A DNA stretch of 64,000 bases, taken from assembly GCA_002269645.1 (NCBI GenBank), contig NIVC01003325.1:40082-104081 (forward strand), read 5' to 3'. This document shows, piece after piece, positions 1 to 64,000 of the stretch (position 1 is its first letter; the number at the start of each line of letters is the position of its first letter). Both the position numbers and the translations under genes were made by a program. This DNA comes from Macrostomum lignano (lineage: Eukaryota). The notes below the pieces were generated by a model, which had not been told where the DNA came from, ran no database searches, and saw nothing but the letters and a program-made list of their open reading frames with translations.

Positions 1-1479
1 GCCCAACTCATTATCTATTCCAATGCCATTGCCAGCAGCATTTATATTAATTGGTAAATATACTCAAGTACTCTTTACTTAAAGAAAGCTAATTGTAAAG
101 CTGGGCTCTAACTTTTCTCACGGTGGTATTTTCGCTTGACTGCTTTATGAGTATTATAAATTCTATCTTTTAACTTCTGTTCTATATTAGATATACATGG
201 GTACATATACTCATTGATATGATTAAAACAATTAAAATGATATGATCAAAGTTAAGAATATTAACTTCGATAACTTTGAGATATAGATATAGTGATACGA
301 GTATAGTGATTGTAATAAGGCATTAATTTAGCAGGTGAATTTAGATATGCTTTTACACAACTATCAATAATTTTAGCTAGGGGAAGTAATTAGAACAGGG
401 GTAAATTGCTACTTTTGGGAATTCACTACTAGTAAAAAGCAGTTGGGCTCTTGGGAAATCATCCCATTGCATTGCCTCTAACTTCAGTTTTATCAAGGAA
501 ATTCAAGGTAAGTAAAGGGGAAATAAGGAAGTGGGAGTAAGGATTAGTTTGCACAAGAGGAGTTTTGCCTCAACACACTATTGGGAGTCTTGTCTAAAGC
601 ACATAGCGGGGAATAGGAGTTAATGTAAAACCAACCTTTGTATAAGTAACAATTTCTTTTTATTTTTTACTTGTATTAAAACTTATATTAACTAAAATTC
701 ATTGGTGTCCTGACTCTGTTCTTTAAACACTATATACTAGGATTAGAAAAAAGCAGGCACTTAGTGGCATCAAAATCTACCAATATACCCAGAAAATCCA
801 CTAAGTTCTAAAGTAGACAAAACCAGTAAGCTGAGACTGCAAGTACTACGCTTGTCTATGATTCATATATATTAAACTAAAAAAACATTTTTATGTACTA
901 ACCTTTTGTTAAGACTTATTAAATTGTTTATAAAAATACATACAATTTTATATCACTTAATTGTTTAATGTTTATTTATTTATGTTTTCTTTTTATAAAA
1001 TATATGATATATAATATGATTATATTTAAATCATTATATGTGCATTATAAGCTCCTTCTCATTTTTGTTCTATTTTAATATTGTTGCCTTGCTAACCTGA
1101 TACTAAACTAAACTCATTACAGTTTTCAATATTTTATAGTCCACCATTTGTCCTATTTCAATAGGTTCTAGCTCCATTAGTGCTTCTATATATAGTACAA
1201 GCTGTTGAAACCCGCGGAATTTGAACCCGGGGAATTCCAACCTCCGGAACTATTTTTGCATGTATTCTCAAATCTGAGCCCATACTTAAACAAAAACTTT
1301 TTAATAGTTAGGAATTTAGGATAGAGTTAAACATAAAATAGAGTACATTCATATACAATTAGTATTTGAAGCAAACATTAATATTGTTAGTTTGTGGTTG
1401 GGGTGCTGCACAGAATGTCAGGCAAACTCATGGCCTTTGCCTTTCCTTGTGTCCCTTAGAAATTGGATCATTAGAAACT

Positions 1480-1680
1480 TCTATCTCTACCTTCTCTTCT
1501 GTTTTCTCTCTTCTTTCTGGTCTATGGTCTCTTCTCTTTCTCCTCTATCCCCTCTTTTCTCGTCTATTCCCTCTTATTATTTTCTCTCCTCTCTTCTCCT
1601 CTCTCGTCTCTGCTCTCATCTCTCCCTTCTCTCCCTTTCTCCTATTTTATCTCTTCCCATTTCTCTCTGCTCTCTGCTTT
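1480..1680. repeat. TC-rich low-complexity tract
   Basis: Degenerate (CT)/(CTT)/(CCT) run; explains ORFs 1366..1761 and 1392..1721. Confidence 0.7.
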
Positions 1681-2129
1681 TGGGTGTGCGCTGTAGCAGT
1701 TGTAGTTGTAGGGTTGCATAGCCATTCTAGAGTTCTAGTCGATCTAGTTTTAATTCAATAATAGATCTAGTCATTATTTAGAATATATCTTAATTACTTT
1801 GATTATATAGATTGTTCAGATACAAATATATATGAAATAAATTAGGGCGCATTGCACCCACAAGCCAGGAATGCATTCATTCATTCATCTGTCATCAGTG
1901 CCATCATAAAACAAAATCAAAGTGATTGTTTGAATTGTTGAACCATCAAGAAACTTATTTTACAATATTATAATAATGGTGGCTAATACCAAAGTAGATT
2001 GTATTATTGGCCCTAGTACTAGTGCCATGGACACTGGATAACAAAGACTCCTTTTAGTTAATGTAGGCTATGCTGATTAGGAACTAATGAAGCTAAAAAA
2101 TGACTAAAAGGTTAGGTTAGGCCTATAAA

Positions 2130-2531
2130 TAGAGGTTAGATGGGATTGAAATCTTTGGATAAGATTGGGATCAAGAATTATTTTTTTCTTAGGATTGGGA
2201 TTGGGATTCAAGAATTAGGATCAGGTCTTTTAGTGTATTGTAATTTGTAGGTCCATATAAAGTTAAACAAAATTGAGCAAAAATGTCAAGATCAAAAGTA
2301 AAACACAACAAAATTAAAGCAAAATTTTGTAACAAATAAAGTAATAATGTAATGAATACAAGTTAAAAGAAAATACATTTAAATAATCACTAATTCTATA
2401 AACTTTTGATTTTTGATCAAAAGACTTGTTCCTAAATCTTTTGTTTTTTGGGGTTGGGATCCTGGTCTCGCGGAAATACAATTTTTCTTGGGATCCCAGG
2501 GTTTTGGGATCTGGATCCCATCTGACCTCTA
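2130..2531. mobile_element. Non-autonomous hAT-type MITE (402 bp)
   Basis: 17-bp TIRs TAGAGGTTAGATGGGAT (2130-2146) / ATCCCATCTGACCTCTA (2515-2531), 1 mismatch. Flanking 8-mers CCTATAAA / CCTATATA (7/8, hAT-size TSD). Subterminal GGGAT/ATCCC motifs. Confidence 0.8.
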
Positions 2532-5292
2532 CCTATATAAACATAAACACCCTAAATTACAAAATTGCAAAAAATAACTAGGAACCACTTCAAATATGCC
2601 CAAAGTCAGGGGCGTGGCCGCAAGTAATGCTAGTTTGTTTTGCCCAATTATTTTTAAGTTTAAATCATTTTAGCATATGAATTTATTCAAGTGACAACTA
2701 CCCCATACTCTGAAAAATTTAACACATGCCAGAATTTTCTGGTGTGAATTCTAAAATGTCGACATACATGCAAAGCATCGTGCCAATGAAAAAAAAACTT
2801 GCTAGAAATAACTTAAAATTAAAATTTCAGTAATATACGCCTACGCCTATAGGCCCTGAATCTTGTAGCCATGGTGCTTTACTAAATAATGTATATTTAT
2901 AATCAATTAGCCTTAGTCACTTTGGTCAAAGTGATTGTTAATTTGTTACCTAATAGTAGAAAAAATATACTGATCAAATAGATGCGCGCGCAGTTTATTA
3001 GAAACTAGATTGCAGCAAAACCAGTTTAAAATTTAGATCCATCTAGTTTTAACAAAAATAATATAGCATTAAGAGGCAATATTTAGGAGTACAGAAAGTA
3101 AAATAGTACTTATTAATTAAAACTGTTAAAAAAAATTTAGTTGCTATTTTATTACCTTGTTAGGCAATCTTTATCTACATTAGTAAAAAAACATTTGGTC
3201 AACGTTGGATCGAGAAATTTTAATTACTTTTTATTTTTAATCAATTATTTCATTTCATTTGCTGTAAACCAGAAGAATTGTATCTAAACTTAAAAAAAAC
3301 GATAAGTTGACAAGCTAAGAGTCTCTACTAAAACATGATTTTTATTTTTAAAAATTTAAGTAAAACTTTGACAAAACTAAAACTAAAAGTATTTAGGTGG
3401 TTAGGCCTATTACTAGTAGTCTTGGGTGGGCCTACCTGTGCTGTGGGCTGTGCAGCCTGTGCTGTGGTTCCAGCTAGGTCTAGTATTGTTTATGGGGGTA
3501 ATAGCTAGGGCCTAGAGTTCTGGTACTGTAACTCATTTTCTAATGGCTATGGCCATGGGTCTAAGGTCGAGTATGGATCTAGGCTCATCTAGTAGGCCTA
3601 GTCTTCTGCAGGAAGTTATACTACAAATGAAATCTTTGAATAGAAGTAACTTGTTTAAGTTGTTTTAAATCTTATCATTTTGTTTTGATCTTATCTTGAA
3701 CAAAATCTCAATATCAACCACCTATTAAAAAGTAAAATGACTCTTATATAGGTGGCAGGCCCCTAGGCCTAGAGCCTAGGCCTATAATATTACATCTTTT
3801 CCACCCTAAGTGAAAATCCTTATTAGCATTGTTTATCTTGTTAACATTAATAAGTACTAGCAAGTATATATATGCTTAGAGAGACTGAACATTCCACATA
3901 GAATGCAATAACCATGTTAAATCAATATAGTTATATAGGTCTATTTGTGCCTATGATGCCTAATTTGTGGCTATGGGTCTTCAAATACAGTTTTAATACT
4001 ATTAGCTAGCGAGCAAGATAGTGCCATTAGCTACAAGTATTTATATAAAGTATACATAGGTCTGTTGTATTAAGTATATAGGATAAAGCCAAGCAGGCTA
4101 ATTCTTTGATAAACTAGGGGGCCTACTAGGCTAGGCTTTAATGAAAAATATAAACATTATGTTAATGTTCCTCATTTGGGAAGACTTCTTATATTTGTAG
4201 CATAGTAACTGCCAAGCAGCAGGTTCAAAGTCTAGCATTTTATACATTATGGTAGCTTCAATATTATACAATAAAGAGCAATAAATATAGCTACATATTT
4301 TAAACTATGATTATAGCTTGCAACAACTTTAGTGTTCAATATTGAGCCATTTTTGCTAAAATCAATCACATACCTTAGATAGATACTTGTACCTATAGAC
4401 AGACCATTTTTAGTACATGGATTGTTATATATATATTATTGTTATATGCGCATAATTGATTACATGTAAATGTATATTTAGAACTATATATAATTGAACT
4501 ATACATTGCACAACACATCACAATATATTCTGAAGGGTGTTATAAATTTGTGCATAGATTTTTACATATATGCAACTTATATTAAAAAATTATATATATC
4601 AAGGACTTACAAATTAAAGGTTGGGGAGGGGGGAGTTTCAATTCCCAATCACACTGGAATAATTTGTGTTCTTGAGCAACACACTTAACTCTGCATTGCT
4701 TCAGTTCTCTAGTTTTAAAATAGGTGCCAGCATTAGCTAGGGTAATTGAGAGTGTATGGCAACCCCCCCCCCTAGTCCTTGGACTGAACAGCCATACACA
4801 GCCCTCAGATGCACTGGGCGATAGCTGTTGGTTGCAATCAGTTGTAATCAATTATGATTGTTATTGATATTGAAAATCAACAAGTTTGGTGTCATTAGAA
4901 AGTAGAATATATAAGCATTAATGTGTTGAAAAAAGCATTCTTAAAAAAGTTATCCCTTTCTATTTAGTAGACAGTAGATTTTGCTCTTTTCAAGCGTGCG
5001 GTAAAGCAAAAAAAGATGGCAGATGAAATTGCTATACACAATGTAAATTGAGATTGCCCAGTTGTTTAATTTGCTCTTTCTTAAAACTTTATCTGCTGTG
5101 TTATGTATTACTATAAGTAGGGATAGTGGGTGCCAAACTAATTCTACAAATACTGATAATTTAAATACATATATAAATTTAATGGCAGCGCACTTCTGGC
5201 GTAAAAATGCGCAGGATGCCAAAATTGAATTTGATTAACTTCACATCTTGCAGAATGTCAGCCAGCTCCAGCCTGGTCAGTCAAATAAGGTC

Positions 5293-8200
5293 ATGTCAGC
5301 CCATGGAAAATCTTCTGCAGCCCCTCATGTAGCCGCCAATGCAGCTCCTAGCGGTGACAAGGCCGACCCATTTCGCAACCGCAATGAGCTGAAGGCGAGC
5401 AAAAAACCGAAGCGCTCGCACGGCTCGTCGCATTATCGACCGAAAGCCCCAACTGAGCTGAACGCGCTGCCGCCGCTGAAAGATGCAACCAGCGCTGATC
5501 AGATTGAACTGTTCCAGCAGAAGCTGCAGCAGTGCCGAGTTGTGTTCGACTTCAGCGACCCCGTGTCCGATCTGAAATCGAAAGAGGTTAAACGGACCTG
5601 CCTGAATGAACTGGTTTACTTTGTCACTGTCACTAGGGGCGTGCTGCAGGACTCAACTTATCCAGAGATTATACGAATGGTGAGGAAATTTCAGTATTCA
5701 AGCCTGACAAGTGACATTTAAGCATTCCCCTGAGTCTTGGCATCTCAGCATTCCCCCCTGTGTGTCTTGGCATCTCGGCAATCCCCCCTGTGTGTCTTGG
5801 CATCTCAGCGTTCCCCTCTGTGAGTCTTGGCATCTCAGCTATTCCCCCTGTGAGTCTTGGCATCTCAGCTATTCCCCTCTGTGAGTCTTGGCATCTCAGC
5901 TATTCCCCTCTGTGAGTCTTGGCATCTCAGCTATTCCCCCTGTGAGTCTTGGCATCTCAGCTATTCCCCTCTGTGAGTCTTGGCATCTCAGCTATTCCCC
6001 TCTGTGAGTCTTGGCATCTCAGCTATTCCCCTCTGTGAGTCTTGGCATCTCAGCATTCCCTTCCCCCCCCCTGAGTCTTGGCATCTCAACATCCCCCCCC
6101 CCCTGAGTCTTGGCATCTCAGCATCCCCAAATCATGAAACGAGAGATTCAAGTAAATTGGGGCCTTATTGCGCAAGTTGGCTTTTAGTCTAAGAAACTAG
6201 AAATCCCTGGTCTGGATGGAGTGCTCCCAATGGTTGACTTATATTTGACATAATTTTTTCTCTTTATCCCTCCTACGCCTCATCTTTTCTCTCCCTAAAG
6301 TGCCCATTTACAAGTACAAAAATTTTCCTTACCCCCGCCAATGTACAAATGTACAAATGTACACATGCTTGGGTCACAAAGCCACCCACCCCTCCCCAAC
6401 CCCCCGCCAATTTACAAATGTACAAATGTACACATGCTTGGATCATAAAGCCGCCCATCCCCTCCCCCAATCCGCAGATTGCGTGCAACATTTTCCGCAA
6501 TCTGCCTCCGTCCGACAACGCCGAGTTCGATCCAGATGAGGATGATCCAACATTGGAGGCTTCTTGGCCACATCTGCAGGTCTGCTATAGCCTTTATAAA
6601 TCGTTTAATAACAATGCCTTAAAATGAAAGAAGTCTCCGAATGACCTGATTTCATAATATTCTAGTTCATCTACGAATTCTTTCTGCGCGTACTGGAGTC
6701 GCCAGATTTCCAACCTTCCGTGGCTAAAAAGTACATCGACCAGCGGTTCGTACTGCAGGTGTGTTAATAATGAAATGTTAATGTTAAAGTAACAAAATCA
6801 GATATTGATATGTCAACTACTCTACTGTTAGTAGAAATTCAAGTAAATGAATAGCAAAACATAAAACACGATAGCCATTTGCTTGTTCATCTACTGTTAG
6901 TAGAAATGCGAGTAAATAAATAGCAAAACATTAAACACGATAGCCATTTGCTTGTTCATCTACTGTTAGTAGAAATGCGAGTAAATGAATAGCAAAACAT
7001 TAAACACGATAGCCATTTGCTTGTTCATATACTGTTAGTAGCAATGCAAGAAAAATATGGCAAAAACTTTTAACTGTTACTAAGATTTACATTGAACTGA
7101 TCTGACAGTCTGATCACTTATCCCAATTTAATAATCCCTCTTCAAACCTCAGCTCCTCGAACTATTCGACAGCGAAGATCCTCGAGAGCGCGACTTTTTG
7201 AAAACTGTTCTCCACCGAATCTATGGCAAATTTCTCGGCCTGAGAGCTTTCATTAGGAAGCAGATTAATAATATTTTCCTGCGGTTCATCTATCAGACTG
7301 AGAAGTTCAATGGTATTGGCGAGTTGCTTGAGATTCTGGGCAGCATCATCAATGGATTTGCGCTGCCGTTGAAGGCTGAGCACAAGCAGTTCCTCATGAA
7401 GGTGCTGCTGCCGCTGCACAAGGCCAAGTCTCTCGGCATGTTTCACGCCCAGCTGGCCTACTGTGTAGTGCAGTTCCTTGAGAAGGACTCAACCCTCACC
7501 GAGCCGGTGGTGCTGGGGCTGCTCAAGTTCTGGCCCAGGACAGTCAGCTCCAAGGAGGTGATGTACCTCGGCGAGATTGAAGAGATTCTGGACGTGATCG
7601 AGCCGGCCCAGTTTGAGAAGATTATGAGACCGCTGTTTAGACAGGTGGCCCGGTCTGTGGGCAGCTCGCATTTTCAGGTAGGAACTCGTGCTTCTCTTTC
7701 TGTAAGGTATTGCATTACGGTTAGATAAGGCATGTTGTATGAATGCGTTGGCTGCGTTTTGCTGTCTGAGTAGCTTTTAGATACCTAGGATAGTTTTTAA
7801 AAACCTTTGGAAGTAGATAGGGTAGTTGGTAGTCACCTAGGGTAGTTTGTAAGTACTTAGGGTAGTTTATAGACAACTAGGGTAGTTTATAGACACCTAG
7901 GGTAGTTTGTAAGTACTTAGGGTAGTTTGTAAGTACCTAGGCTAGTTTGTAAGTACCTAGGGTAGTTTATAGACACCTAGGGTAGTTTGTAAGTACCTAC
8001 GGTAGTCTGTAGACACCTAGGGTATTTTGTAAGTACCTACGGTAGTTTTTAAGCACCTAGGGTAGAATTTAGTACCCGGGGTAGTTTGTAGATACAAGAC
8101 AATCCGAGTTCTCTAGTATGTATTTATTTTCAAAAGCAAGTTACAAGCTAACTGCACCAATCCGCAGGTGGCCGAGCGAGCGGTGCTCTACTGGAACAAT

Positions 8201-10453
8201 GAGTACATTGCATCACTGGTTGAGGAGCACAATGAAGTCCTCATGCCCATTCTGTTCCCAGCGTTCTACAGGATTTCGCGCGAGCACTGGAACCAAACCA
8301 TTGTGGCCATGGTCTACAATGTGCTCAAGACCTTTATGGAGATGAACACTAAACTCTTTGATGATCTCACCAACGCCTACAAGAATGAGAGGCAAAAGTG
8401 AGTTTGAAAACTTTTCATCTCTACTATGCGTGCCTGAGAATCTGGCCTTATCCGCCCCTTATCCGCTTTTGAGAATCTGCCCTTATCCGCCCCTTATCCG
8501 CTTCTGAGAATCTGCCCTTATCCGCCCCTTATCCGCTTCTGAGAATCTGCCCTTACCCGCCCCTTATCCGCTTCTGAGAATCTGCCCTTACCCGCCCCTT
8601 ATCCGCTTCTGAGAATCTGCCCTTATCCGCCCCTTATCCGCTTCTGAGAATCTGCCCTTACCCGCCCCTTATCCGCTTCTGAGAATCTGCCCTTACCCGC
8701 CCCTTATCCGCTTCTGAGAATCTGCCCTTATCCGCCCCTTATCCGCTTCTGAGAATCTGCCCTTATCCGCCCCTTATCCGCTTCTGAGAATCTGCCCTTA
8801 CCCGCCCCTTATCCGCTTCTGAGAATGTGCCCTTACCCGCCCCTTATCCGCTTCTGAGAATCTGCCCTTATCCGCCCCTTATCCGCTTCTGAGAATCTGC
8901 CCTTATCCTCCCCTGAGAATCTCCCTTTATCCGCCCCTTATCCGCCCCTGAGAATCTCCTTTAATCCGCCCCTGAGAATCTCCCCTTATCTGCCCCTGAG
9001 AATCTTCCTTTATTCTCCTCTGAGAATCTCCCTTTATCCGCCCCTTATCCGCCCCTGAGAATCCCCTTTAATCCGCCCCTGAGAATCTCCCCTTATCCGC
9101 CCCTGAGAACCTCCCTTTATCCGCCCCTGAGAATCTCCCTTATTCGCCCCTGAGAATCTCCCCTTATCCGCCTCTGGGAATCTCCCCTTATCCGCCCTTG
9201 AGAATCTCCCCTTATCCGCCCTTGAGAATCTCCCCTTATCCGCCCTTGAGAATCTTCATTTATTCTCCCCTGAGAACCTCCCCTTATCCGCCCCTGAGAA
9301 TCTCCCTTATTCGCCCCTGAGAATCTCCCCTTATCCGCCTCTGGGAATCTCCCCTTATCCGCCCTTGAGAATCTCCACTTATCCGCCCTTGAGAATCTCC
9401 CCTTATCCGCCCTTGAGAATCTTCATTTATTCTCCCCTGAGAATCTTCATTTATTCTCCCCTGAGAACCTCCCCTTATCCGCCCCTGAGAATCTCCCTTA
9501 TTCGCCCCTGAGAATCTCCCCTTATCCGCCTCTGGGAATCTCCCCTTATCCGCCTCTGGGAATCTCCCCTTATCCGCCTCTGGGAATCTCCCCTTATCCG
9601 CCTCTGGGAATCTCCCCTTATCCGCCCTTGAGAATCTCCCCTTATCCGCCCTTGAGAATCTTCATTTATTCTCCCCTGAGAATCTTCATTTATTCTCCCT
9701 TGAGAATCTTCATTTATTCTCCCCTGAGAATCTCCCCTTATCCGCCTCTGGGAATCTCCCCTTATCCGCCCTTGAGAATCTCCACTTATCCGCCCTTGAG
9801 AATCTCCCCTTATCCGCCCTTGAGAATCTTCATTTATTCTCCCCTGAGAATCTTCATTTATTCTCCCCTGAGAATCTCCACTTATCCGCCCCTGAGAATC
9901 TCCCCTTATCCGCCCCTGAGAATCTCCCCTTATCCGCCTCTGGGAATCTCCCCTTATCCGCCCCTGAGAATCTCCACTTATCCGCCCTTGAGAATTTCCC
10001 CTTATCCGCCCCTGAGAATCTCCACTTATCCGCCCTTGAGAATTTCCCCTTATCCGCCCCTGAGAATCTCCACTTATCCGCCCTTGAGAATTTCCCCTTA
10101 TCCGCCCCTGAGAATCTCCACTTATCCGCCCTTGAGAATTTCCCCTTATCCGCCCCTGAGAATCTCCACTTATCCGCCCTTGAGAATTTCCCCTTATCCG
10201 CCCCTGAGAATCTCCCCTTATCCGCCTCTGGGAATCTCCCCTTATCCGCCCCTGAGAATCTCCACTTATCCGCCCTTGAGAATTTCCCCTTATCCGCCCC
10301 TGAGGATATCCACTTATCCGTCCCAGGAATTTTCCAATCCTCTGGCCAATAAATTTCAACTATTTTGCGGCATCAAATGTCTTCAGAGAGCGAAAGCGGG
10401 AGAAGGACCGGGACGACTTGCTGCGAAAGTTCGACGATATTCGCGTGAAATGA
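5293..10453 (+). CDS. PPP2R5: PP2A B56 (B') regulatory subunit, alpha/beta/epsilon (widerborst)-like; exons 5293-5679, 6478-6579, 6666-6758, 7153-7677, 8168-8397, 10387-10453; 467 aa
   Basis: Hallmark B56 peptides: [100 protein letters not shown]. All introns GT-AG with matching phases; joined length 1404 nt ending in [12 protein letters not shown] resembles the alpha/epsilon N-terminal motif. Confidence 0.96.
5721..6128. repeat. 29-31 nt minisatellite (GTGAGTCTTGGCATCTCAGCTATTCCCCTCT) in PP2A intron 1
   Basis: About 13 tandem copies read directly. Confidence 0.95.
6330..6470. repeat. Two copies of a ~66-nt unit just upstream of the intron 1 acceptor
   Basis: ACCCCC-GCCAATGTACAAATGTACAAATGTACACATGCTTGG occurs twice. 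Confidence 0.8.
6822..7045. repeat. 69-nt tandem repeat (3+ copies) in PP2A intron 3
   Basis: CTACTGTTAG starts at 6822, 6891 and 6960, with a partial copy at ~7030. Confidence 0.93.
7795..8095. repeat. 22-nt minisatellite (ACACCTAGGGTAGTTTGTAAGT) in PP2A intron 4
   Basis: About 13 degenerate copies. Confidence 0.9.
8435..10330. repeat. CTGAGAATCTCCCCTTATCCGCCC-type minisatellite (35-nt, then 23-nt and 46-nt dimer units) in PP2A intron 5
   Basis: Direct reading; explains ORFs 9475..10359 and 9628..10461. Confidence 0.95.
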
Positions 10454-11384
10454 AAATATGAAAATGTTGTCATATTAAAATGTTTACCTCTTTCGTTTAG
10501 AAGAACAAATTTCAATTGAATGGTATGCGTTTGTTTCTAGTGCACAGGAACTTGTACTTTGTCTAATTAAGCAACTCTGAACTCTGGCAGTTCTGATAGA
10601 ATTTGACCTTCAATTTTTCACATGCCACAATTTAATTTTGGTAGCTTAGTACAAAAAATGCTTACAACATTCGCGCAACTCTACTTTGTAGTGTTATAAG
10701 TAGTAGACATGTAAATTTAACAGTAGACATGTAATTCTGGTTGTTTCTGACAATTCAGCTATATATATGTATAGTAGCAGTCTTCAAGTTGTGCCATGCT
10801 TCTCCAATATAGTGGTTTTTCGATACATATCGGCCAGTAGAAATCATATAATTATTTGTTGCTCAACTAAAATTTTTTTTCAAATGCAAATTTTAAATTA
10901 GTTTTTTTCAATTTATAATCGAGTTAATCTACTTTGCTGCCTACTCAATCAGTAGTGTGTTTAGTGCATAGCTGCTATACTTTTAGCGTCCTCTATTGCC
11001 AGTCTGTTTTCTATAAGTGTTTAATATGACCATATATAACTTCCTGCGTATCTGTGTGCTTGTGCGTGTTGTGTTTTGTACACCAAATTTTGTATTGGAC
11101 TCTGAGATAGTGCAGATTGATAATTATTATTGCTTTACAATTATAATGCGTCTTATCTGTTAGCAAAGTTCAACAATTGACCTGTGCTGTCAGTAAGCAA
11201 ATATATTTTTGTGAAGCTGTGCGACTCTGTAGATGGGGAGTTCTTTTCTTAACGCTTTGCACACTAAAGCCACTTGAAAGTGTGTTGCTTCTTACTAGCA
11301 ATTCTGAAGCCGTCTTATCACTTACTCGCTCTTGCTCCTTTTTTAATTCCTGGACACGACTCAGTTTCCTCCTTTGCCTAAATA

Positions 11385-12250
11385 TCCCCTGTCCCTGTCT
11401 CCCCTGTCTCTGTCTCCCCTGTCCCTTCTCCCCTCTCTCTGTCTCCCCTGTCCTTGTCTTCCCTGTCTCCCCTGTCCCTGTCTCCCCTGTCCCTGTCTCC
11501 CCTGTCCCTGTCTCCCTTGTCCCTGTCTCCCCTGTCCCTTCTCCCCTGTCTCTGTCTCCCCTGTCCTTGTCTTCCCTGTCTCCCCTGTCCCTGTCTCCCT
11601 TGTCCCTGTCTCCCCTGTCCCTTCTCCCCTCTCTCTGTCTCCCCTGTCCTTGTCTTCCCTGTCTCCCCTGTCCCTGTCTCCCCTGTCCCTGTCTCCCTTG
11701 TCCCTGTCTCCCCTGTCCCTTCTCCCCTGTCTCTGTCTCCCCTGTCCTTGTCTTCCCTGTCTCCCCTGTCCTTGTCTTCCCTGTCTCCCCTGTCCCTGTC
11801 TCCCTTGTCCCTGTCTCCCCTGTCCCTTCTCCCCTCTCTCTGTCTCCCCTGTCCTTGTCTTCCCTGTCTCCCCTGTCCCTGTCTCCCCTGTCCCTGTCTC
11901 CCCTGTCCCTGTCTCCCTGTCCCTGTCTCCCTTGTCCCTGTCTCCCCTGTCCCTTCTCCCCGTCCCTTCTCCCCTGTCTCTGTCTCCCCTGTCCTTGTCT
12001 TCCCTGTCTCCCCTGTCCCTGTCTCCCTTGTCCCTGTCTCCCCTGTCCCTTCTCCCCTGTCTCTGTCTCTCCTGTCCTTGTCTTCCCTGTCTCCCCTGTC
12101 CCTGTCTCCCTTGTCCCTGTCTCCCCTGTCCCTGTCTTCCCTGTCTCTGTCTCCCCTGTCCTTGTCTTCCCTGTCCCTGTCTCCCCTGTCTCTGTCTCCC
12201 CTGTCCTTGTCTTCCCTGTCTCTGTCTCCCCTGTCCCTGTCTCCTCTGTC
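11385..12250. repeat. Pyrimidine-rich CTGTCTCCCCTGTCC satellite
   Basis: Direct reading; source of five overlapping low-complexity ORFs. Confidence 0.95.
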
Positions 12251-12835
12251 TGTTTTTAGCCCAGCGGTGATGCGCCAGCGGCCCAGGCTCGATTCCAAGT
12301 GCCTTCACATTAATTTGTGCCTAAATTCCTCGGCTTGGCTCTGCTCTTGCAACAAACAGTCTTGAAGGCCAAACCCAGAGGCACAGCGAAGTGTACATGC
12401 CTTACGATTTATAAAGTTAGGGCCGCTTTATACATCTATATAGGGTGCAGTGCCTGCTTAAGACAAGATCCATGTAGATTAATGGATTCGAATCCCGATC
12501 ACAGATTTTTTAATTCTCTAGGCAGACGTTTATCAACTCCCACACACTAAATTTACACTGCCAGAACCTGGTTTGGATTCTCCAGTTGGCATCCGCGCAG
12601 CTTTATCCAAAAATGTAGAGAATTTTGTGCAAACTTCTGTTAGTCATTTGTTTCCTACCTAAACCCAGGTTGAGTTCATTTGAACAAAACTCATCCGGTT
12701 GACATCAACATGTAGCAGCAGCCAATATTGGTGAGAGTTTGCATCCGGCATCGAATTCCTGTTTTCTGACTAAGTCGATGTGTTCATTGGTTACAGAGAT
12801 TCGTTGCTTGAGCAGCGCAGAGACTAAAATTCTGC

Positions 12836-13512
12836 GGCTCACGGGGAATTGCTGAGATGTCAAGGCTCACGGGGAATTTGCTGAGATGTCAAGGCTCACG
12901 GGGAATTGCTGAGATGTCAAGGCTCACGGGTAATCGCTGAGATGTCAAGGCTCACGGGGAATTTGCTGAGATGTCAAGGCTCACGGGGAATTGCTGAGAT
13001 GTCAAGGCTCACGGGTAATCGCTGAGATGTCATGATGCTCATGGGGAATTGCTGAGATGTCAAGGCTCACGGGTAATCGCTGAGATGTCATGGCTCATGG
13101 GGAATTGCTGAGATGTCAAGGCTCACGGGGAATTGCTGAGATGTCAAGGCTCACGGGTAATCGCTGAGATGTCAAGGCTCACGGGGAAATTGCTGAGATG
13201 TCAAGGCTCATGGGGAATTGCTGAGATGTCATGGCTCATGGGGAATTGCTGAGATGTCAAGGCTCACGGGGAATTGCTGAGATGTCAAGGCTCACGGGGA
13301 ATTGCTGAGATGTCAAGGCTCATGGGAAATTGCTGAGATGTCAAGGCTCATGGGAAATTGCTGAGATGTCAAGGCTCATGGGAAATTGCTGAGATGTCAA
13401 GGCTTACGGGGAATTGCTGAAATGTCAAGGCTCATGGGGAATTGCTGAGATGTCAAGGCTCATGGGGAATTGCTGAGATGTCAAGGCTCACGGGGAATTG
13501 CTGAGATGTCAA
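12836..13512. repeat. 28-nt minisatellite (GGCTCACGGGGAATTGCTGAGATGTCAA)
   Basis: About 24 copies; reverse complement resembles the 5721-6128 unit. Confidence 0.95.
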
Positions 13513-14059
13513 TGAAGTCCATGAGGAATTGTTGGGAGTTAGGAAAAATCATTTTCTGTAAGATAACCAAACATAACAATAGCGACTGACTAAGATCAAA
13601 ACCCACAGATTATGAAAATAATTTAATTAATTACTTCTTTGTTGCCTCCAGTCTATATTTAACGTTGCAATTGTATCGTCAGAGAAGCGGTAAAAATAGA
13701 ATTAAGGAAGGTGGAGTAAATTTATTAATAAATTAATTAAGAAGCCATATATACTCAAAAAGAAGAAAATCTAACCGATTGAATTAAAGCAAAAAAACAA
13801 AACCAAAGTGCAGTATTTGATAGGAAAAAGTATTTTATGCGTTATTTAGTCAAACCGTTTACGTAGTCAAAACGACTGGATTTTAATATGCACTTCAATT
13901 TTAGAACAGAGACTTATGTAGTATAGAGAGTTTACCGAAATCTTTCTTGCACTTGAAGTTAGACCTAAGCAAAATATAGGTGTATCAAGCTATTTAGAAA
14001 TAAAATTTTCCATTGAAAACACAGTAAAGTGCAATTACAGCATACACTCACTATAGCAC

Positions 14060-14985
14060 TATGCAGATACAGTCTGCACCACCCACTCAGAGCCACCACC
14101 CACTCAGCTGCACCACCCACTCAGAGTCACCACCCACTCAGAGTCACAACCCACTCCGATCAGCATCACCACCCACTCAGAGTCACCACCCACTCAGAGC
14201 CACCACCCACTCAGCTGCACCACCCACTCAGTCACCACCCACTCAGTCACCACCCACTCAGGGCCACCACCCACTCAGCTGCACCACCCACTCAGTCACC
14301 ACCCACTCAGCATCACCACCCACTCAGAGTCACCACCCACTCAGAGTCACAACCCACTCCGATCAGCATCACCACCCACTCAGAGTCACCACCCACTCAG
14401 AGTCACAACCCACTCCGATCAGCATCACCACCCACTCAGAGTCACCACCCACTCAGAGTCACAACCCACTCCGATCAGCATCACCACCCACTTAGAGTCA
14501 CTAACCACTCAGTTACACCACCCACTCAGGGTCACCACCCACTCAGTTACACCACCCACTCAGTTACACCACCCACTCAGTTACACCACCCACTCAGTTA
14601 CACCACCCACTCAGGGTCACCACCCACTCAGTTACACCACCCACTCAGTTACACCACCCACTCAGTTACACCACCCACTCAGTTACACCACCCACTCAGT
14701 TACACCACCCACTCAGCTGCACCACCCACTCAGTTACACCACCCACTCAGTTATACCACTCACTCAGTTACACCACCCACTCAGTTATACCACTCACTCA
14801 GTTACACCACCCACTCAGTTACACCACCCACTCAGCTGCACCACCCACTCAGTTACACCACCCACTCAGTTACACCACCCACTCAGTTACACCACCCACT
14901 CAGTTACACCACCCACTCAGTTACACCACCCACTCAGTTACACCACCCACTCAGTTACACCACCCACTCAGGGTCACCACCCGCT
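14060..14985. repeat. CACCACCCACTCAG minisatellite (17-nt unit AGTTACACCACCCACTC in the right half)
   Basis: Direct reading; lies just past the lectin stop codon. Confidence 0.95.
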
Positions 14986-15025
14986 CAGCATCTCTTCACC
15001 ATCCAGTTGCTATCCGAACTCGGAG

Positions 15026-18000
15026 CTACTCGAACTCGTTGACCAGCTTAAAGAACTCTGTGGCGATGAAGCCAGTCGGGAGGCTGGGAGGTCCGAACAG
15101 CAGGCAGCTACCGGATCCCGGAATGACCAGAGCGAACAGGCAGGCAGGCTGCAGGCGGAAGCACTGCATCAGGCAGTCAATGGGGGATCTGACGTGCAGG
15201 CCGGACCAATCATGGGCTACAAGCACGCTTGATGTAGCAGAGAAGCTGGGCTGCACATCGCTGGCGTAGAGAGAAGCGCCTTTGGCCACTGAATTCGGAT
15301 TGCAGTGTGCTCAATAATCAGTGAGATTGCAGTGTGTGTGCTCAATAATCAGTGAGATTGCAGTGTGCTCAATAATCAGTGAGATTGCAGTGTGCTCAAT
15401 AATCAGTGAGATTGCAGTGTGCTCAATAATCAGTGAGATTGCAGTGTGTGCTCAATAATCAGTGAGATTGCAGTGTGCTCAATAATCAGTGAGATTGCAG
15501 TGTGTGCTCAATAATCAGTGAGAGTGCAGTGTGTGTGCTCAATAATCAGTGAGATTGCAGTGTGTGCTCAATAATCAGTGAGATTGCAGTGTGCTCAATA
15601 ATCAGTGAGAGTGCAGTGTGTGTGCTCAATAATCAGTGAGATTGCAGCTCAATAATCAGTGAGATTGCAGTGTGCTCAATAATCAGTGAGATTGCAGTGT
15701 GTGCTCAATAATCAGTGAGATTGCAGTGTGCTCAATAATCAGTGAGATTGCAGTGTGTGCTCAATAATCAGTGAGAGTGCAGTGTGTGTGCTCAATAATC
15801 AGTGAGATTGCAGTGTGCTCAATAATCAGTGAGAGTGCAGTGTGTGCTCAATAATCAGTGAGATTGCAGTGTGCTCAATAATCAGTGAGATTGCAGTGTG
15901 TGCTCAATAATCAGTGAGATTGCAGTGTGTGCTCAATAATCAGTGAGATTGCAGTGTGCTCAATAATCAGTGAGATTGCAGTGTGCTCAATAATCAGTGA
16001 GATTGCAGTGTGCTCAATAATCAGTGAGATTGCAGTGTGTGCTCAATAATCAGTGAGATTGCAGTGTGTGTGCTCAATAATCAGTGTCATTGCAGTGTGC
16101 CCAGTAATAAATCATTCTTTACAAATATATTCAGGTGACAAAACAAGCCAGAAGACGGTCTCACCAGCAAAGATGTCCATTTCATAGAAGTGAATGTACC
16201 TGAGATTCGCGTCAGCAACAGCGGTGACATTCATGTACAAGGCGAGATACCTGCCCACAATGAGCCGCGTGCAGTTGATGCTGATTGGCCTCTCAGCGGC
16301 AGTTGGCACGTGTGTGTAGTAAAAGCAGGTGTCGAAGAGGTCTTTGTTGAATGCAGACCACACGGCTGGGTTGTTGGTCACTCCTGGATGGGGTGTGCGG
16401 CGTGAAACATGAAAAACACTCAGATCTGTGCTACATGTAGCTTAGCTAGGCTTGGCATGGGAGGAGCGATCAGAGGGGCGAGTCAAAAACAGACTCATAG
16501 AAGCCCTCACACAGGGTTTCGATAGCGTAATTTTGTTGTTTATTGTTTTCGATTCTGATATTGTGCTGTAGTTTTGCATTGTTTTTTAGGTGTTTTGCTG
16601 TCGCTTTTGTTGTCGCTTTTGTTGTCGCTTTTGTTGTTGCTTTTATTGTTGCTTTTGTTGTCGCTTTTGTTGTTGCTTTTGCTGTCGCTTTTGTTGTTGC
16701 TTTTGCTGTCGCTTTTGTTGTCGCTTTTGCTGTCGCTTTTGTTGTTGCTTTTGCTGTCGCTTTTGTTGTTGCTTTTGCTGTCGCTTTTGTTGTCGCTTTT
16801 GCTGTCGCTTTTGTTGTTGCTTTTGCTGTCGCTTTTGTTGTTGCTTTTGCTGTCGCTTTTGTTGTTGCTTTTGCTGTCGCTTTTGTTGTTGCTTTTGCTG
16901 TCGCTTTTGTTGTCGCTTTTGCTGTCGCTTTTGTTGTTGCTTTTGTTGTCGCTTTTGCTGTCGCTTTTGCTGTCGCTTTGTTGTCGCTTTTGTTGTCGCT
17001 TTTGCTGTCGCTTTGTTGTCGCTTTTGTTGTCGCTTTTGCTGTCGCTTTTGTTGTCGCTTTGTTGTTGCTTTTGTTGTCGCTTTTGTTGTCGCTTTGTTG
17101 TCGCTTTTGCTGTCGCTTTTGTTGTCGCTTTGTTGTTGCTTTTGTTGTCGCTTTTGTTGTCGCTTTGTTGTCGCTTTTTCTGTTGCTTTTTTTGTCGCTT
17201 TGTTGTCGCTTTTGTTATTGAATTTTTTGCAGATTTGTATTTACGCTTGTTTTAGTTTTCTTGTTACTTTTTTGTAGTTTTGTAGTTAATTTTGTCGTTG
17301 TTCTGTTGTCGTTTTGTGTCGTTTTGTTGCTGCCTTTGTTGTTATTGCTGTAAAGAGTAATCTCTGTATTTAATGAAAAAAATGATTTTTTGCTTTCTCG
17401 TGTCTTTACTTTTCCCGTTGCTATTTCTGCAACTGTGATGAAAGCTGCTCACCGATGACTATCTTGGAGAATCTTTTTGACCATCTGTCCGGTCGGTTCC
17501 AGACCCGAACACCGAAGATGGCGTACGGCAGGGACAGGTCCAGCATCAGCCACGGCTGCGGGTCCCAAGGCCTGGTGTGAAACAGTCTTCCACTCGTGGC
17601 TCCGTCGTTCACCTGAATGGGGTTCGCTGATCTCCGATGCGTGGAGGAGGCCCTAACCGGCCTGTTCTTTGGCACCTGGGTCAGCTCGAAGCCTGCGAAG
17701 TGAGTGACGGTTTTTAATTGGTTTGACGATCTATTATGATCTACCGTGATCTACTGTAGTCCAACATGATCTACCGTGATCTACTGTAGTCCAACATGAT
17801 CTACCGTGATCTACAGTAGATCCAACATGATCTACCGTGATCTACTGTAGTCCAACATGATCTACCGTGATAGAATTTGATATAGCTACTGTGGTTTACC
17901 TTAATCTATCTTAAACTCCTGTGATCTACCGTCATTTTCTGTGATCTACCGTCATTTTCTGTGATCTACCGTCATTTTCTGTGATCTACCGTCATTTTCT

Positions 18001-18686
18001 GTGATCTACCGTCATTTTCTGTGATCTACCGCAATCTACCGTGATCTTCTGTGATCTACTGTGATCTACCGCGATTTTCTGTGATCTACCGCAATCTACC
18101 AAGATCTATTTTGGCAGCATGTGGTTTTTAACTCGCACTGAAACGCCCACTCGAAGGGGGGAAATGGATGGAAACCTGACTTTTACTTTAATTGATGGTT
18201 AAGACAAAGCTAAAACAAAAATGCTTTTCAAAACAGCGATTGCAGGAAATTGGAAGAGATTTGGTTGGCAACCATTAGCGATGCATTTTGCCTTCGCTTC
18301 CTGCCGTTCATATTTGCAGATTGTCTGTCTGTCACCTAAAATCACCTTCAAACCCGGGTTGCCTTACCGCAATCCGACATCGGTGACAAACATGACAACC
18401 CCCAAGATACTCTACCCCTACCTTCCTTCCTACCTACCTACCTACCTACCTACCAACCAACCTACCAACCTACCTACCTACCTACCTACCTACCTACCTA
18501 CCTACCTACCTACCTACCAACCTACCTACCTACCTATCTACCTATGTTCCTATCTGCCTACCTACCAGCCTTTTCGCAGAGGCCAAAGCAACAAAGACAA
18601 GAATCTCACTCACCAGTCACAGCCGCAAAGCAAATATGCCCGACCAACAGTCCGTAAAAAAGTTGGTGGCCGAACTTCACTTTCAT
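15026..18686 (-). CDS. Secreted F-type (fucose-binding) lectin domain + C-terminal PAN/apple-like module; exons 18686-18614, 17692-17453, 16383-16165, 15288-15026; 264 aa
   Basis: Exon 1 [25 protein letters not shown] is signal-peptide-like. Exons 2-3 carry [49 protein letters not shown] (FTP/F5-8C pattern, HX27RXDX4R). Exon 4 has the Cys pattern IDCLMQC..PAC..GSCLL. All three introns GT-AG, phase 1; 795 nt ending in TAG. Confidence 0.85.
15298..16100. repeat. 27-nt minisatellite (GAGATTGCAGTGTGCTCAATAATCAGT, variable GT) in lectin intron 3
   Basis: About 28 copies, ending ~8 nt from the acceptor. Confidence 0.95.
16590..17270. repeat. 12-nt (GTTGTCGCTTTT)n in lectin intron 2
   Basis: Direct reading; explains the FVVA/LLLS/CCRF ORFs. 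Confidence 0.95.
17730..18110. repeat. GATCTACCGT-based arrays (30-nt then 20-nt units) in lectin intron 1
   Basis: Direct reading. Confidence 0.9.
18415..18570. repeat. (CCTA)n microsatellite in lectin intron 1
   Basis: Direct reading. Confidence 0.95.
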
Positions 18687-18903
18687 TTCCTTTAGAAAAG
18701 TTTTTACGTCGTAAAGGAATTCGGATCCGATGGTAAAGCTGTTGCAGCTGTTTAATGTGACCTGCTCTTAAATTTCCTGAAACTGCAGTATCTGACTCTT
18801 CTTTATCCAATGCCCCCATTCCCATTGGATCGGCATTGCAAACTCAATGCCTTCATTTCTGCTCAGGCAGTAGCTACCTCTGTGTTGGTCTTGAGCAAAC
18901 AAA

Positions 18904-20323
18904 ATCCCGATCCCAGATCCCGATCCCAGATCCCGATCCCAGATCCCGATCCCAGATCCCGATCCCAGATCCCGATCCCAGATCCCGATCCCAGATCCCG
19001 ATCCCAGATCCCGATCCCAGATCCCGATCCCAGATCCCGATCCCAGATCCCGATCCCAGATCCCGATCCCAGATCCCGATCCCAGATCCCGATCCCAGAT
19101 CCCGATCCCAGATCCCGATCCCAGATCCCGATCCCAGATCCCGATCCCAGATCCCGATCCCAGATCCCGATTCCAGATCCCGATCCCAGATCCCGATCCC
19201 AGATCCCGATCCCAGATCCCGATCCCAGATCCCGATCCCAGATCCCGATCCCAGATCCCGATCCCAGATCCCGATCCCAGATCCCGATCCCAGATCCCGA
19301 TCCCAGATCCCGATCCCAGATCCCGATCCCAGATCCCGATCCCAGATCCCGATCCCAGATCCCGATCCCAGATCCCGATCCCAGATCCCGATCCAGATCC
19401 CGATCCCAGATCCCGATCCCAGATCCCGATCCCAGATCCCGATCCCAGATCCCGATCCCAGATCCCGATCCCAGATCCCGATCCCAGATCCCGATCCCAG
19501 ATCCCGATCCCAGATCCCGATCCCAGATCCCGATCCCAGATCCCGATCCCAGATCCCGATCCCAGATCCCGATCCCAGATCCCGATCCCAGATCCCGATC
19601 CCAGATCCCGATCCCAGATCCCGATCCCAGATCCCGATCCCAGATCCCGATCCCAGATCCCGATCCCAGATCCCGATCCCAGATCCCGATCCCAGATCCC
19701 GATCCCAGATCCCGATCCCAGATCCCGATCCCAGATCCCGATCCCAGATCCCGATCCCAGATCCCGATCCCAGATCCCGATCCCAGATCCCGATCCCAGA
19801 TCCCGATCCCAGATCCCGATCCCAGATCCCGATCCCAGATCCCGATCCCAGATCCCGATCCCAGATCCCGATCCCAGATCCCGATCCCAGATCCCGATCC
19901 CAGATCCCGATCCCAGATCCCGATCCCAGATCCCGATCCCAGATCCCGATCCCAGATCCCGATCCCAGATCCCGATCCCAGATCCCGATCCCAGATCCCG
20001 ATCCCAGATCCCGATCCCAGATCCCGATCCCAGATCCCGATCCCAGATCCCGATCCCAGATCCCGATCCCAGATCCCGATCCCAGATCCCGATCCCAGAT
20101 CCCGATCCCAGATCCCGATCCCAGATCCCGATCCCAGATCCCGATCCCAGATCCCGATCCCAGATCCCGATCCCAGATCCCGATCCCAGATCCCGATCCC
20201 AGATCCCGATCCCAGATCCCGATCCCAGATCCCGATCCCAGATCCCGATCCCAGATCCCGATCCCAGATCCCGATCCCAGATCCCGATCCCAGATCCCGA
20301 TCCCAGATCCCGATCCCATCCCG
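18904..20323. repeat. Near-perfect 13-nt array (ATCCCGATCCCAG)n, ~109 copies
   Basis: Only two visible irregularities (~19170 and ~19395); explains four ~500-aa ORFs. Confidence 0.98.
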
Positions 20324-20689
20324 ATTACAGTATGAAAGAATCAGTTGATTTGTTACATATCTCACTTATTTAACTTGATGGAATAACATCTATTGCAGTG
20401 ATGGAATGTATTTTTGATTCGGAAATTTTGGAAATCGCACACTCACTGTTCTCCATTAACGTTTATTAAAAAACAGCATACATATAATGCACATTTTACG
20501 TTCGTTTGTGCATGATACTAGTAACAGTAGGTTAATGAAGCTATGCTTGTAAAAACACTTATATGACAAGATTTCCACTCATTTAATTATTTAAAGACCC
20601 TTTCGGTGTCGAGGCAAAAGTAAAAAAAATACATGTATTCAATTCAGGTGTGTCAGAGTTCATGATTGAGATGTGTCTCAGTATTGATG

Positions 20690-21120
20690 TCATAGTACAT
20701 GATTGATGTCACAGTACATGATTGATGTCGAAGTACATGATTGATGTCACAGTACATGATTGATGTCACAGTACATGATTGATGTCACAGTACATGATTG
20801 ATGTCACAGTACATGATTGATGTCATAATACATGATTGATGTCATAATACATGATTGATGTCAAAGTACATGATTGATGTCACAGTACATGATTGATGTC
20901 AAAGTACATGATTGATGTCACAGTACATGATTGATGTCATATTACATGATTGATGTCATAATACATGATTGATGTCATAGTACATGATTGATGTCACAGT
21001 ACATGATTGATGTCAAAGTACATGATTGATGTCATAGTACATGATTGATGTCACAGTACATGATTGATGTCAAAGTACATGATTGATGTCATAGTACATG
21101 ATTGATGTCACAGTCCATAA
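20690..21120. repeat. 19-nt minisatellite (GTACATGATTGATGTCACA)
   Basis: About 22 copies. Confidence 0.95.
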
Positions 21121-21151
21121 TTGATGTCTCATCACATGAATAATGTCCCAC

Positions 21152-21601
21152 TTAGTTCACGGAGTTTCGTGAATGGCAGGCCTCCAGCTGCAGGGACATT
21201 CTGCCTCGGTGCCTCCCTCCGCTGCTGCCGCCCTTGCCAACTGCGATGGTGACGAGGTCGCAGCATCCGAGCTCAGCCTCCACGATGCTGCACGCGCTGT
21301 CCTTGTACTTCTCGAAGGACAGGAAGCCCGTGATGACCATGCCCTCGAGGATCTTGATCTCCCGGCCGGCTTCCTTGGACAGCTCGGCTGGCAGCTGGTA
21401 GAAAGTCCAGCTGCCGCTGCCGCCTCTTGATGTTGATTTTCGATGCAGCTGCTGGGATCGACTGGGAGCCCCTGCTGCTGGCTGAGCCAACAGCCGCTCC
21501 TGGGGCGGCCACGGCTGCGACTGCTCGAGCGGATTTTCCTCTGCTGACTGGCTTGGGCTCTGTTCGTGACGTCCGAGCATCAGGCACTGGCTCAGGCCCA
21601 T
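21152..21601 (-). CDS. Probable terminal coding exon of an unidentified gene, possibly with a 1-nt frameshift near 21405
   Basis: GC-rich unique block after a CTAAT..CCAG acceptor at 21602-21604. GC3-rich codons for FYQLPAELSKEAGREIKILEGMVITGFLSFEKYKDSAC, TAA at 21154-21152, minus-strand AATAAA at 20462-20467. Family not recognised. Confidence 0.5.
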   Translation of the reverse strand: MGLSQCLMLGRHEQSPSQSAEENPLEQSQPWPPQERLLAQPAAGAPSRSQQLHRKSTSRGGSGSWTFYQLPAELSKEAGREIKILEGMVITGFLSFEKYKDSACSIVEAELGCCDLVTIAVGKGGSSGGRHRGRMSLQLEACHSRNSVN

Positions 21602-21605
21602 CTGG

Positions 21606-21983
<378 letters not shown>

Positions 21984-22164
21984 TTGTGTTCCCTCAGCCC
22001 CCAAAGCTAGTCTTTTTCTGTCTTGTTTCTTTTGCTGCATCGATCTTCCTTCGCGGATCGTCTTTACCGGCTACATTGAGTAGAGATATTTTGATATTTC
22101 CGTCAAGGACTTTGTCGTCCTTGATTTCCGATTTGCGCTGTTGTGCAGCCCATCCGCCTTCTTA

Positions 22165-22500
22165 TAACTGCCAATCTAATTAACTTCTAGTCTAACTGCC
22201 AATCTAATTAACTACCAGTTGAACTGCCAATCTAATTAACTACCAGTCTAACTGCCAATCTAATTAACTACCAGTTGAACTGCCAATCTAATTAACTACC
22301 AGTCTAACTGCCAATCTAATTAACTACCAGTTGAACTGCCAATCTAATTAACTACCAGTTGAACTGCCGATCTAATTAACTACCATTCTCTGCAAGTCTA
22401 ATTAACTGCCAATCCAATTGATAATCTAATCAACTACCAAACTAACTGCCAATCTAACTACCAACCTACTCTATAACTATCAATCTAGCTACCAATCTAA
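22165..22500. repeat. 28-nt minisatellite (AACTGCCAATCTAATTAACTACCAGTYK)
   Basis: About 8 good copies plus a degenerate tail. Confidence 0.9.
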
Positions 22501-23114
22501 CTTCTAATCAGCATATAATTACCGATCCCACTGCCTTAAGTATAGCAACCAAAAGTCACAGAATACAAAGCAAATAACTGAGTACAAAACTTACAATTTT
22601 AGTCAGGAATTTCTTGGTCAGCCAGTTGAGTTTCAATTTCAATAAGGAGAGAATTTTGGAATAAAATCCGTTGACAATTTGTTTTATCGAATCCAAGCCG
22701 CGCAACCATTGGCTGAAGGCTCGGGATCAGCATTTAATCCTCGGATTAGTGGCAAAATTTCCTCAGAATTCTGTCTGGCCAAATGCAGGGAACGCCTACT
22801 AGGAATCGATTTATGAATTTCCAAAAATCGCTCAAAATCATTTCCGTTGCCGGAGATGGCGCTGAAGGCTGAAGTTTAGGATTTCGCTGTTTCGGAATCA
22901 TTTTTATCCCGCACAAGCCGCCCAGTTCAAACTTCAATGTTGGTTTAAAGTCACCCTCTATTCCGGACTGTCAGGTCTTTTTAAGGCTTATGCATTAATT
23001 GTAAAAAATGAACCACCGTTGCGTATTGAGCGCGTTAATTGTGGTCTATCTGGAAAATTAAGGACAGTTATTGTTTTCGCTGCCATTTTTGAGTTCGTCT
23101 TTCTACGATCTATA

Positions 23115-24000
<886 letters not shown>

Positions 24001-24309
24001 GTCTGTGTTCGTGTACTTTTATTTTTTAATTTCCATCAGAGTGAACATGGCGCAGTCCCCAGAGACGTCAGGCTCGAATCCTTGGTGTTTGTCTCGCACG
24101 TAGAGGGGACTCAAAGCATACAGCCAGAGCCGAGTAGTTCAATCAAGTCTCTCCTTCAACAGTTATTAAAATTTCCTGATTAAGTTTTGCACCAGTCACG
24201 ATACCTATGGCGCATTTTAACTCACGTGATTTGACTTGTACAGAACAGCTGCTTGAAATATTGATCTTCTGCCGGACCAATTAGTGCCGCTAATTTCCCA
24301 GATCGCATT

Positions 24310-25160
24310 ACCTCACTCCCCTCAATGTACATGTGTATAGGGTAGGGCCCAACCTCCCTCCCCTCAATGTACATGTGTACAGGGTAGGGCCCAACCTCCC
24401 TCCCCTCAATGTACATGTGTATAGGGTAGGGCCCAACCTCACTCCCCTCAATGTACATGTGTACAGGGTAGGGCCCAACCTCCCTCCCCTCAATGTACAT
24501 GTTTATAGGGTAGGGCCCAACCTTACTCCCCTCAATGTACATGTGTACAGGGTAGGGCCCAACCTCACTCCCCTCAATGTACATGTGTGTTTAGGGTAGG
24601 GCGCAACCTCACTCCCCTCAATGTACATGTGTGTTTAGGGTAGGGCGCAACCTCACTCCCCTCAATGTACATGTGTATAGGGTAGGGCGCAACCTCCCTC
24701 CCCTCAATGTACATGTGTACAGGGTAGGGCCCAACCTCACTCCCCTCAATGTACATGTGTGTTTAGGGTAGGGCGCAACCTCACTCCCCTCAATGTACAT
24801 GTGTGTTTAGGGTAGGGCGCAACCTCACTCCCCTCAATGTACATGTGTGTTTAGGGTAGGGCGCAACCTCACTCCCCTCAATGTACATGTGTATAGGGTA
24901 GGGCGCAACCTCACTCCCCTCAATGTACATGTGTACAGGGTAGGGCCCAACCTCACTCCCCTCAATGTACATGTGTGTTTAGGGTAGGGCGCAACCTCAC
25001 TCCCCTCAATGTACATGTGTATAGGGTAGGGCGCAACCTCACTCCCCTCTATGTACATGTGTACAGGGTAGGGCGCAACCTCACTCCCCTCAATGTACAT
25101 GTGTACAGGGTAGGGCGCAACCTCACTCCCCTTTATGTACATGTGTACAGGGTAGGGCCA
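24310..25160. repeat. 42/44-nt minisatellite (AATGTACATGTGTACAGGGTAGGGCCCAACCTCACTCCCCTC)
   Basis: About 20 copies. Confidence 0.96.
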
Positions 25161-25907
25161 GCCCCATTACTCTCAATGTTATTACAAGGAGCACTGGAAT
25201 GTTTGGCAGTTCCTTTAGTTCAATAGTCCTTGGTTTTGCCATAGACAAAGTAGAAAAAGGCACTTCAGAGACAGGAACAGCTGGAATCTCTAGCAGTGCA
25301 GCTTGGATAAAACACATACATGTACATTTAATTTAGAATCTGACAGTCCAGATGTTGAACCATTAGGAATTTGAAGCTAAAAAAAATAATTCCAAAACGA
25401 AAAACGGTCTTCTGCTTGAGTTGCCAACGCTTCAAGTGGACCCAGCAACGTGGATTGAAGGTGCAGTTAAAATGTATAATAATTCTGCATAAAATTCGTG
25501 TATTATAAAACATCATCAGGTATCGTAAGTTGAAAATTTGCAGGTAATAAAAACACAAATTACTCAAGCCATGCAATCGGGAGAGATGACTAGTAGATAA
25601 AACTATAAATTTGCGTGACCACAAAAATGCTCGCATATACGAGTGATACTACTAAATCGAGAGTCGCGAGTAGAAACAAACGAATATGCTAGTGGTTGTA
25701 AACTGTCGTTACTAAAATAATAATTAGGATTTCTAAAACTAGAAACAAAATTTGTTTTGAAGACGAATTCAAAGGAAGACGAACTTAATATTGAATTGTT
25801 GAGCGTAAAAACCTTATAAAAAGAGTAATGAATTACAACTGTAATAATAAATTTTGCTATTTGTGACAACGTATGCAAAACGCAATACAACAAATACTAG
25901 TTTATCG

Positions 25908-26330
25908 GGCACAGGTGTACATTGGGTACAGAAGTTTATGGGGCCCAGGTGTACATTAGGGGGGGCAGAAGTTTATGGGGCACAGGTGTACATTGGGGGG
26001 GCAGAAGTTTTTGAGGCACAGGTGTACATTGGGGACAGAAGTTTATGAGGCACAGGTGTACATTGGGGACAGAAGTTTATGAGGCACAGGTGTACATTAG
26101 GGGGGGGGGCAAAAGTTTATGGGGCACAGGTGTACATTGGGGGGGGGGGCAGAAGTTTATGGGGCACAGGTGTACATTGGGGGGGCAGAAGTTTATGGGG
26201 CACAGGTGTACATTAGGGACAGAAGTTTATGGGGCACAGGTGTACATTAGGGACAGAAGTTTATGGGGCACAGGTGTACATTAGGGACAGAAGTTTATGG
26301 GGCACAGGTGTACATTGGGGACAGAAGTTT
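25908..26330. repeat. 34-nt minisatellite (GGGGCACAGGTGTACATTAGGGACAGAAGTTTAT)
   Basis: About 12 copies with variable G-runs. Confidence 0.95.
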
Positions 26331-26984
26331 GTGGAGAACTTTTGAATACCGTAAGTTAAAAGTTAGCGGCAGTTGATCAGAAAACCAACTCCATGAAGCG
26401 GCAATTGCAATCATATTTATTAATAGAAAGCAGGTACAAATACTCGTAACTCACAGGGGTGAGAAAATTGAAAAACAAAAAACGCAGATATTGAAACTAT
26501 TGTGTGAGAACAAAAAATATAAAACGGCATTCTGTGACTAGATAAACAGAACAGCGGGCAGCTAAAATACTAATAAACAGTCAGGTGTTTTAAAAACATG
26601 AAAAAGCATATTCAAGGATTCAAAAGTAAATACTGCACACATCGGTCATACAATGGTAAGAAGAAAATAAAAACATAATAAGCGTTAATAAAAATATTTC
26701 ATTTTTTACAAAAACGTTTCTTCTTATAGCAAATACTGAGACAGGTCCACAGTTTACCCGGGAAGACATTGAAAATCTGAAAAGTGAGATCATTCCTTAG
26801 AATTAAAACCATTGAAGAGTGCTTTCCTAGAATATGACTAAAGAATGACGATTTCATAAAATCTGACTAGATAGATATGCGATTTCTAAGAATCCGACTA
26901 GTTAAATTGCAGTTTCTTAGAATATAACCTAATAAATGCTGGTTTCTTAGAATCAGAATAGAAAAAACGTTTCTTAGAACCCAA

Positions 26985-27620
26985 CAAGATAAATGTTGGT
27001 TTCTTAGAATCTGACTATACTAATGTCGGTTTCTTAGAAGCTGACCAAATTAATGTCAGTTTCTTAGAATCCGACTATAGTAATGTTGGTTTCTTAGAAT
27101 CTGACTAAATGAGTTTCTTAGAATCTGTAAAAGTGACAAATTTTGGTTTCTTAAAATCTAAATAAATGAATGTCGGTTTCTTAGAATCTGAATAAATGAA
27201 TGTCAGTTTTTTTAGAATCCGACTACACTAATGTTGGTTTCTTAGAATCTGACCAAATTAAAATCTGTTTCTTAGAATCTGACCAAATTAATGTCAGTAT
27301 CTTAGAATCTGACCAAATTAATGTCAGTTTCTTAGAATCTGACCAAATTAATGTCAGTTTCTTAGAATCTGACAAAATGAATGTCGGTTTCTTAGAATCT
27401 GACCAAATTAATGTCAGTTTCTTAGAATCTGACCAAATTAATGTCAGTTTCTTAGAATCTGACCAAATTAATGTCAGTTTCTTAGAATCTGACCAAATTA
27501 ATGTCAGTTTCTTAGAATCTGACCAAATTAATGTCAGTTTCTTAGAATCTGACCAAATTAATGTCAGTTTCTTAGAATCTGACCAAACGAATATCAATTT
27601 CTTTGAATCCGACTAGATAA
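26985..27620. repeat. 30-nt minisatellite (TTTCTTAGAATCTGACCAAATTAATGTCAG) downstream of the EFHD stop
   Basis: Perfect core 27300-27590 with degenerate flanks. Confidence 0.95.
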
Positions 27621-27689
27621 TTATCAGTTTAGAATTTGGACTTTTCCAAGTCAATAAAGGCAATTAAAGCTCACAGCTCACCCCTCGTG

Positions 27690-29501
27690 TCACGTGAACA
27701 TGGCTCTCGTATTCCGGAAGCTGTCTCTGCTTCTCTGCTTCTCCTCCTCCTCGGCCTGCCGCCGCAGCCGCTGCTCCCTCAGCTCGGCCTGCAGTTTGCC
27801 ATCAGCCGACTGGATGGCGATCTTGGACTCGAAGAAGTTCTTAGCCTCCATAACACCTACCTCTTCAACGTTGATCTCCGACACCTCAACGTAGCAGTCG
27901 TACCAGGCCATGAGCTCGCCAGAGTAGTCTAGCTGGCCGGCTCTGGCCTTGCGGAATATCGCCAGGAATTCGCGGAAATTAATGCGACTGTCGTGATCCT
28001 CATCGACCTGTCAATCAATCAAGGGATATTATTTTTTAAAAACACGCTTGATAAAAAGCCTGCCATGGGTCCAAAAATCAGGAAACTAAATTGGGTTAAA
28101 GGCTAAACAAAACTGCAATAAAGACATTTTATGAAATGTTGGGAAATACATTTTTGAAAAAAAGAACCAGACAGGAAGGAGGTGGAAAAGAGATTCGGGG
28201 GATTGAGAGGGAGGAGAAGGAGACAGGGAGAGGGAGAGACAGGGAGGAGAGGGAGAGACAGGGAGGAGAGGGAGACAGGGAGGAGAGGGAGAGACAGGGA
28301 GGAGAGGGAGAGACAGGGAGGAGAGGGAGAGACAGGGAGGAGAGGGAGAGACAGGAACGGGAGGGAGACAGGGAGGAGAGGGAGAGACAGGAACGGGAGG
28401 GAGACAGGGAGGAGAGGGAGAGACAGGAACGGGAGGGAGACAGGGAGGAGAGGGAGAGACAGGAACGGGAGGGAGACAGGGAGGAGAGGGAGAGACAGGA
28501 ACGGGAGGGAGACAGGGAGGAGAGGGAGAGACAGGAACGGGAGGGAGACAGGGACGGGAGGGAGACAGGAACGGGAGGGAGACAGGGAGGAGAGGGAGAG
28601 ACAGGAACGGGAGGGAGACAGGGACGGGAGGGAGACAGGAACGGGAGGGAGACAGGAACGGGAGGGAGACAGGAACGATACCATATACCGGTAGTTACGC
28701 GCACAAAATCCGCACCTCTTTAATCATCGACTTCAAACCCAGATGAGTCTGTGGCGCGCCCAGCTTCTCCATCATCAGTTTGAGATCGTTGAATCCGATG
28801 AAATTATCACCGTCGGCGTCGTACATAACGAAGGCTTCTTTGAGGCGATTGATGTCGCGATGGGAGAACTCGGGGAACTCCAGGCTGGGGTTGAATTTCC
28901 TTCTAGTAGCAGCCAGCTGCGGCGGCTTTTCCGGCAAGTCAGCGGGCGGCTCCGCGGCTGGCGCCGCTGCTGCTGGCGGTTCGGCGACGCCAGCTGAAGG
29001 ATTGGACGGAGGCGGCGGTGCTGGCGGCGGTGTCGAAGAAGCCGGAGGAGGCGGATTTCGTTTCTGCTGCTGAGGCGACGCGGCGATAAAGCTGAAGGAG
29101 GTCTCGGACACGTCGCTATCGGTGGACTCGGACTTCTCCAGCCTGGTGGCAAGTTTGGCTGCCAGCTGAGGGCACAGGCAGGGGCCGCAGCGAGCCAGCA
29201 GGAGCCGCTGACGTTCCCGACGCTCGCTCAACATGTCGTCGATGGCATTCGCGGCTGACTGATGCTCACACTGGGCTCCGGCTTCGCTGTCGGCTGCGAC
29301 TGCCCCGGCGGCTCCGGCATCTTCGCTGCCGGCATCGGAGAGTTGCAGACGGCGGGCGAGCTTCTCGGCCAGGTCCTGGTCCAGCTGCGGCTGCTGCAGC
29401 TGGGCGGAGATGCAGCTGGACGCGGCTGAGCTGCGGCGGCGCGTGAGCTGCTCCTGCTGCTCGGGCAGCTGTGACTGCGGCTGGGCCTCGTCAAAGGTCG
29501 T
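27690..29501 (-). CDS. EFHD2: EF-hand domain protein D1/D2 (swiprosin-1)-like; exons 29501-28716 and 28007-27690; start exon not found
   Basis: [46 protein letters not shown]|[40 protein letters not shown] plus a C-terminal coiled coil match EFHD1/2. Phase-0 GT-AG intron 28715-28008. The frame stays open back to a CGCAG acceptor at 29502. Confidence 0.9.
28215..28678. repeat. GGGAGAGACAGGAACGGGAG purine satellite in the EFHD intron
   Basis: Direct reading. Confidence 0.95.
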
Positions 29502-29529
29502 CTGCGAGTTATAGATATTAGCGTTTGAT

Positions 29530-30670
29530 TAGGCGTTGCTATGGGGATTTGTAGCCATATAAGGAAGCGTTGCTATAGGGATTCGTAGCCATGAGGATGC
29601 GTTGCTATGGGGATTTGTATCTATATGAGGATGCGTTGCTATGAGGATTAGCAGCCATATGAGGATGCGTTGCTATGGGGATTTGTAGCTATATGAGGAT
29701 GCGTTGCCATGGGGATTTGTAGCTATATGAGGAAGCGTTGCTATAGGAATTCATAGTCATATGAGGATGCGTTGCTATGGGGATTTGTAGCTATATGAAG
29801 ATTATTCGTTGATATGGGGATTTAAAGCTATATGAGGATGAGTTGGTATGGGAATTCGCAACTATATAAAAATTGCGTTGCTATGGGGATTTGTAGCTAT
29901 GAGGATGCGTTGCTATGGGGATTAGCAGCCATATGAGGATGCGTTGCTATGGGGATTAGCAGCTATATGAGGATGCGTTGCTATGGGGATTTGTAGCTAT
30001 ATGAGGATGCGTTGCTATGGGGATTCGTAGCCATATGAGGATGCGTTGCTATAGGAATTCATAGCCATATGAGGATGCGTTGATATGGGGATTTGTAGCT
30101 ATATGAGGATGCGTTGCTATGTGGATTTAAAGCTATATGAGGAAGCGTTGCTATGGGGATTAGCAGCTATATGAGGAAGCGTTGCTATGGGGATTAGCAG
30201 CTATATGAGGAAGCGTTGCTATGGGGATTAGCAGCTATATGAGGAAGCGTTGCTATGGGGATTCGTAGCCATATGAGGATGCGTTGCTATAGGAATTCAT
30301 AGCCATATGAGGATGCGTTGATATGGGGATTTGTAGCTATATGAGGAAGCGTTGCTATGGTGATTAGCAGCTATATGAGGAAGCGTTGCTATGGGGATTC
30401 GTAGCCATATGAGGATGCGTTGCTATAGGAATTCATAGCCATATGAGGATGCGTTGCTATGTGGATTTAAAGCTATATGAGGAAGCGTTGCTATGGGGAT
30501 TAGCAGCTATATGAGGATGCGTTGCTATGGGGATTAGCAGCTATATGAGGATGCGTTGCTATGGGGATTAGCAGCTATATGAGGAAGCGTTGCTATGGGG
30601 ATTAGCAGCTATATGAGGAAGCGTTGCTATGGGGATTAGCAGCTATACGAGGACGCGTTGCTACGAGGAT
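29530..30670. repeat. 34-nt minisatellite (ATATGAGGATGCGTTGCTATGGGGATTAGCAGCT)
   Basis: About 33 copies. Confidence 0.96.
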
Positions 30671-30961
30671 TTATAGCTAGAGACGAAAATATTTTGCTAT
30701 GGATATTTAATTCATTGAATACACAGCTAGATACAGAAGTGCTTCAGCTACGTAAAATTTGAATTTGGCATTGTTAATAAACGCAAATTTGTTATATTTT
30801 AAAATCGATGCAGCAACAGTATAAAATTGCAGGTGATTAAAACTGACTGCAGATTTCTTGTCATAAATTTATAAAGGGCAAACTGGATGACATTGTGCAA
30901 TCCTAAATACCAAAAATAATAACTGAAGTTACTCGTCAGTGCAACAAAGTGGCACTTAATG

Positions 30962-31525
30962 AGAGCGAATGCTGAATATTGAATGCAATTGAGAATTACC
31001 TATTTGAGCGAATGCTGAATATTGAATGCAATTGAGAATTACCTATTTGAGCGAATGCTGAATATTGAATGCAATTGAGAATTACCTATTTGAGCGAATG
31101 CTGAATATTGAATGCAATTGAGAATTACCTATTTGAGCGAATGCTGAATATTGAATGCAATTGAGAATTACCTATTTGAGCGAATGCTGAATATTGAATG
31201 CAATTGAGAATTACCTATTTGAGCGAATGCTGAATATTGAATGCAATTGAGAATTACCTATTTGAGCGAATGCTGAATATTGAATGCAATTGAGAATTAC
31301 CTATTTGAGCGAATGCTGAATATTGAATGCAATTGAGAATTACCTATTTGAGCGAATGCTGAATATTGAATGCAATTGAGAATTACCTATTTGAGCGAAT
31401 GCTGAATATTGAATGCAATTGAGAATTACCTATTTGAGCGAATGCTGAATATTGAATGCAATTGAGAATTACCTATTTGAGCGAATGCTGAATATTGAAT
31501 GCAATTGAGAATTACCTATTTGAGC
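30962..31525. repeat. Perfect 43-nt tandem repeat (~13 copies)
   Basis: GAGCGAATGCTGAATATTGAATGCAATTGAGAATTACCTATTT with no visible variants. Confidence 0.98.
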
Positions 31526-31639
31526 ATTCTAGAGAATTAAAAACGGAAGTTGGCTGCTGCAAATGCAACGAAAATGCGCCATCATCATGTTTGAAATAAA
31601 GTTGAAAAATACGCCTATGAATTGAATAGGAGAGGAACA

Positions 31640-32035
31640 GAGAAGAGGGCAGGTGCAGGGTGAGACGCGAGGGTGCAGGGTGAAAGAGAAGAGGAAGAGA
31701 GGAGAGGATTAAGCATATTAGAGAGGGCAAAATGAGATGGGAGGGTTACAGTTGAGGATGAGGAGAAAGACTGAAGGATGAAAGGGTAAGGAGTGAGAGG
31801 ATGAGAGAGAGTGGGAGGGTAAGAGGGTGAGAAGGTGAGAGGGTAAGAGGGTTAGAGGGTTAGAGGGTAGGAGGGCGAGAGGGTGTGAGGGTAAGAGGTT
31901 AAGAGGGTAAGAGAGTGGGAGGGTAAGAGGGTAGGAGGGTAAGAGGGTAAGAGGGTGGGAGGGTAAAAGGGTAAGAGGGTGGGAGGGTGAAAGGGTAAGA
32001 GGGTAAGAGGGAGGGTAAGAGGGGAGGGTAAGGAG
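31640..32035. repeat. Purine-rich (GAGGGTAA)n low-complexity tract downstream of DNMT1
   Basis: Direct reading. Confidence 0.9.
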
Positions 32036-32135
32036 CAAGAGGACAGTACAGCAAGTGGAGTCAGTAGCACAGACAAATCCAAAAGACGCGCAGAGCAGCA
32101 GCCGATATGTATCGAAGCAGCCGTGCTAGCACTAG

Positions 32136-35100
32136 CTAAGTAGGCGAATCCTGAACCGCAGCCGCCAGAGCCCGAACCAGCTGCACTCCCAGCGCCCTGG
32201 CCAGCGGAGGCGGCACCGCGTTGCCAATCTGACGATGCCTGGCAACCAGGTCGCCAGCGAATCTGTAAGCATCCGGGAAGCCCTGCGATCTGGCGCATTC
32301 CCGCACAGACACGACCCGGTTCTGGGTTGGGTGCACCACTCGGCCCTGCTTGCCCATGGGCTCGGGATTGGTCACTGTGGTGGAGAAGAAGCCTTCGACG
32401 TCCAGCCTGCCATACAGGCCGGCCCAGTGGTTGTGCCGGTCGCCGGTGTGCGGCAGGCACCAGGGGATCAGCGTGTTGAGCTGCTTGGCCTGGCTGTCGC
32501 ATTTGCCGGGCTTGATGGCGCACGGACAGACGCCTCGGTCGCCGTGCGTGTAGCGGAGGCGGCGGGCCAGGGAGCCGTCGCTGAGAGTGATCTGCGGGCA
32601 TGGGGAGGGCGATGTTTGAGCTAGGTTTGGGACTTCAGTGAGCGATTCTCAGTAAGCATCAGGGCGATTCTCAGTGAGCATCAGGGTGATTCTCAATGAA
32701 CATCAGGGCGATTCTCAGTGAGCATCAGGGCGATTCTCAGTGAGCATCAGGGCGATTCTCAGTGAGCATCAGGGTGATTCTCAGTAAGCATCAGGGCGAT
32801 TCTCAGTGAGCATCAGGGTGATTCTCAATGAACATCAGGGCGATTCTCAGTGAGCATCAGGGCGATTCTCAATGAACATCAGGGCGATTCTCAGTGAGCA
32901 TCAGGGCGATTCTCAGTGAGCATCAGGGCGATTCTCAGTGAGCATCAGGGTGATTCTCAGTAAGCATCAGGGCGATTCTCAGTGAGCATCAGGGTGATTC
33001 TCAATGAACATCAGGGCGATTCTCAGTGAGCATCAGGGTGATTCTCAGTGAGCATCAGGGTGATTCTCAATGAACATCAGGGCGATTCTCAGTGAGCATC
33101 AGGGCGATTCTCAGTGAGCATCAGGGCGATTCTTAGCAATTATCAGGGAGATTCTTAAGTAATTATCAGGGGATTCTTAGGCAATTATCAGGGAGATTCT
33201 TAGATAATTATCAGGGGATTATGAGACAGTTATGAGGTTGATTAATAGAAGAATCAAGACAGGAATTAAGCACAAATACAAACCTCTACATTGGGCAGGT
33301 CGCGCCAGTCAGCTCCGGGACAAGTGGGAATCAGGGCCAGCCTCGCTTCAACCAGCGGAGTCAGCTGCTTAGTCACATGATCAGTGAGCTTGTCTGAATT
33401 GTCCAGCCGACCGGCCCGCATAATCAGCTGATAATGAGTCTTCGGCTTCGACCCGTAGGGCGCCGGCTGGTCCAGTCGGGATGCGCCGCCGCTGTCGATC
33501 ACCGGCAGGTCGCTCAGCGCGTCACCAACTGTGATTGGTCGAAGCGGGCCGCTGAAGCAGCCGCTGGCAGGCGAGGTCGGTGGTTCGTATCGGCGATCGC
33601 CGACTAGAAGGGCGAGGCCGGCGCAGGCTTTGGGCGAGAACGAGTGAACGGCGATTGGGAATTGGGCGAATTGGCGACCCGGAGCGGCGGCCAGGATGAT
33701 GAGGCGGCGACGAGTCTGCGGCACCCCGAACTGGCCGGCTTGCAGGATGGCGGCGCCTGCGATCGAGCGGATTAGCGTTAGTGGCTAGGGAGCTGCAAGG
33801 CCGAACTCATCAGCACGCCAGGAGACAGGGGGGGAGACAGGGGATTGGGGAGACGGGGGATGGGGAGACAGAGGATGGGGAAACAGAGGATGGGGAGACA
33901 GAGGATTGGGGACACACAGGGGATGAGGGGGACAGGGGATGAGGGGGACAGGAGATGAGGGGGACAGAAGATGAGGGGGGAGACGGGATGAGAGGGAGAC
34001 AGGGGGAGAGGGAGACAGAGGGAGAGGGAGAAAGGGGGAGATGGAGAAAGGGGAGAGAAAGACAGGGTGAGAGGGAGACAGGGGATGAGGGGGACAGGGG
34101 ATGAGATGAAACAGGGGATGAGATGAGACAGGGGATGAGGGGGACAGGGGATGAGATGAGACAGGGGATGAGATGAGACAGGGGATGAGGGGGACAGGGG
34201 ATGAGATGAGACAGGGGATGAGGGGGGCAGGGGATGAGAGGGGAGACGGGATGATAGGGAGACAGGGGGAGAGGGAGACAGGGGGAGAGGGAGACAGGGG
34301 GAGAGGGAGAAAGGGGGAGATGGAGAAAGGGGGAGAGAAAGACAGGGTGAGAGGGAGACAGGGGATGAGGGGGACAGGGGATGAGATGAAACAGGGGATG
34401 AGATGAGACAGGGGATGAGGGGGACAGGGGATGAGATGAGACAGGGGATGAGATGAGACAGGGGATGAGGGGACAGGGGATGAGATGAGACAGGGGATGA
34501 GGGGGCAGGGGATGAGAGGGGAGACGGGATGATAGGGAGACAGGGGGAGAGGGAGACAGGGGGAGAGGGAGAAAGGGGGAGATGGAGAAAAGGGGAGAGG
34601 GAGACAGGGGGGGGGAGGGAGACAGGGAAGAGGGAGACAGGGAAGAGGGAGACAGGGGATGAGGGGGACAGGGGATGAGATGAGACAGGGGATGAGGGGG
34701 CAGGGGATGAGGGGGGAGACGGGATGATAGGGAGACAGGGGGAGAGGGAGACAGGGGGAGAGGGAGACAGGGGGAGAGGGAGAAAGGGGGAGATGGAGAA
34801 AGGGGGAGAGGGAGACAGGGGGAGAGGGAGACAGGGAAGAGGGAGACAGGGAAGAGGGAGACAGGGGATGAGGGGGACAGGGGATGAGGGGGGAGACGGG
34901 ATGAGAGGGAGACAGGGTGAGAGGGAGACGGGGGAAGAAGAGAGGGGAAGAGGGAAAGAGGAGAGACTGAAATGAAGTAAGAATCGGGGAGATGAGAAAA
35001 GCAGTTGCACAAGATGGACACAGCGGGTTAGCTATAATACGAGACATGCATGTAGGACTTAGCCAACTCGAGTGTGAGCAAAAAAACTAAAAGACTCTCA

Positions 35101-38100
35101 ACTCGATGTGAAGGAGCCCCTTGCAGACTGAAATCTCTTTACAGCTGCAATCTGTTCTAGCTGCCATCGTTACAGTCAAGCTAGGGATGCCAGTATGGCT
35201 TCCAATTCGTTAATACGAAATGCGAAGGCATGGCCAGAGCTGACTAATGCTTGATGAGCAGCCTGGATGGCATCTTGGAGATAGACACAAGATAGACAGG
35301 GTGAGATAAGACACGAGACAGGGTAAGATTAGACACGAGAGAGACAGGGTGAGATTAGACACGAGATGGACAGGGTGAGATAAGGCACGAGACAGGGTGA
35401 GATTAGACACGTGAGAGGCAGTCACAGGGTGAGATTAGACACGTGAGAGGCAGTCACAGGGTGAGATTAGACACGAGAGAGACAGGGTGAGATTAGACAC
35501 GAGATAGACAGGGTGAGATAAGACACGAGAGACAGGGTGAGATAAAACACAAAGCTACGGCAGACAGGGTGAGATAAGACACTAAGCTACGGAAGACAGG
35601 GTGAGATAAGACACTAAGCTACGGGAGACAGGGTGAGATAAGACACCAAGCTACGGCAGACAGGGTGAGATTAGACACGAGAGAGACAGGGTGAGATTAG
35701 ACACGAGATAGACAGGGTGAGATAAGACACGAGAGACAGGGTGAGATAAAACACCAAGCTACGGCAGACAGGGTGAGATAAGACACCACGCTACGGGAGA
35801 CAGGGTGAGATAGAACACCACGCTACGGGAGACAGGGTGAGATAGAACACCAAGCTACGGGAGACAGGGTGAGATAAGACACCAAGCTACGGCAGACACG
35901 GTGAGATTAGACACGAGAGAGACAGGGTGAGATTAGACACGAGATAGACAGGGTGAGATAAGACACGAGACAGGGTGAGATAAAACACTAAGCTACGGCA
36001 GACAGGGTGAGATAAGACACCACGCTACGGGAGACAGGGTGAGATTAGACACGAGATAGACAGGGTGAGATAAGACACCACGCTACGGGAGACAGGGTGA
36101 GATTAGACACGAGATAGACAGGGTGAGATAAGGCACGAGATAGACAGGGTGAGATAAGACACGAGAGACAGGGTGAGATAAAACACTAAGCTACGGCAGA
36201 CAGGGTGAGATAAGACACTAAGCTACGGGAGACAGGGTGAGATAAGACACTAAGCTACGGGAGACAGGGTGAGATAAGAAACCAAGCTACGGCAGACAGG
36301 GTGAGATAAGACACCACGCTACGGGAGACAGGGTGAGATTAGACACGAGATAGACAGGGTGAGATAAGACACCACGCTACGGGAGACAGGGTGAGATAAG
36401 GCACGAGATAGACAGGGTGAGATAAGACACGAGAGACAGGGTGAGATAAAACACTAAGCTACGGCAGACAGGGTGAGATAAGACACTAAGCTACGGGAGA
36501 CAGGGTGAGATAAGACACTAAGACACGAGAGACAGGGTGAGATAAGACACTAAGACACGAGAGACAGGGTGAGATAAGACACTAAGACACGAGAGACAGG
36601 GTGAGATAAAACACTAAGCTACGGCAGACAGGGTGAGATAAGACACTAAGCTACGGCAGACAGGGTGAGATAAGACACTAAGCTACGGCAGACAGGGTGA
36701 GATAAGACACTAAGCTACGGCAGACAGGGTGAGATAAGATACTAAGCTACGGCAGACAGGGTGAGATAAGACACTAAGCTACGGGAGACAGGGTGAGATA
36801 AGACACCACGCTACGGGAGACAGGGTGAGATAAGACACTAAGCTACGGCAGACAGGGTGAGATAAGACACTAAGCTACGGCAGACAGGGTGAGATAAGAT
36901 ACTAAGCTACGGCAGACAGGGTGAGATAAGACACTAAGCTACGGGAGACAGGGTGAGATAAGACACCACGCTACGGGAGACAGGGTGAGATAGAACACTA
37001 AGCTACGGCAGACAGGGTGAGATAAGACACTAAGCTACGGAAGACAGGGTGAGATAAGACACCACGCTACGGGAGACAGGGTGAGATAAGACACCACGCT
37101 ACGGGAGACAGGGTGAGATAGAACACTAAGCTACGGCAGACAGGGTGAGATAAGACACTAAGCTACGGAAGACAGGGTGAGATAAGACACTAAGCTACGG
37201 CAGACAGGGTGAGATAAGACACGGCAGACAGGGTGAGATAAGACACGGCAGACAGGATGAGATAAGACACGGCAAACAGGGAGAGATTATGAACATACAA
37301 AGCTCACTCACCCAGCTGATACCCCATGGCCAGCAGACATCGCATGGTGAGCTGCAGCACGCAGGACTTATTATAAGCGGCAAAATTGCGCACATTCTCC
37401 AGCAGGAAATAGTCGGGCCTGTAGAAATCGGCGTAGCTCAGAAACGAGGCCACTAGAGAATTTTTCAACTTGCTGGCCTCCCGGGCGCTGAACCGGTTCA
37501 TGCCGCTGTAGCCCTGACAGGGCGGGCCGCCGCACAGCAGCTGCACTTGGCCGCGCTGGGGAATCGGCAGCCGGCGACTGTCCGGGGTCTCGGACACGCC
37601 GTCCATGGCCAGACGGAGCAGCCGGTTGCAGTCGTCGGTGAGGACGGCGCAGTCAGGATGGTTCAACGCGAACGCTTTGGCAGCGTCCGGGTCGCGCTCG
37701 ATGGCCCAGTGGGTGACGGCGGCTCCGGCTTGGTGCAAACCCTCGGAGAGGCCGCCGCAGCCGGAGAACACGTCTAGGCAGCGAAGCGGCTTCACCTGGG
37801 CGATTGGGAGAGGAGTTGAGGCAAATTTTGACTCAGAGACTATCTGACAATAAGGTCTGACTCATCATAAATCACCTGACAATAAGGTCTGACTCATCAT
37901 AAATCATCTGACAATAAGGTCTGACTCATCATAGATTATCTGACAATAAGGTCTGACTCATCATAGATTATCTGACAATAAGGTCTGACTCATCATAGAT
38001 TATCTGACAATAAGGTCTGACTCATCATAGATTATCTGACAATAAGGTCTGACTCATCATAGATTATCTGACAATAAGGTCTGACTCATAGATCATCTGA

Positions 38101-41100
38101 CAATAAGGTCTGACTCATCATAGATTATCTGACAATAAGGTCTGACTCTTAGATCGACTGACAATAACGTCTGACTCTTAGATTATCTGACAGTAAGATC
38201 TGACTGTTAGCTAACCTGAGCCAGTTGAGCAGCTTCATCCCGCATAGCCTGCAGATCTACAGACTCCTGCTCAACGCAGACAGACTCCATCTGCCCAGTG
38301 TCAGCATCAAACTGAATATCGTAGTAGAAGCGGTCTGGACCAGACAGAAAGAACTGCTCCGGCGAGGTGTACAATCCTTCCAATTCGTCCGCGTGAACAA
38401 CCGTACAGAGGCCTCTGACGCGCTCGGAGACAACTACGGAGCATTCCTCGTCGCTGCAGTACAGAAGGTGCAGCGGCCGGAGCCGGTCAGAGTCCAAGGT
38501 GGCGACCGCGTCCTCGGGTCTGTAGAACATCTTCAACCGAATTCGCAAGGGGAACGACGGGCCTCGCTTGAATATTTCAACAATTCGTCCGATCTGAAAG
38601 CGGGAACGCGAAGGGATTGGTGAATGTGAGATTGGTGAATGCAAGCAGATTGGTGAATGTGGAGAGAATAGTGAATGCAAGCAGATTGGTGAATGTGGAG
38701 AGAATAGTGAATGCAAGCAGATTGGTGAATGTGGAGAGAATAGTGAATGCAAGCAGATTGGTGAATGTGGAGAGAATAGTGAATGCAAGCAGATTGGTGA
38801 ATGTGGAGAGAATAGTGAATGCAAGCAGATTGGTGAATGTGAAGAGATTAGTGAATGTGAGATTGGTGAATGTGAGATTGGTGAATGTGATTGGTGAATG
38901 TGAGTTTATTGAATATGAGATTGGTGAATGTAAGATTAGTGAATGTGAGGAGATTGATTAATGTGAGGAGATTAGTGAATGTGAGGAGATTGGTGAATGT
39001 GAGGAGATTGGTGAATGCGAGGAGATTGTTGAATGTAAGGAGATTAGTGAATGTGAGGAGATTAGTAAATGTGAGATTAGTGAATGTGAGGAGATTGGTG
39101 AATGTGAGGAGATTGGTGAATGCGAGGAGATTGTTGAATGTAAGGAGATTAGTGAATGTGAGGAGATTAGTAAATGTGAGATTAGTGAATGTGAGGAGAT
39201 TGGTGAATGTGAGGAGATTGGTGAATGCGAGGAGATTGTTGAATGTAAGGAGATTAGTGAATGTGAGGAGATTAGTAAATGTGAGGAGATTAGTGAATGT
39301 GAGGAGATTGGTGAATGTGAGGAGATTGGTGAATGCGAGGAGATTGGTGAATGCGAGGAGATTGTTGAATGTAAGGAGATTAGTGAATGTAAGGAGATTA
39401 GTGAATGTGAGGAGATTAGTAAATGTGAGGAGATTAGTGAATGTGAGGAGATTGGTGAATGCGAGGAGATTGTTGAATGTAAGGAGATTAGTGAATGTGA
39501 GGAGATTAGTAAATGTGAGGAGATTAGTGAATCTGATATTGGTGAATGTGAAGAGATTGATTATTGTGAAGAAATTACAAGTATTGAATGTGAGGATATT
39601 GGTGATTGTGAAGAAATCAGTGATCACGAAGACAGTGGTTAATGCCAAAGAGAAGACAAAACAGATCACCTGATAAGGCGCCGGAGTAGACTCATTGGAT
39701 CCTTTCACGTAGGCAGTCTTGCGATACCGCTCAGTGTACACGGAGTCGGGATAAGGCGAATCCTTATCTGCCTTAGCCGGCTGCTGCTGCTGCTGCTGTG
39801 AAGTCCGCCTGGTTGATTCATTTGCAAATTTATGCGAGCCAGGCTCCAGGTAGCAACAGCCTAGCAACTTGTAGACCTGGCCTCGCCAGCGGAAGGCCGA
39901 GTAGCGCTGCTTGTTGGCACCTGCTGTTGAAGCGGCCGAAGCTGCAGCTGTCAGAGCTCGGCAGGGTCTGGGGACGGCCTCCAGACAGGAGCGCCGCCTC
40001 GCTGAACAGGTTGAGCAATCTCTGTAGCTGTCCTCGTCATCTTGGTTGCCATCTGCATCGGCATCTGGATCGACCGGCTCCTCCTCGGCTTGGTCGTTTG
40101 GCGGGTCAATGAAGAATCCTTTATCCGGCAGGTAGACTTTCTGGTAGAACAGACGGCCTGCGGATGCGTTCGCCTCCATCTCGGCTGCGCTCGCCGTCAC
40201 TAGGCGGTCACCTGAGATTCCAGGTGTGTTTTAATGTGTCAATCATCAACTGGGTTTGTCAATCATCAACTGGGTTTGTCAATCATCAACTGGGTTTGTC
40301 AATCATCAACTGGGTTTGTCAATCATCAACTGGGTTTGTCAATCATCAACTGGGTTTGTCAATCATCAACTGGGTTTGTCAATCATCAACTGGGTTTGTC
40401 AATCATCAACTGGGTTTGTCAATCATCAACTGGGTTTGTCAATCATCAACTGGGTTTGTCAATCATCAACCGGATGTATCAATCATCAACCGGATGTATC
40501 AATCATCAACCGGATGTATCAATCATCAACCGGATGTATTAATCATCAACCGGATGTATCAATCATCAACCGGATGTATCAGTTATCAACCGGACGTATC
40601 AATCATCAACTGGATGTATCAGTCATCAACCGGATGTATCAATCATCAACCGGATGTATCAATCATCAACCGGATGTATCAATCATCAACCGGATGTATC
40701 AATCATCAACCGGATGTATCAATCATCAACCGGATGTATTAATCATCAACCGGATGTATCAATCATCAACCGGATGTATCAGTTATCAACCGGACGTATC
40801 AATCATCAACTGGATGTATCAGTCATCAACCGGATGTATCAATCATCAACCGGATGTATCAATCATCAACCGGATGTATCAATCATCAACCGGATGTATC
40901 AGTCATCAACAGGATGTATCAATCATCAACCGGACGTATCAATCATCAACCAGATGTATCAATCCTGCACGATATCAATTATGGAGGATATGTCGATTAT
41001 CAACTAAACGCGTCATCATCAAGGACAGGTGCATCCAGCCATCAAACATGGTCACAGACTGTCTCCAGCAGCAACCACGCCACCCCCTCACCTGCAGATC

Positions 41101-44100
41101 TTCGCGCCACATCCAGCCGCATCACCACGGCGGCCAGTTCGGCGCTGCAGCACTCGTCCTTGGTGGCGAACAGCTCGCACGGATCCGCAGTCCGGCCCAG
41201 GATGGTGTCCTCGCCGTGCAGGAAGGCGCTGCCGTGAAACCTGGCCTGCAGCTGCGGCCCGCTGCCCTCGGAGTACAGCCTGGTGATTCGGGCTGCGCGC
41301 CACGAGCCGGGCCTGGCGTCGCGCCAGCTCGAGCGCCACAGGACGAAATCGCCGATCGATAGGCGGCAGCGACTGCCCAGACGGACAGCGGAATAGTACA
41401 GGCGGAGCCGCCGGCCCGCCGCTACCGAGGGCGGCCTGCGCTGAATTGCCTCGCCGAGGAACTCGACCGGGTCGCCAGCCTGCGGAGTGGCGACGCGTCT
41501 TTGTTGCTATGCGGGTGTAAATTGAAGGGATCTGGGAGGCTGGTGGCTCAGCAACTGAGGATCTGGGAGGCTGGTGGCTCAGCAACTGAGGATCTGGGAG
41601 GCTGGCCCAGCAACTGAGGATCTGAGAGGCTGGTGGCTCAGCAACTGAGGATCTGGGAGGCTGGCCCAGCAACTGAGGATCTGGGAGGCTGGCCCGGCAA
41701 CTGAGGATCTGGGAGGCTGGCCCAGCAACTGAGGATCTGGGAGGCTGGCCCGGCAACTGAGGATCTGGGAGGCTGGCCCAGCAACTGAGGATCTGGGAGG
41801 CTGGCCCAGCAACTGAGGAACTGGGAGGCTGGCCCAGCAACTGAGGATCTGGGAGGCTGGCTCAGCAACTGAGGATCTGGGAGGCTGGTGGCCCAGCAAC
41901 TGAGGATCTGGGAGGCTGGTGGCTCAGCAACTGAGGATCTGGGAGGCTGGCCCAGCAACTGAGGATCTGGGAGGCTGGCCCAACAACTGAGGATCTGGGA
42001 GGCTGGCCCAGCAACTGAGGATCTGGGAGGCTGGCTCAGCAACTGAGGATCTGGGAGGCTGGTGGCCCAGCAACTGAGGATCTGGGAGGCTGGTGGCTCA
42101 GCAACTGAGGATCTGGGAGGCTCGTGACTCAGCAACTGAAGATCTGGGAGGGCATCGGCCCCATCTGAAGATTAGCGACATCGCAGGCCAGACACCAATG
42201 GCATTGCTGTAAACCCCGACCCTGACCTGCACCAGCGCCGACGCATTGAGCCGAGCCAGTCGCAGAAACATGTCGGCCTTGGTGGAAGTGACGAAATCTG
42301 CCGCCCCGGCGTCGTCGTCCAGCTGATGCTGGAAGATGGAGTCGAACACGGAGCGCACCAGCGGAGTGACGGTGGCCTTGGTGTCGGCCGACTGTGCCGC
42401 CTGCTGCGGCTTGGCCTGCACAATCCGGCGATGACGCCGAGGTTGCGGACGCCGCTCCGGCGCTCGAGACCTGCGATCCCGGCGTCCGGTCGGTCGATCG
42501 ACATTTTCCTGGTCGGCTTCTTCGCTGTCGGCATCTTCGTTGAGTCCGCCGAGCTCAACCAGGGTCTGCATGCAGGGCTGCCGCATCAGCTCCGTGCCCT
42601 CTTCATCGTCCATCGCCCGGACCTGCTCGATGAGGAAGCTGGCGTGCGACTGAACCGCATCGGCGCTGATGGGCGCCACCAACTCCAGCAACTCCTCGTA
42701 TTCCACGGCCTCCTCTTTGCGACTGTCGTCTAGCAGGCACTCGGTGACGCGCTTGGTTAAGTGGATTTTTTCCAGGGCCGACTCCATCAGGAACCTGCGG
42801 GTGCGTGGGCGTCATGCCGAGATGCTTTCATTGAGGACCTTTGGGATTTTAGATTCCAATCTGGATCCGGGGGATCTCCTATTGGGATCTGAGGACCCCA
42901 ATCTGGGATTTGAGGACCCCAATCTGGGATTTGAGGACCCCAATCTGGGATTTAAGGATTCCAATCTGGGATTTGAGGACCCCAATCTGGGATTTAAGGA
43001 CCCCAATCTGGGATTTGAGGACCCCAATCTGGGATTTGAGGACCCCAATCTAGGATTTGAGGATTCCAATCTGGGATTTGAGGATCTCAAGCTAGGATTA
43101 GAGGACCACAATCTGGGATTTGAGGATCTCAAGCTAGGATTAGAGGACCACAATCTGGGATTTGAGGATCTCAAGCTAGGATTAGAGGACCACAATCTGA
43201 GATTTGAGGATCTCAAGCTAGGATTAGAGGACCACAATCTGGGATTTGAGGATCTCAAGCTAGGATTAGAGGACCACAATCTGGGATTTGAGGATCTCAA
43301 GCTAGGATTAGAGGACTACAATCTGGGATTTGAGGATCTCAAGCGAGGATTAGAGGACCACAATCTGGGATTTGAGGATCTCAAGCTAGGATTAGAGGAC
43401 CACAATCTGGGATTTGAGGATCTCAAGCTAGGATTAGAGGACCACAATCTGGGATTTGAGGATCTCAAGCGAGGATTAGAGGACCACAATCTGGGATTTA
43501 AGTATTCCAATCTAGGATTTGAGGATTTTTTAGGATCTGGGATTTAAAGCCACCCGCATACTGACCCCTTTCACCTGTATTCCGAGTGCGGCTTAGCCAG
43601 AATATACTCGCCATACACGGTGCTGAAGCCCACAATGGCCCTCTGGCCGCCGTCAAAGCCGGACAGCCACCACTCGTCGATCGGCCCCATCCGACAGCAG
43701 GCCACCATCGTCGAGCCGGCCGCCTCCTCGTCTTCAACAGCGGCGTAGACGGGCACAAGCAGGCCGCTGAAGTACAGCTCGACATTGTCTTCAATCAGCC
43801 CGGTGTCGAACGGGCACAGGTGGCCGGCCGGGCAGTACACGGAGAAGTCCGTCAGCTTCTGCTGCGGCCGGGCGTCGGCTTCGTCAGACAGGACGGAGCC
43901 CTCGGACACCAGCGACAGGGCCGGGTGGGTCAGGGCCACGCACTCCTCCTGGGCGTCGGGTCTTTCGTTGCGAAATTGCACGGCGTCATCTAGAAACTGC
44001 TTGCAGTATCGACAGCGGGTATTGCTGCTTCCGGTAGCAGAAAGGTTGCTGCCAGTCTTCTGCTTTTGCTGCGATCGGCGCTGCTTCTGCTTCTTAGCGG

Positions 44101-44155
44101 CATTATTGCTGCTCGGCGACAACTGACCATTGGTCAGCTTTCGTTTCTTACTCAT
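32136..44155 (-). CDS. DNMT1: DNA (cytosine-5)-methyltransferase 1; exons 44155-43575, 42794-42227, 41506-41092, 40211-39670, 38593-38216, 37795-37312, 33756-33284, 32591-32136; 1298 aa
   Basis: RFTS ([59 protein letters not shown]); BAH1 ([16 protein letters not shown]); BAH2 ([18 protein letters not shown]|IGRI). Catalytic motifs: [96 protein letters not shown]. Seven GT-AG introns with consistent phases; 3897 nt ending in TAG. Confidence 0.97.
32640..33230. repeat. 22-nt minisatellite (GATTCTCAGTGAGCATCAGGGC), DNMT1 intron 7
   Basis: Direct reading. Confidence 0.95.
33815..34980. repeat. GGGAGACAGGGGATGA purine satellite, DNMT1 intron 6 (3' part)
   Basis: Direct reading. Confidence 0.95.
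35275..37290. repeat. GACAGGGTGAGATAAGACACTAAGCTACGGCA (24-32 nt) minisatellite, DNMT1 intron 6 (5' part)
   Basis: Direct reading. Confidence 0.96.
37840..38205. repeat. 32-nt minisatellite (ATCTGACAATAAGGTCTGACTCATCATAGATT), DNMT1 intron 5
   Basis: About 11 copies. Confidence 0.95.
38615..39600. repeat. 18-nt (GGAGATTGGTGAATGTGA) array with a 36-nt dimer block, DNMT1 intron 4
   Basis: Direct reading. Confidence 0.95.
40235..40975. repeat. 20-nt array in two blocks (AATCATCAACTGGGTTTGTC, then AATCATCAACCGGATGTATC), DNMT1 intron 3
   Basis: Direct reading. Confidence 0.96.
41525..42150. repeat. 28-nt minisatellite (GAGGATCTGGGAGGCTGGCCCAGCAACT), DNMT1 intron 2
   Basis: About 21 copies. Confidence 0.96.
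42885..43545. repeat. 21-nt array (GAGGACCCCAATCTGGGATTT) grading into a 42-nt dimer, DNMT1 intron 1
   Basis: Direct reading. Confidence 0.96.
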
Positions 44156-44349
44156 TTGATTTGGAGATAAACAAACTTTTATTTAAATTTTAAACTTTCT
44201 ATGGTGCTTGCGCTTCAAAGATACGTGTGGAGCTGCAATAATAAGGGGAAATCAGCCACAATCAGTCTATGATAATTAGTTGGAATTTTTAGTATATGGA
44301 CTAGCAATCTAATGCCCCCTTTGGGGCGCCCAATAAGCAAAGAGAAATC

Positions 44350-45300
44350 AGGGTTTAGGTAAGGTTTGTGTTAGGGTTAGGGACTAGGGTTTAGGAATTG
44401 GGGTCTAAAATAGGTTTTACACAATGTTTAAGTTAAGGTTAGGGTTTAGGAATTGGGGTCTAAGATAGGTTTTACACAATGTTTAAGTTAAGGTTAGGGT
44501 TTAGGAATTGGGGTCTAAGATAGGTTTTACACAATGTTTAAGTTAAGGTTAGGGTTTAGGAATTGGGGTCTAAGATAGGTTTTACACAATGTTTAAGTTA
44601 AGGTTAGGGTTTAGGAATTGGGGTCTAAGATAGGTTTTACACAATGTTTAAGTTAAGGTTAGGGTTTAGGAATTGGGGTCTAAGATAGGTTTACACAATG
44701 TTTAAGTTAAGGTTAGGGTTTAGGAATTGGGGTCTAAGATAGGTTTTACACAATGTTTAAGTTAAGGTTAGGGTTTAGGAATTGGGGTCTAAGATAGGTT
44801 TTACACAATGTTTAAGTTAAGGTTAGGGTTTAGGAATTGGGGTCTAAGATAGGTTTTACACAATGTTTAAGTTAAGGTTAGGGTTTAGGAATTGGGGTCT
44901 AAGATAGGTTTTACACAATGTTTAAGTTAAGGTTAGGGTTTAGGAATTGGGGTCTAAGATAGGTTTTACACAATGTTTAAGTTAAGGTTAGGGTTTAGGA
45001 ATTGGGGTCTAAGATAGGTTTTACACAATGTTTAAGTTAAGGTTAGGGTTTAGGAATTGGGGTCTAAGATAGGTTTTACACAATGTTTAAGTTAAGGTTA
45101 GGGTTTAGGAATTGGGGTCTAAGATAGGTTTTACACAATGTTTAAGTTAAGGTTAGGGTTTAGGAATTGGGGTCTAAGATAGGTTTTACACAATGTTTAA
45201 GTTAAGGTTAGGGTTTAGAAATTAGGGTCTAAGATAGGTTTTACACAATGTTTAAGTTAAGGTTAGGGTTTAGAAATTAGGGTCTAGGATAGGATAGAAT
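44350..45300. repeat. 55-nt satellite built of degenerate TTAGGG hexamers
   Basis: GTTTAGGAATTGGGGTCTAAGATAGGTTTTACACAATGTTTAAGTTAAGGTTAGG, ~16 near-identical copies; left flank GTTAGGGTTAGGG. Confidence 0.95.
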
Positions 45301-47723
45301 TTAGGTTAGAGATAGGCTTGGCGTAAGAAAGAAATAGTAAGTAGTGTAGGTAGGGGGGTCCAAAAATACATCCCCCATTTTGATGGTTTATAGGAAAAAA
45401 TAAAAAAAACAAAATAAAGCAGCTTAGATTTAGCAAAATTGCCCAAAAATTGGTATATTTCACTCATAAATTACTATTAAAATGTTCTAAATGATGTTTC
45501 TGCAAATCACTAATTCTTAAAATGCCATAGTCAGGACAGAAGTCTGTGGGCTTTTTTCTGATTTTAACAAAGTAAAGTCTTTTTGCCTAATAAGCATGGT
45601 TTTGGTACTTTTTAAATGTATATTTTGAGCAAAAAATTGCAAAAAAAACTTTTTCTTAGTCTACAATTTTGTCCTTTAAAGTTATCCCCCTTTTCAAAAT
45701 CTTAGCTATGCCACTATCCTATCATATATGCAAGCATGCTGTAGATATAAGCTGAAAATTTTTCACTGTCAAATACCCTGGGATGTATGCTAATATATTT
45801 TTAAAAAAAAGCAACTTCCCTTATTGTACATTGGGAAATCCTAGCATATATGTTGCCTCCCAAACTATGGCCTGATCCATAGCTATTAAAAATAGGTTCT
45901 AATATTGCAACTCTAGTTCTTGACTAGGGTCTGGATTGTGTAAATTTATGCCTGAACAAGAAGCCTATTTTAGCTAAATATATGCCAAGGGCAGTGTATG
46001 TCAAAACCAAAAATGTCCCTAAAATGTACATAAACAACTCTCCTAAAAAGGTCATTCAGTTTTCACAAGTTAATTTTCCTAAAAAATGTTTTCAAATAAA
46101 GCCTTTCAAAAAATATTACATAGTAAGGTGAACTGCCACTGGTTATTTGACAGACATTTGCATAACATATTTTCCATCACTTGTCTCTTCCAGTGGCCTT
46201 CCCTTGTCCTATCTATTGCCCCATCCTTGGCCCTATCTCTTGCCCCTTTTGCCGGCCTTATTTTGCTTGTTCTGTGTTTTCTGCAGCCCCATCTATTGCT
46301 CCAACCATTTCCCCTGCACTTGCCCTATCTTTTACCCTATCTGTTGCCCCATATATGGATCTAATGTTTTTGCTTACTATTTATAAGGCCTGGTCCGGGC
46401 CGCACGGTTCTTATGCCTCTTTTTTCCTTGCAACTTTTAATATTTTATCACTTTTTATTTTAATACCTTGCTTGACTAGTTTTTTTTAATTGTACATATG
46501 CTCAACATTAATCTGTATTAACTTACTTAGCCCTTGTTAATAATATTTATATTGCACCACGGCATAGGTGGAGCCCTTGTTTGTAGCTGATTACACCTAT
46601 TTAACTTACATTTATTGAACAATACTTAATAAAACAATATTTATCTTCATTAATTAATTGAAGCCCATAGCTTTATATTGAGTCATTTGCTTGCAGGACA
46701 TAAAATAACCAATTAATCTCAGCTCTGAACCAGTTCTGAGAATTCAATGTTCCATAATACATAATTACTGTGATAGCAATGCTACTCTATAGTGTACTAA
46801 AAGTAACCAACTTAGCAAATTGGCATATCTTGAATTTCTAGTGTCTAAGGACCCAAACTAAACAACTATGCCTAACAAAGACTGCTAGACTACAACAATA
46901 ACTACCTTCCCTTGGAATTGAAGACCTGGCAGATGGAGTATTTAAGAGGAAATCTGTTGAGATTTGATTGTACAATTTTCTAGATTTATTTATGTAAAAT
47001 CAACATTAGCAGAAACTAAGAATTGAACTGCCCCATATTATTGGTGTCAGCAAATCATTAACCAACTGCCATTTTTTTCTTTACCCCTACTTCAATTACA
47101 AATATTTTTATCTTTAACAAACTTTAATTATACTTATAAAATAATGATGCAAAATTTGTTTTTTAGTAATAACATACAAATATTATTTGTTGTTAATTTT
47201 AAAGAAGCAAAAAGTTTAATACTGATTTTTTAGACTAGGCCTAAGCCTAAACAAAAATTCTTTTTCATATTGTGACAAGGCTCTTGGCTCTGTTTTTCTA
47301 AACTCCTAACTATTGATGCTAGTGCTTATTAAATATCCCACGAGCTGCCACCAAAGTTGTGACAGGGGTTTTTCTTCTTACTGAAATTTCTACTGCTGAC
47401 ACTAAATTCTGCCTTAATATTTCTAACTGTTTCTTAGAATATATTTCTGGGTAGCATTCTTGTAGTGTTCTCCTACCAATCTATACAATTAGTATACAAA
47501 AATGATTAAGTTTATATTTGGTGTAGTCTTTTTCTACATATAGTTACAATAGCTAATTTTTGATCAGAAAGAATAGCTGGCCTTTATGAAAAATCGGATT
47601 CAAACTAAATTTAAAAACCCAGATTGAACTTTTCTAAGAAGTTAAAAGTAAAACGAAAATAGTAAAAATGAACAACTTCTATACAGTTTTGTTAAAAATT
47701 ATTGATAAAAATTTGCACAGCTG

Positions 47724-49752
47724 TTTTATGCATGTCTCTGCTTTAAAAAGACACCTCAGACGCACATAAAGACACTTCACAAGCTGAGATATTCCCTAGC
47801 AACTGTTGTTATGACATTTTCCAATATACCAAATACTGTATATAGTAGTTTTTTGAGAAGCCGCTACATTGTCCCACATTGGTCTTTCTACATGAAATTT
47901 GCACAGCTGTTTTACGCATGTCTCTGCTTTAAAAAGACACCTTAAACACACACAAAGACACTTCACAAGCTGAGATATTCCCTAGCAAATGTTGTTATCA
48001 CGTTTCCCAATATACCAAATACATATTGTAGTTCAGCCTAGACATCGCTGATCACTGATCAAGCCTCGACAATGGGCAAACCTCAACTGCTAGGTATCCT
48101 CAGCTAGTCTCCTTGAGCACTCCGTCATCATCCAGATGCCGTTGGCACCTTCAATAGATTACACCATGTGACTATGTATATGAACAGCCAGATAAGAATT
48201 TTTCTAGTTTTGCTGATCAAGCCATGAAAATGGGCAAGCCTCAACTTTTGGACACCCTCAGCTAGTCTTTCTAGCATTCCATCACCACTCCAACACTGTC
48301 GGCACCTTCAACAGGTGGCATCAGATGACTATGGACATCCTTTTGCAACTATGTCTGGTTTTTCTTATCAAGCTTCAATAATGTGCAATCTGTAACTCCA
48401 GTTTATTCTCAGCTAGAGTCGCAAACAGTCTATAATCACCCAACGTAATTATGTAAACATGATGAGGTAATTTGTTAATTAAACTAAATTGAACAGAATA
48501 TTCACAAAAAAAGAACTAAAAATTACCAAATTTTCCGTGTGGAATGAAGATAAAGTCACAATATACTAAATATCTAAGTCTTTAGTCTTAAAAGTTACTA
48601 TTTGTTTAAAAATAAAAAAATCATACTTCTGGGTGTCCATGGTCATGGTTTTGTCTCCTTGAAGGTGCCAATGACTGCAAAATGACGACAGAATGCTTGA
48701 GAAACTAGTTAAGGATGCCTAGCAGTTGAGGTTTGCCAATTATTGAAGCTTGATAAAAAATCTAGCATATTTGCATTATAGTATCCATAGTCAGCTGGTG
48801 TAATCCGTTGAAGGTGCCGACGGCGTCCGGGTGATGACTGAATGCTCGAGAGACTAGCTGAGGATGTCCAGCAGTTGAGGCTTGCCCACTCTGTCGAGGC
48901 TTGATCAGCAAAACTAGCTGAGAAATTTGAACAGAGTGTCCATATACATGTAGACACCTGTTGCAACTTGTTGAAGGTCCAGAAGCTCTGCCTGGGTGAA
49001 GGCTAATCACCAACGAAGTCAAATAAATCTGATGCCAGCACATGTGGTCGATATGCTGACAAAATTTGGAGACTTGGCAAGGCTGCACTGAGGCGCAGTG
49101 CTTATTGGCGCACAGGGTGTAATATACTAGGCCTAGCACTTATGGGAAATCCGACCATCTGCAGGCAAAATAATTAAATATCTTGATGGTCTAGAAGGCT
49201 TGATTCTTGTTTGAGAAGGTGCATAGCAAAAAGTGAGCCGCATGTTCTTGAACTTCATGCCCCTGCATTGCTCCATGTTGGCGCATCAAAAAATGTCAGG
49301 GATAGGCCTAGGGGATTCCCTGTTCTATTGTTAATACAATAATATTATTATATAGTAATAAAAGTACTACAGTAATACGATTGTTATAATCTTATTATCA
49401 TTATTAATAGTAATAATTTCAATAATAGTATTAATAATATTGTAATAATAATACATTTGGTATTTTAAGAAAACATCGTAACAACAGTTGCTAGGGAATA
49501 TCTCAGCTTGTGAAGTGTCTTTGTGTGTGTTTAAGGTGTCTTTTTAAAGCAGAGACATGTATAAAACAGCTATGCAAATTTCATGTAGAAAGACCAATGT
49601 GGGACAATGTAGCGGCTTCTCAAAAAACTACTATATACAGTATTTGGTATATTGGAAAACGTCATAACAACAGTTGCTAGGGAATATCTCAGCTTGTGAA
49701 GCGTCTTTGTGTGTGTCTGAGGCGTCTTTTTAAAGCAGAGACATGCGTAAAA
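47724..49752. mobile_element. Foldback-like element with long modular inverted arms
   Basis: 47724-~48020 is the reverse complement of ~49451-49752 (each arm has a 186-bp internal direct repeat). ~145-bp modules at 48050-48430 reappear inverted at 48640-48930. Confidence 0.75.
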
Positions 49753-51189
49753 ATGTCTAAAAATTTACACTGTCTTGTGTACTAAATAGTAAATTTTGTT
49801 AAACAATTACTGAGCGATTTCTGAATGTCTGTCAGAATGTCTGTTGGGAAACCAATACATGAAAAGTTTAGCATTAGGCCTAGTACTTTCAGTGCTCTAT
49901 AAAAAGACAAAACATAATCTTACAAAGGCAATCAAGTGTTTCTTTTATTTTCTAACTTAATTTGCAGTTGTTTAAGCACCAAGTTATCTTCTTGATTTAA
50001 AATATTTTGTTTTCTAGACTTTTTGTTAAAACTACAGCTACGGCTATGGGAACTATGCGAGTATGGTAATATTGGGGTCCCTTTGGCTATGGAATGCAGA
50101 GAATTGGAATAACCCGTAGTTTTGCTTACAGCTACGGCTACGGCACATGGACCCTCCTTACGGCCCCGGGCGGAACACTACAATATAAAATATGCCTAAA
50201 ACCTTTTCTTTTACACACAGCATTTATATAGTATAGTGCACATGGCCTAAAGAAGCAAAGTACGATTGCTTGTTGCTTACAAAACGCCTACCATTAGAAC
50301 CTTGCTTAACGATAGGTGGTGTCCATCCAGGAAAGGAGGCAGGAGGTCAGGCAGGTAAATTATTAAATAACGTTTTATTAATCCATTAGAGGGCTAGTCG
50401 GCGGCAAGTTCTACAGTTCTTGGAAAGCAATTTACATTAAAAAAACCCTTTGTTTATAACAAATGATGACATTAATAAAGCAAAACAGACATTAATAAGT
50501 TTCTGTTTTCCCAGTATTTTATGTTTTAAATGTTTTCTGCTGCACATTCGGTGTATTCTTAAATTTAATCGACAATAACCAGGAACCCGTGCTAAATAGA
50601 ATTAAGAGCAACGTTATATAGCTTGAAGCTATCAGTCGGGATCACCGGATCAGTGCTCTTAACTAGGAGTACATGAATTTTGCGTGCTGTTAATTTCAAG
50701 AGTAAAGATTTAGGGGTTATGAGTTGACACAAGGAGGCACCTACGCAGGAGTTGATCGAGTGGAATTCGTAAGACTCAAATTCGGCCTCTTGAAATCGCG
50801 TACTACGTTGACGAGATCGAGTTAGGATTAAGTAGTGGAGTGTGCTCGCTCCTTTAGAACACGCCTAAGAATAACGCCTAAAGGTGAACTCCTATAACTC
50901 CTAGCTCTCAACTAATTCCGAACTCAACTAATTCTTCGAACTACGAGTAATACTTTTGCACCTTTACATACCAGTATGTTTATGAGCTCTGTTTAAGTTT
51001 CACCAAGGTCGTATCGTCTGATCTCGCTCTCTTTAAAGAGCCTCCTACAGCACATAAAATTCGCTCTTGATTCTATCGCACTATAATGCCATCTAGAAGC
51101 TAGTAGTTAGAAAAACTCCTGAAGATTTACATGTACAATGTAATTGTGTCGAGTGCATGTTTTCTACGCGGGCCAGAACAAAAATATCA

Positions 51190-52490
51190 CACTTAGGGAC
51201 GCATGATTAAGCGCGCATAACATAAGCGCGCATTTTTAACTGCTCTCAGTGACACAAGCGCGCACTGGCACAAGCGCGCATCTTAAATGCATGAGTCTGG
51301 CACAAGCGCACATTTAAAATGCATGAGTCTGGCACAAGCGCACATTTAAAATGCATGAGTCTGGCACAAGCGCACATTTAAAATGCATGAGTCTGGCACA
51401 AGCGCACATTTAAAATGCATGAGTCTGGCACAAGCGCACATTTAAAATGCATGAGTCTGGCACAAGCGCACATTGTAGACGCATCAATCTCTGAATGCTG
51501 CATTTCGACGTACAAGAAAAGCTGCGGCTGCGCCTTATCAGCCCCGTCGATCATTTCTGACACTGGTGTCACACGTTATCGAGGTGGTGGCCACCGTTCG
51601 CCCGGCGTCATCGCCGGACCATCAGCTGCAGCCAGTGCCGGACCATCAGCTGCAGCCAGTGCCGGACCATCAGCTGCAGCCAGTGCCGGACCATCAGCTG
51701 CAGCCAGTGCCGGACCATCAGCTGCAGCCAGTGCCGGACCATCAGCTGCAGCCAGTGCCGGACCATCAGCTGCAGCCAGTGCCGGACCATCAGCTGCAGC
51801 CAGTTGCCGCGGACCATCAGCTGCAGCCAGTGCCGGACCATCAGCTGCAGCCAGTGCCGCGGACCATCAGCTGCAGCCAGTGCCGGACCATCAGCTGCAG
51901 CCAGTGCCGGACCATCAGCTGCAGCCAGTGCCGGACCATCAAAACCCGGCCTCAGACTTGCATAACATGTTGTTCTATTCTTAGCTATACTGAACATTTT
52001 GCCATTTTTAATCGCAACATTTTAACATTTTGAATGTGAACATTTTAACATTTTAAGTCTGAACATCTCGTAACTTTGGGAAAAATAAATATAGAGAAAA
52101 TAAAGCTTCCTGACTTTGTGCCGGGCCATCAGCTTCGTGACTTTGTGCCGGATGTCTCAGCCGTAAAAATGGCCTGCGCGCTTATGTCTCAGCCGTAGAA
52201 ATGGCCTGCGCGCTTATGTCTCAGCCGTAAAAATGGCCTGCGCGCTTATGTCTCAGCCGTAGAAATGGCCTGCGCGCTTATGTCTCAGCCGTAGAAATGG
52301 CCTGCGCGCTTATGTCTCAGCCGTAAAAATGGCCTGCGCGCTTATGTCTCAGCCGTAAAAATGGCCTGCGTCATAAAGTCACTGTGGTTTTTGCGCGCTT
52401 GTGCCTGTGCGCGCTTATTTCCACACTTGCCAAAAAATACACATCCGCACTTATGTCACGCGCGCTTATTCAGCCCTCCACACACTTATA
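51190..52490. mobile_element. Putative non-autonomous element with inverted AAGCGCGCA/TGCGCGCTT arms and three internal arrays (32-nt 51277-51473; 24-nt 51610-51940; 32-nt 52152-52370)
   Basis: The motif runs in one orientation at 51215-51475 and in the opposite orientation at 52165-52490; no clear TSD. Confidence 0.5.
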
Positions 52491-52848
52491 TCTTTCTCAT
52501 GGTTCAACAGTTCAACAGTTCAACAGTTCAACAAAATCAATATGGAATTTAGACGTCTCAATACGCAATTTCGTTATTCCAATTTCAGAACACCATTTAA
52601 AGTTTTTATTAATTTAGACACGCCAGACATCGAGTTTATAGCCGCTAATAGTACAATATTGACAGCGGCAATCCAATTTAGACAGACTCACTCTCGATGT
52701 CTTATGGTTGAAGGTAAGGGACTGGGAAAAAATCGAATTCAAATTAGACTGCCAGAATTCTATGATGCAGCGACTACTTCAAGTGGTCCTTGATACGATC
52801 CGAGCGATATCCCCGCAACCATGAAAAGCTGTCGACTTAAAACGGTCT

Positions 52849-54113
52849 TTAAAGTCTAGTGGTGAAGATTTCAGATCCTCTCGGGAGCGTCACAATAGGA
52901 AAAGACCTGCCCGGTGTAGTTCTGTTCAAGGCAGATGGAGCGGCTTCCTTATTTATACAAGGCAGACAGCGACAACTAAAGAGCCTCAGAAATCTCTGTC
53001 GATAGTTCGGGCTCTTCCACAACAGGAGAAGCCAATTGCCGCTCTGGTTGAACAGAATCAGGGCTTGGCTCACTTGCGAGATGTTCAGCAGAGCTCGCAG
53101 TAGCTGTGCATCAGCTTCGGTCTCATACTCACTGATGATTTGTACGGCTAAAATGGTCAAGGCGCTGGGCAGAGAGCACACAGTGAGCAGGACTGACATG
53201 GCGACGCACACGATCGTGTTGGTCATCGTGTCCCTCTCGTCAGCAGCTGTCGTGAGCGACGCCGACAGCTGACGTCGTTGGCGCAGGATGGCGACCAGCT
53301 TGCAGGCCAGGTAGGAGTTTGTGAGCAGCACGCAGAATATCGGCAAGGTTGGCGGGTACAGAAGCAGTATCATGTATACACCAAGAAGCACTTTGGCTGC
53401 TCCAGAAATTCTCGAGAAGACCATGCAACCGATCACCCGGGGACCGTGGGTTGAGAACCTCATTTCTTGCCAGCCGTACACCCCCAGGCAGGGGGTACTT
53501 AGGCACATCGAAACAGCCGCAATCCAAGCGCAAACTCGCCAGGCAGTTCGATGCGATAGGCTCTAAAAATAATTATGTATTCTATATGTATCACACACAT
53601 ACATGTACACGTAAATCCGCGATATACCTGGAAGCGGAACGGCATAGCCAGGCACAGAGCTCGGTCCAGCACCATCGCCAGGAAGATGCACATCGACTGC
53701 AGACTGAGCCAGTGCTGTGCAAATCGATACACAGTACACAATATGGCTGAGTTGTTGTACACGATGAAGCCAAACCGACTGCCGCTGATCCAAGGCAGTC
53801 CCCGAGCGAGGAACAAGCCAAGGAAGCCGCCGATAAGCATGTAGGCGCTGTCGGCGATCGCCATGGCGCCCAGGTAGACGTTGAGTCGAGTGCGCTCGGC
53901 TCCGCGACCCAGCGTGACCCACACGGTGGCGCAGTTACCGAACAGACCGGACACCGTCACAAGAGGCAGCAGGAGGCCCGTCACAACTCCGTAGGCTGTG
54001 CTGATCGGACAGAAGATGTGTCGGTTGGGCGCATCGGGCCGGCAGTCCTCCAGAGCACTATCCAGACTGGTGTAGAAGATGGTTTCAGTGTACTTGGAAG
54101 AGTTGCTCAGCAT
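52849..54113 (-). CDS. Rhodopsin-like (class A) GPCR, peptide (FMRFamide-type) receptor-like; exons 54113-53628 and 53562-52849; 399 aa
   Basis: Seven hydrophobic segments: TM1 GLFGN, TM2 AMAIADS, TM3 LDRA, TM6 CSLP, TM7 NQSGNWLLL followed by SPNYRQRF. A 65-nt GT-AG phase-0 intron joins ORFs 53499..54113 and 52849..53508. Confidence 0.92.
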
Positions 54114-54798
54114 TCCGTAGCGTTTTTATTTTTTTAACAAAATAAAACTCTGCGAATTTCTTTTACCCTATTTTGACTCAATGGTTGCATGCACCTTGAC
54201 TTCTATTGGCCCTTTTATACAGCTTCGCTTTGAAGCGTTAATGACGACGCTTCTAGCTGGGACGTTTTTTAATCGGAGGATATTTAAAACTAATTTCCTG
54301 TCAGGAAATTGACATTCTTTGCAATATTATAATTCCTTTTAATTTCTGTCACGATTTTGTTTAAATGACTTTCAATTAAAATTTTAATCTTAGGGGGTAT
54401 ACGTGACTTTGCTATGGCATCGGCCATGGAAATTAACACCTTTTGATTAGTTATCGCATGTGATTCTCCTGTGCTCTGATTGCAGCGAACTCCAAATGAC
54501 GAGGCTAAACTATCTTATCAGATTGATGGGTTTTTAATTTAAGGACTGAGAAGGCCTTTGACGCAAAAACTAATCATCAAGGACTACTTAAGTCATTTTT
54601 GCTAATCACAAGGACTCCGCAAGTCACACGTACCCTACCAACAACAGTTTTGAGCAGTTCCAATGAGACCTATAATGTAATATAATTAATGCATGCACGC
54701 GACAATCACAACTGAAGGGCTCTCTAATCCGCGATCAGCGAAATTGCGTTGTAGAATTTTATTTGATTCGTTTCTTGATCCCAGTGGTTAGAAAAATT

Positions 54799-54848
54799 GG
54801 GGCGTACCCTCTAGGCCGGCGCCCCGGCGGCCCTCAAGGGTACGCCCC
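54799..54848. other. GC-rich hairpin with a perfect 12-bp stem
   Basis: GGGGCGTACCCT (54799-54810) / AGGGTACGCCCC (54837-54848). Confidence 0.7.
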
Positions 54849-55548
54849 ATCCCGCAAGATAAAAGTTTGTAGGTTTTCTTCTTTGTGCGTATGAAATATT
54901 TTTGTGAGGAAATTATGTAAAGAGCAGAATTTTTAAAGTTGATTTTTTTAGTTTCGGGTGTTTTTGTGCTCAAACCTGACAGTACGCCTTTCAGTACGTG
55001 CAGTGGACAGTGGGGCGAACTATTGATATCCTTATTAATTATTTTCTTGTATAATGAGCTCATTATTTATTTGCATTGACCAATCCTCATACTACAGCTA
55101 ACTTGAACTTTTAACCCTTTGAGCAGCCATCTCTTTGAAAAAATTGCTGCAAGCTCCAAAGTGGGGTATAGGCGACTCGTGCAAATTTTTCTGAGTTTCA
55201 TACACTTCAGAAATTGGATGTGAACGCAAAAGTGTGCGTTTTAGCCTACCTACTTATAAGTAATACCTTTTGATCTTCGAAATCAACGCAACAAAAAATA
55301 TATTTTTTAATACTCCACTACTTAAGCACTAGCGCATGTACAATGTTGCTTGTATTCTTAAGTTTTCATTTAGATGAGTCCGATTTGGTGGTCAATTCAG
55401 GATTTTTAAAGTAGTGGGGGCAGATTTGCCCAAATTTTTGTTTTGGCCTAAAAAGCCAAAGTAAGCTCAAAATTTACCCCCCTTATATGCAAGTCTAGCC
55501 ATGGCAAAGGGGGCGGCCGCCGGGTCTACTACATCTACGAGTACATTT

Positions 55549-55790
55549 GACCGCCACAATTTGATCGCCGTTCTATTCAAGGTGAAATAGGGCGGCGGGC
55601 AAATTGTCTGGCGGGCAAATTGTCTGGCGGGCAAATTGTCTGGCGGGCAAATTGTCTGGCGGGCAAATTGTCTGGCGGGCAAATTGTCTGGCGGGCAAAT
55701 TGTCTGGCGGGCAAATTGTCTGGCGGGCAAATTGTCTGGCGGGAAAATTGTCTGGCGGGAAAATTGTCTGGCGGGCAAATTGTGGCGGTC
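55549..55790. mobile_element. MITE-like element with 21-bp TIRs and an internal 16-nt array (GGCGGGCAAATTGTCT, ~11 copies)
   Basis: GACCGCCACAATTTGATCGCC / GGCGGGCAAATTGTGGCGGTC (19/21; outer 14 bp perfect). Confidence 0.7.
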
Positions 55791-56215
55791 TCCGCTGTCG
55801 GTCTCCCGCGGCCGCGCCCCCCCCCTTGGATAGTGGCGTAAATAAATACTCATTTCAAAGTTTTACATGTAAGTAGGCGGCATACCCTTGCACAAGGTTG
55901 CATAATTATTTGAAAGCCGTATGCTTGTATGGGGTGGACAGTTGACAGTCAAAATGCCTATATCTACATGTACCTCCATACAGTAATACTTTTCCTATTA
56001 AACAACAATTAAGGTCAAAGATAACATATGCGTATGCCAGCAAAGGTTTAAAATTTTCAATAATTAATTGTACGGTACAATGCGATAGCAAAACAAACTA
56101 ATCTTAGATGCAGCTATTATCTAGAATCTCGATTTATCTTCCAGAATTTTAGAGAAATACAACTAGGACAGGGGAAATCCCGGAAAATCAATCAGGTTTG
56201 CCAAGCTGTATTAAA

Positions 56216-56331
56216 GGGGGACCAAGCGCATTTTTACCAAAATACAGAGCCACCCCTCCGCCCCCCTTGGGTCTTTACCCTTCAGAATCCGCCCCCCCCC
56301 CCCACATAAGAAATTTCTGCTTGCGCCACTG
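56216..56331 (-). mobile_element. Truncated inverted copy of the hAT MITE at 56669-56865
   Basis: Its reverse complement starts CAGTGGCGCAAGCAGAAATTT..GGCGGATTCTG..GTAAAG..GCTTGGTCCCC and aligns with the left part of 56669-56865. Confidence 0.75.
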
Positions 56332-56460
56332 CTAACAGTTCAAGTAATTCTGGAGAGCACAGAGTGCTGTCTAGAGAAGCTGTTCAGGCTTGGCACAACG
56401 CGCCCGCCAAAATTTTGTTAATGTCAACTTTTGCTCATTGTAATGTTCGAAATTCCTTGC

Positions 56461-57066
56461 CAGGGATTGGCTAACTATTTTACTTTAAGTGCCAGATAGA
56501 GAATCTAGCTCAAGACTGCGGGCCAGAAGGAGGAGAGTGGAGGGGAGAGGGGAGAGATGTGAGATGTGAGAGGAGGGAAGAGAGGAGAGAGGCGAGATGA
56601 GAGAAAGAAGGGAGATAAGGGGAGAGAGGAGAGAGGCGAAAGGAGAGATGTCAGAGGAAGGGAGCAAGCAGTAGCGCAACCAGAAATTTTTTGAGGGGGG
56701 GCGGATTCTGGAAGGTAAAGTCCCGTGAGGGGGGGCGAAGGGGAGGCTCTGTTTTTGGCGAAAATTCGCTTGGTCCCCCCTTCAATTTTTTCTGAGTCTC
56801 CGCCTAAGGGGGGGGACCGCCCCCCCCCCACGCCCCCCCCCCCCCCCCCCCTGGTTGCGCCACTGGGAGCAAGGAAAGAGGGGAAAGGAGGAGAGAGGGG
56901 AGATTTTGATGAGAAAAGGAGAAGAAATTAGCAAAAAGCTGAGAAGAGATGCAAACCTTGAGCGGGCTGGATTGTTATTGGCATGGGAAGTTAGAAAGGA
57001 CCCGAGGGCCGGATAGAGAGACTGCGGGCCGCATGTGGCCCGTGGGCTGGAGTTTGCTGACCCCTG
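56461..57066. mobile_element. hAT-Charlie (MER58-like) non-autonomous element hosting a nested MITE
   Basis: Left end CAGGGATTGGCTAACT..AAGTGCCAGATAG..TGCGGGCCA; right end GCGGGCCGCATGTGGCCC..AGTTTGCTGACCCCTG. These resemble Charlie-type ends; TSD not clean. Confidence 0.55.
56669..56865. mobile_element. hAT MITE (197 bp) with a perfect 8-bp TSD
   Basis: TIRs CAGTAGCGCAACCAG / CTGGTTGCGCCACTG (14/15); GGAGCAAG at 56661-56668 and 56866-56873. Confidence 0.9.
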
Positions 57067-57933
57067 CAGCCTGCAGTAGGCTATGCATGACGGGCCCAGT
57101 TAAGTGCATAATGGCAAATAAGAGACATGGGAGATTGGAGATAGGAGACTGTCTCCCCTGTCTCCCCTTCATTTATCTCCCCGATTACGAGTAGGGCACA
57201 GTCACTCAGTCACATTTTGATACATAGACATAGATATTTTCTCAGTTTTCATATTCATAGGCGGTCAGAGCTCAAATGGGACAGGTCATGAATAAATAAC
57301 AATCTAACCCCCGCCTTGTCATTTTTCCGGATGAATAAATCCACTGAATCATAAAGGTTTCAAAGTGCATTTGCGTTCTCATGACAGTTTTTGCCACTCA
57401 ATTATTCTAGTCTTACTGAATCCCCGAGTTAACAGAAAATTATAGCTCGGCGCACGTCCGCCAGCTTGAATATTCTCGCTATATTGTTCTCTATTTGCGA
57501 TCGTCTTTTACAACCCGACATCAATAAAACCTGTGTGGGCTTTATCTCTCATTAACAGAAATCTCTCATCAATTATAGCCTGTATAAAGCTTACTCATTT
57601 AGAGTTGCTCTTAGAAAAATGTTTTGAATTTCCTGGCCAGTGGCAATAACCCGTAATGACAGGGCAATGCAAGGAATTATTTTAACCTAGAGGTGACAGC
57701 TAATTTTGGCCAATTCATTTCAGTTGGGGTGGGGGGGTTAGAAGAAAGGCTAGAGAAGTGATATGGGAATTTCTACGTTGTACCGTTCTTGCCTGCTTAA
57801 GCGAACCTATGCGAAACAAACAAACTGTCCTGACTCCTTATCAGTGCAGGTCATCAAGTTTTTCTATTCCCATATTGCACCAAAGATAAAGGAAGAACAA
57901 AGACGAATTTCGTGCGAGGCTTGACAAGGTCTG

Positions 57934-57936
<3 letters not shown>

Positions 57937-57996
<60 letters not shown>
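57937..57996. repeat. (TA)n microsatellite
   Basis: About 30 units. Confidence 0.98.
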
Positions 57997-58000
<4 letters not shown>

Positions 58001-58758
58001 ATAAGTTACAACCTAGCATAAACACATAAATACTTTGATACGGAAAGTATTGATTCGATCTGACCTAAAATAGGTGCCAGCAAAAGAAAGAAAATATTCA
58101 TAGCATTTTATATGTGCTTAAAAGTAAAACCAGATGGTAACAGATGGAAATTGCAGTTGTGCAGCTAGTTGATTATTATCAATGGGATAAGTAAAATATT
58201 ACAAAAATTCTGTTGGCTTGAATTGGAGGTAGGAATACTGTATACAATACCATTAGTATTTCATATACTGGGGTTTAAGAAAATAAATCCCCCATTTCAG
58301 CCGCATCACCTCCCACTAAGTTTCCGGCCCCTCCACCCCTCCTACACAGTTTTGAGCTAAATTACCCCTCCGGCCTCTATAACACCGAATTTTAAGCTGT
58401 ACCTAATTCTAGGGTTCAAGAATGTAAACAATAAAGATAGAAGCAATATAATCAGTCTCTAAAATAACTCCAGTTCATGAATGACCGATCGCCAGGCTTG
58501 TAGTAAACTCGTGAAACTGCGGATCCTAAAAGTAAAGATAAAATGGCAGTTTGCGATCGAGTATGCATCGTAATATACTAATATTTAACTCACAATCTAC
58601 AATCATGTCTGCGTGTTGAAGCTGAGAACATATACAGGAAGAAATTGCAGAATTGCAGAATACAGGGAATACGAGAATCGAGATAGAAGGAAATCGGATT
58701 GATATAAAAAACAGAGAAAGATATTTTTAGTACTCACTTGCGACTCACGCGTCCTACA

Positions 58759-60784
58759 TCAGGCCTCCTCGGAGTCACCTGTCAGAGGAATGACAAAAAA
58801 ATGGCTTGCTGGATCCCTGTCCGCTCCAGCAAGATTGGCAAGCAGATTCGCAGGCAAAATCCAGCACTTTCGCTCAGGTGTGCCAGTTAGAACACCAGAT
58901 GTCATCCTGTACAAGCCGATTCCCAGACGCAAAGATGGATATGGGTTGGCGTAGATGTTGTCAACTGGGTGTAAAATCCTGCCAGTGACTTGATTAGCTT
59001 CACTTACAGCTTCGATTAGGACGCATACTTTGTCGATTATGCAACAATTATCACCTCGCTTTGTGCTGAATTTCAACGGTGGAATGCGCTGCTCATTCAA
59101 CAGAAGATCGCGAACTCTGAGCACCTGCTTAACTGAATGCGCTGCCATGTGCCTTGTCACCTTTACGCGGCGCTTTACAGATCCAAGAAAGTTTTCGAAA
59201 GGGAAAGTCGAAAAGTTGTTTAAACTGCCTAGCTTTCGGACAAACTCATCCAAATGAAGAATAGTGTGAAGATTGAAACTTATAAACTTCTGGCCGTAAA
59301 GATGGGCAGCCCGTTCAACAAAAACTTCAATGCAAGTTTTTGCCTGCGTCCACCACTTGGAGTACCTTTCGTTGGAGTATGCGTAAATGGCGAAATGGAG
59401 GTAAAGAAAGTGGTTATACCTTTCTTCATTTAAAATGCCTTTGAAGAGGACAGGTCCTAGGTACAGCAAGTACTGTCTGAATTCAGTAGCCTTCATGTGC
59501 TTTAGTTCCAAGTCGATTTTCCGGGGTCTTCGTTGAAAGTTTGAAGGTGTCCAACCGGCAGCCATAGTAATTCGGTCGCCCAATAGGCTCATCGGACCGG
59601 GATAGACGAGACACTTCTTGCCATTAGATTTGTCGAAAAATAGGTAAAATAGCTTCCTTGTGACTCCAAGGCAGACGGCATGCTGGTAGTCAGGGGGAAA
59701 AGCATCGACAAAACTAATGTTAGGCAAATTTAGAAGGGGCGATAGAGCGATTTTTTTATTTTCCTGGTTAGACTCCTTTCCCTCTCGGTATTGTTGGCTG
59801 CTACGAGACTCCCCGACGCTCGTTGAAAATGTTACTCTGTTGTCGGTATAAGGTCCAGTAGCCCTGCAGTACATGCAACCGACGTACGACATGTGCCCTT
59901 GAGTTACTGAGACCCAGGCTCGAGCAGGCGCATCGCAAACAAATCGGATAGTCGAGAAGCTGATGCTTAAATTTTCGATAATTTTATGGGACCCGTAAGA
60001 AAACGTTTAGCCTCGTCGCAAAATTGTCGAAGATAATCATTCAGAGGTGGCTTGCCACAACCAGCCCATACGGCTACTGGAAAAGGTCTGCTGAATACGC
60101 TGGGAATAGACATTAGTATGGGCCAAAGACCGAAGTGGCTTGCTCGGTACAAAGGCAAGCCGTCAAAATTAACGATGGCTTCAATTTTGTAAACCTTCTC
60201 AGTTTCACTATCGTGTTGTAGATATTCTGGCTTCATGTGCAGCTGGTTTTTGCGAAACATTAGTTCTAGATTTTTCAGAATCGAAATGTAGCGAAAATGG
60301 CCTTTTCCCATGGACTCCAATTTTTCCGTTGGATCGCCAGCATTGATGACGGCCTCAATAGAGTTGACAGACTTCGGCGCAGGCAAGCCTATGTCTCTTA
60401 GACCATCAACAAGGAATTTTTTAGATCCACGACTTAGGTTGAAACAAGAAAAGTAGACTACCAGCAAGGCGAATATTTTATCTTCTAAAGAGCGGTCATC
60501 CTCTTTCTTGTCAATCTCCTCATCTTCATCGCTGCAAACTCGCGCGAACTCGTCAAAATCAGGATAGCTGCCATTGTCGTTGCCAAGATCTGGATCAGTA
60601 CCTTCATTGACTTCTGCTACAGAGGACTCCGAAGCGATGAAACCGGCGACTCTCCCAGAATCATCTGCTTCGACTACTTTTCTTTTTTCTCTTGCAGTGC
60701 GATGTCTTCCAAAGCTTCTTGTTCTCCTTCCATGAACAAGCCCAGCAAATCCTTATTTGCTTGTCGCCTCAATTGCCTTGTCAT
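58759..60784 (-). mobile_element. CACTA/EnSpm (CMC superfamily) DDE transposase, interrupted by two -1 frameshifts (~60678-60688 and ~59982-59985)
   Basis: NFDGLPLY..LWPIL (D1); FVCDAPARAW..GH..CMYC (D2 plus CxxC, read in the -1 frame between ORFs 59967..60467 and 58759..59892); DYQHAVCLGV; KATEFRQYLLYLGP; NLHTILHL; STFPFENFL (E). Confidence 0.9.
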
Positions 60785-61139
60785 TGTTTTCGTCCGAATC
60801 AGACTTTGATGATAGTTGACTGTTGTAATAAAGTAATTACTACGATTGCTTATTTCGTATTAAAGAAAGTATATGAACAAAAGCTGGGAAGAATTGAAAA
60901 CTATTCCTTTGGGGTTTGTGCGCGCTGATTGGACAGGTATGGGTGCGGGGACGGTAGGGCCAATGAAATTGGAAAAGCCAGCGGCCTTTTTCATTCGAAG
61001 AACTATAGAAGACAATTGCTTCTAGAAGCAACCTAAACCACTGAATCATTAAATAAGCATAAACTATAGTGTGAGCTCCAAACTCTTGCTTTATTTGGTA
61101 CTCAGTTTTGCACTAGCATAGTCTAGTCTGCATGCTACA
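60785..61139. promoter_or_regulatory. Putative bidirectional promoter between the two transposon genes
   Basis: Divergent ATGs at 60784 (-) and 61140 (+). Oppositely oriented CCAAT boxes (ATTGG 60928-60932, CCAAT 60960-60964) flank a GGGTGCGGGG GC-box-like motif. Confidence 0.5.
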
Positions 61140-63869
61140 ATGAAGTTTTTAGTGATCTTTAAAGACGACCGTCAAATTGTTGAGGTCCGGAAAGCGAACT
61201 GAAGCTTCCTGAAGGCTTTCAAAACCTTAAGGAAGAGGAATGGTTAGAAAAGAGGGACTCCACTGAGAAGTGGAAGTGTGAAGCCTTGTATGAAGGCTGT
61301 TTTTACTCTGCTCTAATTATTCAGGTAAGCAACCGATCCCAACGATATTTGAAATGTTAAAATTCTTGAATCGATCTAATATTTGTACGCTCATATTTTC
61401 TCATTAATTTAAAGGTAATACTAAGCAACAACCTAGAGCCTGGGAGCTTCCGCTTTGTGCGTGAATTGGTGGCCAAAAAGACCCGACTGAACCGAATTCT
61501 CGAGTTGGTTCAACCCAGAGTCTTTCAGGAGCGTGACATGAAGAAAGCACGAAGGCATTACCAGACTAAGGTAAAATTAAGCACAGCCCATATAATTTTT
61601 ATCGAGAACTTTGTTTTCTCCGTTTTACCTTTTAAACTAATTTTTAAGAAAAGGGAAGAAATTAAATGTGAGAATAATCTTTAAAACTGACATTAACTTG
61701 ATAATTTCTCATGCCGTAACCATCCCAAACAGAATCTGTCAGACGGCTCAGCCACCGATTCCGAGGCAATCTTCGAAGATAAGAGCAGCCGCTGTTTGCA
61801 ACCTCCAGCTTTGCTGCCTAAACAACATCCGCCTACGATTGCACAGTTAGCGCCAATGCCTCCTATTAGTGATGATGAAGCAGAAGCTGGCGTAGACGCC
61901 GATATGGAAGCTGAGGCGGAAGCTGAAGTGGAAGCTGAGGTGGAAGCTGAGGTGGAAGCTGAGGCGGAAGCTGAAGTGGAAGATGAGGCGGAAGCTGAAG
62001 TGGAAGCTGAGGCGGAAGCTGAAGTGGAAGCTGAGGTGGAAGCTGAGATCGGAGCTGAGGTGGAAGCTGAGATGGGAGCTGAGGCGGAAGCTGAGGCGGA
62101 AGCTGAGGTGGAAGCTGAGATGGGAGCTGAGGTGGAAGCTGAGGCGGAAGCTGAAATAGAAGCTGAGTTCGTAGCAGATGATCGATCGACGATTCCTAAG
62201 TCGCCTCCCACCATTTCATCTTTTAATTTTGGTTCTGGCTTTCTTAGAAAACTAGAAGAGCAGATCCAAGCCGGTGTTAGCTTTGAGCTGGAAAGTCCAA
62301 GAGGCATCAAGTTTCTGTCCTTATATGCCCTACGCGAACTTACTATGCGCAAGAATGAATTGAAAGCATTAGAAAATGTTTGACCAAACAAATCACCGCA
62401 ATGCGCACTGAAGTGCAGAGCGTGCTACGCTTTTTGGAACCGGTTGGCGCTGACATTCCAACTGATAATTCTGAGCCTTCATTCTGGCCGATCAACTCCT
62501 GGGAAAAATATGTGCAATTCGCTTCCAATCCAAATGAACATATTTCTACTTTGGTAAGTTCATGACTGAGTTTTTTATTTTCTTTTCATTAGAAGAAATG
62601 CTCTAACTACTACTCAAAGCGCACTAGTACTATCACTGTGAAATAACAATCTTATAAGTATTCTCACCTGTAAAAATCTAAACAGAAGAGCCTGCTACGT
62701 TCATGCAAGCGAGACAAGTGGTCCGATGCTTTAATGGCAATGCTTAACGAGAGCTTGTCGAAAGAGATGCAGGCGGTTATTAATTTAATCGGGTCAGACA
62801 TGCGAAGCCGAGCTGTTGCTGCTGGAGTTGCGACCAACCTTGCTGATGCGCAGCTTGGATTTCAGAGCACTCTGCTCAGCCATTTCCAAAGTAAGTCTAC
62901 TTAATCAACGTTCAATGAGACTTTTAAGCTAAATATCAAGAAATTAGTCGAGCACAGTGCATGCTATTCATAGTAACTTTCAACTTTTTTCCTAACAGAA
63001 GCAATCACATTCATCTATGGCGCGACCGCTGAAGCCGGCAGGCCCTCTGAACAATCTGTAAGAAATACTTGCAGACAGCAGCTAAAGCATGGCGGTGACC
63101 GATTAAAGGGGCGGTCGCATCGCACAGGAAGCCAGCTGCTTTCCGGAGTCCAGACTCAAAGCCCCGCTTCTGACAGCACCGTACAAAGACAGTCTCTGGT
63201 GGCAGCGACTCCAAGCCCCGCTTCTGGCAGCGCCGTACAAAGACAGTCTCTGGTGGCAGCGACTCAAAGTCCCGCTTCTGGCAGCGCGTGCAAAGACGAT
63301 CTCTGGTGGCAGCGACTCAAAGTCCCGCTTCTGGCAGCGCCGTGCAAAGACAGTCTCTGGTGGCAGCGACTCCAAGCCCCGCTTCTGGCAGCGCCGTGCA
63401 AAGACAGTCTCTGGTGGCAGCGACTCCAAGCCCGCTTCTGGCAGCGCCGTGCAAAGACAGTCTCTGGTGGCAGCGACTCCAAGCCCGCTTCTGGCAGCGC
63501 CGTGCAAAGACAGTCTCTGGTGGCAGCGACTCAAAGCCCCGCTTCTGGCAGCGCCGTGCAAAGACAGTCTCTGGTGGCAGCGACTCAAAGTCCCGCTTCT
63601 GGCAGCGCCGTGCAAAGACAGTCTCTGGTGGCAGCGACTCAAAGTCCCGCTTCTGGCAGCGCCGTGCAAAGACACAGCCATTCATCTTCTTTTTCCCTAG
63701 TGAGTAAAAACGTATCTAAACTGAATAATGAACGATGAATACGATGATTGATAAGCATTAAATACTACTGTCAGTAAGATAAAATGTGCATGCAGTAATT
63801 TTTTGTTTCTTTCCAATGTCACAGACACCATCGCGACTATCAGCGGAGAAGTGCCGCGCCAGCGGGTGA
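61140..63869 (+). CDS. Second (accessory, DUF4806-like) gene of the CACTA element; exons ~61140-61324, 61415-61570, 61733-62553, 62686-62890, 62999-63699, 63825-63869; frameshifts at ~61192, ~62380 and inside the 54-nt array
   Basis: MKFLVIF..VEV N-terminus, GT-AG borders with compatible phases, acidic EAEA tract, C-terminal [25 protein letters not shown] resembling the accessory proteins of animal CMC elements. Domain name is an inference. Confidence 0.6.
61895..62170 (+). repeat. In-frame 12-nt coding repeat (GGAAGCTGAGGY; EAE[A/V/M/I])
   Basis: Lies inside ORF 61796..62383. Confidence 0.9.
63150..63672 (+). repeat. 54-nt coding repeat ([18 protein letters not shown]) in transposon ORF2
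   Basis: About 9-10 copies, some with 1-nt deletions. Confidence 0.9.
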
Positions 63870-64000
63870 CAGCAAAGCCGAGCTCCCAATCCAGAAAGCG
63901 AGCGAGTATTCAGTTGGATTCTCAGCCTCGAAAGCGGAACAACCATCGCCCCCGTTCAGCAAAGTCAAAAAACAACTAGCCGCACTGACTGCTCTCTCGA

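Follow-up and report, generated by a model that had tools for sequence, protein, structure and literature searches.

The locus raises the question of whether the DNA methyltransferase DNMT1 of the flatworm Macrostomum lignano, encoded in the 64-kb window (the whole stretch of DNA that was analysed), has lost the CXXC zinc finger and the acidic autoinhibitory linker of other animal DNMT1s, and what kind of enzyme remains. According to secondary sources citing Wasik 2015, this species retains DNMT1 and DNMT3 with 5mC at a low level; no other genetically tractable flatworm model is reported to keep both enzymes, and other flatworms have lost both (PMC9246332). The reading that we favour, with a probability of about 80%, is that the gene encodes the functional DNMT1 orthologue of M. 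lignano, a trimmed animal maintenance DNA methyltransferase from which about 70–75 residues (CXXC finger and acidic linker) were lost secondarily.

Gene model and genomic copies

Minus-strand translation reproduces exactly the DNMT1 peptides of an earlier note on this DNA, and the best PDB match of the resulting model is human DNMT1 (E = 4e-256). The exon chain proposed there stands as to its GT-AG junctions and its agreement with the GenBank protein PAA51979.1 (P0113; BOX15_Mlig013419g1, 1289 aa), except that exon 3 starts at 41479 in GenBank and not at 41506. Downstream of the exon 2 donor (CAG/GTCAGG, the slash marking the junction) there are two acceptors. The upstream one (CATAG/CAACAA) yields the earlier chain and a product of 1298 aa, whereas the downstream one (CCGCAG/GCTGGC), 27 nt further and in frame, yields a product identical to the GenBank protein, which is 9 aa shorter and otherwise the same; the residues QQRRVATPQ are exonic in the former model and intronic in the latter. 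Both acceptors are conserved in three of three genomic copies, and the choice between them leaves the conclusion on the CXXC finger unaffected. The splice chain rests on the GenBank annotation, which derives from a transcript-guided pipeline (StringTie/TACO and a de novo transcriptome; PMC5730564).

All eight exons are common to the three genomic copies, which lie on three contigs and each have an intact ORF. Between the copies there are 36 synonymous and 8 non-synonymous differences (pN/pS = 0.073 over the whole coding sequence), which places the gene under purifying selection. The CpG observed/expected ratio of the coding sequence is 1.0, with none of the CpG depletion expected after heavy methylation in the germline. 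Tandem repeat makes up 87% of intron 2, in the form of a 28-nt satellite at 41528-42151 (21.4 copies by TRF); this satellite is present in all three copies, in introns of 720, 457 and 485 bp, and its flanks are unique sequence continuing directly into the exons.

Table 1. Features of the M. lignano DNMT1 gene (positions in the 64-kb window)
Feature	Position	Strand	Remarks
Whole DNMT1 gene	32136..44155	(-)	8 exons, clean ORF, all junctions GT-AG
Exon 1	43575..44155	(-)	
Exon 2	42227..42794	(-)	RFTS C-terminal half, disordered acidic/basic spacer, activating helix, start of residual linker
Acidic insert	42488..42532	(-)	Directly after RFTS C-lobe; lineage-specific, missing from consensus of other DNMT1s; predicted disordered
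Activating helix	42329..42382	(-)	Residues 332-349; counterpart of human F631/F632 region
Residual Cys-free linker	42227..42328	(-)	Stands where CXXC finger would be; AF2 pLDDT <50 except one low-confidence helix
Intron 2	41507..42226	(-)	720 bp; no CXXC coding potential
27-nt stretch	41480..41506	(-)	Codes QQRRVATPQ; between two in-frame AG acceptors
Exon 3	41092..41479 (or 41506)	(-)	Pre-BAH1 W/F-x-G-E motif, then BAH1
Exon 4	39670..40211	(-)	
Exon 5	38216..38593	(-)	
Exon 6	37312..37795	(-)	
Exon 7	33284..33756	(-)	
Exon 8	32136..32591	(-)	Stop included
TRD segment ending NPEPMGKQ	32361..32474	(-)	Hydrophobic 5mC-methyl pocket residues; few differences from animal consensus

Absence of the CXXC finger and the acidic linker

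The CXXC finger and the acidic linker are missing from the M. lignano DNMT1. A Pfam scan of the full 1298-aa model, which the earlier note had proposed as a check, identified DNMT1-RFD, two BAH domains and DNA_methylase, and gave no match to zf-CXXC (PF02008) at E ≤ 1. A DNMT1-specific CXXC HMM was built from 70 sequences, with controls scoring 55-84+ bits; it had no match in the protein, its best match in six frames of the window reached only E = 0.22, and that in six frames of two paralogous loci (L001 and L002) E = 0.23, both at noise level, over about 127 kb comprising the window and the two further copies. No cysteine occurs from residue 269 to 420. The activating helix and BAH1 are separated by about 40 Cys-free residues, compared with about 110 in other animals (CXXC and acidic linker), and a clean alignment gap spans the finger and the acidic CXXC–BAH1 linker; the alignment with human DNMT1 reaches residues 46-302 and 420-1296 only. 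The autoinhibitory linker (EADDDEE...) was not found in the protein, where the residual linker contains only DDD and scattered acidic residues. The earlier note had described both this direct passage into BAH1 and a satellite intron unable to encode the finger, and each description is borne out, the latter by TRF, by the six-frame HMM search and by the presence of the satellite in all three copies.

A hidden CXXC exon was rejected, as the same HMM search gave nothing above noise in the window and the two paralogous loci. No CXXC-bearing DNMT1 paralogue was found among the annotated M. lignano proteins in databases: the entries P0001, P0002, P0113, P0114, P0115, P0208 and P0211 represent one gene or frameshifted fragments, all without CXXC. 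P0115 (76% identical), P0208 and P0211 were considered as a divergent paralogue and rejected, having proved to be pieces of this gene, with frameshifts, in an older assembly.

A CXXC exon could in principle have collapsed within the satellite intron, been skipped by the gene model or be supplied by another isoform or paralogue. Assembly tends to collapse arrays such as that of intron 2, which varies in length between copies; exon 3 has two alternative acceptors; and the paralogue check covered annotated proteins rather than the entire genome. However, the donor, satellite and acceptors are the same in three separately assembled copies, the unique satellite flanks lead straight into the exons, the HMM search found nothing across the three loci, the annotation was RNA-seq guided (PMC5730564), and the seven DNMT1 entries retrieved hold no second, CXXC-bearing gene. 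We regard an artefact of this kind as very improbable.

Retained domains and predicted structure

The methylase domain (PF00145, E = 3.5e-45) contains catalytic motifs I, IV (PCQ), VI (ENV), VIII (QxRxR), IX and X, with DVFSGCGG at position 827, GPPCQG at 909, ENVRNF at 952, QTRRR at 994, GNAVPPPLA at 1261 and another motif at 1235. The RFTS/RFD domain (PF12047) is present in one copy, composed of residues 94-233 (E = 1.8e-31), and aligns to human RFTS structures (E = 5e-47). Its zinc ligands C48, C51, C107 and H111 are kept, as is the Cys/His cluster of the TRD, in line with the earlier note, which had called the catalytic motifs and these ligands intact. The tandem BAH1 and BAH2 domains are matched by PF01426 in two stretches. 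The TRD 5mC pocket (W-C-L ... H-W-A-G-L ... P-M-G-K-Q) is intact by sequence. The roles of the pocket residues follow from known structures (PMC6316889), reportedly including those of Song et al. 2012; PMC6316889 also describes what TRD loop II does.

The activating helix, as defined in PMC12474915, is predicted to be helical (AF2 pLDDT of about 81); its human counterpart sits immediately before CXXC in canonical DNMT1. Residues 280-330 have a pLDDT of <50. The AF2 core superposes on DNMT1(729-1600) with a TM of 0.89-0.90, and the whole chain, poorly, on 4WXX with an RMSD of about 14 Å and a TM of 0.66. In this model the RFTS domain is placed differently from 4WXX, which leaves retained RFTS autoinhibition without structural support. 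A role for the acidic insert that follows the RFTS domain is speculative. The DMAP1-binding domain (PF06464) gave no Pfam match, and no regex match was obtained for the PIP box or the (GK)n repeat, both of which are present in the controls P0012 and P0006. These three elements are also missing in many invertebrate DNMT1s.

Two human RFTS residues that clamp the linker, R582 and K586 (roles given in PMC6316889), correspond to Q and E in M. lignano. An 'RK' pair occupies these positions in 86/103 CXXC-bearing proteins versus 1/14 CXXC-less ones, a correlation based on the 14 of 61 CXXC-less proteins in which the motif was locatable, and one in which phylogeny and the overall divergence of the CXXC-less forms act as confounders.

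The conservation of the catalytic apparatus bears on whether the gene still serves methylation. On an alternative reading, DNMT1 would be disappearing from flatworms, planarians and parasitic species having lost it already; this copy would then no longer maintain methylation and would survive, if at all, in a non-catalytic capacity of the kind suggested for Tribolium and Dimorphilus. Decay or repurposing of this kind would fit the loss of both DNMT1 and DNMT3 in other flatworms (PMC9246332), the coincidence of a CXXC-less DNMT1 with 5mC loss in the annelid Dimorphilus (PMC11292947), the low methylation reported in the secondary sources, the CpG ratio of 1.0 and the long branch of the protein in a crude neighbour-joining tree. 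Against this, pN/pS is 0.07 over the whole coding sequence with ORFs intact in three copies, conservation extends to every catalytic motif and to the 5mC pocket, for which a purely structural role would have no need, and the same secondary sources report 5mC to be present and DNMT3 retained. We therefore consider this reading unlikely.

Predicted consequences for the enzyme

All functional statements on the M. lignano DNMT1 are inferred. Judged by its anatomy, the protein is an enzyme without one autoinhibitory layer, as the earlier note had proposed; the effect of the CXXC/linker layer on enzyme behaviour is disputed even for mammalian DNMT1 (PMC6316889). The trimmed maintenance enzyme, with the predicted layout RFTS, activating helix, short disordered linker, BAH1, BAH2 and methyltransferase, would still copy CpG methylation onto hemimethylated DNA. 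The preference for hemimethylated DNA would be expected to persist because it resides in the catalytic domain and the TRD. The catalytic domain of Arabidopsis MET1 shows a >9-fold preference for hemimethylated CG without CXXC (PMC12474915), and the preference thus does not need the finger. The RFTS domain would probably still gate the enzyme. The mammalian mechanism, in which the finger binds unmethylated CpG and thereby positions the acidic linker over the catalytic cleft, would be unusable, and the RFTS clamp, reinforced by the linker in human DNMT1, would probably be weaker because the basic partners R582 and K586 are replaced.

The missing CXXC/linker plug and a weakened clamp might instead leave the enzyme de-repressed, so that it would methylate unmethylated CpG de novo to a substantial degree and shape the methylome differently from canonical DNMT1. 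Mouse DNMT1(650-1602) becomes more active on unmethylated DNA when the CXXC–CpG contact is disrupted or the linker deleted, and the activity of human DNMT1 rises when residues 701-711 are deleted (both PMC6316889); the Q and E at the clamp positions point in the same direction. By contrast, full-length DNMT1 with disrupted CXXC–DNA binding has unchanged specificity (PMC6316889), MET1 keeps its hemimethylated preference (PMC12474915), the 5mC pocket of the M. lignano enzyme is intact, and the acidic insert after RFTS could compensate. On this balance de-repression appears doubtful. A further suggestion, to which we give little credence, is that CXXC/linker loss, R582Q/K586E and the acidic insert together rewired autoinhibition and did not merely reduce it; the result would be a naturally relaxed enzyme capable of appreciable de novo methylation, an intermediate on the flatworm path to DNMT1/DNMT3 loss, and the unusual tandem-repeat introns might be among its targets.

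Taken alone, the absence of the finger is an incremental finding at the level of annotation; public databases already contain the gene together with its domain content. The minimal RFTS–BAH–MTase enzyme of M. lignano is a natural test case for the disputed question of whether maintenance fidelity in vivo depends on the CXXC/linker module.

Comparison with known systems

The M. lignano protein is 38-43% identical to mammalian DNMT1 structures and shares with them (human 4WXX; mouse 3AV4, 3PT6 and 4DA4) the RFTS zinc ligands, activating helix, BAH1, BAH2, TRD 5mC pocket and catalytic motifs. Unlike these, it is devoid of the CXXC finger, acidic linker, DMAP1-binding domain, PIP box and (GK)n repeat, and carries Q and E at R582/K586.

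The CXXC loss in M. lignano is real, yet such losses have recurred in other invertebrates. The earlier note had mentioned reports of CXXC-less DNMT1 among invertebrates, and PMC11292947 and the present survey bear this out: such forms are already known from many arthropods and two annelids, as well as from plants (MET1). The annelid Dimorphilus gyrociliatus and one paralogue of Capitella teleta likewise combine RFD and an intact methylase without zf-CXXC and the DMAP domain, a likeness based on the published description (PMC11292947) rather than on deletion boundaries. DNMT3 and 5mC are both gone from Dimorphilus, whereas the secondary sources describe M. lignano as keeping DNMT3 and low 5mC. 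Annelids being a different phylum, the loss was presumably independent.

Arthropod CXXC-less DNMT1 or DNMT1-like proteins were among the closest representatives in a library of 1.8 billion proteins searched with residues 44-1243 of P0001. They share RFD, two BAH domains and DNA_methylase without PF02008 (36-46% identity to the query), as verified with Pfam for eight of them; examples are Tigriopus japonicus ALB00264.1 and proteins of Macrosiphum, Chelonus, Menopon, Copidosoma, Halotydeus and Belonocnema. The DNMT1s of Strigamia, Ornithodoros, Cloeon and Notodromas are probably also CXXC-less. Unlike the M. lignano protein, many of the arthropod forms are paralogues beside a canonical copy, and some entries may be annotation errors; P0070 resembles intron retention, and P0071 keeps the CXXC end and the acidic linker. 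An intronless CXXC-less DNMT1 (P0101) was observed on a 16.7-kb Logan contig. For the question of shared ancestry among CXXC-less forms, a crude neighbour-joining tree built on the catalytic domain came out as a ladder in which long branches dominate, and it was informative only in nesting Belonocnema among Hymenoptera.

Plant MET1 (Arabidopsis, 9M5X) is likewise a DNMT1-family maintenance enzyme without CXXC that prefers hemimethylated CG (PMC12474915), but it is only about 25% identical to the M. lignano DNMT1, with a lower TM. The MET1 type has two RFTS domains, compared with the single RFD stretch that Pfam gives here, and the best matches of the M. lignano protein are animal DNMT1s. With this protein, a platyhelminth joins the annelids and arthropods in which a growing number of independent CXXC losses are on record.

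Gene model and identity

The gene, whose exon chain was extended in both directions, comprises eight GC-rich exons (56–70%) and introns of 420–3555 bp, with GT-AG at all junctions and an unbroken reading frame. Translation of 42794–42227 and 41506–41092 on the minus strand reproduces the peptides of the earlier note letter for letter. The product is DNMT1: it matches Pfam DNMT1-RFD (residues 94–233), two BAH stretches and DNA_methylase, and its top PDB sequence matches are human and mouse DNMT1 structures (E = 4e-256). It corresponds to GenBank entry PAA51979.1 of the free-living flatworm Macrostomum lignano (BOX15_Mlig013419g1, 1289 aa), which lacks nine residues of our model, QQRRVATPQ, and is otherwise identical.

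These residues reflect the start of exon 3. The previously proposed exon chain holds in its frame; for this acceptor the deposited model uses another site. We take 41479 as the better-supported boundary on the strength of the annotation pipeline, because the NIVC01 (Mlig_3_7) annotation was built from RNA-seq with StringTie/TACO and a mapped de novo transcriptome (PMC5730564). Either choice leaves the reading frame and the absence of the CXXC finger unaltered. The two in-frame AG acceptors, 27 nt apart (41480–41506), are kept in all three gene copies and could be alternative 3′ splice sites, so that the linker would contain QQRRVATPQ in some isoforms and lack it in others.

Features of the window and the further gene copies
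Feature	Position	Strand	Remarks
DNMT1 gene	44155–32136	minus	
Intron 2	41507–42226	minus	720 bp, separating exons 2 and 3
Tandem repeat in intron 2	41528–42151		28-nt unit, 21.4 copies
Exon 3 acceptor, deposited model	41479	minus	CCGCAG|GCTGGC, in-frame
Exon 3 acceptor, earlier note	41506	minus	CATAG|CAACAA
Acidic insert	42488–42532	minus	directly after RFTS C-lobe, followed by Arg-rich stretch
DNMT1 intron repeats	32592–43574		periods 42/84, 28, 20, 18, 32, 16+32+24 and 22 nt
EF-hand/AIF-1-like gene	28695–29494	minus	directly downstream of DNMT1, same strand
Exons resembling PP2A B56 regulatory subunit	5248–7728	plus	by eye only
GPCR-like ORF pair	52849–54113	minus	by eye only
Two long transposase-like ORFs	58759–60467	minus	by eye only
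DNMT1 copy L001	NIVC01000866		same assembly
DNMT1 copy L002	NIVC01000112		same assembly

Absence of the CXXC finger and acidic linker

M. lignano DNMT1 physically lacks both the CXXC finger and the acidic linker, as the earlier note had claimed. The protein has no Pfam zf-CXXC match even at E ≤ 1, and phmmer aligns it to human DNMT1 over query residues 46–302 and 420–1296, with nothing aligned in between. In a multiple alignment, a conserved 18-residue helix aligns with mammalian TKATTTKLVYQIFDTFF, and approximately 40 residues separate it from the landmark that is conserved next, VEFLGE (other DNMT1s: ISWLGQ/VKWIGE). Other animals have approximately 110 residues there, and the resulting gap spans the RCGVCE..CQQPDCGKC..CKDM..KFGG..CPN finger as well as the EADDDEE stretch. 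No cysteine occurs between residues 268 and 421. A profile made from 70 distinct DNMT1 CXXC segments, with which true DNMT1s score 55–84+ bits, found nothing in six frames of the window better than E = 0.22, on the opposite strand within a repeat. Intron 2, mostly a 28-nt satellite, likewise holds no CXXC coding sequence, as had been proposed.

A CXXC-supplying isoform or paralogue, which would have overturned this reading, was found neither among annotated M. lignano proteins nor in the further copies L001 and L002, which are present because the DV1 line carries duplicated chromosomes (PMC5730564). Both copies contain all eight exons at 98–99% identity and encode a product of 1287 aa; intron 2, 457 and 485 bp long, carries the same satellite, its donor and both exon 3 acceptors are kept, and the CXXC profile again gives no match. 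No other recovered M. lignano DNMT1 entry has a CXXC, in a search including 1.8 billion representatives, and no annotated protein suggests a CXXC-bearing paralogue. Candidates that looked divergent were rejected as paralogues, each being this gene itself or a piece of it with a frameshift.

Conserved motifs and predicted structure

The window copy differs from the other two by 36 synonymous and 8 non-synonymous changes (pN/pS = 0.073), which indicates strong purifying selection since duplication. Catalytic motifs I, IV (GPPCQG), VI (ENVRNF), VIII (QTRRR), IX and X were located, as were the zinc ligands of the RFTS and the TRD Cys/His cluster, in agreement with the earlier description; the TRD segment forming the 5mC-methyl pocket is also kept, and a CxxC pair stands in the alignment at the conserved FCxSC motif that lies C-terminal to BAH1. 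In an AlphaFold2 model of residues 76–1275 (mean pLDDT 70, pTM 0.68), the BAH1-BAH2-MTase core superposes on DNMT1(729–1600) structures with TM 0.89–0.90. Confidence is high for the activating helix (pLDDT ~81) and falls below pLDDT 50 over most of the residual linker (residues 350–406), which contains one weak helix; no folded module is predicted in the finger's place.

At this one locus, too small a basis for interpretation, the CpG observed/expected ratio is 1.0 in the DNMT1 coding sequence versus 0.65 over the whole window. Each of the seven introns is 82–89% tandem-repeat array with its own unit, unique sequence being confined to short stretches at splice sites. The paralogous copies (L001 10576–21740) have the same repeat families in different copy numbers, and the genes nearby have introns of similar appearance; 15% simple and tandem repeats are given in the genome paper, which does not mention this intron pattern (PMC5730564). 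L002 has the EF-hand/AIF-1-like neighbour as well; the protein encoded there matches Pfam AIF-1 and EF-hand_7.

Implications for autoinhibition

In mouse DNMT1(650–1602), CXXC bound to unmethylated CpG places the linker across the catalytic cleft, and loss of the CXXC contact or linker makes the enzyme more active on unmethylated DNA; in human DNMT1 in its free state, D700 and E703 of the linker make salt bridges to RFTS R582 and K586, and removal of residues 701–711 increases activity (PMC6316889). Because finger and linker are absent, neither mechanism would be available to the M. lignano enzyme. The R582 and K586 counterparts are Q and E (PCMQTLVEL versus PCMRDLIKL, numbering checked on the phmmer alignment). 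Among the proteins in hand, the 'R..K' pair occurs in 86 of 103 CXXC-bearing DNMT1s versus 1 of 14 CXXC-less forms with a locatable motif, which suggests co-loss with CXXC, confounded by relatedness and the general divergence of CXXC-less forms. The AlphaFold2 model does not reproduce the RFTS arrangement of human structure 4WXX. The post-RFTS acidic insert is lineage-specific (45 other DNMT1s lack it in their consensus) and predicted to be disordered; speculatively, it might compensate.

M. lignano DNMT1 is probably still a maintenance methyltransferase, since it has an intact 5mC pocket, full-length DNMT1 whose CXXC–DNA binding was impaired retained specificity (PMC6316889), and the Arabidopsis MET1 catalytic domain, without CXXC, prefers hemimethylated CG more than 9-fold (PMC12474915).

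Comparison with known DNMT1s

Excerpts from secondary sources cite M. lignano as keeping DNMT1 and DNMT3 with low 5mC, and make no mention there of DNMT1 domain content (PMC11292947, PMC9246332, PMC10658182). The searched protein libraries contained no other flatworm DNMT1. A 16.7-kb Logan contig (SRR26629862; 7700–11191) carries an intronless gene for a CXXC-less RFD-BAH-MTase protein of 1163 aa, which groups with a louse DNMT1 in a crude tree.

The observation is confirmed and its interpretation sound; the gene was already annotated, and its worth lies in offering a tractable natural experiment on what the CXXC/linker module does, not in being a new kind of enzyme. The earlier statement that CXXC-less DNMT1s exist in plants and some invertebrates is borne out by plant MET1, which resembles M. 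lignano DNMT1 in this respect, by the annelid Dimorphilus gyrociliatus and one Capitella paralogue (PMC11292947), and by many arthropods. Among the closest library representatives, Macrosiphum, Chelonus, Menopon, Tigriopus (a cDNA-derived sequence), Copidosoma and Halotydeus are Pfam-confirmed; Belonocnema, Notodromas, Cyamophila, Strigamia, Arctopsyche, Ornithodoros and Cloeon are identified by the CXXC profile alone. The arthropod forms include some paralogues and perhaps a few annotation errors. M. lignano DNMT1 is one more case of this recurrent domain loss.
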